A stretch of DNA of 63,751 nt, counting the filler. It is 11 parts of 11 records of this genome, joined end to end, with 100 filler letters (N's around TTAATTAATTAA, not from the genome) between each part and the next. Parts side by side here need not be neighbours in the genome. Positions count along the whole stretch, not along the records: positions 45,597 to 51,632 come from SRR7504441_14366; 10 more parts are not named here. One strand, given 5' to 3'. Below the pieces are notes generated by a model. The model searched no databases, was not told the origin of the DNA, and saw only the letters and a list, made by a program, of their open reading frames with translations. Below, piece by piece: positions 1 through 63,751 of this stretch. Made by a program: the position numbers and the translations under genes. Position 1 is the stretch's first letter. Each line of letters starts with the position of its first letter.

Positions 1-1
1 G

Positions 2-468
2 GCTACAGCCGCCGAGCGGACTCGAGAGCAACAGGGGAAGGTGTTGAAGCAGCAGCAGGAGATCTTGAGTGACCGGCGCAGCGCTGCCCCAGCAGTAGCT
101 GAGGGCTGGCGGCAGAAACGGTGCACTCGGGGACCGACTCGCTAGAACAGACGGACAAGAACGCCGAGCAGCTGGTCGACTACAGCAAGAGCTTCCAGGC
201 GGAGGCCACCGAGGCTCGCGAGGTGCTGGCAAGGCGGGCTCGGGCTGAGCTGGCGTGACAGGAAACGGATTGCTGCCCGTGGTGCTGCTGCACAAAGAAG
301 GATAAGAACATTGACGCCGAGCAGGCGGTGGCTGAGAAGCACGAGAGGAATCAGCTGGCGGAGGGCAGCCAGAAGAGCAAGAACAGCCACAGGCCTGCTG
401 ACCCGCGGGCGGGCCGACAGCCTGGACGGGATCACGTACTTAATGATTCAGTAGTGGCTACCCGGTGA
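2..468 (+). CDS. 5'-truncated coiled-coil protein with R-SNARE/synaptobrevin-like heptads and a Cys cluster (spliced)
   Basis: Removing GT-AG introns at ~69-115 and 223-261 gives ...QQQEILKTVHSGTDSLEQTDKNAEQLVDYSKSFQAEATEAREETDCCPWCCCTKK. The 3' end is uncertain (TGA 466-468, or earlier if a further intron exists). Confidence 0.4.
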
Positions 469-1046
469 GCGAGTCCGGATTAAAATCACGAGCTACGTGT
501 GAACGGTCTTGGGTGTTATTATTGCCAAGTTTTGTGAACGGCTTTGCATTTGGAAAGTCCTGGAAGCACCTGGTTACAATCAATACATGAACCGGGATCT
601 GATTCGGATTAGCCTCCCTTGGGCAGGGTGGGTTGCATGAACGCACGTGGAACGCATGCACCGTCTGTTGCGTTGTTGACCAGTGGAAGTAATGTTAATC
701 AGTTCGATTCATTGTCCCTAAGCGAAATTTAGCGATTGCAGACACGAAAATAAAACCCACTCAAACTTTGTCTATCACTTTTTGGGCCTCAAAAATGTCA
801 TTGAGCTAATAAAATCGAGATGAATTTCACCACCTCCCAGTAGCTAATTTCGCTTCCTGATAATGAATTATTCGATAGACGTAGTTCCTTCCTCGAGCGC
901 GTCGGATTCGTCCAACAGCTCGACGTGTACCGCAACGTACTAAGGCTTGCCTACATTCACAGACCCTGAACTCAGTATCGATCGATTTAACGTTATTTTA
1001 CCTCCTCCTTGCAGGCGCGAGCCGTGGTGGTTGGCGCGAACGCGAG

Positions 1047-3061
1047 ATGCCAGATGCACTGGCGGCCTTCCGCGCGTTTGACAGCGAGGGCACTGGGTGG
1101 GTTGGGCCGGGGCTCTGGGGTGAGGCGTGCTGGCAGTTTTGTCAACCGGGCTGAGTTCCTTGGCTCGTGCGCGGGCGACCCTGAGCTGAGGGCCGGGCTG
1201 GCCGGGCTGGCCGACCCGACCAAGCTGATCCTGGAGCGGGCCGAGCTGGTGGCCTTCCTGCAGACCCAAGCGCGCGGGACGGAGGCCGGTGGAACGGGGC
1301 TGGTCTCAGTCGAGCAGCTGCAGGCGCACATCCAGCAGGTCGGCCCCACCTGCCACTGGGCCGCCGACGGGCGCTGCGCAGGAGATGCGAGCGCGGCTGG
1401 AGCAGGAGCGCAAGTCGGGCCAGCAGCAGATCGAGAAGGAGCTGCAGCAGCTGCGGAGCGCCAAGCTGGAGAGTCTGGAGAAGAAGATGGCCGAGAGGGA
1501 GCAAGCGATGGCCAAAGAGCTAGAGTTCAGGGTGAAGACCACCACCAGGCCAGCCGCTCCAGACGGCGCCAGCCTGCAGCTAAAAAACATTGATAGTGTA
1601 GCTGAGGTGACTGGCCATCATTACGAGCCCGGCCAGTAATGGTGGCAGGTGAGCGGAGTGACGCCGCAGGTGATAGATGAATACTCGGAGGCGGTAGCCA
1701 GCAGGCTCGAAGGGCTCGAATGCTGGGCAGGTGCACGACGAGCTAGCTTCGCTCCGGGAGGAGCTTGGGGTCGACGCAGAGCAGCTGAGTGCGCTCAACA
1801 GATACGAGCGAGCGCTGGCAAAGCACTACAAGGCCCGGTACGCACACTTGCAGCCCAAGGAGCCCGAACTCGTGCTCGGGGCCAAGTGGGACCTCAATGA
1901 CGAGTCGCTGGCCTACAGCTTCTCTAGACTCGCCAACTCACAGGCAGCCGATGCCACTGGCTGGCGACTGAACTGATTCTGGCCAGTTGGAGCAGGAGCC
2001 GCTCTCGCCAAAGTATCGGTCTCCGCTCAGGGGTGAGCCTATAGTGTTTGAGGAGCCAAAATTGCTCGACCCGATCAAAGCATCAGAGCTCACAGCTGAG
2101 GCGGTCCGGGATAACGCCAAGGTCAGTCCATACTGTGGCTGCACTGCTGACTGGGGCACGCCAGGTGGCCGAGATGCGATGCGCATTTTTCCTGCAGCGG
2201 CTCAACGTGCTTCCGTTGGATGCACATACCCGACAGCTCCGGCGTGATTTGGCCGAGCTGCGGAACGAGAGCGATGAGCAAAGTCAAGCCTGGGGCCAGC
2301 TGCTCTCTGTAGCCAGCAAGGAAGGCGGTGTAGCGGATGTACAAAAAGATCTCAAGCTCAACAATGTGGAGAGCGTTGATGCAGCCAATATTGTCGAGCT
2401 GGCCGAGGAGATGTTCCCGCTCCCGCCGGACAGCCCGACCAAGCTCCAACTGGTGGCTGCCATGCTAGCGACCAGACTCACTGGCCTGTCCAGCGCCAAA
2501 TGCAGTGGGAAGCGCGCCCCCCGTGGAACGATCACTTGAACCCGTCGCCGTTCTGGAAGCCTGCCAAACTGATTGCAGCCAGAGCGCAGGAATACGATTC
2601 GCGGTGGCATTCAATCTGGGCCGCTGGACTGACTCATGAGGGGCAGGAGCAGGACAGGCACTCTCGGCTCGCGACCGGGTTTCCATGACTCAGCATTCAA
2701 TCGTGCCTCTGTGTGCTGAGGCCTGTTGTGACGGTTGTTGTGCAGCGGATGCGTCGGGGCCAGTGGCTGAGCCAGGCACGATATCTGCAGACGAATTCTT
2801 CAAGAACCTTGGAGAACCGTCAAAGAGCTCGGTTGTGAGCAGTCTACAACGAGAAAATTCAGCAGAAAGTTTCCTCAAGAATCTGGAGGCTCGAAACAAC
2901 AAGGTGTGGCGCACAGTGGAGCTTAAGTATTGAGCTGGGCGGTGCAGAGTGAACCAGAGAGCCTATTGAGCCCGCACTCATCGGGAGCTGCGTGGCGTGG
3001 TGGTCTTGAAGCGCGTGCAGACTCGTGGTTCCAGAAGCCTGTGCCCCCACCACCTTACTAG
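1047..3061 (+). CDS. Hypothetical protein with N-terminal EF-hand and coiled coil, ~11 micro-introns
   Basis: ATG at 1047 gives MPDALAAFRAFDSEGTGFVNRAEF (EF-hand-like loop) once intron 1097-1136 is removed. Further introns (e.g. 1339-1381, 1607-1648, GC-AG 1944-1986) join successive ORF-track pieces into one frame ending TAG 3059-3061. Confidence 0.7.
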
Positions 3062-3330
3062 ATGTATCGAGCGGTCTGTGCAACGGCGATGTCGTGGGAA
3101 GGCGACAGCTCTGGCGTCTGGGAAGGAGCTTTTGCGACGACGCTGAGGTATGTGTATTGGCGGTGAGTACTTCTACATGTACTTTGTTGCTGCTCGAACA
3201 TTTTAATAAGATCTTGCATTGAACTGCAATCATGATACTGTAGTTATCATTATTGAGTCTCTCATGACTAGTTGAACATCATTAATAAAATCTAAATAAA
3301 ATCCAACTAAGAATCATTAACTTTATGGGT

Positions 3331-3449
3331 TAGATCATCGGCTTCTCAGACCGCTTGCGTTCCTTGTACTCATCCAGCACCTTGCGCACCTTGTACTCAT
3401 CGACCCTCGCCAGGAACTAGCCAGGAACTCGCAGGTCAGCTGCTTGAAC
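3331..3449 (-). pseudogene. Isolated coding-like remnant with an 11-nt frame-breaking duplication
   Basis: Reads FKQLTCEFLARVDEYKVRKVLDEYKERKRSEKPMI* if one copy of the duplicated (T/G)AGTTCCTGGC is removed. It is a GC-richer island in AT-rich intergenic DNA with no upstream exon. Confidence 0.35.
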
Positions 3450-3485
3450 TTTAAGTCTTGTACAAGTTAGTATACGAGTATAATT

Positions 3486-3513
3486 TACATGTAATATATG
3501 TATATTACATGTA
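3486..3513. repeat. Perfect 13-bp AT-rich inverted repeat (2-nt loop)
   Basis: TACATGTAATATA-tg-TATATTACATGTA. A second 8-bp hairpin TACGTGTA-tct-TACACGTA lies at 3582-3600. Confidence 0.8.
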
Positions 3514-3664
3514 CATGTAATAATTATATACACATTTCATTGCAGTATCATTGCTATATCATTGCAGTAGATGCAATCATGTACGTGTATCTTACACGTA
3601 TGTACTCGTAGTTAGTTAATGTAAATACAACAGCTGCAATGCTCAAAATTGCATTAATTGCTGT

Positions 3665-4558
3665 CTATAAGTCCAGATCGTTACAAGCTCCTTCAAGGTC
3701 TCGGTCTCTAGCATCTTGATCAAGCTGGTCTAGAAACCATGCCACAGTCTTGTCTAAGTTCCACCTGGCCCAAAACACTACGATAAGCAGCGAGCTTTGT
3801 TCACAGGGCGCACGGGTCTTGGTCTATATCAACATCATCTTCGAGCCAAAAGTCGATGTCCGCTGGTGTGATCTGCCCGACTGACTAATCAGCTGCCAGG
3901 CATCAGCGCAACGACCTGCTGTAGACCAAGCTTGAACACCATGCTGATGCAGAATTGCTTGAGGTCGTCCCGGTCAGCTATTGTACCGCCTCCACTCAAA
4001 TCATATCTGCATCCACACGCGTGAGCGGGGCGGTAGGAGGCGGGCACCGATCAAACAGCTGTTGCTTATATGCCTCCACCTTGGCTCGGATCAGCTGACC
4101 CGAATGCGGCTGTAACAATGTGTGGGCTCAGTGCAAAGCGGACCGATACGCACCTCGTGCACAGCCGCTGCAGCAGCAGCAGCAGGCTTGAGGTTTTCTA
4201 TGGCATGCACTGTCGCAGATTTTGCAGTCCTCTGCGGGGGCCAGTCTGTAGTCCTCTGCACTCGTCGGTCTGCAGACGTCGGTGACCCAAACACCGGCGA
4301 CTCGACCTGTGGGAATTCCCAAGCTCAGCCACCGGAATGGATAGCCGCACCATCATCGGCTTGGGCTCGAGCGCCATCCTTCCTTTCATGCGCTCATAGT
4401 TGGCCTGCAAGGCCGTTAGGCGCTGCATTTTCCCCTGCAGATCCTCTGACTGGTTGCCACTATCCCACATGCGCTGCATGTTAGCCTTCATGAATGCCAG
4501 CCGCTGGATCTTCTCCTGCAGCGCATCCGCCTCTTGGTTGCTGCCCTGAAACTCATCT
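3665..4558 (-). CDS. 5'-truncated protein with C-terminal EF-hand-like motif, 5 micro-introns
   Basis: Five GT-AG introns of 41-49 nt join the exons into ...KQQLFDRYDLSGGGTIADRDDLKQFCISMVFKLGLQQITPADIDFWLEDD...NDLDL* (TAG 3665-3667). The ORF track misses most of it. Confidence 0.7.
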
Positions 4559-4658
4559 NNNNNNNNNNNNNNNNNNNNNNNNNNNNNNNNNNNNNNNNNN
4601 NNTTAATTAATTAANNNNNNNNNNNNNNNNNNNNNNNNNNNNNNNNNNNNNNNNNNNN
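4559..4658. other. Artificial contig-joining spacer (N-run/TTAATTAATTAA/N-run, 100 nt)
   Basis: An identical six-frame-stop linker also occurs at 13095-13194, 21949-22048, 28195-28294, 36751-36850, 41034-41133, 45497-45596, 51633-51732, 55857-55956 and 60124-60223. Confidence 0.98.
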
Positions 4659-6309
4659 TTCGAGCAGGCAATGGTGGTGCAACAGCTGCGACTGCAGCTG
4701 CACCTCGATGTTGCAACGGTTGTCAACAGCACACCTCATTTGCTCACAGAAGGCTTGACCGCATTCGAATTGAGTTTGGCTAAAGCCAATCGCGGCGATG
4801 GATATGAAGCAAAGCTGCAGCGTGAGGTCGGGTTTCCGCTGGACGTGATCGAGCGCGCTTATGATCTGGACATCCGTTCAGCACACGCTACTGTGTCCAG
4901 GGACAAGCAATGCATTCTCAACACTATCAATCGAGTTACCCCGAGCGCAATTGGTTTAACCGTCCCGGACCTGGACCATCCTGAGTCCCATCGCGTGAAC
5001 AAGGCTCTGCGAGGGTTGATGGCAGAAGCTGCTTTGAATCAGACAGCGCGGTCTGGGGACCTCAACTTTCCTATGGGGGTGATCGGTAAAGACGTCGAGC
5101 GTACTGCACTCAAGGTTGATGTCAGTAACTGCTCCCTAGTAGACACGCATGCTTTTGGTTTGCTTGGATCAATGCAAGCCTTGGAGCATATTGAGATCAA
5201 CTTCACCGGATGCAAGCAGCTCACTGATGTGTCCGCCTTGATGAAAACGCTGCAAAGTTTGCCCAATTTGAAGGACGTAGTGCTGGAATTCTTTGGCTGC
5301 GAGACACTACCGCAATACCTGCAACGGAGATTCAATTCACTAGTTGAGTATCTCCAGATCGAAGGCACTGTGACTATTGACAACAATAACCCGCTAGCAG
5401 TCCTACAGGAAAGGCAGCGATTATCACTGTCGCTGACCTTAGACACCTACTCCCTGAATCTGGGCGCCATGCGCTCGTTGCAGCATTTAAGGATCGTGTT
5501 CAACGATATTCCAAAGGATCATGACGCCTCAGAGTTTGGGCCTTCGCTAAGCACACTCACCGCACTTGAATCTCTGCACCTTGACTTCTCAGGGTGCCAG
5601 CATCTTCAAGATGTGTCGCCTTTGATGACATCCCTGAGAGAGCTGCAGCAACTCAGGCATATGGAGCTATTGTTTAATCGCTGTGTCGGGCTGTCAGATA
5701 TATCTGGGCTGGTCGAGTCTCTCCCCTCTCTCGCCGTATTAGCAAATTTTCGAATCGTGTTTACGGGGTGCATCCGATTTCCAGATGTGTTGGCCAAGAC
5801 TTTTGTTTGCCCATCCACATTCTGTCAATTAGTCAAGGTATGGGATGAGAGGCACCGAAATAGCCCCCAGATGCAGCTGCAAACTCCCAAATTCTTAACA
5901 CAGGCCCAATATGCAAGAGCAAAAGAGATTCCAAGATGTTGCTTGACAGAGAGGGCCAAGCAGGCGGCCAAAATGCGTGCTGATGCGTCTAAGGGGGACA
6001 ATAATACTGCAGAGTCAAGAGCATGGTTTGTGCAGGATATTGACCTTGAAACTGCTCGAGGTGCAATCTAGTCCATGCATTTGGGTGAAACTGACACTGA
6101 ACGTTATCTATGCAGATCTCCAAGCACGTAAACTTGATCAATGCGTCGCAAATGAGTATGTGTCATATCAATCGAAGAGAATGGCAAAAGGCAAGAAGCG
6201 ATCGACACACGTGAGGGATCCAGGGCGCACCAACGTGAAAGCGCAATCAAAGAAGCGTACGTCCATGGCAAAATCTTTCGAAAGGTCATTCAACCGGCTC
6301 AGGTGCTAG
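4659..6309 (+). CDS. Leucine-rich repeat protein (cysteine-containing LRRs), probably 5'-truncated
   Basis: Repeats such as LESLHLDFSGCQHLQDVS, LRHMELLFNRCVGLSDIS and LEHIEINFTGCKQLTDVS. GT-AG intron 6061-6115 extends the frame into a basic tail ending TAG 6309. Confidence 0.75.
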
Positions 6310-6533
6310 TTACATGTAGCTGGTTTCTAACTAACGTCATTCCTCATCATGTAAGATAAATACACACTCATTAGCCCAACCTTTTACTTTTAGCATGCTC
6401 CTTCATGTATAATTCATAAGAGTTTATATTCATGAAAATGCAATTATGCAATGAATTAAACATACATGCGTGACCAGGGAGTGTACGGGGAGCTGTTTCG
6501 TGGGTGCCAGTACTTTGGTGGTCGGAGCTGGCG

Positions 6534-8219
6534 CTACCCGCACCTCGCGATCAGTACCATTGATGTCTGTGAGTGTGACTGGGGACGCGTACGCGGGCGG
6601 TCGGTTCGGGAGGAGGCAGTGCGCACCTTTGCCATCAAACAAGGCACTTGCTTGCGTGGGCATGCTGCTGTGACCGTGGTTGCGGGCAGCAAGTCCGAGT
6701 CAAATCTACGGCCAAGCCAGAATGCCTGCATCGACCGAAGGCCACCCACTCTTCTGGCACTGGGGGGGCAGTGGTGGCTCGATGACTCCCTGCGGCTGCA
6801 CATCGGCGAAAGCACAAGCCCAATCACTACCCTGCGTGAGCAAGCTGACGTTGACATCGATCAGGTTGACCTCGCATGGGTTGCCACGCCGACAGAGCAT
6901 GTTGCCTGCCGTGTCCGCCGTCCCTGTGAAATTCCTGAACGTGACATTCTTGATGTCGATCTCAGGCAGTAGCGTGCCGTTGGGCCACGTCTCTGCACAG
7001 CAGGAGCCGTTGGCCACTACGCACCAGGGCGAGTTTTGCTTGCCCGGCGGGCAGATGTTGCTGCGTGTGCATCTGGAAAGGGGCTTGGGGGTGAAAAGGT
7101 GGCACCAGCCTTTCTCTGGGTCGGTGCAGCCGCAGTAGTACGTCGACACTGACATGACGTAGCTGCCGACACCGCCATTAAGCCTCACGTTTTCGTAGAG
7201 GATGTTGCTGATCTGGCCCGTTGTGTTCGGCCAGGTCCTGCGCCCCAAAGCTATCAATCTCTACTAGCCCAAGCAAGCTACTTGATCTTGCAGGCCGCGT
7301 TGCCGGTCATGACCAGGTTGCGGAATGTGATGTTTGTGACGTAGCCCATCACGCCGTTTGTGTCGGGCACAGACCCAATGGATGCGCCATGGCCGTTGCC
7401 GAAAACGCAGTCTTCGATCAGGACGTTCGCCGTGTCGTTCTTGATCGCAATGTTGTCGTCGCCACCCGAGAAGTAGCAGCCCCGTATCGTGACATTGTTG
7501 GTGGACAGCAGGTGCTGCTCGTACTGCAGGGGGCTGTTCCACGGCTCCCCGTGTGAGCCAATCCCTCCAATCTCGAGGTCGCCGCTCTCCTCCACAGGCA
7601 TGTCGCGGTTGTGGATCGAACAATTGATATAACTGACGTTCTGAACGTTGTGGAAAAAAGCGACGCCGACCTGGTGTGTCATGTAAAAGTTCTCGAAGTG
7701 AAGGTTGCTGCTGTTATCGACGCTGAGTGCGGTGGGCCGCCGCGGTGCCTTGTGGGTGCCCTTCGGGGTGTTGGGCTTGTTCGAGTAGTTTGTTCCGAAA
7801 AGCCCACCGGCGCCCCTCGAGATCAGCTCGAAGCCGTCAACGTTCCGAATCTCGATCAGCGCGCCACAGTCGTCCGGGCAGACGGGGATGCGCGAGCTGG
7901 TTGTGCAGTTGCGGTGGCAGTGTGGCCAGAGTGTGTCATCTATCAGGGTCATCGGTGCGTCGAGCTGCATTCGGACGCCATCGTATGCGTGGCCGATCAT
8001 CTTGAGGCCGCCCCCGAGCAGGTGAGTGCCGTTCGGAGGGGACCAGGTCACGCCTCCTGCGGCGACGCTGGCATCGATGGCGCGCTGGATGGCTGCGGTG
8101 TCATTGGCCACCCCATCGCCCACCGCCCCGTAGCTGTACACGTTGAAGACCTGGCCCGGCGGCGGCCCGGCGCTGCACGCTGGGGCCAGTGAGAGCAGCA
8201 GCAGCAGCGCAGCGAGCAT
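6534..8219 (-). CDS. Secreted GH28 polygalacturonase-like (parallel beta-helix) glycoside hydrolase
   Basis: Signal peptide MLAALLLLLSLAPACSA; FNVYSYGAVGDGVANDTAAIQRAI; GH28 motifs GDDNIAIK, GHGASIGS and KIK|TW across a 44-nt intron (~7238-7281). C-terminal exons below 6750 are uncertain. Confidence 0.8.
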
Positions 8220-8365
8220 CTTCTCGACGTGGCCTGGCCGGAAGCTCCACACGCCGTCGTGGCCTGGCTAGAGTCGAGCTCGCCGAGTTCGCAAACGGCA
8301 CCAGCTGAGCCTGGAGCCTGCCACAGCAGGACTGCAAGCGGGGAGGCGGACAGAGAGCCCTCGTG

Positions 8366-11197
8366 ATGGAGGAGGAAGGGATCGCCGAGAGGTCAGTAGG
8401 CGGCTGCGCGAGGCTACTCACTGGCTGGCCAGGCTTGAGCGCGGGGAGGCCGTCGAGGGCGAGGCGGTTGTCACTGCGGTTGCCGAATCAGTGCAGGACC
8501 TGGCGGCGGTAGCGGCTGAACTGAGCCAATCGGAGGCGGCCGCCGTGCTCAAGAGCGCCGCGTCGGATGCGGCCCAGGGGGCATACGATGCGCTGCAGTC
8601 GGACCAGGCCAAGGCCCTGTACGCCACCGCCGAAGAAGAGGCTGTGAGCAGATTTGGCGAGGAGGCGGTACACACCGTCAAAGCGAAGCTGGCAGAGATG
8701 GCCGAGATCGATGCGGCGGGGCTGATCCCGGGCAAGCTGGAAGTGTCGACCGAGATGCGTACCGAGGTGAGCCAGCAGGCTACCAAGATTTGGGATCGGC
8801 TGTCCACTGATAGCAAGACTCGCGAGTTGGCGGCTCTGGTGGCAAGGAACGTCTCATTGACCAGCGACAGCGAGAGAGTGCAGGCGATGAAGGAGGCGAT
8901 TGCCGAGAGCCTGGACGGCGATGGCATGAGCGCCACCATGTCTGCAATTGCCGAGCACGCGGGGAAGATCATGCAATCTGGCGCAGAGGAGTGGGCGGAG
9001 CTCAAGAACGAGGGGGAGCAGACCTGGCGGCAGCTGCAGGAGAAGGACGCGCTCTGGGAGATGCTCGATCGGTCCAAGGAGTCCCTGTCCAAGCTGCGGC
9101 TCGAGCCTGGTCAGAGCCTCATGCAGAACCAGGCGCGAACCGGAACGGTCGGTGGCTGAGACAGGACAGGTGATCCAGCAGATAAAGGCCAACGGAAAGC
9201 AGCTGCTCGACGAGGTGGTGCAGGACGAGAAGGCAGGCTGCGCGGAGGGAGACGGCTGAGCCGGTTGGTCAGGTGAAGGCCCTGCTGGAGAAAGCCAAGG
9301 CAGTGCTGCACCGGTTGTGGGATCAATTGCTCGAGGATCTCGGGATCCAGGGCGACGTGGAGGACTTCATGGCCCAGGGCGCCGAGATCTGGTCGCAGAT
9401 CGACATGAGCGTGATCTCGTCCGGGCTGGCCACCTTGATGCGTGGCGTGCTCGAGCTTGCACTCCGCGTGGTGCCAGAGCTGCCCATACCGCGGCTGCTG
9501 GGCACTTACAACTCGCCAGTGGGTAACGTCTCCTACCAGCTCACCAACATGCGGTTCTCGTCCTTTAACTGCTCGCCCGGTGCCCCAGCTGGCCGGCCGC
9601 GCTCACTGCTGGTCGTGGCACAGAGAACTTCCATTTCCAGATTGGCACCACTCTCTCTCTTGAGTTGACAGACATCTCGGCGGAGATCAACGACCTCAGC
9701 TGGCACTTTGCCAAGAACTCGTTCCCAATGGTCACCGGCCGCGGGACTGCAGACGTCCGGGCCTCGCAGGCTTCCGTCCGGCTCGAGTACCACCTGAGCT
9801 ACACTGATGGGCGAGTGCTGCTGGCCATCGAGAAGCAGCAAGTGGAGCTCAAAGAGTTCAGCGTGGCTGTGTCGGACACAAAGAACGGCTGGCTGTACAA
9901 CATGATCCTGGCGGTGCTCAACACCAGGCTGAGGCAAATGCTCGAAGCCCAGCTGCTGCTCGCTGCGCTGGCTCAGCTCAAATCGCTTGCAAACATGGTC
10001 AACCAGATGGCCAAAGGATTCCTGACCATATCGCTCGCCTCACACCTGCGGCATGCGGTGGCCGAGGCCGACGCGCTTGCAATGAGTGCCCCTGAGGCGC
10101 AGCAAGTCGCAGCTAGTCTGCTCCGTGCCTTTGAGCCCGGATTCTGCCCGGACGAGCAGCTGCTTGTGGTTGACGAGCTAACCATCGGGTTGCTCATCTC
10201 GTGCTCGTCCTCCCCCAAGGTGCTGCTATACGATGGCGCAGACCAGCCCCCGGAATATTTCCGGCAGGTCGCCCAGGCGTTTGTTGTGGCGCCTTGTCTG
10301 AGTTTTCTGCTGCAGGTGTCAGCAGCCATGGTGGCAAAGGGACTTGTCTTTGGGTACGTGCCGGCGAGCCACAGTGGCGTCCTGTCGGAGTTTGGGTTAC
10401 AGCAGCACAGTGGCGGCGAGCCTGTTCTCTGGGTGTGCCAACCCGACATCCGATTCCAGCACGTGCTCAGCTGCCCGTTGGCCCCAGGCCCGGTGATGGC
10501 CCAACTTGAATACTTCAGTTGCTCACCTGGCAGAGTGATGCATGCCTGCGAGGAGTCTCTGGCCTGGAGTGTAGGTCACGTTCCTGCTGGGACAGCTGTG
10601 GTAGTACTGTTTGTCGATTCGAATGAGTCACCCAGCTGGTTCGACTCTGCAGCCGCTTCCATGCACCAGCGACAATTAGGAGGAAGCAACAGCTTTGCCT
10701 TTGTGGCAATGCACCACCCAAGCGAAAAGACAAAGAGCAGATACAAAGTTGCTGAATGTCCGGGAATAATGGTGCTGCCAGGCCCGGGTCAGAGGCCACA
10801 TGCTCAGCTGGTTCCCGCACGCGATGTGACTGAGTTTTCCACCTTCCTGCAGAGGTTTATCTTCGATACTCGGAGCATTGTGAATCTGACCGGTGACAAC
10901 ATCGAGTACTTCCTTCATCGGGATGTCGGGACGCTCAAGTGCGTTTTGTTCACCAGCCACCAAGCTGTTCCCAAGCTATACAAGGAATTATGGGAGCGCT
11001 ATGGAGAGAGAGTAACGTTTGGGATTGTGGTTTCGCCGCAGCCGGAGGTGATGGACAAATTCGGGATTGTGGACGCTCCTGGGCCCATGATTCCGCCTGT
11101 GCTGTTGGGGTTCCTAGCGTCTTCGTTTCAAGTCTACAAAGGCGACCTTGACGAGCCATCGATCGGCGAATTTCTGATAGGAATGGCGAACAAATAG
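8366..11197 (+). CDS. Helical N-terminus + BPI/LBP(TULIP)-like domain + C-terminal thioredoxin-like folds
   Basis: Four introns (incl. GC-AG 9133-9169 and 9233-9272) join ORFs 8491, 9273 and 9665. LPIPRLLGTYNSPVGNVSYQLTNMRF...ISAEINDLSWHF...GWLYNMILAVLNTRLRQMLE is BPI/TULIP-like. IVNLTGDNIEYFL...VLFTSHQAVPKLYKEL...FGIV is thioredoxin-like without CxxC. Confidence 0.6.
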
Positions 11198-11454
11198 TAA
11201 CTGATCCGTCAGCGTTGAACATGTCATTCATCTCACGCTATACGTTATGTACAATCATGTACAGTACACAACGACTTTAATAACACCTGTACAGCTTTGT
11301 ATGCAACTCATAAAAAACACCTGTATACAACTCACGAGTAAAGTCGTAATCATTCTTTGTTCAAAGGATCAAGTTTATTGCTCACTAAAACAAATAATTA
11401 GGTGCAACCAATAAATGTTAGCCAAAAAGCGACGATTTTGCAGAGTGTAGGACT

Positions 11455-13094
11455 CTACTTCTTGGCCAAGAGTTTTGTTGCCATTTCCTTGGCTGACTTA
11501 GTCATTTGTTTTTGTAAGTGGGCCTTGTAGGAGCGGATGTCCCCATTCCAGGGAGTTACCGCGCCATCACAGACCCAAATCTCCTTTGCAACTTGTGAGA
11601 TCAACCTGAAGTCGTGGCTGACCAGCACCAGTCCGCCTTCAAAGTTGTTAATTGCACGAGCGAGTGAATCAATGCAGCCCATGTCCAAGTGGTTAGTAGG
11701 CTCGTCTAGCAACAAAATGTGTGGGTTTTGGACAGATATGATACAGAAGACCACACGAGTCTGAAGCCCGTGCGACATGGTCGCCATCGGGCGGGTCTGG
11801 TAATCTCCTGTCACCCCGTACTTGCCAAGGATCTGCCTCCATTGCTCTATCTCCGGCCTGATGTGGCCTTGGGCCGTCACAATCCCATCTGCGAAGTGCT
11901 TTTGCATGTATTCTATAGGTGTGAGATCCATCTCGAGCTGAGCCTCCGAGTGCTGGTTGTAGTACCCTATCCGCAGGTGCCCATTCTTGGCCACCTCGCC
12001 CTCGACTGGAGTGATCTCCTCCATCATCAGCTTGAGCAGGGTTGACTTGCCAGCGCCGTTAGGTCCGACAAGCGCAACCCGGGTGTCCAAGTCGACACCA
12101 AAGTCCATCCCAGAGTAGAGATAATCCTCCTTCTTGCCAGAATACGAGAAGCTGACCTCTTTGAATGCCATCACTGGCGGCGGCAGCGCACCGCAGTCGG
12201 GGAAATCGAATCTGTACACCGGGTCTGGCGTGGGTTTGACGGTGAGGCCAGCCTCGACCATCTTGTCGATGATCTTTTGCTTGGACTGCGCCTGCTTCAC
12301 TAGGTTGGAGTAGGTCCCACAGGACGAGATGAACTTCTTAAGGTGCGCGATGTCCTCCTGCTCCTTCTGATACGACTTCATCTGGGTGACTTCGGTCTCC
12401 TCGCGGGTCTTGACGTACATATCATAGTTGCCGCCGTACACATCGAGTTGGCCGTGCTTGTTGAGGTGCATGATCTTAGTGCAGACTGTGTTGAGGAAGT
12501 CGACAGAGTGACTCACCTGCCACCCAGCTCAGCGCCGACCCAGAGCTGGCAGCACACCACCACTAGGATCTTGTTGTACTGCGCCATGTACTGCTCCAGC
12601 CACACGCACGCCCCAAGGTCCTGCCCGCGCCTTCCAGCACCGCCACGGAGCTGCGGCTCACCAAATGGTTGGTCGGCTCATCCAGCAGCAACATCATCGG
12701 CTCCACGAACAGGGCCTGCGCCAGGGCCACGCGCATCCGCCAGCCTCCGGACATGTCGCAGGTGTTGCGGTGCATCATTTGCAGGGTGAACCCTAGCCCG
12801 TGCAGCAGCTCGGCCGCACGTGCCTCAAACGTCATCGGGTCCAGCTTTTCGATCCGCTCGTACATTTCCTCGAGCTCCGGCGCCTCGGGGCCCCTCTCCT
12901 CCAGGATCTGCTCCGACAGCGCCTCGAGCCGCGACACCTCGGCCTGCACGTGGCAGATTACGCACTCGATCGCGCTCTTCTCCTCGGGTGGAGCCTCCTC
13001 GGTCAGATGCCAAATGTCGATCCATTCGGGAATCGGGACCTGACCCCGCCCTGTCACGTCTCGTCGGGCTCAGGCCGGGCGGTGGGGCGGCACA
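11455..13094 (-). CDS. ABCF2: ABC-F family ATPase (ABCF2/Arb1), 5'-truncated
   Basis: MSGGWRMRVALAQALF, LLDEPTNHL (twice), GPNGAGKST, VPIPEWIDIWHL, GTYSNLVKQAQSKQKIIDKM. Two 41-nt GT-AG introns (12621-12661, 12517-12557) restore PTNHL|DLGACVWLE and LVV|VSHS. Confidence 0.93.
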
Positions 13095-13194
13095 NNNNNN
13101 NNNNNNNNNNNNNNNNNNNNNNNNNNNNNNNNNNNNNNTTAATTAATTAANNNNNNNNNNNNNNNNNNNNNNNNNNNNNNNNNNNNNNNNNNNN

Positions 13195-16100
13195 CCGAGC
13201 AGGAGCGGGCGGCCTTCGCGGCAGAAGATGTGTCGACGGTGCCGCTCAGCCGCTGCTGATGGCGAGCTCTGGTTGCGCAGGCTTCACTCAAGCGGAGCGT
13301 CTCGTTTTGGCTCGGCAAGGGGAAATCGAGCCAGACGATGGAGGTGGCCTCAACGGACGACGCGGAGATGGAGGCTGAGCATGACGTGGTCTGGCTGCAA
13401 GGTGAGAGCGCACGCTAGGCCTAGCCTGAGGCGTGTTCAAGGCGAGGAGTTTGCGCTGGACCTGGACAACGGCCGGGTAGCACAGTCGGGTGGGCTGATT
13501 CGGGCAGCGGCTGCCGAGCATCTGCAGCTGCTGCAGCCTACTGTAGTGACATTGACCGGCGCCAGGGCGGCGAGTGCAGCTGCAGAGAAGTCGGGTGCCT
13601 GCCGTTACCTTGAGGAGGCTTAAAATTATGTCAGGCGGATGGGCTGTTGGGATGGGGCTCACAATGGTGTGCGGCCACCGAGCATGTGGCTCGCGCACGC
13701 GGCTCCTACAGTGCTACCAGGCTCTTAGCGCATCCATCTTTCAGGGACAGGTAGGTTCAATCGACTACAATTCTTTACCCGAGGAACGAACGGCTGTGCT
13801 ACAACTGGCAATCGATCGTAGCGTTTGCTGGCAGAAACGGCTCATTCGCAACGTTCAGCAGCTAGCCTCAGAATTCGGGATCCGCTTAACGACCCAGGAC
13901 CACATCAATACATTAGCCAGCCTGCATGAGCTGAGTCCAAGCCATGGAGGGGGAGTCCGCTGGTCTCAGCACCGGATCGCCCTGTTCTGGGCTCATGCGG
14001 CACTCTTGCCTCTGTTTGAAGAGGTTGTACCGCTGGACATAGGCCCAGTCATCAATGTCGCCAAGTCTCAGCCATTCAAGCCGCGGAGCACAGGTTTAAT
14101 TCATTGCCGCATGTGCTCTAACTGTTGATTCTTTCAGCTTTTCAACACCTAGGAGAGGCCGCACGAGCGCAGGCGCACGACGCATTGACCCGTATCTTGC
14201 ATTTAGACCTCTCCTCTGGTGTGCCAACGTTCAAGACATTGGGCCTAGTAGAACAAGTGATTGGACTTTCGTTGAGTCCAAGTGACTGGCTCGTTGATGC
14301 GTCAGCTTTTGGTGGGCTGTACGTGACTCGAGAACTTCAGAGCGTGTCTTCCGAAATCGTGGCTAGCCGGCCGCCTCCGACACTAGTTCGCAGTATGACC
14401 ATGGAGGCCCGAGTGTCTAGGTGGCTGGGCTGTGTTGCCAAGTGTAAAAGGTGAGACCTGGCCACAAGCTACACAGCTGAGTGCTTCGCTGCCTGCAGAT
14501 CCTCTTCAGATTGCCGCCTCTTACTCACTCGCGTCTCAGAGTCTCTGGCCGTCTTCACAGACTCGTTGACATCTTACTCTTTGCCCGACAATGCAGCTCT
14601 GCTGCCACCAGTCATAGAGAATGCTCGTGTCCTTGCTCAAGCATATGAGGAAGCATGCAGCAATAATCTTGAGCATATAAGGAAGCATGCACAAAAGGTT
14701 CCTTGCAATGGCCCAGGCATTACTGTATGGACAGGTAAATGAAGAATTGCGGGAAGCTAGTGAGTTATGGCGAGTTTATGGTGAGTGTCTTCATGGGCAA
14801 GGCGACCTGTACTTGCGCACGTTATGTGGGAACGGAATCTCTAAGTGAGTCGCAGTTTACTATCTAGGGCTCGGGATAATGAGTGTTATTCAGGTGCGTG
14901 GACGGCAAGAACGCTCAATTGTCGGGTCCAAGCGGTGCTGACATCCTCTTGGACGGCAGGGTGATATTTGTAGAACAGCTGAGTAGCTGCGTGCGTGTTG
15001 TGGACGACCAAGGATCTGTTACCAGCATTGTCGGGCATTGCGGAACTGGTTGTGTCGATGGCCCTGTGGCAGCTGCGAAGCTTGACCACCCATGTGCGGT
15101 CTGTGTCTTGCAGCCCAGTGGCCATATTCTGATCTCTGATAATCACGGCCTCCATATTCTCACCAGCGATCTATCCGAGATCAGGACGGTCAGCCTGAGG
15201 TCAGACCATCTGCTGGTTCAGCAAAGCTCAGCTGGGTGCTGGACAGAATGGCCACGTTGGATCTCTGGAATTGCCCAGGTCGAGGGAGAGCTGGTCGCCT
15301 TCCTCGACCGCAATAAAGGGCTCGTCAAATTCATTCGATGCCCAGCGGCTGGCACGGATTGTCAAGCCCTTTACGAGTGTACAGTTGATACGCATACGTG
15401 TGCACCGCAGCGCCAGGCTGTGGATGGCATGAGTGGCATTGCAGTTGCCTCAAATGGCGAGATTTATTTCACTGCAGGACATGCTGTCTGGCAATATTGC
15501 AAGGATGGGCGCGTCACTGTAGCTGCTGGCAACAGCGACACCAGTGGCAACATTAACGGTCGAGCCGGAGAAGCTCTCTTCAACACACCAAGAGGGATCA
15601 TTGAGATCGATGACAGGACATTCCTAGTCGCGGACCAAGGAAATCACCAGGTGCGGTCGATGGTCCGACAGGACTCAAATGTATCTTCGGGTGGCAAATT
15701 TATCGTCCAGGCGTTTGCAGGTAGTGGCGTTATGGGTCATCAAGATGGGCAGATATTTGAGGCTCAACTGAATCGTCCGGTCGACATATGCGTTCTGGGG
15801 AACTCGCGTCTAGCAATCGTCGAGCGTTATGCCCACTACATTCGCGCTGTCGAGACCCCTCAACTTGTCGGCCCAGCTACAATCCGATATGCGCAGCTAA
15901 GAGAAAGCATTTCTGAGACAATACAGCAGGTCGAAGACATGCTTCCACAGGGATCCGAGTCTAAGGCGGCACTTTTGCACTGCTGGGCCAGCACTATTAT
16001 GATCGCCCATAGAATTCTTTCGCCTGCCTTCGATCGTCAAGTGACGGCGCTGCTAGATTCGGAAGAGCAACAGGATGGCAATGCAGAAGCCGCTGTGTTC

Positions 16101-19100
16101 ATGTTTACTGTCGCCCCAACACTGGAGAGCTGCATTTGGATACGCAAGCATCTGCTGGGACGAAGCTTTTTTTGTCTTGGCCAATGGCCACCCCTGGGAG
16201 ACGAAGCAGCCGCTCCGAGAGAACGGCCTGCAGCGCATAGTCCCATTGAAGGCGAATGCATCTTTGAATGGGCCTTTATTCACAAGCTTCGACAGTATGA
16301 CTGGGGCACAGTTATGTCTCACGACCCTGATGGAGCTGCAAGGGACATCGCCTCAATCCTGTCCCTCGGAACTGATATTCCCACATTGGTCCTGGTGGAG
16401 CTTCTGGATACCATGCCTGCACTCAGGCCTTTCAGCTCACAGTCATCTCATTGCTGGGCGAAGCCTGTGATTGACCTTGCTTTCGCTTGCGCCACTGGGT
16501 ATGACGATTGTATTGCTCATGGGGTGGCTCGATGGATCAAACTGAGTCTGAACGATTTGGATTTTGAGCGCATGCTTTCTCTCTGTGACCTATTAGACCA
16601 AAGCGAAGAGGTCAGCACGTTGTCCACCTTATTGCCGGAAGTATGGCGCACAGCCGATGCCAGTGAGGACAGCCTCTCGTTCAGCAAAAGCACACTCTGG
16701 GCTATTGAGTGTTATCTGCGATTGCTACCAGAGGATGGGCTTGGTGCCGATCTATTTCTACTTCGTTGTCTTGAGAGCGCACCGCTCAGGGCACACTTTT
16801 CGTCGCATCTGTGGTCAACAATGGAAGTCGTTGTCACAGAGACTTGCTCTTCAATGGACTCGGTTACTGTCTTGAAACTTCTCAGAGACCATCCAACACT
16901 GCGGCGTGATCAGCTATGGTACAGCTTGCTTTCTTTGCACCTAGAGCACGGCGATCTCAGGGACCCTCGTCAAATGGCGAGCCGAGGTCCTCTATGGATC
17001 CTTGCTGTTCAACTGTCGGCAAACAAAGAGGCAAACTTGGAAGACAACTCAGTCGTCTCAGAAGCCGCGTCTGTGTTCCGCGGGATCATCGGGTCTATTG
17101 TAGACAGTACATGCATGAACCTGATCATCCGCTGGCTCAAGGAACTTGGACCTGAGATAGGTACAGCATGCGCGGCACTAGGAATGTCAAACGCTGTGGA
17201 AGTTGCCGAAGGTGCGATTCAAGCTGAGACTGAAGCCCATGAAATTGTTGAGCGCTTGGTGGGACTTGCTCAGGAATATTTGGAATGTCCAGCTTTTTGC
17301 CGCTTTGAACAAATTCAATCAGTTAAAAGTGCAATAGCTGAACTTGATGCGCACTGGGACGACTTGTCCTGCCAAGTCAACCAGGAGCTCATTCGACCTA
17401 ACTCGATATCGTGCACCTATGCCTCGGTAGGACTGCTGCCATTGAAGTTCGTAGAGGCCTCTGCTTGGCTTGAGGCGCTCCTTGAATCGCAGTTGTTCCG
17501 GGATCTGTGGCTCCGAACAGTAACAGAGTGCGAGGGCGACGTATTGAGTGCTCTGGGCTCCGCTAGTGACGAATGGAACAATATTCATCATAGGCTCTCA
17601 GAGATGAACATCGGGTTTGCTTCGTTGGATGCCCTGGGCTCGGCGCTTGGCATTCAGGACGAGCTAAGCGTCCTTGACCGCACTGCAAATCAGCACTTCG
17701 CGGTTAGTCGCGACACAAATCAGAATTGGCACAGTCTCGTGCTGCCACATCTAAAGGCCTGGCTGCATCTGTCGGAGCTGCGCAGCAACACGGCAAACGT
17801 CTCGAAGGCGATATCGCTGCTAGAGCCACACGTTGGAAAGCAGAGGGCCGATTGCGCACAGCAGTGTCTTACGAGACTCATTGCTCAGATAGAAACAAAA
17901 CAATGGGAAAGCCACTCGCTGACAGACACTCAAAATTACATGAGCGCACTTCAAGGACTTGACTCCCGCTTGGCTTGTGTAGACTCGAATAGGATACAGC
18001 TGTTACATGTCTTGGGCCTGGACGAGACCAGAGCTTTCATCGAGTGGCTGTCGACAATCCCAGACGACTCTGAGTTTTCAAATGCAATCGAAACCGCTAT
18101 GGGAAAGCCAGTGACCCAATGCCCCGAGGAGCTCTGGGTTGAGATACCGGGTGAGCCCGCCTTCGATTAATCTCGTCCGACTTTTGCTTTCAGGTGAACC
18201 GGGCCGAGTCGATGAGAGCATACTGAGCCGTTTGTCAGCCATGAGGACAGCTCTCTTTGGGTGGATATACAAGCCCCGATCCGAATTGACCATCAGCGCG
18301 TGCCTAGATGCCTTCCCTGAAGCGGACATGGGCTCTCTGAACATGTGTTCTGAGCTCCAGACATTGAGTGCGTTGCTTGCACCGCTCACTGAACTCCTCA
18401 CCGCTGAAAGCGAGCTTGGAGTCGCAAGTAAGCTTCTGACTATCATGCAGCCGAGTAGCTCAGCACGCTGGACCTGGTGCAGTGGTGGTCAATGCGAAGT
18501 AGCTTTCGAGTATTGTCTATCAAAAAGGTACCAAGCACTTGCCCCACAAGTACACTGACCTGTATGTCTGGGCACAGGAATGGTCCGGGGGCTGCTCGCT
18601 GGGAGCTTGACGAGATCCAAGAATTCCAAAGCACAATCATTCTTGCCCAGTCTGACACTTGCGGTTCTCAACTTCAAACAGCGGCTGATGAATTCATTGA
18701 AGCCTTTATCGATGCGCAGGTCTTGTCCCGCAGTCACCGCGCTCTGTATCTCAGTGGTCATTTCAACTTTCAGAATTTCAGCGTGTCGTTGCCCTTGACT
18801 GAATCCCAAGACCAAAGAGTCTGCCGCAAAAACAAGGCGGCGCAGGAGCTAGAGTCCTGGAATATGGCTGTCAAGATCGCAAGAGAAGCAGGATATATCG
18901 TCAATTTATTTAACGATCGGCAGCTTGGTCGAATATGTCATTCGCTGCACTCTGGCACAGCTGATAGTTCTACGTTGTCTTTACTAGCCACCCTTATAGG
19001 CAGTCACGCAAGCGCAAACCAGTTGTTTCGTTCAAGCTTGGAACATTTGACTACCTCAGGACAAGACTTATCCATCGCAAACTGTGTCGGCTCCACTGAA

Positions 19101-21948
19101 ATGCTCCAGCGAACTAGTTCAAACGAAGATTTAAAGTACCCAGATCGTATATGCAACTTTATCTCGGAAGCAGCCCGAGCACTTGACACAGCCGCAGCCT
19201 TGGTGTTTCCTACGCCGAGCAACGAGTTGGAGTTTAAACTAGAGAACACGGTTTCTTTGATCTTGCTGGACTCTAGCGACTCCGCCAGTAAAGACGTGCT
19301 TTTGTTTCATCGCATGATCGGCGCTACCCCTTCACGGGAGAATTGTCTTTTCTGTGACAATGCTGAGGTCTCGTTTGCTGACGTTGAGCATTTGTTACTG
19401 CGTTGGTCTTGTGCTGGCAACTTTGGGAGAGGTCAGATTTATTCGATTGTTTCTTGCCATGTTCTATCTTTCGAAGAACAGTCTATCCTAGCTGAAAAGG
19501 TGTACAAATGGAAGAAATGTACAGCCGCCAAGTTGGCTCTTTTTGCTGTCAATGATTGCACAATTGCATCAGAGTTTGAAGACTCAGTTTTGGACATTTT
19601 GCCTGCAGGTGTTGAGCAGATCCGTGAATTCTCACAGGCCCAGCACGGTGTCCGCATCATCCGCTCTTGCCATGCAGGCATCTCTGCGACGCCAATGATT
19701 ATTACTGAGGTCTGCGTTTGTTAGGTGGTGGCAAATCGTTTCATGTCCGACATTTTGCGTTCTCTGTTGGCCTAAAATATGTTCATTGCCCAGTCAACCG
19801 AACAATGACAGCCAGTGAGGTCATCCAGGCCATACAACCCTGTTGTGCCCAACCTGAGGATGGGGCTTTGTTATTGCACATCGATCTGGCGCATCAAATC
19901 GACGAGTCGTTCGACTGGCTTCTGCGCGACTGTGTCTTTTTTGGCAGCGTTCTGGATGCTTCCGGCGGCGCCTTTGTGCTTCCTTTAAATCCTTGTCAGG
20001 TGATTGTCGAGGTTGCTTCTGGAGCATCCATCGAGCGCTCATCAATCATCAATCTCCTCGCGCCAGTACCAGACTTTCGAACAGGAGCGAAGCTAGAGAT
20101 GTGCACATCAGTGAGAGCACTGGCAGCTGGTGGACATGCAGGCGCGTCCTCGAAAGGTTACTGCTGTCATCAGCAGCTACAATATGTTTGTTTTGCACTC
20201 AGTATACTCGAACGGGGTTACTTTGGTGTAGGGTCACGAGTTTCTGTGGCCCAGAAAAAGAGTGGCTTCAGGGCAGCCCATGTCACCAGAGTTGAAGGTC
20301 AAGTGGGGTTTTACTGCATCTACGAGGAGGATCAGCCGAATAACAAGACAGAACACTTTTTCATGTTCAAAGATCGCTCAGTGATAAAAAACGATAGCCC
20401 TGGATATTTTCCATCCCAATATTCGGGTCCGGCAGCGCATTCCGAGCTCGATGGTTACCAATGTTTCAGAATACTGCAGAAGTATTCATCAGAGGATAGC
20501 GGAGGACAGCAGGGAGCCGAGGCATCATTTTGGTCTCTTTGGATGTTTGTTGCCTTCTTACACCACCAGCTGCGAGAGATTGAGATCGAGACATCTCCTA
20601 TCGCCAAGATATGTGGTTCAAACGAGAGTCTCAAGTACGAATTTGTGAAATATCTCGTTCAGACTGCGCAAGAGTTTGCTGGTAATCAGATTGACATCAA
20701 CGGAAATCTCAAATCATGGGCCGCGTCTAGCCACGACTGTATTTTCTTTTCGAACGAAACATCTTCACTGCATTTTCTATCTCTGCATCCGAGTGCCATG
20801 CGTTCTCGAATGCCGCCAAAGTTGGTTTCCCTGTTGGACAATCTTGGCATCGCGGTAGGGCGTCCCCTTGCAGAGCTGAATAGGGAGTTCAGTGATATTA
20901 TAAGTGCGGTCACCGGTATCCAGCGCGGTCATGATGAGGCTAAATTCCTTCTCAAAGAACCTTTCGTCCTGACTGGTGATGGCATCATCAAACTCCTGGC
21001 CCTGGCGCAGCGCTTGCAGTATGGGATCCCTGTCGTGTTGATGGGAGAGTGTGGCTGTGGAAAAACGACTCTTGTCAAGTACCTTGCTGCCTGGCTCGCT
21101 GCACCGTTGGTCGTATTGGACGTCCATGGTGGTACAACTGAGGCTGAGATTCTGGAAACTTTCGGAAATGCAGCCTCACTGCTCCAGCAAACAGAGGCTA
21201 CGCGTGTATTGGTCTTTCTGGATGAATGCAATGCTGCTCCGCACATCGGACTTGTCACGGAAGCAGTGTGCCACCGGTCAATCAATGGCCAGCAGCTGAG
21301 GCCAGAGATTTGCGTGGTTTGTGCCTGTAACCCCTACCGCCGACGGACTGAGCAGGCCGCGGTGGCGTCTTCTGGACTGACCCCTGCAAGTGCACCATCC
21401 GCAGTATCTAGCGACTTGGATGGACTGGTTTATCGGGTCCACCCGCTATCGGCGACGCTGCGTTCTTTTGTTTTTGATTTCGGATCGCTCTCTCCTGAAC
21501 AAGAGCGCTCTTATCTGCAATTGATGATAAAGGCGCAGTTGCGTGATCTTCTTGAAAGCGATCAAGAGGTCATCTTGACCAGCGAACTTGTGGCTGCTTC
21601 TCAGACTCAGTTGCGAAATGTCCATTCGGAGCCAAGTGTGGTATCGCTAAGAGATGTCAAGCGGGTTATCAAATTGCTGCGGTGGTTTTCGGGGGTGGTC
21701 AGTTCAGGTACTCTTGGCGCAAATGTGAGGGCTCTCGTACTCGCTCTTAACCATGTGTATCGGCTACGTCTACCTACTCTGGCTGCGAGATCGGCATACT
21801 GGGAAATGGTACGAACCTCCCTCAAGAACGCGTCTGCCCGGACACCGCTGCCCTCCGGTGCGGGAGCACTGATTCCGGTGGGAAGACTGGAACAGGTAGT
21901 AGCTCAAGCTCAGCAGAGTATTGCGTCTCGGATGATTGTTGACGAGGG
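13195..21948 (+). CDS. RNF213/mysterin-like giant AAA+ ATPase with N-terminal NHL repeats; truncated at both ends
   Basis: About 11 short introns join all + ORFs into one frame. NHL motifs LFNTPRGI, VADQGNHQVR and LNRPVDIC. RNF213-like motifs AGGGKS (across GC-AG intron 19678-19724), GIPVVLMGECGCGKT, DVHGGTT, FLDECN, ACNPYR, LVYRVHPL, FDFGSLS and VSLRDVKR. Confidence 0.8.
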
Positions 21949-22048
21949 NNNNNNNNNNNNNNNNNNNNNNNNNNNNNNNNNNNNNNNNNNNNTTAATTAA
22001 TTAANNNNNNNNNNNNNNNNNNNNNNNNNNNNNNNNNNNNNNNNNNNN

Positions 22049-25000
22049 TCCTTCTCCTCCTTCTCCTCCTTCTCCTCCGCCATAAACAACCCCGAACAGC
22101 CGTCCTATCAGGGCGTTCACAGGGCCGCTGGACCCAAATTCATGGACCCGGAGCTCCTCACCAGGCTTGCCCCAAGTATGCCCTGGTCGAAGCTGCATGA
22201 CGAAGCTGTTTGCATCGCAATCAACCAAATCGTAGTCTACATTAACCTCCCGTTTGGTTGAAAGCCTGATTGATGGCACTGATAGATGAATCTGCGCTCG
22301 CATCGCTATGAAATTGTGCCAGCCTGTTGGAATAAGGCGAACAAAGCGGGCTGCCACTGGAGCGGAGAACCAATTTACCACTTTGGCATCACGATTGGTG
22401 TTTGCCATGAATGTCTGCACATCACCAGACTCGTCCAAAAGAGTGGTCCACGACTCGGGAAATGCAGGGCTTTCCAGGGTAATGTTGACGATGTAACTAG
22501 TCACCCAGTGCTCTGTATCTACCATGAGTCCGGCAGAGCCCCCATAGGCCACTTGAACGTCAGCCCCAGGCATATGCCCCTCAGAACCGATGCCATTCCC
22601 ATAGCCATGCTGATAACCTGCCCCAAGCAAGCTGCCAGATCGGCCCTGTGTCTCGACAGCCACAACTGTGCGCACTTCGCCCTCGAACCCCTGTTGGCTG
22701 AGGTCGAATTGAAGCCACTGGTCTCCAGCCAACTTATGAGAGCACCATGCACTAGTCGAGTCGATTGCGGCGGCGTGGATGCTACAGTTGCTGTGAACCG
22801 ACGATGCAGAGACGCTCCCAAGGCCACCATGGCCTTGCTGAGAATCCGGAAAGGGTTGGATGGCACGTGAAGCAGCTGGGCAACGCGTGGAGCTACGCCC
22901 GCCTCTATTCAAATTGTACCCAGTCACACGGATCCGCTCAGTCAGGCTAGAAAGCAAGCCGTCTGATTGGAAAATACGTGCAGGGGCTGTCACAATCGCT
23001 GCAAGCGAAGGCTGATCCAGATTTCCCTCATCTACACCTGCATAACAAACACAGGGTCAGTGCGCGCGCTGGCAGCTGACACTACACCTGAGCGGGATGC
23101 CGTGTAGCATACACGCTGCCCATGGGTGTCTTGACAGTAGTACACAACAACCCTTTTCCCAGCTATCTTCAGTTGAACATAAAGATTCCCGGGAAGGACC
23201 TCATAGAAACCAACAAGAGAAACCGTGACCTGATCCTCTGACAGATCGCGTTCGGCAGCAACAGACCCCTGGGGCACCGGTCCATTCTCTGTGAAGAATT
23301 CGACTACAACATCCGATGCCCTAAAGTCATGATTGGGGCCTTTCAGGTTCGCCCCATAAAATGTGATTTGTGCTGCGGTATTTGGTATAGTAGGCAGCAG
23401 AACTTGTGCTGAAGAATTAAGGCTGATTTCCGACGACATGTCCAAAGTTACAAGAGAATTAAATTGCTGGTACATCTCTGGCGCAAATGCTCCTACCTCA
23501 TACTCCTCCTCCTCCTCCTCCTCCTCACTTCCTCCTCCCGTTCTCTTCCACCGTTCTCGTCCACCGTCAATCAGCGTGGCGACAACCACGTCAATTGGTC
23601 CGCTGTGCGCATAGACCTTCATCCGAACTTCGTCACCAGTAGCCCCCCATACGTGGCCTGGCTGCAGGCGGAGCAACATCCCTGTTCTTGTGCACCGTGA
23701 TATAGAGAAATCCTCCCACAAAGTAAGACCAGTGAGCTGAACCTGCACTGGATCCCCAGGGCATCCGATCGGCATGTTCAAGCCATGTATCTCCATTACC
23801 TCAGCATCAACTACCAGCTTGGAGGAGGAGGCTGTCACGACAAGGTCAGCTCTTATAGTTGCCACTTGAGCTGGAACACCAGTGCTCCGCCCAGCCACAA
23901 CTAGCTTGGCAAAGAGAGGACCTGCGCTATACATTGTCAAATCGTCAGGCTTTGTCAAGTTGAACACAATTCTGGTGTTGTTGTATTCGACCACGGAGCC
24001 TCGAGGGCGCACAACAATACGACCAATTTGGCTATGGGCCCCAATGCAGTACTCGGGACGCGAGTAGTAGTATGTATCAGGTATGTTGAAGGTCCACGAG
24101 TTGTCTGCACCGCCACCCCATTCCTTATCGGCCCTAGTCCGATTCGGAAACTTCTCCAAGATCTCGCAGCGCTCGACGGGTGTATCGCCTTCACCCCTTA
24201 CACTCACAATGGGCTGACCTGGCTGGATTCCTTCCCAGGTGATAGTATCACCCACCTGCAGATTCAGAATGTCGTCTGAAGCCTCATATTCGAGCCCTAT
24301 GCCCTCCACTCTGATCGTGAACTCTGAAGTCTGATCTTGCGTGGTGTAATCCATTGCTCCAACCTGGATGGAACGGCTAGATGAGGCATCAGTCAGTATC
24401 AGATACACGTCAGTATTCAAAGCTCCAATTGGCTTTAGGTTCCTCCCCCAAATCTCGATCTGTGTCTCTGTGTTTGCTATCACCTTGTTGCTGAACGCAA
24501 TGGTTGGGCCAAGAGCTGGGATTATGGAGGCAACCACCACGTCCATGTCACTACCAGGGCCATCCCCGAGCTTGGTGAGCTTGAGCGGTAAACGGCTTGA
24601 CCCCCACAGCTTGTTGGGCATCAAGGTCAGCAAAAGACTTGTGCTCGAACAATTCGACACAGAGTAGTCCTCGGGGGCCTCCAGTTGCCCAAAGGATTGT
24701 TCTTGGAGAAGGGAGATCTGGCTTGCAGGGGGACACTCAGGAGGCATGTTGTAGCCATGGATCCAAAGCTCTTCAGCATTCTGAGCTAGAGGTAACTTGC
24801 TTGTTGTGACAGCCGCTGGCGCCGTGACAGCTCCAACTTCAATGTGCTTGCCTGTGCCTGTTGGTGCACCGCAGACCCATAGCGTCGCATAAAGGACTCC
24901 AGCCGGTGTCTCGTGGAAAAGCCGAGGTGTCATGGGCCCGAGCGTTGAGCTGCTCTGAACAGGCCAGCTTGAGCTTTCGGACGATCTTGGGCCTCTTTGA

Positions 25001-28000
25001 TTCCCCAGGCCTGAGCTCCCATTCTGGGGCTCTTGGAATGGACCATCGATCGAAAATTGGATGCTATTGTTTGTGTACGTCCCAGGGATAATACGCACGG
25101 AGCCTCGTGGTGAGGGGCCCGGTATAGCCTCGAGTTCAATCCTCACGTCTTCTTCATTGACCCCAAATGGGCGCAGCTCGGAGCCTCGAAGCAATAATTT
25201 GCCGCCTGCCATCATTAATGAGTACTAGTGGCGCCAGGGGAGCGACCGATGTTGAGGATTTCAGCTGCGCTTGACTGGATCTTGCCCACAAAGGGAGTCA
25301 CCACACTGGCAATTTGAACATCCATAGGACCGCTTGTGCCATATTCAACGATCCGCAGCTGGCCTGTGTCCGGATGCCAACGACTGCCATTCATCAGCCG
25401 CAGTGTAAATCCTGTAGCACTGCACCCAAATAGCGTGTATTCCGTACCAAGAGTGAGTTTAGCTCCATTGTCTGACCCGACAGAAAGTCCTCCGATGTTG
25501 ATTTGAGAGGCGTCATTGACACACGAATCTGGCAGGTGTTGTCCTGAGACAAATATCTCCGGCGCGTTGGCAGCAACTCGATGAGTGCTTGCTGTAATGA
25601 CTGCTGCTGTAACTAGTGCAACAGGAACTCGGACCCCCGAAGTCAAACCTGACAAACACCGCTCAATCGAATGCTAAAACAAACTCTCACCTCCAACAGT
25701 GATGGTGGCATAGAGCAATCCAGGACAAGTTTTCTGCAATCCTGCCAGCTTGACTTTAATCTCTGTATTTGTGTACTCTTCAGGCAAACCCAGAGGCGGT
25801 TCCCCGCAGTCAGCTTCAAACTGCACAGCCACATCAGCAAGTCCACTTCCAGCAGGCTGAAGATCCATCCCCCGAATCGCTACGCTGTTGTCTGTATTCT
25901 GGAGAATCTGCATTGCAGCTCCTGAGCTTTGATCACCCGTATTATGCAAGACCGGGCTACTGCCGCCCAACAGCATCGCTATTGGGACCTCTATCTCTCC
26001 TGTGGCCGCATACCGACGCAGCATGAGCGGCCCAGCAGCATCTCCGAATCGGTGCCCTTGCAGCATTACCACAGTGAAGCCTGTTGTGGAGCAATTTGTG
26101 ACCAGGAAGTCCTTGAACAGCTGCAGCTTGACAATCTCAATCTGATCGCTGCTCATCGGGCAGCTCATGGGAAGCCCCAGACCTGCACTAAGCTCAGTTT
26201 AAGCCGGCGGCCAATAAGTGACCTTCCACGTGCAGAGAAGTGGCATCCAAGGCCAGCCGTGTCACACTGCTCTGAATATACATTTCGGATACCACAGTGG
26301 CCACTTGAACGCGGTCTGTCTGGCGTCCGGCCACTGTGATGGCGGCCCAGAGAGGTCCTGAGGCCAGCCGTTCAGCCGGCTAGCACTAGCCCATCTCTCA
26401 CCAGGCATGCTGGACCCAAAGTCGGACAACGTGATCACCAGCCCGTCTTGCCCATAGGTCCCGTACTTGAGCTCTCCCGTGGGCGGCAAGCCGTTCCCGA
26501 AGAGCTCGATGCTCAAGTCTTCTTGGGCACATCCAATAGGCCGAAGCTGTTCGCCTCTCACAAGCAGCTCCGGGGCGCCACCGCTCACAGGTGCTTCCGA
26601 GCCCAACAGTCTGCCCTCAAACGCAGGGACCAGTGTGGCCACCTGCACCTGGCGTAGCTCGGTCGTGGCGTACTGAACCAGCATCAGAGGCCCACGTTTG
26701 CTGCCCCACGCCCGGCCCGGAAGCAGTTCCAGAGTGACCCAATCCGCTTCGCATTCGGCCACCACAAAATCCGTGTTCAGCTCGAGCTCCTTGCTCCTGG
26801 CTTGGCCACAGCAGCGCGATTCGACGGCGTCCAGCTGGTCAGACGGATGCAGCCTGCAGCAACACAGCCCTGACTGGGAGGCTGTTCTATGAGGGCAGGC
26901 CCACCTGATGTTGTCGATTGCAATGTCGCCTGCATGCCCGCCACCAACACTCGCGCTGAACCGCAGCCGGGCGGCCTGGTGGAGCCACTGCTTGAGCTGG
27001 ATGGTAGCCGTGGCCCACTTGTGAGGGCAGTGCTCGGCCTCGCACGCGAGTGTCTGGTCGCCTGTGCGGGACCAGAGCTGGCGCCACACGCCGCCCTCAG
27101 TGAGCATTTCGAGAGTGAGCGTGCCGATCTGCTCGCCCAACATGTGGTACTGGAAGCTCACCGCGCTGGTCAGGTTGTGCACTGTGAACTCGGGCGAGCT
27201 GAGCCTTGCCAACTCGCCTGCAGCTTGGTCAGCCACAGCCACTGCCGCTAACCCACCCTCGGTCCTGGGCGCTGAGGCATCAATTGCCAGGTAGAAGTCA
27301 TTCTTGTCGGCGTCCTGCTCCGGCCCAGTCGCGTGGTGCGAGAACCGCTTGTTGTGCTGCAGGTCGGTTGTTTCAGTCAGGGCCGTCGCATGATTCCGGT
27401 GCGTGACTGTCCAGTCAAACTGGTCATCCTCGCTCTGCTCCCAGCCGCACAGTTGCGACCCGTCATACCTGCCCCCAGCTCGCCCAGCCCCGACCGGTCC
27501 GGCCGCCTGCTCCGGAAGTCGCAGGAGAGACTTTGCAGCGCTGGGATTGATCCGTCTTGCTCGGGTCCTGCAGCACGCATCACTCGCCCGGCTGTTGGCG
27601 CCGCACCTCGCAGCCGCAGGGAGGGGTGGATGCTCCGGACCGGGCGAGTCCCGCTGAGCACCACCTCGCACCCGGGGCCTCCTGCTGAGACCGCAAGCCT
27701 GAGCTTCTGCGCGTTGAAAGCAAGATTGGCCACAGACGGATAAACCGTCGGGCTCACGATCGTGCCCACCACCACCGGCTTGTTCGCGTGCCGGTCATAA
27801 GCGGCTCCCCCGCCGGTGGAGAGCGCCGCTGGCGTGTCTCCGGAGTCGGAAGAGTCGGCCTCGGGCCATTCTTGCTCCTGGAGACAAGCCGGCTCAGAAC
27901 TGGAGCCCGGGGCAAGCGGCTACCTTCACGGCCGGGGCGCCGGCCACCGTCAGCACGACTCGGAGCATCCCCGGGGCCTGGCCCAAGATTCAGGCCGGCC

Positions 28001-28153
28001 GGGCTCGGATTGGTAACCGCGCAATCTAGCCGGTCTAGCTCGGCCACGATCGTGGTGCTGTTGAGCCGAACCGCCTTGCCGTGCACCGCGCACCCGGCCG
28101 CCGGGGCCTCGAACTCGAGCTGGACGTCCTTGGGCTCCACGCCCACCGGCTGC
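22049..28153 (-). CDS. Large extracellular/cell-surface protein: MAM domain, IPT/TIG-like repeats, cupredoxin-like segment, F5/8 type C (discoidin) domain; both ends truncated
   Basis: MAM: CGWEQSEDDQFDWT...ARLSSP...SFQYHMLGEQIGTL...GDIAIDNI. Discoidin: AWCS...QWLQFDL...VETQGR...WVTSY...ARFVRLIPTGWHNFIAMR. Repeats of type xNAxE(I/L)x(I/V)xGxNL. Short introns join the ORFs. Confidence 0.75.
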
Positions 28154-28407
28154 CCGACCCTTAGCCCGGGACCGGGGGGGGGGGGGGGGGGGAGNNNNNN
28201 NNNNNNNNNNNNNNNNNNNNNNNNNNNNNNNNNNNNNNTTAATTAATTAANNNNNNNNNNNNNNNNNNNNNNNNNNNNNNNNNNNNNNNNNNNNGTCGGG
28301 GCCCTAAGGCTCACATAACCTATATTCAAGATTTCATAATTTAATGGTCTAATTTAATAATAATTTAATAATACTAATCTTGAACCCTCCATACGAGCAT
28401 GTAATGA

Positions 28408-31400
28408 TCAGTTATGCGCTGTGTACACCGGCCCGTACGCTGACTCCGTCGCGCCGGCTGTCGGAAGAGGGTTGGGCTCGTCCTGGGCCTCTGCCTTAGC
28501 CTCTGCCTGGGCTGCTCGTTCTTGACTGAAGAACGGTTTGGTGGGCGAAATCTGAGATGATCGTGGCGAGCGTGGCGATCGGGCCGATGTCGGGGATAGC
28601 AGCTCCTCATTGTCTGCTTTTGTGAGGTCACGGACCTGCTTCATCAGCGGGTAGTCCACAGTGGAGATCGAGCAGTTGTTGAAGAAGAGCAGCGACTGTA
28701 TCGCCGCCTCCACTTGCTGCTTGCTGCCTGACCCAAGCGCCGCCTGCAACGCCGCCTTGCCGGCCGTGTCGTCGATAAAGTAATCTCCCTCCACATCACT
28801 CCGAATCGGCTCCTTGCCCGCTTCACTCTCCACAAGGTACGTGCGGCAGCACATGAATATAAACCCGCAAGTCTGCTCTTTGATTGTGCCTTTCCGGGCA
28901 TAAGGTGCCTCCGTGTCGCAGACGTCCTTCCCGAGCAGGTCGCCGTTGGCTATCAACGCCCCGACGTACTTTGCCATCGCAGCCAGGATCTTCTTCTCCT
29001 GATCTTTGGAGATCTGGTACTGCTCTTGCAGCGAGGACTTCTTCCCCAGGTTGAGCCGCCATTCTCCCGCCTCGTTACCTTGCAGACGCTCCGTGTGCTT
29101 CACCCAGTGCTGATGCTCGCTAAGCACCAGCGCCGTCTTGAGCCCGTCCAGCGCCTTGACGTACTTGCGCATCCTTGTTTTGATCTCCTTGACCCTCTCA
29201 TCAAGGAACTGGATCTTGAGCAGCAGATCTCGCCGCCACTTCGCCTCGTTGATCTGCGGCTGAAAGTCCTTACGATTGGCCTTGTACGCATTGGCACCAG
29301 CAATCGCCTGCTCACACGCTTCTATACAGTCCGACTCATCCAGTGCTCGCATCGCCACCAGATGCTCCAGCCGCACCTCCACCACACACGCCAGCGCCTC
29401 CACCTCCGAGTCCTCGGCCCGCATGGCCAGCACAGCCTCGAGTGCCAGCTCGCAAGCCTTCTCGCTCTGCGCGTTTGTGAGATTCTCCATCGCAATCAAT
29501 TTGTCCCTCAACCTGATTGCCACCTCCAGCTCCGTTCCGATCCCCTCCAGCCCCAGGTTTAGCTTGGAGATCTCCGCATCGTTCACCGCCTCCACCAGCC
29601 CACCCAGCTGCCCGGCCGCCACAGCATCTGTCAGCTCCTTCTTGTGTGCCGCCACCAGTCGCTCCTCCGCCTGCTTCTGCGGCTCCTCGAACCCGACGAT
29701 GTCGTTCTTGGCACTTGCGTGCGCCTCACCAATCGTCTCCTGCAGCTCGTGGACAGTCTGAGCTTTCTCAAGCTGTTCGCAGTGCATCTTGCCAAGCTTG
29801 GCGTGCCCTGCATCCGACTCGGCTTCTAGACCGGGCGTGGCTCTGGCCTTGATCAGGCACTCTCTCATGGCCGCCACCTGCTCCTCCTGCAACAACTGCT
29901 CTGCCAGCTCCTTTCGTATCTCGTACCGCGCCATCGCGTCATCCACCGCCACACCCAGCCCGCTCCGTCCGTCCTTGGTGGGAGGAACCTCCTTGAGCAC
30001 AGGCTGCCCGTCCTTGACCGCCTCGTTCGCCAGCTTGTGCGCCGCTTCCGGCAGCGGCTCGTGATTCTCGCACACCTCCGGCAGCTGCTTGGCCTCCTCG
30101 AGCGCTTCTTCGAGCGCCACGATCATCATGGCTGCCTCCAGCTTGGCCTTCGCCGTCTCCTGCTGCTCCCGCCGGGTCTCACAGTCGGCGACCGCCTGCT
30201 GGAACTCAGCGTTCTTGATGTCGAGCGCAACTGACACTCGCATCGCCATGTCCAAGACCGTGCTGCACCCCTCGATTGTCTGGCAGCTTCCAAGCGCCTC
30301 GAGAGCCAGCAACCCGCACAGCCGCTGCCTGGCCTGGATCGCCTCTGTCTTGAGCGCGCCCTCCGGATCGAACCCGAGGTCGAGCGTAGTGTTGGCGTTT
30401 CTGAGTGCAGTCTCGAGCTCTGGAATGGCGTTGGCTGTCTTGAGTTCTTCTTGCTGCATCTGGAGGAGCGACCCTCGCGACGCCTTGGACTCGGCCTCGA
30501 GCCCTTCCAGCTTGCTCGCATGCACCAGCGCCTGAGTGAGCGCTGGGATGTTCCCGGCTTCCTTGTGCTGTCCGAGTTGCTCGCAGACCGTCTTCCGCTC
30601 CGCCAGCCGGCCTTGAGCAGCGTCGATTGCTATCACCATCTGCGGACTCTTCTGCTGAGGGTTGGCTGCGATCGCGCAGTTGCTGCACGCAAGTGCAGCC
30701 TCGAGTGCGGCGATCGTCCGCGCGGCCTCTAAATCTTGCTTGATCTTGTTCAAGCTGGTGTGCCGCCCGTGCGCCTCCTGATAGAACCCTTCCTCCTCCA
30801 ACCGCTTGTGCTTAGCCACACTCTCCCTGAGCGCTGGTTCCAGATCCTCGAGCGAGTGCGCGCCTGCCAGCTTACCAGCCGCCTTCTGCCGCTTCTTTAG
30901 CCGCTTCTCTGCTTCTTCGTACCGATCTGCCACCTTGCCAGTCTCCAGGCTGAGGCCTGTGTCCGTTGACAGCTGCTCGGCGCGAGCTTTTGCAGCTTCG
31001 ATCTCGGCTACGGTGACTGCGTCGTGCAAGGTGTCATGGCAGGCAGTCCACTGTACCAGAAGCTCTTTCTGTCTGGCGACCTCCTCAGTGTATTCCATAG
31101 AGGCATTGAGGTTTTCGGCTTTTGCGATGGCTTTTTCGAGTTGTTCGATTGTTGAGACGTCCAACCCGTCCAGCCTCTTGATCTTTTTCTTCTTGTCTTT
31201 GGCTTCACTCACCACTTGATCAAGCACGCCTGGTTGGAGCACTCGCTTGGACTTGTCGGCTCTCTTAATCACCTGTTCAAGCGTATCCACTTGCTGCTTG
31301 CGCTGCTCGGGCGACATGGCCTTGACCTCAACTGTGCTCGAAGACACCGTCCCGAGCTCTTGCCTATGCAGCTGCTCCAGCTTCTTCTGAGCTTCAGGGA

Positions 31401-33629
31401 ACTCTTTCTCTTCGTTCAGCCTATGAGAGTCCTTCCCAGGGCTCGCCACGTCCACATCTAGTGCGTCCACCAGCATCTCCACGTTCACTGCCGAGTGCAG
31501 CTTGCTGATCTTCTTCTCCCTGCCCTTGAGCCTGTCCCACGCCTGGTTGAACGCGTCACCCATCTTGCCCTCGCGCTGCTTGTCCTTGCTTGCCTCGATT
31601 GCGGCCCTGAGCTCCGTGATTGTTGCTGCAGCCTCCAGCCCGGCCACAAGCTTCTCCAGTTCGACCCTGCGGGCCTGAAGCGTTGACTGCTCCTGTGAGG
31701 CCTCGTGCAGCTCTCGCTTGTCAATATACTCAAGCGCCTCCTCACACAGCTCGATTGTCGCTGCCGCCGCCACCAACTCCTTGGCGTGCAGCAGCTGCAG
31801 CTGACGCTTGGCTGTGTCGTAAGAGGTTCGCATCTTCCCGCTTTTATCGCCGCTCACTGGCTGGTCACTCGAATCAGCCGCCTCCAACGCCGAGTCCAGA
31901 TCGGCTCTAGTCTTGGCCGTGGCGAGCCGCTGCTGCAGCGCCTCGAGCTGCTTGAGCTTGGATTCGGCCGAAGTCTTGACTTTCCGGTTGCTCTTCTCGT
32001 TCAGGATCGCTTCACCGAGTTTATTGACTTGTTCAAGCCCTGCTGTAAGCTCCTCGATGGTCTCAGCGCTGGTGAGCAGCTTAAACCTACCAGCAGCGGT
32101 CAGGACCCCCGACTGGCCCTGCAGCCCACCCGTCCTGAAGCCCGCCCTTGGCCTGCTTGGCGTGCTCGTAAGCTCGTCGGAACTGCCCGTCCTTGTCGTT
32201 GCTCGCTGGCCAGTTCTTCTTATCGGCCTTGCCCATCGCCTGCAGTTGAGGTCAGCCGCAACCAGCACCGAGCTCTGGATGCCTGGAGCATCCCGTCTGG
32301 GTTGGTGTCATCCTGCAGCTGTGTGCACAGCTCCGACATGGCCGTGTGCGTGCTGTTAGCCTGCGCCGCGCCGGTCGGACCGCTGCGAATGCAGCTGCTA
32401 CCTTCTTCTGGAGCGGCTCAACCTTCTTGCCGTTGAACTTGCTCAGCTCCGTGATCATTGCGCTCAACCTGCGCCCGGCTCGCGCCCGGGGCCGACCACC
32501 CGACCTACTTCTCAATGGACTGCGGCTTGTCCAGCTCGACCTCGACCTTCTTTATCCTCTGGATCAAGTCTTTGGCCTGGATCACGTGGTCAGCACCCCC
32601 CCCCGCGCACCCCGGCCACCTTCTCGTGCGCCTTGCTCAGCTTGCCTCGGCCGGTCGGAGGGCTTTTATCGACCTCATCGCCTGCCGGCGCTTCTCAGCC
32701 ACAATCGGCTCGCTCGGGCGCACAGGCAGCCACAATCGCATCATAGTCGCCCTTGGAGGCCTCCAGTGTGGCGCACAGCGCGTTCAGTTTGTCCAGCCGC
32801 TCCGAGAGCGCAGACTGCAGCTGAACCACCTGAAGCAAAGAGCTCGGAGCACACCCTTCTAGGCGAGATCTTGGCGCTGGGACGCACCTCACTGCCGGTG
32901 AACTGCCCGAGCTCGTGTTTCACCTGCCGATCCGGTCAGTGCTGCCCGGTTGGCACTGCAGCCACCTCCTCCAGCCGCTCTATACTCGCCAGGGCGCCGT
33001 CGCCCTCGACCTGCCTCACGTGAGCCCCTGCCTCCACCCGCCCGACCTCCGACGCCAAGCCATCCAGCTGCTCCCTCGCCCGCTTCGCCTCCTGCGCACC
33101 CCCGTCAGCCCCGGCCAGCCCCGGCCAGGCCACCTGCAACGCCGTATACACCCGTCCCCTGTCGCTCTCCGCCGGCAAGCCCTCCGCCGCGCACTTGTCC
33201 ATAGCGGCGCCGAACTTATCGGCGTCCTGCAGGCCCGTTGGGATTCCGGGCACACCGGCCGTTACCTTGGTGTCCAGGTCCTCGCACAGCCGCTCCCACT
33301 CGCCCTCGCGCGCCTTGGAGCTGACCCGCCGGCTGAGCCCGCCGCCGCGCCCGCCGCGCACCTTTCAAATTTGGCCTTGAAGCTGTCGATGTTGTCCTTG
33401 ACGTCGGCCTCCACTGGATGGTCCAGAATCACCTGCCGTTGGCGGTCAGCTCACAGTTGCGCCGAGCCGGTCGCCTCCATGTCCACCAGGACGTCTTTCA
33501 GCTTCTCCAGGCCGACCGGGCCCTCCACTTCCGAAAGCAGCTGCTCTAGCTTGGCGTACTCCTCTGATCGATCTGCCCGGTGGCTCGCGCCCGCCCGCCC
33601 GCCGCCGGCCCACCCGCCGATTCCGCCAT
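28408..33629 (-). CDS. Very large alpha-helical repeat/coiled-coil protein
   Basis: 1286-aa stop-free final segment with recurring AxTIxxLExAL units. Upstream small exons are linked by short introns; likely start ATG 33629 (MAESA|DRSEEYAKLEQLL, 41-nt intron). Confidence 0.65.
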
Positions 33630-33781
33630 CGCAGGCCTCGCGGCTGCTGTGCTGCTGTGCTACGAGCGCTTCGAACGAACGCGCAAAACGCTCCAGAGCA
33701 ACGGACAAACGGCCGCAGCACCGGCCAACTGGGCGCGTTTCCTGTCTGCCTCCGGTCGGGGTGAAAGAGTCGACGGGCATC

Positions 33782-33967
33782 GGCGATACTGAGGTCAGTA
33801 TCGATACTGACGATACTGACGATGCTGAGTGTCGATAGTAACTGACGATACTGACGATACCGAGGTATCGATATTTACAGATTACTGACGATACTAAGTA
33901 TCGATACATTACTGAAGTATCGGACCAGACATGGCGTACAAAATACTGACGATACTGAAGTATCGCC
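33782..33967. repeat. Palindrome-rich repeat with 9-bp terminal inverted repeats; possible non-autonomous DNA-transposon relic
   Basis: Begins GGCGATACT and ends AGTATCGCC. Internal ACTGACGAT units recur, with four GATAC(T/C)-nn-(A/G)GTATC palindromic cores. Confidence 0.6.
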
Positions 33968-34051
33968 ACTCCTCTGAGTCTATCCGGCGACTCTATCGAA
34001 TACGAGTAACATTTGGTTCATGAAGGATTATCTCTCAAGCAAAAAAAAGGG

Positions 34052-34819
34052 TTAGAAATCGTGATCTATGCGGTGTGGAGAGGCGTCGGTGCGCGTATGA
34101 ACATTGCTGGCCTGCCTACTCGCCCGCAGCAGCTCCACGGTAATCCGATGAGAGTGCCTCTCCGCCGCCTGCAGCGGTGTCTGACCCGTGACGTTTGCCT
34201 TCTCCCGGTCCGCCCCCGCCGCTAGCAACACCCGCACCACATCTTGGTGGCCGTGCCGGGCCGCCTGCCACAGCGCTGTGCTCCCGTCGTGGCTCGGCCG
34301 GTCCACTTCAGCTCTACCCGAGAGCAGCGCCGCCACCACGTCCTTGTGGCCCTTGAGGGAGGCCTTACGCAACGGGGTCACCCCATTCACGTCGAGCAGA
34401 TTCACGTCGGCCCCTCCATCCACCAACGCCCTTACCGCCCCCAGGTGCCCCTCCAGGGCCGCCATCGCCACCGGGGTTCTGCCGGCCTGATCGACACCGT
34501 CTGGATCGGCCTTGGCCGCCAACAGCATCAGAACCGCCGCCTTCTGGCCCTTGAAACTGGCCCACCAGAGTAAACTCCGGCCCAACTGGTCCCGCCGCCC
34601 GAGCTGATCAGGCGGGAACCCAGCAAGCCGGGCGCAGTCGCCCGCGGCGGCCGCTTTGAACGGGCTGTCGCGGGTGCGACGGCGGCGGGTCCGGCGGGTC
34701 CGGCGGACCCGGTCAAGGTCGCGGTCAAGGTCGCGCTGCAGGCTGTGGGAGCTGGGCCGCTGCCCGGAGCGCTGGAGCCTGGGCCGCTCCTGTTCGGGGC
34801 CCGAGCTACATGTCCCCAT
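34052..34819 (-). CDS. Ankyrin-repeat protein with predicted N-terminal acylation (MGTCSS)
   Basis: Five ankyrin repeats (GRSLLWWAS, GRTPVAMAALEGHLGAVRALVDGGADVN, GVTPLRKAS, GSTALWQAA, GQTPLQAA). Confidence 0.88.
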   Translation of the reverse strand: MGTCSSGPEQERPRLQRSGQRPSSHSLQRDLDRDLDRVRRTRRTRRRRTRDSPFKAAAAGDCARLAGFPPDQLGRRDQLGRSLLWWASFKGQKAAVLMLLAAKADPDGVDQAGRTPVAMAALEGHLGAVRALVDGGADVNLLDVNGVTPLRKASLKGHKDVVAALLSGRAEVDRPSHDGSTALWQAARHGHQDVVRVLLAAGADREKANVTGQTPLQAAERHSHRITVELLRASRQASNVHTRTDASPHRIDHDF

Positions 34820-34925
34820 CGGGTCCCCCGTGCGTCACACCGGCGGCTTTTTAATTAATTGAATTGCCGTTGTAGTCTAACGGATTCCCACCGGAACCTC
34901 TCGGGTCATCAAGAGCCGATCACAC

Positions 34926-35916
34926 ATGCCGCTCTCCGGCCAAGCCACCCAATGCGCCCGTTTCCCCGGAAAGCCGGGAGTAAGTGCCGAGCGGCCGGCC
35001 GTGCGCTCACGGCCCGGTGCCCGCAGGCCATCATCACCGACATCGAAGGCGTGCTGATGGACGCCTCCAACCTCGTCACTCCAACCGCCATACAAGAGCT
35101 CTTCAGCCGCCGCGGGGTGGCCATCTCGCTCGAGGAGGCCAGCTGCTGCCCGACCGACGCTGCGCACGACGCGCACCAGACTCAGCTCCGTAACTGGCTC
35201 GGGCTCGTGGTCAAGAAGACCGGGGCGACGTGGGAGGCGGCGAAGGGGCAGGCGCCCACCGAGTGGGATCTGGAGGCCATGTTCAAGGAAATGCCGCAGG
35301 CGATCGCCGACCAGATGAAGATCGCCCCGGCCCACCCGGAGGCGGTTCAGGTTGTTGCGGGGCTGGTCGCGCAAGGCATCAAGGTCGGGGCGACAGTTGA
35401 ATTCGACGAGACGGTGCGAGCTAACGGTAACGGACGGTGTGACCGCTGTGCGCAGGAGACCGGCGGGTGGGTCAAGCACGCGACTGCCGAGGGAATACAC
35501 ATTGACAACAGCGTGAGCGCCGCGAGTGCCTCGGTCGGGGACCAGCGCGGGGCACCCCCTCTGCCGTGGAGAGCCATCACCCTTGCTGCCAACCTCGGGC
35601 AGTACCCTATGAGCGGATGCATTCGGGTGCCAGCGCCAGGGACTGGGCGGGTGCCAGGAGTTTTATTTATAGGTGACTAGCCGGTGCTGGGGAGTGGAGG
35701 AGGGTGTGAATGCCGGGATGTGGACGGTCGGAGTCTCGAACGCTGTCACATCGTTCTCAGGAGCTCACTACGTGATCGAGTCGATCAGGTGACTGGCTAG
35801 TGATGCGGCTGTAGCTGATCAGCGTTGTCTGTCTGATGTTGTGGGATGGTCGCAGTGATTTGCCTGAAGTGGTGCAAGAAATATCGCTCCGGATGAGGAT
35901 GGGCGATAAGCCATGA
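34926..35916 (+). CDS. Phosphonoacetaldehyde hydrolase (PhnX, HAD family)-like protein with degenerate active site
   Basis: Spliced (4 introns, first 34980-35026): AIITDIEGVLMD, LFSRRGVAISLEEA, WEAAKGQAPTEWDLEAMF, GIKVGAT, LGQYPMSGCIRV, EEGVNAGMWTVGV, GAHYVIESISDLPEVVQEISLRMRMGDKP*. Collinear with the PhnX consensus. Confidence 0.75.
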
Positions 35917-36157
35917 TCATTGATCACGCCGGCGTCCAATTCTTAAAAGCACACAGCAGTATTAACACAGCCGGGATACACGTGTCCATGCACCGGAGAT
36001 ACCCGCTGGCTAAGAGCTCTGCATGTCTTTGATCAAAATTTGCTGCTTTTACTACTGCGTAAGCTTAGTATAAATTATTGTTGTGGCATGCAGTGTTGTG
36101 GATTGAGTACATGAGATCTTCAGTAACCTCTACAGGTCTGGGTCTCTAATTTTCGAG

Positions 36158-36750
36158 TTATAATGAATAATTGTTATCACTCATACTCGTAGATTCTATA
36201 CGCATGGAATCTTCGAGAACGCTCTTCACGAACAAATAATCGTCGTGAGAATGGACTTCCCTTCCAGTCTCCTCAACTTGTAGAGTTTGGATATCATAGT
36301 TATCCTCTAAGATCTTCAAAAATGCGAGCACTTGATGGAGGTGCAAAGGGGTGGGTCTTGGTTGCAGGAAGTCCGTTGGGAATCCCTTTCGAAAAGCCCA
36401 CAGGTTTGGCGCAACAAGATGCTCCGACAATCTGCAGTCGCTGTGTCTAGACATATGCAATAGCTGCCCATTGAGCCTCACCGCTAGCTTCATCATGTTT
36501 TGGTCCCCGTCACGAAACGTCCGTCTTAGGGTAGCCGCCACAACAGAGCTTTCCGCTGGGATCTCTCGAATGGCTCTGATGACTTGGGCAATATGAGTGC
36601 GCTTAGTCAGCGGGGCGGTGTGTGGCACGTAGATGAACACTTCACAAGTCCGGGGCATCCTCATGAACGCGTCAGCGAGCCGGTCCAGCAAGCTGGTTTG
36701 GCTGGCACTGAGCTTGATCACATCCGGAGTAAACCCTGCCACTGCCTCTA
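36158..36750 (-). CDS. KdsB/CMP-KDO-synthetase (cytidylyltransferase)-like protein, divergent, 5'-truncated
   Basis: SLLDRLADA, AATL, NMMKLAVRLNGQLLHMSR, NLWAFRKGF, PTPLHLHQVLAFLKILEDNYDI and EVHSHDDY align by eye to KdsB SGTDRLAE, ATL, NAVKVV...ALYFSR, GIYGYR, PSPLEHIEMLEQLRVL and VDTPEDL. Confidence 0.6.
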
Positions 36751-36882
36751 NNNNNNNNNNNNNNNNNNNNNNNNNNNNNNNNNNNNNNNNNNNNTTAATT
36801 AATTAANNNNNNNNNNNNNNNNNNNNNNNNNNNNNNNNNNNNNNNNNNNNCCCCCCCCCCCCCCTCCAAGCCTCACCCATAG

Positions 36883-37355
36883 CCGGCAGCTACTTCAATT
36901 CGAAGAAGGAGCTCGCAGACCCCGCCTGTTTCCCCAACACCCGCGCCAGGCACATACGGCACCGGCAGACCCTCCGGGTGGCCCGCCAGCCTGCTCCCAA
37001 ACTGACGCCGGCCCGCAGGAAATCATCCGTCCGCGCGACGCCGAGTTCTGCGACGTGGTCACCCAGATGCTCGCAGTGGTGCTCCGGCTGCTGGAGTGTC
37101 CGGCTGAGCCTGTGTCAGGACCCTGCCAACCGGATAACAGCTGCAAAGGCGCTCGAGCACCCGTTCTTCCACGACAACAGGTCGGCGGTCAACTCGAGCT
37201 CGGTCCAGCCGGCCGCCTCCTCCTCCCGCGCCCCCCAGTCCCCGAGCGTGCACAACGCGGACCGGGCGTCGCAGCGACTGTCGAGGCCGCAGACTACCCA
37301 AAACAGCAACTCGAGGGCAGCATCTGCCCGAGGCTCCACCACAGCCGCAAAGTGA
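36883..37355 (+). CDS. C-terminal fragment of a Ser/Thr protein kinase (CMGC-like)
   Basis: EFCDVVTQMLA|DPANRITAAKALEHPFF (subdomain XI) after removing short introns; TGA 37353-37355. Confidence 0.65.
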
Positions 37356-37719
37356 GCCGAGGCTCCAGCATCAACTTAATAGATTGAGCCGAGGCCAACC
37401 AACCCCCCATTGCCTATTGAGTGGTCGATCGGTACTCAGCTCAATTTATATTCAGATAGCTTCGTGACTGTCCATCACGAATGCGCCATACTTTCAGACC
37501 GATGATCAATGAATGTAACATTAAAATGCACAAGTAATGTACGCGCGACGGCCGATCGGCCCCGCCTTCAGACCAAACGCTCTTCGTCGCTTTTTAGTCG
37601 CCCTTGTATCGCCTTGAAGCCGCTCACACTGAGCCATTTGCTGAGACCAAACAGCACACAAAGAAAAACTGGGCTGGATCGCCGTTGTGGGCTTGCGGCT
37701 TGGCGAAGTGCGGCAGGGC

Positions 37720-38550
37720 ATGGCGTTGGCGGCCAAGCGGAGCATGGTGGAGTCGGATCTGGCCCCACTGGCCGCGGTCCGGGCTCGGAACGAGGAGCTC
37801 CAACGTCAGATGGACAAGGAGCGCTTCGTCCAGCTGGCCGGGCAGCAGCCGGACGGGCCGTCGCTCCCGGCGGTCGTGCTGACCGCGGCCGAGCGGGAGC
37901 GGATGAGCCGGCACCCGGTGCTGGTGACCACAAACTCGGTGCACGACATTGCGTTCGACCAGCTGCTCATGATGTCCGGGGTGAGCGGGGGCGAGATGGC
38001 CGACCGACGAGGTGCCCACCCGCTGGCCCGATGGACTCACAGCCGGGCAGCGATGGACTATGAGCGGCAGGAGGCGGTGGAGCTCGGCGAGATCAAGGGC
38101 CGGATGGCCGACAAGCTCGCCGAGATAGACTCGCGCTGCCCGGTCGAGAAGCCGATCGTCGAGGAGACCGCCGCCGAGTACCGAGCTCGGCTGGTGGCCA
38201 ACGCCGGGACGCTGCCTGAGCCGATCTGGTCTTGCTCCGAGGGGCTGGCCACCAGGGGCCGGGTGGTGGCCCCGCAGGTCTCGCTGGCCCCCAGCTCGCA
38301 CGAGCAGCCTCTCGGGTCGGCCGCAGAGTACGTAGAGTTCATGAGGGCGACTGTGGCGGCGGAGGTCAAGGCCCAGAACATGGTGGAGCTGCAGGCCGGG
38401 CTGGGGGCCCGCAGTCTGGACCCGGTCCACCGCTGGAGCCAGCCGAGCGCTGTGGAGCAGGAGCGGGAGGCCTGGCAAGAGAGGGACCCGTACGCGCAGG
38501 TGAGGGCGCGGATACAAGAGCTCAACGGCGCGCTACAAGCCGAGAAATAG
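37720..38550 (+). CDS. Hypothetical protein
   Basis: Intronless ORF from ATG 37720 with strong GC3 bias and AT-rich flanks; no recognisable motif. Confidence 0.65.
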   Translation: MALAAKRSMVESDLAPLAAVRARNEELQRQMDKERFVQLAGQQPDGPSLPAVVLTAAERERMSRHPVLVTTNSVHDIAFDQLLMMSGVSGGEMADRRGAHPLARWTHSRAAMDYERQEAVELGEIKGRMADKLAEIDSRCPVEKPIVEETAAEYRARLVANAGTLPEPIWSCSEGLATRGRVVAPQVSLAPSSHEQPLGSAAEYVEFMRATVAAEVKAQNMVELQAGLGARSLDPVHRWSQPSAVEQEREAWQERDPYAQVRARIQELNGALQAEK

Positions 38551-38738
38551 CCGCAAAGTCTCACTTATTATGAATCAGAGCTTCCGAGAGCACCCCACTA
38601 AGCAACCTTGGGCAGTCTGGATTAAGTCTGGATTAATTTTGATTGCGAAGCCAAGATTGTGAAGTGTAGTGAAGCTCAAGATTGTTATCTATAGTCTAGA
38701 CTTTATCAATTGGTTAAACTTGTTATTAGATGATCGGC

Positions 38739-40088
38739 TCACTCCTCGGCCGGCGGCTTCTCGGGCCGGGTTAACCTGACCGGTATCTGGAGCGTCTCTG
38801 CCCTTAGCACCATCTCGCAAGTCTCGTCGTCCGTGCTGTCGGAGCACACCAGCACCAGCAGCTCGTCCCGGTCCGGCTGCGAGGCGTCGAGCAGCATGTT
38901 CCGGCAGAGCGCGAACCCCTCTTGGTCCGACTGGGCCACAATCCTGTCCGAGGTGACCAGCTGCTTGCCCTCTAGCCGGGCGAGCTGCCGGGGCGAGCCA
39001 GGGATCCCAAACTCATAAGGGTCTGCCAGCCCGGACCAGTCCTCCAACGGCATCGGCGGGTCGGGCGGGTCGTTCTTCTTCTTGCCGGTTTTCTTCTTTG
39101 GCTTCTCGCAGGGCAGCCACCGGTGCAGTTGGACACTTACGGCCCGACCTGCCTCCACGCCCTTCCGCTCTATCGGCTGGGTGTCCTGCAGGTCGGTCGT
39201 GCTCCCGAGCGCCGTGTCCCGGCTGGCCGGCCGATTGGGCTTGATCGGGTCGGGCTTTGGCTTCTTGACATAGAAGACTAGATGTGGGAGCGGCTGCCAG
39301 CCCTTGAGCAGCGCGTGGTCCGGCTGCCACTGGCCGGGGTCCACCGCCAGCCGGTCCGGGGCCACTGGCGTCATGAAGTCCACCTCGCCCGGCAGGAAGT
39401 CGTCCGTGTCGCTCCGCGCCGTCTTGAGCACAATCTTGCCTGCTGGAATTGTGGGGTGACCGGCCTCCCAGGTGCCCTCGTACCGGTAGTCCCCGGCCAC
39501 CAAGCAGCCCTGCCCGTGCCGCTGCCCGGCCCGCCACTCGCCCTCGTACTTGGCCCCGCTCTTGAGCGTGAGCGTGCCCCGCCCCCCCCGCTGCCCGTCG
39601 GCCCAGTCCCCGTCGAACGCCTCGCCGTCCCACCGCCGCTCCACCCCCTGCCCGGTCCGCCGGTGCCGCACGAACTGCCCGGTGAACACGGTGCCGTCTG
39701 CCGAGCTCAGCTCGCCCTCCCCGTGGAACTGGTTCCGCTCAAACTCTCCGTCGTACCGGCTCCCGTCGGGGAACCCGAAGCTGCCCCGGCCTTGCTGCTC
39801 CCCGAGCACAAACTGGCCCTGGTAGGTGCTTCCGTCCTTCCAGCGCCGCTCGCCTTGCCCGCTCATCTCGCCCATATCCCACTGGCCCTCGTACTCGGCC
39901 CCGTCGTCGGCGAACAGCCCTTTGTCAGACAGCCGCAGCCTGCCGTGCCCGTGCCGCTTGCCCTCGAACCACTCGCCCTCGTAGATGTAGGTCCCGCCCG
40001 GGTAGACGTACCGCCCCTGACCGTGCCGCAGGTCCGCCACCTTCTTCCCCGTGTACGCCCCAGGGTCCGCCATCGTCGGCATCGCCAT
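38739..40088 (-). CDS. MORN-repeat protein (MORN1-like)
   Basis: About 8 YxGxW/FxxGxxxGxG repeats in the N-terminal half. Confidence 0.9.
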   Translation of the reverse strand: MAMPTMADPGAYTGKKVADLRHGQGRYVYPGGTYIYEGEWFEGKRHGHGRLRLSDKGLFADDGAEYEGQWDMGEMSGQGERRWKDGSTYQGQFVLGEQQGRGSFGFPDGSRYDGEFERNQFHGEGELSSADGTVFTGQFVRHRRTGQGVERRWDGEAFDGDWADGQRGGRGTLTLKSGAKYEGEWRAGQRHGQGCLVAGDYRYEGTWEAGHPTIPAGKIVLKTARSDTDDFLPGEVDFMTPVAPDRLAVDPGQWQPDHALLKGWQPLPHLVFYVKKPKPDPIKPNRPASRDTALGSTTDLQDTQPIERKGVEAGRAVSVQLHRWLPCEKPKKKTGKKKNDPPDPPMPLEDWSGLADPYEFGIPGSPRQLARLEGKQLVTSDRIVAQSDQEGFALCRNMLLDASQPDRDELLVLVCSDSTDDETCEMVLRAETLQIPVRLTRPEKPPAEE

Positions 40089-40169
40089 CTCCGGCTGGTG
40101 TTTGGCTATATTTGGAACCGGCTCAAACCAACGGTCGAAGGTCCGTCATCAAGATCAGAGGTGAAGACC

Positions 40170-41033
40170 ATGCGCATTGCTCAGCTCGTGGTTCAGCGTG
40201 TGCTGCCACTGTGCGCCCTGCTGGCCGGTGGGGCGGGGGGTGGGGCGGGGGCTCACCCTGGGGCAGCCGGATCCCTCGCTCAAACCATCCACGACAACCC
40301 GCTCCTCCGCTGCGCCCAAGACATCCACGCGCTGTGCACAATCAGTCAAGACATCCTGCAGTTTGCCCGTGCGCCGGCCGGCCGCCCCCCAGCTGAGCGG
40401 AGGGGGACAGAATGTCTCCAGGCCCACCGGGACCAGATCAGCCCCAGCTGCGCCGCGGTGCTCGAGCCTTTCATAGAGCAGGAGGGCCAGAGCGGCGAGC
40501 TGGACCGGGAGGTGGCCGACCAAGAGACCGGCGAGTCGGAGGCCCAGATCGAGGCCGAGGACCAGGTGTGCGACGCAAAGTTCCGGGCCGCCTGCCGAGA
40601 CCAGTTCTACATGGCCGTCTACAGCCAGGACGCCAGCCCGCTCCAACAATGCGCCCGGGAGCACGCCAGCGCGGTCGGGCAAGCCTGCGTGGCCATGGTG
40701 ATCAACGGCAACGCTGACGGGCTGCTCGCGCACATGCGCCGGTGCGGCCAGCGGGCGCTATCGTCTTGCCCGACCCAGGCGCTGGCGCTGTCCGCGGAGG
40801 TGGCGCTGGGGATGGACGCGATGCAACTGCCCACGACCATAGCGCTCGTCAGCTGCCTGGTCGACGCCCAGCTGCTCCAGCAGGGATGCCGCGGGTTCGT
40901 GGACAGCGTGGCCGATGCAGTTTCGGCGCTGGCCTCCAGTGTATCGGACCAGTTTACTGAGGAGGAGCAGCAGCCGGCAACCCCCATGCCTTCGACGCCC
41001 CCAGCAACTCCGACCACCCCAACGCCCCCGGCA
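40170..41033 (+). CDS. Secreted Cys-rich protein with GLG1/Cys-rich-FGFR-like repeat, 3'-truncated
   Basis: Signal-like MRIAQLVVQRVLPLCALLAGG; CAQDIHALC...ECLQAHRDQISPSCAAVL; Pro/Thr-rich stalk running into the gap. Confidence 0.55.
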
Positions 41034-41251
41034 NNNNNNNNNNNNNNNNNNNNNNNNNNNNNNNNNNNNNNNNNNNNTTAATTAATTAANNNNNNNNNNN
41101 NNNNNNNNNNNNNNNNNNNNNNNNNNNNNNNNNAGGTCCTGGGCCAGCTGTTCCTTGTCCGCCGCATCCCCCCATGTCCTCAACTGTCAGATGAGTGCCG
41201 TTACGAGTATTTAGTACTGAGCAGCACTGGATCGAGTACTACCAAGTACCG

Positions 41252-41425
41252 GAGGATGGGCTTGGGCAAGTTTTGGGGAGCAGGTGCACTCATAAAACTC
41301 GGCGAGACGTGACAGTATGTAGTGCGAGGGCTAAACGATCCGAAGGCGGTGCACAGACTCGTGAGCAAGAAGCTTAATTAAGCTCGAGAAACTTACGTAC
41401 CTCTCGAGGATGGGCTTCGGGCAAG
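41252..41425 (+). repeat. Imperfect 19-20-bp direct repeat pair
   Basis: GAGGATGGGCTTGGGCAAG (41252-41270) and GAGGATGGGCTTCGGGCAAG (41406-41425) in non-coding DNA. Confidence 0.6.
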
Positions 41426-41646
41426 ACTATGAGTATAAATCAGAACTTTACTCCACACGGAATGATGCTCTGCACTGTGTACGAGGCTAGTGCCAACACT
41501 CTACGGTACCGTATGTATACTCGTATGGGTTGGCCCATATACGCGTATGGACAACGTTAACCCTGAGCTGAGGCATGCTTTGCGTCTTCATCAGATCTAC
41601 TCGAGCGACAAAGTCCCCGACTTGAACCGAACAGCTCAGATCGCAC

Positions 41647-42987
41647 ATGGCGAACCACGCTCTGATGAGCCGGAGCAAGCAGGCCGGGGCACGGGCTGTC
41701 CCATCGCGGAAGCCGTGCACCAGGCCGCGGGAGCTGCTCATTCCCCGGCACTTGGTGGTCCGCGGTCCGATCCCGGAGCCGATCCGCGCGGCTGAGCCCC
41801 GATGGTTTGGCGATCTGAGCGAGGAGACCGTCCAGGAGATCATGAGCCACCTGGGGCCGTGCGGGCTCAATCATCCGGCACTCTGTTGCAAGGGGTGGCG
41901 TGAGCACGTCCGTAGCTCCCCACGCCAGCTCAAGGCGATGACTGCCGCGGACGTGGGGCGGGCCGAGGCGACTGTGGCGCGGGGCGGGGTCTGGCGCTTC
42001 CGCGGGCAAACTGCGCCGGAGGGCTCGTCCTGCTTTGGGGCCGCCGGGGTTGGTCGGCTGGTGCGGCTGCTGCCAGATTCTGTGATCCTGGAGCTGGACC
42101 TCAGTCGTTGCCAGATTGGTCCGAGAGGGGCAGCGGCTCTGGCAGCGGCTCTGCCTGGCTGTGTGGCTCTCATCAGACTCGACCTCTATGGCAACTGCCT
42201 GGACGGCCAGGGGGCGGCCACGCTAGCCGTTGCTTTGTCGGACGCTAAGCTCTCTGAGTTCGTACTCAGTGGTAACCTGATCGGTCTGCGCGGGGCGGAG
42301 GCTCTGGCCGCAGCCCTGCCTGACTGTGCTGCCCTCACGGAGCTCCAACTTGCCGGCACTGGCCTGGGCTGCGAGGGTGTGGAGGCACTGGCAGCGGCGC
42401 TACCTTGCTGTGCTGCACTTACTCAGCTGAACCTTGCCAATAACAATATGAGCGATCAGGGGGCGGGGGTGCTGGCAGCGGCGCTGCTCGGGTGCGCTAA
42501 GCTCACAGGCCTTAACCTCAGTCACAACAGCATCGGGGTGCAGGGAACGGTGACACTGGCGGATCTTGTGCCGCGCTATCCGGTCCTTGTCGAGTTGCTC
42601 CTCGGTGACAACCAGATTGGCGACTACGGATCGACGCTGCTTGCAGTGGCCCTGCCTGACTGCCCCGCACTCACATCACTCAGCCTCAGTCACAACGGCA
42701 TCGGCAACGACGGCGCTGCAGCACTGGCCGCGGTCCTTCCGGGCTGTCCGTGTATCTCTAAGCTCGGTCTGTACGGGAACTGTATTGGCGACGAGGGAGC
42801 TGAGGCACTGGCAACTAACCTACCCGAGTGTCCCACTCTCACATATCTTGACCTGCGCCGTAACAAGATTTGTCACAAAGGGGGTTCGGCGCTGTTCCAC
42901 GCCATGTCCGGCTGTTCGGCGGTTACTGAGCTGCCTAACCTTTTCGCAGCTCTCTATGTGGTTGAGCAGAGCTCCTCACCGTGCTGA
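41647..42987 (+). CDS. F-box-like + ribonuclease-inhibitor-type (NLRC3-like) LRR protein
   Basis: DLSEETVQEIMSHL...CCKGWREHV, then ~10 28-aa repeats LxxLxLxxNxIGxxGAxALAxALPxC. Confidence 0.88.
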   Translation: MANHALMSRSKQAGARAVPSRKPCTRPRELLIPRHLVVRGPIPEPIRAAEPRWFGDLSEETVQEIMSHLGPCGLNHPALCCKGWREHVRSSPRQLKAMTAADVGRAEATVARGGVWRFRGQTAPEGSSCFGAAGVGRLVRLLPDSVILELDLSRCQIGPRGAAALAAALPGCVALIRLDLYGNCLDGQGAATLAVALSDAKLSEFVLSGNLIGLRGAEALAAALPDCAALTELQLAGTGLGCEGVEALAAALPCCAALTQLNLANNNMSDQGAGVLAAALLGCAKLTGLNLSHNSIGVQGTVTLADLVPRYPVLVELLLGDNQIGDYGSTLLAVALPDCPALTSLSLSHNGIGNDGAAALAAVLPGCPCISKLGLYGNCIGDEGAEALATNLPECPTLTYLDLRRNKICHKGGSALFHAMSGCSAVTELPNLFAALYVVEQSSSPC

Positions 42988-43374
42988 TCGACCCTCGTCA
43001 ATGAGAGAGCCGCAGCCTCGGGGAAAGGCTCATGCGACTATCGATCGAGACAGCGGATCCACCGCCACACTGGCCGCGTAAACATGCGCATTGAAGTGCT
43101 GTGACAATACCGTGCAACTTTGTGAAACCTCGTCTGACCTCGTTCTCGCCGCGTCAAAATGAACAAAACTCCGAAGCGTGCAGGCAACCGGGTCGAAATG
43201 AGACAGCCCTATAAGCGTATTCTTAATCTACTCTGCGACAAGACGTATCTACGAGTAGACACAATCTCAACCCCAATAGATCTAATGAATAATTATATGC
43301 TTAGAGGACTACTTATACTTTTACCGGCAATGAATACTCGTAGTAGTCTATACTTTCACACGCTTTGACTGCTA

Positions 43375-43978
43375 TCATTTGATCGACTGGTCCGAGCCCG
43401 CACTGCCACCGCCCTCTCGCTCCCGGGCCACAGCCGCCTGCCGCTCTAACGACAAGTAAGCGGTCCAAGCTAGGTTGGCCACGCTGGTGACGAGCACCCT
43501 GTACCGCAAGGGCACCCACCGGTAGACGGCCAGCATCGTCGGGATCCAGAACCCGCTCCCGGCCAGCCACACCCGGGCCACTACCCCGGGCTCGACCGCC
43601 ACCGGCCGGCCATCCATAAGGCTCATCCAGCCAAACACACTGACGATCGAGAACGGAGCATACACCGCGCTGCAGCCGCCCTGTCAGCGGGGCGGCCCGG
43701 GGCAGGCACCTGTGCACGCATACCCGGACCAGCGCCTGCCGCATCGGGGGCAGCGTGACCGCCACGTGCCGCTCCATCCAGCCGAACCAGACGTGCTGTG
43801 TCGGGGCAAACCACAGACCTCCAAACCCAGCGAACGACACTGTCCGGGGCCAGTGCTGGGCCGGTTGGCGCTCGATCCGTTGGGCCAGCCCGTCTCCAAC
43901 CGCAAACAGCCCGGCGGCGGTCAGGCTCTTGGTCAGCACCGGCGCCCGCTGCAGCTGACGGCCGTACGCCGCCAGCAT
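43375..43978 (-). CDS. Mpv17/PMP22 family membrane protein
   Basis: YGRQLQRAPVLTKSLTAAGLFAVGDGLAQ, W.RT...P..HVWF, FWIP...VPLRYRVLVTSVANLAWTAYLS; one 40-nt GT-AG intron. Confidence 0.88.
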
Positions 43979-44120
43979 TGCTCACCGAGGCCTCGAGATC
44001 CCGGAGCGTTTCCGTTGGAAAGCAGCAGTTGAGGACAGCGACATCGCCAAGCACCACTCTGCGGCGTCAGGCCGGTCAGGGGCTACCGCGCGGGCGACAT
44101 CTCGCTGGTCTCGGGCGGGC

Positions 44121-45496
44121 ATGCTGACGGCTCTGCGCCGGTATGCGGCAGGAGGCAAGTTGGTCGATGGGCCGTGTGGCGAGCCCGAGTGGCTGCCGGC
44201 GGCTGAGCCGGACCGGCCGTCGCCGGAGGGGTACAAGGACCTGGTTGCACGCTTTCATCCAGGGAGCAGCCGACGGAGAGTGCGTGGGTCGAGCCGCGAC
44301 CCCGCCGAGAGGGAGCTCCAGGGCTACCTCAGCGTGCGCGACCTGCGCCGGGAGCACGTGCTGGCCGTCCGGGAGGCGGCGATAGGCCGCCAGCTGTCCA
44401 AGGTTGTCTCCAAGCAGGAGCTCCGGAGCATCCAGCAATCGGTCGGGCTATGGGGGGTCCGGGCCCGGCGGGCCACCATGCACCGGGCGGCTGCGATCGA
44501 GGCCGACAACCACCGGCTCGCCCGACGGGGGGGGCGGGTCCGAGGGCTGGCCGCGCGGAGGCTGGGCGCGGTCCTAGACTGCTGGGCCGACCGCGGGCTG
44601 CGCGGCCGGGTACTGGTGTGGGCTAGGGCGGCCGGGCATGCGGCGGCCGTGGCTCAGCTCGGGGCGCTGCACCGGCAGGTGGCTGGTTGCCACCAGTCGG
44701 CTGAGCGGATCTCCCAAGGGGCCCGGAAGGCCTCGGTTCAGATAGTTCGGCGGGCGCTCGGCTCGCGAATTGAGCGGCTGGCGGCTGCCGCAGTCGGGGC
44801 TTGGCGGAGTGGTTCGGCGGCGGCTGTTCTGCGGGGTGTGGCCCAGAGCTCTTGCCAGAGGTTGCAGGCGGAGGTTCGGTCGTCCGGATTAAAGAGCGCG
44901 CTGGCCACTGTGAGTGCTGCTAACAAGGCAGTCGTCTGGCGGGCGGTGCACGCATGGTACCGGAACCAAGCGGACTGCACGATCGAGGCGCTTCAGACAT
45001 TGGTGGCGTCGGCTGGAAACGTCGTGTACCGGCACTCAGCCCATGCAATGCGCTGGGCTCTGGCCGGAGTTGTGGGGCTGCGCCGGCGGGCTGGGATGAT
45101 GCCAGCAGTGAGGAACTGGATAGTTCGGTGGGCGTTGCACGCGCAGGCGGCTGCGGCGGATGCCACGATCGAAGGAGTGTTGTCGGAGCAAATCGAGCTG
45201 TTGAAGCAGCTGCAAGAGGAGAGGCGGGAGAGGGCGGACCAGGAGGGCGAGCAGGCCCAGATGACCGCTGAGCTGGAGTTGACACTGGCTGAGCAACTGC
45301 ATCTGCTCAGGCGGCTGGAGGTATTGCTAGTGTGATAATACTAGTACTACTGATAGTATAGCGTGAGGGTTATATCAAGAGCGTGGCTGGAACTCAGCTG
45401 GAAGGTGCAGGTGGAGCAGAGGGGGTACAGTGCACGAGCTGCAGAGCCAGACCTGTCAGTGAAGGCGCCCTCGATAGACGATGGTGCAAACGATGC
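44121..45496 (+). CDS. Hypothetical helical protein with spaced Trp repeats (Sfi1-like), coiled coil and C-terminal CxxC..CxxC; 3'-truncated
   Basis: ORF 44121-45320 plus AT-rich intron 45321-45361 continues as REGYIKS...CTSC...WCKRC into the gap. Confidence 0.55.
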
Positions 45497-45596
45497 NNNN
45501 NNNNNNNNNNNNNNNNNNNNNNNNNNNNNNNNNNNNNNNNTTAATTAATTAANNNNNNNNNNNNNNNNNNNNNNNNNNNNNNNNNNNNNNNNNNNN

Positions 45597-45701
45597 AGAG
45601 GAGGTCTGGAAGTGAGTCGCAGCCACCTTGCCCGGCTGATCATATGCGGCCACGGCCACCCAACCGAGCCAAGCCAGCGCCACCCCCCAGGCCGGGCGCA
45701 T
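45597..45701 (-). CDS. N-terminal fragment of a secreted protein
   Basis: MRPAWGVALAWLGWVAVAAYDQPG is signal-peptide-like and runs into the gap. Confidence 0.4.
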
Positions 45702-46191
45702 TTTGGCCTTGCTTCTGAGAAAATCCCAACGGGTTCGACAAGGCCTTTCTACTTTTGCTTCTCCCAGTGGCCAGGGCGTGGGCCAGGGCTGCCGCCTGCA
45801 GGTGGCCTTCAATCATCGGGAACCGTCTATTCAGCGCCGACCACCAGGTGATAGCAAGCCCGGGTTAGCCCGGGTGAACGGAGGGGCGGTCCGAGGGCTT
45901 GGCCAGTGCATATCGCGCATGTGGCGCACGTGGCAACGGGCCGGCTGGTCGGATTGTGCACGCTTTGGGTCTCGGGGTGGGTGAACGGTAATGGGACAGT
46001 GGCAGGTGAGGTCGATGTCGAGCGGGTCGGCTCCAGCTCACATTTGTTGACTTGGATCGCGATCGGGAGACAGGATCATGCAACCATCTGCCGGCCGGGT
46101 CACCTTTGGCACTATGCGCGAGGCGGTATGATTATAATCAATGTCTAGTAGAGCAGGTTCTATAGACTGGGATTAGAGCGGATCTGTCAGC

Positions 46192-46866
46192 TCACTTGCC
46201 CCGCCAGATCTGTAGCTTGCCAAACCCGTTGTGCTCCACCAAGATTAGATCAGTAAACTCAACTGTCCCCGAAGGCTGCCCCCCGATCCTCTTGAGCCCG
46301 GGCAGCCCAGTGCCCGCCTCAGTCCGACGGTCCTGGGTCTGGTCCAGCAGCACACTCGATTCCGGCCGGAGCGCCACCCGGAAGCACATGAGCGTCCCAC
46401 CGTCGGGGCCCGAGGCGCAAACGTCGAAACTGCCAGTCTCCTGCTCGCTCACCTCGTACTCGCCGCACTTGTCCGCCCATCGGAACCAGCGGTAGCTCCC
46501 GTCCGCTCGCAGGTCCAGCCGGGCCCCGGCGCCAAAGTGCCCGTCAGCGCAGGTAAGCGAGGCCCAGCCCCGGAATAATCTATCCTGCCGCGCCTGTCTC
46601 TGGTCGGGCGAGCGAGCCGGAGAGCCGGTCCGCTGGGCCTGCGCGCACCCGGCCACGAACTCGGCTAGGTCCAGATGGCCGTCCTTGTCGGTATCGAGCC
46701 GATCGAACACTTGCCGCCAGTCCAATCCGACGGCCCCCCACAGCCTGCGGTAGGTCTCCGCCCGCGGGCCGGCAAGCGCCCGGCGGAGCTCGTGCGGGGC
46801 GATCAGCCCGTCCTTGTCCTCGTCCATCAGCGTGAAGAGCTCGACCACCACCGGATGTGCCTGCAT
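46192..46866 (-). CDS. EF-hand pair protein
   Basis: Canonical loops DEDKDGLIAPHE and DTDKDGHLDLAE, followed by a beta-rich domain. Confidence 0.8.
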   Translation of the reverse strand: MQAHPVVVELFTLMDEDKDGLIAPHELRRALAGPRAETYRRLWGAVGLDWRQVFDRLDTDKDGHLDLAEFVAGCAQAQRTGSPARSPDQRQARQDRLFRGWASLTCADGHFGAGARLDLRADGSYRWFRWADKCGEYEVSEQETGSFDVCASGPDGGTLMCFRVALRPESSVLLDQTQDRRTEAGTGLPGLKRIGGQPSGTVEFTDLILVEHNGFGKLQIWRGK

Positions 46867-46945
46867 TTTCGGAATATCCCGGTGGCCCGAGCCGGAGGAA
46901 AGTCGTTACTTGCTCACCGCAACGCGGATCGTGGCTTTTGGCAGA

Positions 46946-49900
46946 ATGGACTGGGAGGTGGAGATGCTGGACACGCCCAAGGGCAAGCGGCCGGCCAAGC
47001 CCAGCGGCCGGCCAAGCCCAGCGGCCAAGCCCAGCGGCCGGCCGGCCAAGCCGACGTCGCACAAGTTGGCCCAGCACCGGGCCCGGTGCCAGTCCGCCCG
47101 CGAATTGAACCGGCAGCGTTCGCTCGACCGGGACCGGAGCAGCTCGGAGGCTCTGCTGGTAGCCATGCAGGCCGGCGGGGAGATCCCGGACAGCCGGCCG
47201 GTGGTTTGCTACCTGGACGAGCTGGGGGACGAGCCGCAGGGCGAGCCCGAACTAAAAGTGCGGCAGGGCGAGTGGGGGCGGGAGTTGGGACTGGGCGGGC
47301 TGGGTCTGGCGACGGTGCCCGAGGCGGTGGATCAGCTGGCGGTGGATAGTCTGGACTTGGCCAACAACCGGCTGGAGCGACTGCCGGACGGGCTGTGGCA
47401 ACGGATCCAGCCGGCACAGCTGCTGCTCCACTGCAATCAGATCGAGGAGCTCCCTATGGGCCCGCCGCCGGTGGAATTGCGGGCGCTCACGCTGAATCAG
47501 AACCGGCTGAGCGACGTGAGCAGGCTGTGCCACAGCAGCTGCGGGCTGACGGCGCTCAATCTGTGCAGCAACCAGCTGCAGGTGCTGCCGGAAGAGATTA
47601 GCCTGCTCAGCGGGCTAGTGAACCTCAACGTCGGTGCCAACAGGCTGAGAGATCTGCCCTCACAACTGCCGGCTCAGCTGCAGCAGCTGCACGCCGCGGA
47701 TAACTCGATAGGTCCCGAGCTGCCAGCAGGGGTGGGCCAGCTCGCGCAGCTCACCTTGCTGAACATGGCCGGCAATAGGATCGAGAGTGTGCCTCCAGGA
47801 GCGATTGAGGGGCTCGATGTGGTGCATACGCTCAATCTCAACCGGAACCGGCTCCAAGGACTGCCTGGTGGGCTGGCCCGGCTGCAACGTCTGCAGCGGC
47901 TGCTGCTGGCGGACAACTGGTGCCTGACGAGCCTGCCAGCAGAGCTTGCTGAGACTGAGCACAAGATTGGCTGCATTGCGTGCCACAGGAACCGCTCCAT
48001 GCGCTTCCCGCCGGCTGATGTGGCCGAGCAGGGCGCAGCAGCTATCTACAGGTTTCTGGACCAGGCGCGGAGTGACCAAAGGCAAGCACTGGTGCTGCCT
48101 GGGCCACAGCTAGTAGTGGTTGGGGCGGACAGTGTAGAAAGACAAGCGCTGGTCTCGTCATCAATGTGTGACGAGGGCGTGGAGGTATGGAGCACGCCGC
48201 AGCTCGGACCTGCCGAGGCGGAAGGTGAGCGGCCAGAGCCGTTCTGCTTGCAGGAGTCTGCACTGCCAGTATCCAGTCCCGGCTGCCTGGAGCCACTCTG
48301 CTGGCCAGGCCAGCCAACCGCTTTTGTGATGTTTAGTGACACCGAGATGGAGGCTGAGCAGTGGTTAGAGCTGCTGCAGGACAAATCACCGGGTTGCCTG
48401 GTGCAACCAGTCTGTCTTGGTCCTGAGGAGCGTGGTGTGGCCATCAATCGAGCCCTGGCGCTGGCCGAAGCAAGGCGGGTGAGTGTGCTGCAGCGGGCGC
48501 TCAGGCATTCCGATAGCACGGGGAATGCCTCGCATTATAGCCAGCTGCAACGCCAGTTGAGCGCCAGACCGAGTATTAAACCCGCATGCTGCCTAAATAG
48601 CAGCACGGAGGAGACTGCCTGGCGATTCCAACAGCTACTAGAGCAGCTTGGCTCTCCAGATTCGCCGCAGCCTGAGGTATGAGCCAATGCGTGCCGTGCC
48701 AACGGTTGGACAGGTGCCTCTCTCTTGGCTGATGGTCCGAGACCAGTTAAAGCAGCAAGCCTGGCGGCCCGTATGGCCACAGCCGGAGCTTGAGCAGTGC
48801 TGCGTGGGCGAGTTGAATGTGGCTGTGCCTGTTGAGATTGGGCTGACTGGTTTGCCAGGTGGTGAGGGACACAATCGAGTTCATGCACCGGGCGGGCGAG
48901 CTGCTGCTGCTGTCCGGGCTGGTGGTGCTGGACTTGCCTGTGCTGTGCGGGTGGGTGGAGCAGCTACGGCCTGACAGGCTCGACGAGTCCATGGGAGCTA
49001 TTCAGTCAAGTCTTGAGGGCACAGCTCAGTCAGCCGAGCTGCACCAGCGGGGCTGGGCCCGGCTGAGCCTGCTGCGGAGCAAGGGACTCTACCACAATAG
49101 TTTGTCAAGCCTACTCTGCCCAAAGCAGCTCGCCAAGTCTGGGCTAACCAGCCAAGAATTTGACTCGCTCGTGCGTGCTGCAGCGGTTCATCTCGAGGTG
49201 TCAGCTGCCCCACATCGCGCCTAAGCTACTGGGCAGGTCGGTCTACCGTGGGACCCGGACCATCTTGTGCTGCCAGACCAGCTTCGCACAGCGGTACAAC
49301 CCGCGCTGCCGGGGAGCATGACGATCCATTTCGAGATGGAGGCATTACCATCCAGACCGACCAGGCTGCTGCTCTTGCTTTGCAACAAGTGCACCGACCG
49401 CCTCGAGTCGCTCAACCGCCAGGCCGGGACCCAAGTTGTACCGACTGCCGTGTGGCAGCGGTCTGTGCTGTTTGGGTGCGCCAGCTCCAAGGTGGTGATC
49501 CAGCTGCGGCTGCTGGAGCGCAAGCCAGGGTGGGTGCTTGAGCTCGCGGGGAGCAGCCCAGAGCTGTCACAGCAGCAGCTACAGCTAGTGCTTGGCGGGT
49601 TAGCTGATACTGTCCCGCTCAGCTTGTCAGCGCAGGGGTGGAATGCACAAGTGAAAGGTGCCCGTGCTAAGCTTAAATGCCTGTTTTGACGTGCGGGGCA
49701 GCGGTGTGGGTGCATTGCCCGGATTGCTTGCGTGACCGGGGAGAGCTGGTGCCAATGGACAGAGCGGAGCTGATTTGCAAGGCTGCCGCGGGGGAGGGTT
49801 CAGTCCTCTGTGAGAACAGATGCTGGTTGAGTCTGGACCAGTTGCTGCTGCGCAGCCCACACCGGGAGGCGGCTGTGCGGCAGGGGACGGTCAGGCTAGC

Positions 49901-50691
49901 ACTGTGGGACAAGAGCACCGGTACAGCTCGTCGGCTGTGTTCCGGGTTTGTTGCAGATCCTGCCCACGGGCTGCTGGTCACGGCAGCGCATCTGATCCAT
50001 GCCCCACCTGACCCAAACAAGGGTCGATCGGACTGGCTCGAGTTCAACGGGCTGGACCCGGGGTCGATTTCGATCCTGGTAGCGGTCTTTGTAGGATTGG
50101 AGGCGCCGACCGAGTGGAGGTTTGTGGCCGAGGTTGCGCAACTGGGATCTCCCCGCGAGGACTCTTTCGTGGATGCATGCGTTCTGCGCGTGACGCACGA
50201 GTTCGCCAACCCATGGTCAGCCAGCCGAGGAGATGGCAGCTCCCCTGTGATTACCCCTCGTGATGTGCTCGAGGGCGCTCAGCGGCCTCTCACAGGCCCT
50301 CTGCCGCTGCCGTGCTTGCCGGTGCGCCCCCGCGCTGGCAGACTCACTGAGTGGCGGGCAGTTGGGGGACTCTGAGCTGGTGCGGATCACTGAGTGCATG
50401 CAGCTCTGTGGTTATCCGGGGGACGGGGCAGCCAATTCGATCTGTGTGTCGACGGGATGGGTGATGCAGTTCCACGAAGGGCTGATCGTGCTATCAAACT
50501 ATCAAATGAGAGGCAGCTCCGGTGGCCCGGCGGTGTCGACTACCGGCCGAGTGGTCGGGGTGCTCAGCAAGGGGAGCACGGGTGCAGCTCATCTGGTCAA
50601 GATCAATTCGATCAAACCAATGCTCGAGATGGCTCGGCACACTGTCGGCAATGGCTCGGCCTCGGCAACTGCCGTCCTTAAGATTGATTAA
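46946..50691 (+). CDS. Roco-like protein: LRRs - degenerate ROC - COR - Cys cluster - trypsin/HtrA-like serine protease
   Basis: About 9 SDS22/PIRL-type LRRs; post-LRR FPPADVAEQGAAAIYRFL; COR-like VPLSWLMVRDQL, EFMHRAGELL, VVLDLPVLCGWV and VWQRSVLF. Protease CSGFVAD..GLLVTAAH, DACVLRV, LPLGDS..GYP and GSSGGPAV..GRVVGV. Five 37-44-nt GT-AG introns join the frame. Confidence 0.75.
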
Positions 50692-50768
50692 CGATGCCAC
50701 AATAAAAAAAATCCTGAATTCGATTATATTTTTAACGTTCGGAGCAATAAGGTCTGCCTGACAACGAG

Positions 50769-51631
50769 CTAGAATTTAGTGGATGAGGAGTGGCCTGAGC
50801 TTAGTCTTGTGAACTCATCCATCGACGCCTCCATTGCGTCACAATACTTACCAATCCAAGCCTCCAATCCGATCTTCGGCTCGACCGGTTCGGCCCCGAA
50901 CCAGTCGCTCGCGTGTTCCTTCATCACCGGTGGAGTGAGCCCCCAGCTGTCTAGCGTGGCACGAGGATCATACTTGTCGCCCTCAGCACCGTTCGGGAAT
51001 AAAACTCGAGCCACCAGCTGCTCCTCGTGCTCGCCCCCGTCCATCACCGCCTGCAGCCAGGCCAGCACATCCGCCCGCCCGACCAGCATATCCTTGTCGG
51101 TGTCCACTCGGGCGAACACCTGCTTCCCCTTCTCGCTCCAACTGCCAGCCCTGCCCCCGCGGTCAGGCCCGCCGCCCCGTCCGCACCGCACCGCATGGCG
51201 GTCAGAAACTTCTCGTTCTCGCGCACCAGGCAGTCATCGAGCGCGTGCACCCGCCAGAGCAGCATCCGGGTATGATCCGTCACCTCCTCCCAGCTGCGCT
51301 CCCCGGCCACGGACGAAAAGAATCCCACAAACTCGAGCTGCCCAACCGCCGTGCCACCGTCGCCGTAGTACCTGCGCAGCTGGGAGGATAGTGTCTCCCC
51401 GAGCTCGTGCCCATGCAGGTCTATCGCGCCGCTGCCGTTGCCGTCCAGCCGGTCGAACACCCATTGAAGGTACGAGCGCTGGGTGGCTGTGGCGGGGTGT
51501 TGCTTCCAGCCGTGCCGCAGCTGCAGCTCAAGCAGCTGGCCCTGGGCGGCTACCTCGGCCGGATCGGGCCTCAGTCCCTCGGCCGAGGTGGTCGAGTCCT
51601 CCTCCAGGCACTGGGTGGCGCATATCCCCAT
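50769..51631 (-). CDS. EF-hand protein with predicted N-terminal acylation (MGICAT)
   Basis: VFDRLDGNGSGAID and VFARVDTDKDMLVGRAD; one 41-nt GT-AG intron (~51149-51189). Confidence 0.7.
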
Positions 51632-52085
51632 GNNNNNNNNNNNNNNNNNNNNNNNNNNNNNNNNNNNNNNNNNNNNTTAATTAATTAANNNNNNNNNNNN
51701 NNNNNNNNNNNNNNNNNNNNNNNNNNNNNNNNATGCCGTACGCGGCCAACCGCCTGCATGGCCCCCCTCCCCCCAGCCGGCGGCCGCCCCGGGGCTGGCC
51801 GGCGGGTGGCCCGCCGTCGAGCCTGGCGCAGGTGGAACCCTCTGTCGGCCGAGGGTATGGCGTTGGACTCCTGGCCGGTGGCGGCACACTCAACCCTCCT
51901 CGGGTGCGCGCGCGCCGCTGGGCTTGGCCGCTTAGCGGCCGCGTAATGGCTGCTGGGGCTGGGGCCGGCCGGGTGAGCGCGGGCTCAGGACAAGAAGCGC
52001 AAGCTGGCTCCCGGCGACACCTTCGAAGACTCGGAGGTAGCACGCCCGCCGTTACCCGGGTCGCGTGCTGTCTTGCGCGCCGCCA

Positions 52086-55000
52086 ATGGCCGAATCGGCG
52101 GCTGGGGGCGAGCTGGCGGGCCAGGTGTACCCTCGAGAGGTCGGCCCGCTCGAACCGTCCCAGCGGCTGGTCCCGATCGACACTGGCAACGTCACATACT
52201 CGCTGCAGGCTCCGAGCGCCCGGCAGGCCCGATTTCTGAGCCGCGCGCAGGTGCCTCAATTCTTTGATGGCGAAACGGTCGGCGACTTTCTAGCCAAGGT
52301 GCCTGCAGCCCGCCCCGGCTGAGCTGACAGCCGTGTGTGCAGGCCAGAGAGGACCAGCCGGGTGTCGACGGATGCCGGCGCCGGCCTCTGATAGAGCTGC
52401 AGGTCCGGACCTTCCGCGCGCCGTGAGTGCGATGGACTCGTCGGCTTGGCTCACCCAGGCCGAGCTGGTGCGCGCCGGCCGGCTGCGGTGGTCGAGCGGG
52501 CGGCAGGCGCGGCTCGACAGCAAGCAGGTAGAGCTGCAGCGACAGGACAAGAAGAGGCAGATTTCAGTGGAGTTGCGCGGCGCGATACGAGAGCGATGGG
52601 TCAAGGCGGGTGGGCGGTCCGGGCCCGGCTGAGTGTGGTGCAGATGGGGCGGATCGAGATCCCGAGGCTCCGGAGGGTCACGCTAGACGCTCGAGCGAAT
52701 CACGTGACGAATGGGAGGAAGATGGCGATACTGTGCCAGAAAGAGATCCGTAAGCGGCTACAGAAGAGCTCAAAGGCCTGGCGGGAGGCGCCGATGCGGG
52801 CCAGGAGGCTGGCGAGGGAGGTGATGACCTTCTGGCGGAGGCACGATAAGGAGGCAACCGAGACCAAGAAGAAGGCGGAGAAAGAGGAGGTGGAGAGGCT
52901 CAAAAGGGAAGAGGAGATACGCGAGGCTAAGCGGCAGCAGATGAAGCTCAACTTCCTGCTGACGCAGACCGAGCTCTATTCGCACTTTATCGCCAAGAAT
53001 ACGACGGATCGTGGCGACGCCTTGCCTATGATGGTGGGGAATCGAGCGGAGCAGAAGACGGGGATCCGATCGATTGACGAGGAGTTTGACCAAGCCGCCA
53101 TGGAGAAGCGGGCGGCGCTGGCGGCCCAGCAGCACATCAGGGCCAACCACGAGCGCGTGGATGAATTTGATTTGGCCAAGAGAGGCCAGTCGCTGCACCC
53201 GACGCTTACGGGCCCTGGTGCTGGCGGAGCCAAGCGGCCCAAAATAGACGTGAGCCAGCTGGACACGGACAAGGTTTTGATGGAGCCCCAGTCGTTCGGT
53301 GAAGACGAGATCGAAGTGACCCAGCCTAAGATGTTCAAAGGGCAGCTCAAAGAGTACCAGATCAAGGGCCTCAAGTGGCTCGCCAACCTGCACGAGCACG
53401 GGATCAATGGAATTCTGGCCGACGAGATGGGTCTGGGCAAGACAGTCCAGGCGATCGCGCTGCTCACATACCTAGCTGAGGCCAAGAACTCGTGGGGCCC
53501 GTTCCTTGTGATTGCGCCGGCCTCGACGCTGCACAACTGGCAACGGGAGATCTCGAGGTTCGCGCCAGAGTTCAGGATTTTGCCCTACTGGGGGAGCCAG
53601 AGGGATAGGAAGACCCTCCGGAAGGACTTCAATTTCCGGGGGGTGTACACCAAGGACGCGCCTTTCCACATAGTTGTGACGTCGTACCAGCTGCTCGTGA
53701 CTGATGAGAAATACTTTCACAGGCACCGGTACGAGTTCATGGTGCTTGATGAGGCTCAGGCGCTCAAAAGCTCCAACTCGATTCGGTGGAAAACCCTGCT
53801 CGGATTCAATTGCAGGAACCGGCTGCTGCTCACAGGAACCCCGATCCAGAACTCTATGGCAGAGCTGTGGGCGTTGCTGCACTTCATCATGCCGACGCTG
53901 TTTGACAACCACGAGGAGTTTAACGAGTGGTTCTCGAAAGATATCGAGAACCACGCCTCGTCGGGCGGCAGCTTGAACGAGCATCAGCTCAAGCGGCTGC
54001 ACATGATCATCAAACCGTTCATGCTCCGCCGAGTGAAGAAGGACGTCGAGTCCGAGATGGCAGAGAAAGTGGAGATCCAGCTGCTGTGCGAGATGACCCA
54101 GCGGCAGCGAACGCTCTACAAGGGCATCCGGGAAAACATATCTTTCGAGGAATTGTTTGACACGATGGCGACTGGCTCTGACGACAAGCGCCGGTCTTTG
54201 ATGAATTGGGTGATGCAGTTCCGCAAGGTGTGCAACCATCCTGAGATCTTTGAGCGCCGTGATACCGTCTCTCCTTTCCTGTGTAACGACTTGCATGCCA
54301 AGCTCAGTGACAACAGGCCTCCGAACACCAACTACAAGACAACCTCACTAGTCCCACTCTCCGCCCGGTCCTGTATCTGCTACCCAACCCCCAGGCTCGT
54401 GTGGGGGTGTGCTCATGGTGCTCCAGACGGCACCATCAGCGGTCAGTGCAAGCTGCTCGCTGTCACGCTCTCTCTTTGGACTGCTGCCCAGCTGCACGCT
54501 GACAGGCCTGGCTGGGCTGGGATTCTACAGCAATCGACTGGGGCTGTGGCACAAATCGGGCAGAGCTGCGGGCCTGAGCGGGTGCAGCATGCGATTGGCG
54601 CCAGGACCCGCAGGCTGCGGCTGTGTGGGTATCTGCCGGCGGGCATGGACGAGGTCGTGCTGGGCAGGCGGGTCGAGCTCGAGCAATCGGCGCTGGGTGA
54701 GGGTCCGCAGCATTGGTGGCTGCCCCAGCACGTCAGCCTGATCCAGCTGCTCCACACAGCCTATTGTCCCGCAGCGGCGGCCCCGCTGGTGGACGCAATC
54801 TGCATGGAGCCGTCGTTCAGGCCGCGTACTGCCGAGCCGGCACTAGCGCGACAGCTCGTGCTCGGGAGCAGCTGGGAGCAAGCGTCAGTGGAGGCGCAGC
54901 TCGACGCCGCAGTGGCCGGCGAGCTTCTGCCATCCCAGCTGCAGGCGGCGGTGCGCAGTGGGCTGGAGTTGGAGAGCACTCTGCGCGGGCGGGGGTTGGG

Positions 55001-55856
55001 GCGAGAGGCTGAGGAGTTTAGAGATCAGATTTGCCGGGCGGCCACAAGTAGTCAGGACGGGGCGGGTGGGCTGGTGGGGCCGGTGATCGCAGCGGAGGGG
55101 CAGCACTTGAGGATCCTTGTTCCTGACTATGGGAAGCTCGTGACTGATAGCGGCAAGCTGACAGTGATGGATGGGTTGCTGACTAAGCTCAAGCAACAGC
55201 AGCACCGAGTTCTGGTGTTCTGCCAGATGACCAAGATGATGGACATTCTGGAGGATTTCCTCACCTACCGCAAGCACAGCTACGTCAGACTGGACGGCTC
55301 CTCCAACCTGGCCGACAGGCGGGACATGGTCGAGGCGTTCCAGACCCGCGAGGATATCTTCGTGTTTCTGCTCTCGACTCGGGCCGGGGGTCTGGGTATC
55401 AACCTGACTGCTGCAGACACAGTGATCTTCTATGACAACGATTGGAACCCGACCCAGGACGCGCAGGCGATGGACCGGACACACCGGATAGGCCAGACCA
55501 AGCAGGTGACTGTTTACCGTCTGGTGACCAAGGGCACTGTCGAGGAGCGGATCCTGCTCCGGGCACAGCAGAAGGACACGATCCAGCAGACTGTGTACGC
55601 AGGCAACCTGAAGAACGAGTCCGGGCCCAAGAGGACCGAGGCGGAGGAGATGGCTTCGCTGCTGGTGGGCGACGAGGAGTTGGAGCGCAAGCTGCGCGAG
55701 CAACGGAAGAAGAAGAAGGAGAGCAAAGAGAAGGAGAAGCGGGCCAAGCAGGGCAATCAGATGGCTGAGCCTCCGGCCAAGAAGCCCAAGCTGGAAACAG
55801 ACACAAAGCCTGCAGCCGAGCCTGCAGCCGAGCCCGCGGCCGAGCCCGCGGCCGAG
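52086..55856 (+). CDS. INO80: INO80 chromatin-remodelling ATPase, 3'-truncated
   Basis: DBINO motif REAKRQQMKLNFLLTQTELYSHFI; GILADEMGLGKTVQ, LDEAQALKSS, MQFRKVCNHPE, split-ATPase insertion, DSGKL, LLSTRAGGLGINLTAAD, QAMDRTHRIGQ. 5' exons are joined by short introns incl. GC-AG 52606-52643; exact 5' model uncertain. Confidence 0.95.
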
Positions 55857-56044
55857 NNNNNNNNNNNNNNNNNNNNNNNNNNNNNNNNNNNNNNNNNNNN
55901 TTAATTAATTAANNNNNNNNNNNNNNNNNNNNNNNNNNNNNNNNNNNNNNNNNNNNGGAGAGTGGGAGGTGGGAGAATTATGACTATCCCTGTCTACAGT
56001 GTACACCTTCCGTTATTAGGTGGGAACGGAAGAAACAGCGCACG

Positions 56045-58527
56045 ATGTCCGACGGTGATTTGCTGCTCAACTTCACAGTCCCCGCGGCCGCTCCGCCCCC
56101 GCCGGACCCGCCCCCGACCAAGCCGACCCGCCGCAAGCACCCGGCCGGCCGGCCAGCCCTCGCCCGCAAGCGCCCCCGCGCCCCGGAGGCCGAGAGCTCG
56201 CCGACGGAGGAAGCGCCGGCCCCGGCGGAGGACCAGCCGGCGGCAGAGGTGGCGGGCCGGGCTTGGGGGGGGGGGGAGCCGGGGGCAGCTGTTCGACGAG
56301 GGGGAGCTGGGCGGGCTGGCGCCCCGGCTATCGGCTCAGCTGCGTAAGATGGACATCACTCAGCTCACCAAGATCCAGGCCGCCGTGCTGCCGGTGGCCT
56401 TGGCCGGGGGAGACCTACTGGTGCCGCACACAGACCCGGCCCAGGAGCCCCGGCCGCAGGTGCGCTCGGCCACCGGATCCGGCAAGACCTTGTCCTATGT
56501 GCTGCCGGTCGCTCAGGTGGCCAAGTCCCGCCCCCGGCTGACGGCGGGCAGCGGCTGACGGCAAAGCGGGTGGAGCGGGAGCACGGGACGCGGGCGCTGA
56601 CGCTGGTGCCCACCCGGGAGCTGGCGGTGCAGGCGCGGTGGCGGGCCGGGCGTGGGGCGGATCATGGGCAGGTGGAGGCTGTGTGGCAGGCGGTGATGCA
56701 AGGCTTCCCATGGTGTGTGGTCGGGGCTGTGATGGTACCCTGCCTCACTGGGCGGGCGGGACCGAGCGGCAGGGCGGCGAGAAGAAGAAGTCCGAGAAGG
56801 CTCGGCTTCGGCGCGGGGTGCTCGACGCGGGGCGGGCTGGCGGCAGCGGGAGAGGCAGGTGGTGGTGCTGGTTGCGACCCCTGGACGGATGCTGGACCAC
56901 TTGAAGAGCTCGCAGGTGGCTCGGGCGGCCGGCGGCGGCCAGCGGGGGACAGGCCTTCCGCTGCGGCCGTCTGGAGTGGCTGGTGCTGGACGAGGCCGAT
57001 CGGTGCTAGGTGCAGTTGGCGTTGGCTGACACGGCGTAGGCTGCTCGACCAAGGATTCATGGAAGACTTACAGGAAATCCTCCGACTGCTAACTGCGCGC
57101 GCCGCCCCGAACATTGCCCGCCAGACGCTGTTAGTCTCAGCGACCCTCACAGACCAAGTGCAGCAGCTGGCGGGGCTCGCACTCAACAGCCCTTCCACCG
57201 TCACTGTTGACCCCACCGAGGCGCTGGGCCCGCTCAAGCTCCCAAGCTCTCTCCGGGCCGGGTGCCTGCCCATGCCAGTGGCGAGTAAGGGCCCGGACAG
57301 GTACGTGGTGGTGCCTGCGAAGCAGCGGCTCGTGGTGTTGATAGGGTTGCTCAGAGGCCTGCCGGCTAGCAGCAAGGCCGTCGTGTTTGTGCTCTCATGT
57401 GCATCTGTAGAGTTCCACCACTGGTATATATACTACGCATAGCTATACTTGCTCAACTGATCATCCTGTTTCTCAGGCTTTTATCTAACGGAAACTTCTC
57501 AGCCGACGGCCAGACCAAGGTGCTAACTGGATCTGTGTTCAAACTGCACGGCAACATGCCCCAGCGCGAGCGGACCGACGCGTACCGCCAGTTCTGTCGA
57601 GCCTCGAGCGGTGTGTCGGGCGGGTGTCGGGCCGGAGCGGGCGCAGGAGTGTTGGTGTGCACCAGCGTGGCGGCTCGTGGGCTCGACCTTCCCAACGTGC
57701 GACAGATCGTCCAGTATGATCCTCCCGAAGACCCTTCCGAGTTCGTGCACCAGGTAACAGCTCTAGTGCAGCTGATCTGAGCCAAGCCAGGTGGGCCGGG
57801 CCGGGCGACTGGGTAAAGCCGGGCAAGGGATGCTATTCCTGCTGCCGTCGGAGCAAGGCTACGCCGCGGTGCTCAAGAGGCACAGGCGACTGGCGGCTCG
57901 GGCCCGGGCGAGCCGGCGGCAGCCTGGAGCTTTACCAGCAGAGGGTTGACGCCAAGATGATAGGCAGCCTGAGGCAGCGGCCCGGGGAGGAACTCGAAAA
58001 AGCTTGTCGGAACCTTCAGTTCCACATACAGAACCAGGCTGCTCTAACCGATCGGGCTGCGGCTGAGCGGGTGGGGCTAGGTGGCCGAGGAGTCAGAGGT
58101 GCACAAGCTGGCCTGTCAGGGCTTTTGCTCGCACATCCGCGCGTGAGTGCAGCTGCGGCCCCCGGGTGTGAGGCGGGGGGTGGAGGTATGCGACTTACAG
58201 CAAGGAACTCAAACAGATGTTTCACGTCCGTCGACTGCACTTGGGGCACATGGCCAAGGCTTTCGGACTCAAGGAGCAGCCGATGGTGATGGGCAAGCAA
58301 GCCAAGGTCTTTTTCAAGGAGGCGCTAGCCGGAGGACAACCGAAACCAGATGCTGAGTGAGGCACAGCCTGGCAGGCCAACTGAGAGAGGGCAGGGGCGA
58401 GACACGGCCGCGGAAGAAGGTCAGGCGGGACTACGGGACACACGGCCGGAGCAGGAATGTGGCCTCTTATGCCAAGGATCGGGACAAGAAAACCAAGAAA
58501 CTTGTGGTCTCAGAGTTTCAGGCCTGA
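56045..58527 (+). CDS. DBP7: DEAD-box RNA helicase DBP7/DDX31, 16 micro-introns
   Basis: Spliced: [100 protein letters not shown], terminal SEF. Confidence 0.92.
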
Positions 58528-58852
58528 TAACCGGGGCATGCACCAGTCGAGCAAGCAACGGAGAAGAGTACGTAGGAGGAGCTCAAGCAGCCGGCTGATC
58601 GAGTATTTCGGAATGACTAGGGCTCGTGGGATGAACTGCAAGCGCAGTATACTTTTGCAAGGTTTACAAGATTACTAAACACGAATTCTATGTAAATAAA
58701 TCTAATTGTCCTCGTCAAGTACGTATGACCGCGTGAGTACAATACTATGAAGTACTTAAGAATGATTTGTAATAGGAGCATATTTCTACGCAATCGGCTC
58801 GGCACGTGGATCCAATCAATAAACAGGACAGCACATCGTCTCGACTGTGCAA

Positions 58853-60088
58853 TCAACTCAAATCGGGAAGAGCCTTGATCTCGTTCACGACCTCTGCCAC
58901 AGCCTCATTTTGTTTGGACACTAGCCTCTCCATATTTTGGGCCGCAATTTGGACGTCCTGCTTGGCAGCCTTGACTTGCTCGCTGGAGGCGCCAGCCTTG
59001 ATCAGCCTAGCTACTTCGGCCTGAGCGGCTTTGTGTGTCGCAGCGGCCTTAGTCCGCTCCAATTCAATGCGCTTGACTTTGGCCGCATACTGCTCGTGCA
59101 CGTCACTGCTCTGAGAAGACTTGAGCAACAGCTCGGTCCCGTTGCTCTGAGTGGCACTGGCCGGTGGAGATGCGTGCTTGGCTTGCTCGGCCGCCCGCCG
59201 TTTGAGCTTGGGCATGTCGAGCGAGTACAGCTTGACTGCTGGGAGTGAAGCGTTCATCTGGGCGGCGTAAGCTTTGCTCTCGGCCTGCTGGGCCTGTTGC
59301 ATGTTGACTTTGGCAGCGTGCACGTCTTTTTCCGACTGTTCAAGCTTGGCCTTGAGCAGGTGCTCGGATTCGATCGCAGCCTGGCTGGCGGATCCACTCG
59401 CTTTCACATTAAGCTCAGCCTGGACTTTCTTGGCACTCGCCAGGTCCTGCTTCCGTTGCGCCACCTGCTTGAGTGCCGCCGCCTCCTTGTCCGCGGTGGC
59501 CTTGGCCTTTTCGATCTCTTTCTCCACCTGCAGACGGCTCAGCGGCCCAATGTAAGCTGTGCTGACCTGGTCGGTGATGGCCTCAAGCTTTTTCTTGGCC
59601 TGACTCACCTTGCGCTCGACCCCGGCCATCTGAATCTCGAAATCAACGTACTTTTGGTACATGCTGTGCGCCCGGCTCTTGGCGGTCTGCACCTTGGCCT
59701 GGTCGTCGGTGGACTTGGCTACTTGAACTGCGTCCTCGGTGGCTTTATCGGCTTCCTCCTTCAGACTGCCCATTCTGGCCTGGTCGAGCGCTTCCTCCTT
59801 CTTAGTCTCGGCCAGCTCTGCCTGCCCTCTCTTCTGTTGGTCTAACATGTCGAGCAGAGCCTTCCGCTCCTGCCCGGATCCAGCCGCGATCGCCCCCGCT
59901 TGCTTCTTGGCCTCCGCCAGGGCCTTGGCCGCGGCCTGGATGGCCTTGGTCTGCTCGCTCGACATGGCCCGCATCTTGGCCACATGGGCCATCTGGTCCT
60001 TGTAGTCTGCCGACCCGCACGCCGCACGGGCCTTGGCCTCCTCGCCCGCGGCCGCCTGTTTGCACGTGGCCTCGATCGCGGCCACCTG
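58853..60088 (-). CDS. Ala/Lys/Gln-rich coiled-coil protein, 5'-truncated
   Basis: ~410-aa open frame with heptad composition; preceded by an intron acceptor next to the gap. Confidence 0.7.
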   Translation of the reverse strand, partial: QVAAIEATCKQAAAGEEAKARAACGSADYKDQMAHVAKMRAMSSEQTKAIQAAAKALAEAKKQAGAIAAGSGQERKALLDMLDQQKRGQAELAETKKEEALDQARMGSLKEEADKATEDAVQVAKSTDDQAKVQTAKSRAHSMYQKYVDFEIQMAGVERKVSQAKKKLEAITDQVSTAYIGPLSRLQVEKEIEKAKATADKEAAALKQVAQRKQDLASAKKVQAELNVKASGSASQAAIESEHLLKAKLEQSEKDVHAAKVNMQQAQQAESKAYAAQMNASLPAVKLYSLDMPKLKRRAAEQAKHASPPASATQSNGTELLLKSSQSSDVHEQYAAKVKRIELERTKAAATHKAAQAEVARLIKAGASSEQVKAAKQDVQIAAQNMERLVSKQNEAVAEVVNEIKALPDLS

Positions 60089-60552
60089 CACCGGCCAGTG
60101 GGCGCGGGGGGGGGGGGGGGGGGNNNNNNNNNNNNNNNNNNNNNNNNNNNNNNNNNNNNNNNNNNNNTTAATTAATTAANNNNNNNNNNNNNNNNNNNNN
60201 NNNNNNNNNNNNNNNNNNNNNNNAAGTTGAGTATCTGGAGTCGATCCGTGGTGTTTGGATGCACCGATCCCGTGCGGGCGGCGTGCTTCTCGAAGTCGGC
60301 AAAGTCGTATCCGCTCTCGGCCGCATTGGAGCGGAAGATAGAATGGCCAACTCATCATCGCAATAAACGGTCTAGCTACTCGTAATCGCTCGAGTTCACG
60401 AATGCGATCCTTAGCTGAAGCAGCTCACGGCGGCTGGGTCCGTATCAGGGCAGGCTTGTCCTCCTTTTGTGACAGCAGTTGAATCGATTCCAACTCAGTG
60501 GATGGGTGGGTGGCTAGGTGGCACGCTCGCTCGCTGCCGGTACCGAGGCTGA

Positions 60553-63500
60553 ATGGACGCCCCATCGGGGGCTCGGGACACGAGCCCACCCGGGCTGCGC
60601 AGCCCCGGGGCGCCGGTGGTGCTGTTCAGCTCGCTGGTGGGGACTCAGCTCGAGTGCGTCCGCAGCCCGGTGGATGGCTGGACCGGCGAGCTGGTGGTGA
60701 TGAACTCGGAGGCGCTGTACGATGGGTTCAGGCGCAAGGGCCAGACGCTCAGGGTGCGGGACAGCGTGCGGACCAGCGTGAGCTACCACCATACTAGCAA
60801 CGGGTTTGTGCAGCACACCATGCTCCAGATGGACGGAAGCGACGTCCAGATGGGCGGCGGTCCGATCGAGGTCCGGGCGCGGGCCGGGCTGCGGGCGGTG
60901 GAGTATCTGTCCGAGGACTCTGCCTGGCAGTCGGCGGTTGGAGTGAAGGGGATGAGCAAGCTGCTGGCCGGGCTGATTGACTTCCTGAAGGCGCACGGTT
61001 ACTGCGAATGGGATGGGAAGCAGGGCGGCATGTTGGCTGCCGGGTATGACTGGCGGCTGATGCCGCGGGAGATGGAGGCGCGCGACGGGCTGATGACCCG
61101 GGTGGCGGCTCAGCTGGAGGCGATGGTGGCGGCAGACTGTGAGAAACGGCCGGCAGTTGTGGTCGCACATTCATACGGCTGTAAGGTGAGTAAATGGTTC
61201 CTGCACTGGTGCCACGAGCATCGCGGGGGCGATTGGGTTCGGAGGCATATAGGCCACTGGGTGCCGCTGGCAGGGCCGTGGGCAGGTGCTGTCAAAACTA
61301 TCCGCAACACCGTGATAGACGGCTCGTCCGGCTCGCAGCTCGACTTCATGTTCAGCACGAGTCAGCTGCTCACTATCTCGAGGAGCTGGCCCTCGATGCG
61401 CAACCTCCAGCCGACCGGGCTCTGGCTAGACGGACTGGAGCTTCCATTTCTGTACCTGCGGCGGGAGTCCTATCTACAGATCAGCCTCGGGCCGGTGCGT
61501 TGGGACGGTAAGGGCGCCGATCCTGGCCAGCCGCCTCCGTGTGACGGGAGCGAGTTGCAGCTCCGAGTGGCGCACCAGACGGCTCTGGCCAGCCATTCGT
61601 GGGAATTCCGGGAGGAGCATCCGTTTGTTGAAAAAATCACGTTTGTGGTGCCAAGCTCTACCGAGCGGGTTAAGGTTAAGGTGCGGATGAAGTCTTTATG
61701 CCGCGGCAAAGTTAATCTTGATTTTAAAGAGCTGCGAGCCGGGCTTGCTTCGAAGGAGCCTCTGACCTGTGATGAGTGCACTAGTCAGAGGGATGATCCA
61801 GTAAGAAACAAGCGGATTGAGGTCGACCTCTGCAAGGGCAGGGCCAAGGGCTGGAAGATCGAGCTCAGAGTAATGCTCACTTTCTCTTCCGACCTGGATA
61901 GCTGCTCACGGATTTCAGATCAGACTCACCCACTGGGCATGCACTCGGCAGGAGAGCCAGCTGAGCGGAGGACCTTCAACTCTTGCTACCAGAAGACGCT
62001 CGGGTGGGATCCGGCCTCCCAGCTGGTGCTGCAAAGGTTCATTGGGCTCTATGAACACGCTGCTGAGGCGTTTGAAGTACCTGGGCCTGATGGCACTTCG
62101 CTAGACATGACCTCCCCTCCACCAGAGAGCGTAGAAAGAGTCGACGCCTTCTATGGTGTAAACGTGCCCACACCTCGGACGTTATTCCTCAAGCACCGCA
62201 GCCCATTCAACTCTGGCGGTCCGCGCAAGTCGCTGCTTTCGCCATTCGAGTTCGATCACAAAGGCGATGCCGATGGCGTTGTCTCTTATGACGGGATCGG
62301 CTGGGAGACTGAAGATGTCCAACAGATCCGCCCAGACACCGGCAAAGTGATGTACCGCTCGGGGGATGGCACGGTGCCGTATCACAGCAGCCGGCTCATC
62401 GGGCGATGGGCACAGAGCTGCCAGCTTAGAATCCACGAGCTCAATGGTTGCGAGCATCGCCAGGTGTCTGAGGACGAGCGCATGCTCGAGCGCTTAAGGG
62501 AAATTCTGGGCTGTGAAGAGGCAATGCAGGAAAAGTCTCTGCTCGAGCGTTTTGCGTATATTCTTGTGCTGTTGAAGAGCTGCATTCTATTTTTCTGTTG
62601 CTTTGACATTAGCCAGTTCTTCCAGAGCAAGGAGGTCTGGAATGACCATGACCGTGGTCAAGGCTGCTTACAACGCTGCATGGACCACCGCTGGTGTGAA
62701 GTGGTCGCAAAAAGCGGCTGGAGAACGATGTCTGAACATCGCGGCAAGATGGTTGGGTGGATGTGGACAGCATCGCTGATTTGTACTCTCTGTTTGGTGC
62801 TCACACTGGTCAGCTACGCGGTACACCACAACGTCGGCTTTCTACAGGCTGTTGGCTGGTACGGAGGTGACGTCCACTTCGATACTACTGCAATTTCTCA
62901 CATCTGGCAAGCGACTACAGATGACTTCATTTCTATTGACTGGATAGTCATCGGGGTACACTTCATTATGTACAAAGGTAAAGTAGAGGGTGACACGTCG
63001 ACTTGCTCTCACGCTTTCATTAACTGTCGGCATCCTTCGGTCGGACTTCAAAGCGCCGACGATTATAATGCAGTTGATGACCTCTGTCCGATTGGCGGTG
63101 CTTCAACGGAACCATGTCAAGCTTGTTTTGAGGCATCTTTGTGGGTTCTTGGATTTGCAGTTCTCACGCTGGTGTTCCAGATCATTCAGGTGAGACTTGC
63201 GTATTACCGTGCAGATGCACTCACCGACTCACGAGGGGCGAAGCTGGGTGCAATGCTGGTTTGTGTAATCACCGTGACGCTGTACGCTGTTCTCATGGAT
63301 CAGTGGACCAAACGCTGTCTAGACTCAATCACCAACCCTGACGAATTCGTAAAGATATTCTTGCCTGGCAGCTACCAAGGTGGGGCGAATCCCAACTCAG
63401 GAGCTAACTGACCGCATGACTGCAGGTGACACATCGGGTCTGGTAGAGGAGCTTGAGGTTCAAACTTATGCTGGGTACTTTTTCATCTTTGTACCGATGC

Positions 63501-63688
63501 TCATTCAAGTGCCGGTCTTCCTAGTCCACTGCCTGACACCCGTGTCGGAGCCCTTCAACTCGGTGTGGTTGAAAGACAATTCCCAAGCTGAGCTGCGGCT
63601 CCATCGAGCTCAATCTGCGATGAGAAATGGCAAGGACTTTGCCGTCTTCTCCCTAGAAACGTCAAGTGGAGTCGAGGATCGGTTGTAA
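60553..63688 (+). CDS. LCAT/PDAT-like acyltransferase/phospholipase with C2-like insert and C-terminal multi-TM domain
   Basis: PVVLFSSLVGTQLE, AAGYDWRL, VVVAHSYG (nucleophile), GPWAGA, YGVNVPT, SGDGTVP (Asp), CEH (His). Four to five hydrophobic segments follow; intron 63380-63425 adds the last exon to TAA 63688. Confidence 0.82.
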
Positions 63689-63751
63689 TCGGTTGTCAGG
63701 ATTATAACAATTATAATGAATATATCAAGTTATCTTTATTCACTCCATAGT

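Follow-up and report, generated by a model that had tools for sequence, protein, structure and literature searches.

A candidate Roco derivative of a marine protist with a probable pseudo-GTPase between leucine-rich repeats and a PA-clan serine protease

Roco proteins have attracted interest mainly through LRRK2 and its involvement in Parkinson's disease, and how the Roc cycle, COR dimerisation and output are coupled is still debated according to a review of the family, a text in which the terms protease, caspase and peptidase are absent (Wauters et al., 2019, PMC6337361). In classical Rocos such as LRRK1/2, DAPK1, MFHAS1, the Dictyostelium Rocos and CtRoco, the Roc-COR tandem follows leucine-rich repeats (LRRs), the G domain is functional and cycles GTP, COR is a known dimerisation device, and the output is a kinase, a death domain or none. 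Proteases as output modules have been catalogued in less classical relatives. Bacterial LRR-AP-GTPase(Roc)-COR-effector proteins, predicted to counter invaders, end in one of at least 24 alternative effectors, trypsin and caspase included, and are often encoded in multiple copies with differing effectors per genome (Kaur et al., 2021, PMC8195603), and a Nostoc plasmid protein (L005:5848-10455) with the Pfam layout LRR-Roc-COR-A-COR-B-CHAT provides a precedent for protease output on a Roco. Equally, brown-algal 'group 3' and other SAR ROCOs carry a C-terminal peptidase and have been proposed as candidate immune receptors, with COR poorly detected (PF16095 in only 18 of 111 genes; Teng et al., 2024, PMC11378527). 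The iSTAND/iSTAND2 and NLR-type proteins combine a repeat sensor, an eroded NTPase module and effectors including trypsin-like peptidases around a STAND ATPase (Kaur et al., 2020, 2021).

The gene described here, located in a stretch of 63,751 nucleotides (the window, which is the whole of the DNA analysed), has traits of each of these groups. With the SAR ROCOs it shares eukaryotic origin, a multi-exon structure and the succession of LRRs, a probable ROC, a weakly detectable COR and a peptidase; however, the SAR proteins were found through a detectable ROC (Teng et al., 2024, PMC11378527), whereas this gene has no Pfam Roc match and its G motifs are gone. The order of LRR, Roc, COR and effector is equally that of the bacterial proteins (Kaur et al., 2021, PMC8195603), but the bacterial Rocos compared have intact GxGxxGKT, DxxG and NKxD motifs, while the present gene is eukaryotic, contains introns of spliceosomal type and encodes an eroded G domain. 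It resembles the classical Rocos in a probable Roc-COR tandem behind LRRs and differs in having a protease as output. Sensor repeats, an eroded nucleotide-binding module and a peptidase effector are also reminiscent of iSTAND and NLR-type proteins, yet the central module is here probably derived from a Ras-like GTPase and not from a STAND ATPase; no exon translation and no part of the homologous Telonema protein P0002 has a Pfam match to NACHT or NB-ARC, which speaks against a STAND/NLR receptor. The first-pass annotation had not recognised the architecture as characterised, a judgement that has to be withdrawn, as Kaur et al. (2021, PMC8195603) for bacteria and Teng et al. (2024, PMC11378527) for SAR have it in print. 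The LRR-Roc-COR-protease layout is known, although catalogued rather than experimentally studied, and its dead-switch version seems undescribed; what is new in this known architecture is the erosion of the GTPase. The reading that we consider probable is that of a cytosolic Roco derivative consisting of LRRs, a Roc without G1, G3 and G4, COR-A, COR-B with a four-cysteine site and an S1/PA-clan protease with an intact triad, the mode of action of which we infer.

After removal of five introns, the locus (Table 1) reads as one frame of 1181 codons plus stop. The canonical introns and single frame postulated by the first-pass annotation were recovered: all five introns have GT..AG borders, three have a GGGCAG 3' end, and none of the five exon junctions shows an indel in the alignment with P0002, a 951-amino-acid protein from a Telonema subtile transcript. 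This protein, encoded in a single open reading frame from the last LRR through a likewise degenerate Roc position and COR to the cluster of cysteines and the protease, is colinear with the spliced protein across all five junctions and identical to it at 317 of 852 aligned positions (37%). A second homologue, P0001, is a stand-alone protease that aligns with the spliced protein across junction 5. In the libraries searched, P0002 was the sole match of a HMMER search with the Roc piece and P0001 the sole match of a word-index search with exon 5, with no brown-algal proteins among the results of either; P0002 had no tblastn match to plasmid records at E up to 0.01, and no paralogue of the gene is found within the window. 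Exonic variants in environmental contigs amount to 34 entries, 25 of them at codon position 3; synonymous changes number 26 and non-synonymous changes 8, of which three fall on the P-loop position (residues 395 and 397). We take it for a genuine nuclear gene of a marine protist, of expressed type and under purifying selection. An AATAAA immediately follows the stop codon on the 3' side.

Table 1. Features of the candidate Roco-protease gene; positions count along the window.
Feature	Position	Strand	Basis or remark
Whole coding region	46946-50691	+	six exons, five introns, 1181 aa; colinear with Telonema protein P0002
Exons 1 to 6	46946-48676, 48714-48818, 48859-49197, 49237-49657, 49702-50321, 50362-50691	+	
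Intron 1	48677-48713	+	37 nt, GT..AG, phase 0; junction colinear with P0002
Intron 2	48819-48858	+	40 nt; inside COR-A-like region
Intron 3	49198-49236	+	39 nt, GT..AG; in-frame TAA within
Intron 4	49658-49701	+	44 nt, phase 1; inside COR-B-like region
Intron 5	50322-50361	+	40 nt; splits Trypsin_2 protease domain
N-terminal low-complexity basic region, AKPSGRP-like repeats (residues 1-111)	46946-47278	+	no Pfam family match
Leucine-rich repeat domain (about residues 112-345)	47279-47980	+	Pfam and NCBIfam
Roc-position segment, probable pseudo-GTPase (about residues 385-571)	48098-48658	+	hhalign, ESM Atlas
P-loop (G1) position, GADSVERQ	48122-48145	+	aligned to bacterial GxGxxGKT
COR-A-like region (residues 572-725), from VPLSWL, includes FMHRAGELLLLSGLVVLD	48659-49197	+	exon 1 end, exon 2, intron 2, exon 3
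COR-B-like region (residues 726-915)	49237-49850	+	exon 4, intron 4, exon 5 start
Four-Cys cluster CxxC...CxxxC (C871, C874, C902, C906)	49716-49823	+	conserved in P0002
PA-clan (Trypsin_2, PF13365) serine protease domain (about residues 926-1160)	49881-50625	+	Pfam; interrupted by intron 5
Catalytic codons His962, Asp1023, Ser1125	49989-49991, 50172-50174, 50518-50520	+	alignments

The two ends of the protein are readily assigned. N-terminal LRRs, as proposed beforehand, are recognised by Pfam (LRR_8 at E 4e-17 with five stretches in exon 1, in addition to LRR_4 and LRR_1), and residues 112-340 match NCBIfam LRR effector models. At the other end, Trypsin_2 is matched in two complementary halves, profile positions 1-60 in exon 5 (16.5 bits) and 72-144 in exon 6 (26.7 bits), each of which alone stays below the gathering score of 27.6, while the full matches of P0002 (39.5 bits) and P0001 (43.2 bits) exceed it. 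The His, Asp and Ser residues already spotted in the initial reading are kept in all three sequences, that is the window protein, P0002 and P0001, as H962 (TAAH), D1023 (DACVL) and S1125 (GSSGGP), with Ser1125 aligning to the motif around the catalytic serine in V8 and Jep. Among PDB sequences, the best matches are staphylococcal V8/Spl/Jep-type S1B enzymes (9s74, 1wcz, 2as9), weak at E 0.003-0.05 and covering the C-terminal half only, with a correspondingly tentative subfamily assignment; these enzymes are secreted and stand-alone, whereas the protease is here fused behind Roco-like modules. Of the trypsin/HtrA-like label given at first, the trypsin part holds with Trypsin_2 and the HtrA part does not: an HtrA/DegP (S1C) identity was rejected given the better S1B matches, a Deg9 match only at E 0.7-2 and the absence of a PDZ domain among the Pfam hits in the exon translations. 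The peptidase entry of the SAR ROCOs, IPR009003, is presumably the PA-clan S1 peptidase.

The assignment of the middle region requires more weighing. Exon 1 and full-length P0002 lack matches to Pfam Roc (PF08477), Ras and Arf even at E-values up to 1, COR-A (PF16095) and COR-B (PF25497) have none at the same threshold in any exon translation or in full-length P0002, and phmmer searches of the PDB sequences with the Roc piece, exon 3 and exon 4 returned nothing, while all eight bacterial control proteins match Pfam Roc at 79-98 bits. These 500 residues might thus be a lineage-specific alpha/beta and helical scaffold unrelated to Roc-COR, with the gene being of an LRR-linker-protease type and any resemblance convergent or compositional, a view that we judge unlikely although further observations agree with it. 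Aligned by hhalign to a 472-column template of eight Pfam-verified bacterial Roc-COR proteins, the region of about 500 amino acids (query: window protein plus P0002) scores 34.1-35.2 (P 0.0015-0.0019) at a probability of only 14-17%; none of 150 column shuffles comes up to the real score (mean 15.4, maximum 24.9), reversal of the query gives 20.0, and 16 of 17 real ORF pieces used as controls lie at 11.6-17.5. On the other hand, the same profile gives 38.1 for an ORF of the window that encodes a true but unrelated P-loop ATPase, so that scores in the thirties are not family-specific by themselves, and neither is alignment length evidence, because hhalign at low mact aligns hundreds of columns for controls too. 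What speaks against an unrelated scaffold is that Roc and COR each match their own template only: COR against COR scores 28.9 (maximum of 60 shuffles 20.9) and Roc against Roc 24.2 (P 0.006; maximum of 60 shuffles 19.5), with the cross-pairs Roc against COR and COR against Roc at background (13.3 and 14.6). COR-A alone gives 28.6 (P 0.0027, template columns 167-321), the two COR scores spanning P 0.003-0.004; COR-B alone is at background with 14.8 and forms part of the colinear alignment over the full length, which extends to template column 465 of 472. Equally, when 403 sequences are ranked against an HMM of the eight bacterial proteins, places 1 and 2 go to the window protein and P0002, with tiny bit scores (2.9 and 2.4 vs 1.6 for the best shuffle) and with the match placed, in each of the two species, precisely at the motif that opens COR-A. 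The nearest ESM Atlas clusters of the Roc piece are Ras/Roc/Arf (0.87-0.89) and ranks 2-4 of exon 3 are COR-A clusters (0.88), two independent pieces with neighbours fitting Roc and COR-A, respectively, which are leads only as the scores are below 0.9. Structure prediction leaves the matter without a confident fold: the AlphaFold comparison suggested at the outset yielded models with a pLDDT of 34.3 for P0002, too poor for fold comparison, and of 46.0 for the Roc piece, for which Foldseek has no match at E <= 0.001 (best E 0.012, generic alpha/beta folds). The Cys cluster, in turn, aligns to a PCxCxxC...C stretch in the Cys-rich COR-B end that L005, L006 and L008 have among the eight bacterial Rocos, and LRR, Roc, COR and effector follow one another as they do in known members of the family. 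The HCPDC..C..C cluster of the first-pass annotation is accordingly retained with respect to its four cysteines and abandoned as a separate module; most likely it is the C-terminal part of COR-B and probably binds zinc. Taken as a remote Roc-COR homologue, the middle region is supported by profile-profile similarity, with language-model neighbours as leads only, and to this extent the original LRR-ROC-COR reading stands.

Whether a homologous Roc is still a switch is a different question. At the aligned G1 position, bacterial Rocos have GxGxxGKT, P0002 has GGCSEQHT and the window protein the motif listed in Table 1; neither GK[ST] nor DxxG (G3) nor NKxD (G4) is present at aligned positions in either protist protein, which agrees with the initial observation of a P-loop position without GKS/T and of no visible WDxxG. 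A Roc that is alive, binding GTP, another nucleotide or a ligand via non-canonical residues, could be accommodated by the strand-helix core pattern kept around the P-loop position in the low-confidence AF2 model and by the basic residue at the lysine position of G1 in both species (Arg399 in the window protein, His in Telonema). Such a switch is, however, quite improbable considering that G1, G3 and G4 are missing in both proteins despite their low identity, that, compared with P0002, the window protein has a deletion of the G3 region and that environmental changes at the P-loop position, D395G and at V397, are tolerated. Roc has therefore probably lost its GTP-binding motifs and become a pseudo-GTPase, as far as motif comparison can tell. 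With respect to the link between this module and the protease, the RNA-based confirmation of junctions proposed initially brought a partial answer: among environmental RNA-library contigs, no spliced read or contig of the source organism was seen, and the single junction-reaching contig (49645-49808), from a poly-A metatranscriptome run, keeps intron 4 unspliced. Were intron 4 normally kept, an LRR-pseudoRoc-COR product would stop at 49689, with the protease separate or untranslated, and an ATG at 49677 does open the downstream frame. Yet the contig has 13 nt left of the donor at a depth of 3.6 and RNA libraries can contain DNA; the Telonema transcript protein is uninterrupted across the junction; the bacterial COR-B runs on into the Cys cluster, which is coded beyond intron 4; and the GT..branch-like..GGGCAG appearance and the size of intron 4 match those of the other introns, all of which makes regular retention very improbable.

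In the cytosolic Roco derivative that we favour, the LRRs would bind a ligand or partner, and the pseudo-Roc-COR, unable to cycle GTP, would act as an immobile scaffold and a means of dimerisation. The protease domains could then become active through rearrangement or oligomerisation driven by the ligand, with cleavage of downstream targets as the consequence; COR dimerisation may activate the protease. This sensor-scaffold-executioner logic would resemble that predicted for the bacterial LRR-AP-GTPase-COR-effector proteins, and by analogy a role in defence or cell death is plausible. More tentatively, and as a possibility that we regard as doubtful, the protein might represent a nucleotide-independent Roco of a telonemid-like lineage, in which a long-standing pseudo-GTPase, its age suggested by the loss of every G motif in two species with only 37% identity, serves as the structural hub of a protein still under purifying selection, coupling LRR sensing to a proximity-activated S1 protease.

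If true, a motif-less Roco that is conserved and under selection in two distant protists and retains a catalytically complete protease would mean that Roc-COR can work as a pure scaffold, a natural experiment on Roc-COR without GTP and a eukaryotic, GTPase-derived counterpart of the iSTAND scaffolds. Proteolysis would equally offer a simple read-out for studying COR-mediated activation. The gene would extend the sensor-switch-protease architecture from bacteria and brown algae to a telonemid-like lineage and bears on the spread of immune and cell-death modules among eukaryotes.

Between positions 46500 and 51200 of the window, six open segments lying in different frames become a single frame of 1181 codons once five GT..AG introns are removed. 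The intron 3' end reads GGGCAG in three of the five cases, and a branch-like CTGAC, TTGAC, CTAAG or CCAAC is situated 12-18 nt upstream of the 3' end in each of them. The best evidence for this gene model is comparative. A HMMER search with the Roc-position piece (window 48038-48676) against 1.84 billion representative proteins identified two proteins at E <=0.001: P0002 (951 aa, E 8.4e-11), a EukProt protein derived from a Telonema subtile Trinity transcript, and P0003 (E ~1e-3), a bacterial Kelch-repeat protein which was discarded as spurious. The spliced window protein is identical to P0002 at 317 of 852 positions (37%) with no indel at any of the five junctions, which bears out the single-frame, five-intron gene proposed by the first-pass annotation. 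P0002 begins within the last LRR, and its longer isoform P0005 reveals a 5'-truncated transcript; past this repeat, one ORF encodes the middle region, the Cys cluster and the protease as in the window protein, so that in a relative one mRNA carries these parts. Equally, P0001, a JGI metagenome protein of 504 aa, aligns across junction 5 (E 3e-20) and has the motifs ALWDKS...GSGFVAD...TA(A/N)H...DACVL in common with the window protease. P0001 lacks LRR and COR, and its N-terminus consists of 240 aa of Asn/Ser-rich low complexity; hence the protease family occurs outside the Roco context as well.

Inspection of the junctions in RNA data, as had been proposed, recovered five short contigs on the gene from two RNA libraries, with parts of the gene remaining without cover and with no spliced contig or joint among the five. 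Intron 4 is present in one of these contigs (49645-49808, depth 3.6), which is the sole observation counting against the gene model and could represent pre-mRNA, a retained intron or DNA carried in the library. Near-identical contigs were found in four environmental runs. Among the 34 best-supported exonic variant entries, beyond which there are 6 further variants, 25 fall on codon position 3, and 26 are synonymous and 8 non-synonymous; the proposed frame is under purifying selection in exons 1, 3, 4, 5 and 6.

Further relatives are scarce in the searched libraries. Word-index searches gave no match among 1724 candidates for the Roc region (longer proteins only) and retrieved, with residues 60-660 of P0002 as query, P0002 itself alone among 7999 scored candidates. 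No match was obtained for exon 5 in JGI metagenome scans, for the LRR region and the protease alignment (A3) in GTDB genome scans, or for P0002 in plasmid records by tblastn. [quoted passage not shown]

Pfam assigns the LRR and protease parts of the protein. Residues 1-111 are of low complexity and basic, and are followed in exon 1 by LRRs (LRR_8, E 4e-17, residues ~112-345), with NCBIfam LRR effector models spanning the same residues. A PA-clan serine protease, interrupted by intron 5, forms the C-terminus, with Trypsin_2 profile positions 1-60 in exon 5 (16.5 bits) and 72-144 in exon 6 (26.7 bits); the uninterrupted homologues P0002 (39.5 bits) and P0001 (43.2 bits) exceed the Trypsin_2 gathering score of 27.6. 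Entry IPR009003 is presumably the entry for S1 proteases of this clan. The catalytic His, Asp and Ser noted earlier are present as His962, Asp1023 and Ser1125 and are kept in all three sequences. The closest solved-structure sequences are the staphylococcal S1B proteases Jep, V8 and Spl (E 0.003-0.05, C-terminal half only), and a PDZ domain was not found in the protein, so that the protease is to be called S1B-like instead of HtrA-like. An NLR/STAND reading was considered as well and rejected upon Pfam analysis of the exon translations and P0002.

The proposed domain order LRR-Roc-COR-protease thus holds at its ends, and in the middle it is supported by remote profile similarity but not by Pfam or PDB comparison. 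Pfam Roc, COR-A and COR-B gave no match at E up to 1 with the exon translations and full-length P0002, and none of the Roc piece, exon 3 and exon 4 matched a PDB sequence. The ESM Atlas provided leads: for the Roc piece, the closest named clusters were Ras/Roc/Arf GTPases (0.87-0.89), and for exon 3 those at ranks 2-4 were COR-A (0.88). As reference profile, the Roc-COR regions of eight bacterial Rocos from plasmid records, all eight of which carry Roc, COR-A and COR-B by Pfam, were aligned. With the corresponding HMM, the window protein and P0002 obtain tiny scores (2.9 and 2.4 bits) and occupy ranks 1 and 2 of 403 sequences including 400 shuffles, the match sitting on the COR-A start motif (lPksWlkvkekL versus VPLSWLMVRDQL). 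Alignment of the window-P0002 pair to the bacterial alignment by hhalign scored 34.1 (P 0.0019), and 35.2 (P 0.0015, template columns 6-465 of 472) with the Cys cluster added; none of 150 column-shuffled queries reached the hhalign score (mean 15.4, SD 2.7, maximum 24.9), the reversed query scored 20.0 and 16 of 17 control ORF pieces from the window scored 11.6-17.5. The seventeenth control, an AAA ATPase ORF with a genuine P-loop, reached 38.1, therefore a score in the thirties alone is no proof of family membership; equally, alignment length is not evidence, because the low-mact setting aligns hundreds of control columns too. More telling than the whole-region score as an indication of Roc-COR is the domain-wise comparison, in which COR against COR scored 28.9 and Roc against Roc 24.2 (60 shuffles each, maximum 20.9 and 19.5, respectively) and the crossed Roc/COR pairs 13.3 and 14.6. 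COR-A alone scored 28.6 at the correct columns, and COR-B alone 14.8 against the bacterial profile, equal to background.

In three of the eight bacterial Rocos (loci L005, L006 and L008) COR-B terminates in a PCxCxxC...C stretch, with which the HCPDC..C..C cluster, previously listed as an element of its own, aligns; the cluster is probably part of COR-B and a zinc site. Structure prediction, another check suggested in the first-pass annotation, yielded low-confidence AF2 models only, with pLDDT 34.3 for P0002 as single sequence and, when a three-row alignment was supplied for the Roc piece, pLDDT 46.0 and pTM 0.39; Foldseek, queried with a low-confidence model, found no match better than E 0.012. 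The MAFFT alignments of exon fragments with P0002 (A1, A2) were scrambled and left out of the folding input, and a deeper alignment was not buildable because only one homologue occurred in the libraries searched. Judged by the profile comparisons, homology of the middle region to Roc-COR is quite likely, as a remote relationship.

Opposite the bacterial G1 motif GxGxxGKT, the hhalign alignment places GADSVERQ in the window protein, in agreement with the missing GKS/T noted before, and GGCSEQHT in Telonema. The bacterial switch II WDFGGQE meets a deletion in the window protein and CWEDWSVQ in Telonema, and nothing similar to the G4 motif NKxD is found at the aligned position in either. The loss of the G motifs would be old, since it is common to two proteins only 37% identical. 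The Roc-position segment is probably a dead GTPase, as read from the Roc alignment, the weaker half of the evidence. Residues 395 and 397 at the P-loop position (window 48129-48135) account for three of the eight amino-acid-changing environmental variants, with D to G at residue 395 and a pair of neighbouring base changes within a single contig at residue 397, as expected where a P-loop position no longer binds phosphate; outside these residues environmental changes are mostly synonymous.

Ten identical spacers of the form N44-TTAATTAATTAA-N44, which carry stop codons in each of the six frames, join the eleven separate contigs, which probably represent a binned assembly; physical linkage to the gene extends over contig 45597-51632 only. 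Several contigs have long stretches of poly-G or poly-C at an end. The bin is eukaryotic, as judged by the INO80-type ORF together with ORFs with MAM, NHL and LCAT domains on other contigs. A candidate intron of the neighbouring EF-hand gene (51191-51151, 41 nt; GTGCG...CTGAC...GGGCAG) resembles the introns of the protease gene.

Features of the window and of bacterial loci encoding Roco proteins
Feature	Position	Strand	Remarks
Start codon, ATG	46946	+	
Tandem repeat, short	46985-47050	+	AKPSGRP-like units, within N-terminal low-complexity region
Intron 1	48677-48713	+	37 nt, GT..AG
Intron 2	48819-48858	+	40 nt, GT..AG
Intron 3	49198-49236	+	39 nt, GT..AG
Intron 4	49658-49701	+	44 nt, GT..AG, phase 1
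Intron 5	50322-50361	+	40 nt, GT..AG
Stop codon	50689-50691	+	AATAAA directly after
EF-hand gene	50772-51631	-	two ORFs, one small intron needed
Second EF-hand ORF	46192-46905	-	
AAA/AAA_5 ATPase ORF	19709-21948	+	hhalign 38.1 against Roc-COR profile via genuine P-loop; warning control
INO80-type chromatin remodeller ORF	52395-55856	+	long, uninterrupted; DBINO, SNF2, Helicase_C; different contig
Spacers	4559-4658, 13095-13194, 21949-22048, 28195-28294, 36751-36850		
Spacers	41034-41133, 45497-45596, 51633-51732, 55857-55956, 60124-60223		
L005, Nostoc sp. ATCC 53789 plasmid pNsp_j	5848-10455		LRR-Roc-COR-A-COR-B-CHAT, 1535 aa (Pfam)
L009, Nostoc UHCC 0926	1824-5312		Roc-COR protein, MoxR ATPase gene just before
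L010, Photobacterium toruni plasmid	2781-5519		LRR-Roc-COR gene
L011, Haliscomenobacter	2199-5324		Roco with EAD11 end

Among the bacterial loci, the L005 protein, whose annotation reads simply 'leucine-rich repeat domain-containing protein', is by its Pfam domains a Roco with a predicted caspase-like protease output (CHAT), and PIN toxin genes flank its gene on both sides. A literature search did not find the combination of Roc, COR, CHAT domain and leucine-rich repeat. Flanked by tniB and an HTH gene at one end and by tniQ and csy2 at the opposite end, the L010 gene appears to be contained in a Tn7-like type I-F CRISPR-associated transposon. A MoxR ATPase together with Roc-COR, as at L009, is the context of the ternary systems of Kaur et al. 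(2020), and the L011 gene adjoins macro-domain and BREX (brxC) genes.

The first-pass annotation had called the architecture unrecognised, which does not hold for bacteria or SAR eukaryotes. In prokaryotes, proteins that combine AP-GTPase (Roc) and COR with fast-evolving LRRs at the N-terminus have been described (Kaur et al., 2021, eLife, PMC8195603), the L005 protein being one example confirmed by Pfam, and the proteins of the three brown-algal ROCO group 3 genes end in a peptidase domain (IPR009003; Teng et al., 2024, Front Plant Sci, PMC11378527). COR proved elusive in that study as well, being detected in 18 of 111 genes. The terms protease, caspase and peptidase are absent from the text of a Roco review (Wauters et al., 2019). 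A Roco described as pseudo-GTPase was not found by literature search, and the supplementary tables of Kaur et al. (2021) and Teng et al. (2024) might hold one. Of the earlier reading, the observation itself stands and the domain assignment largely so, whereas the HtrA likeness, the unrecognised architecture and, probably, the separate Cys module do not. Apparently new are the complete erosion of the G motifs predicted in a conserved, selected eukaryotic Roco-protease and the presence of such a protein in a telonemid-like lineage. In a proposed mechanism, the LRRs would bind a ligand, the pseudo-Roc-COR unit would provide a fixed scaffold and mediate dimerisation, and rearrangement or proximity would switch on the protease, which might then cleave its targets. 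By parallel with the bacterial systems and the brown-algal candidate receptors, the protein may act in defence or cell death.
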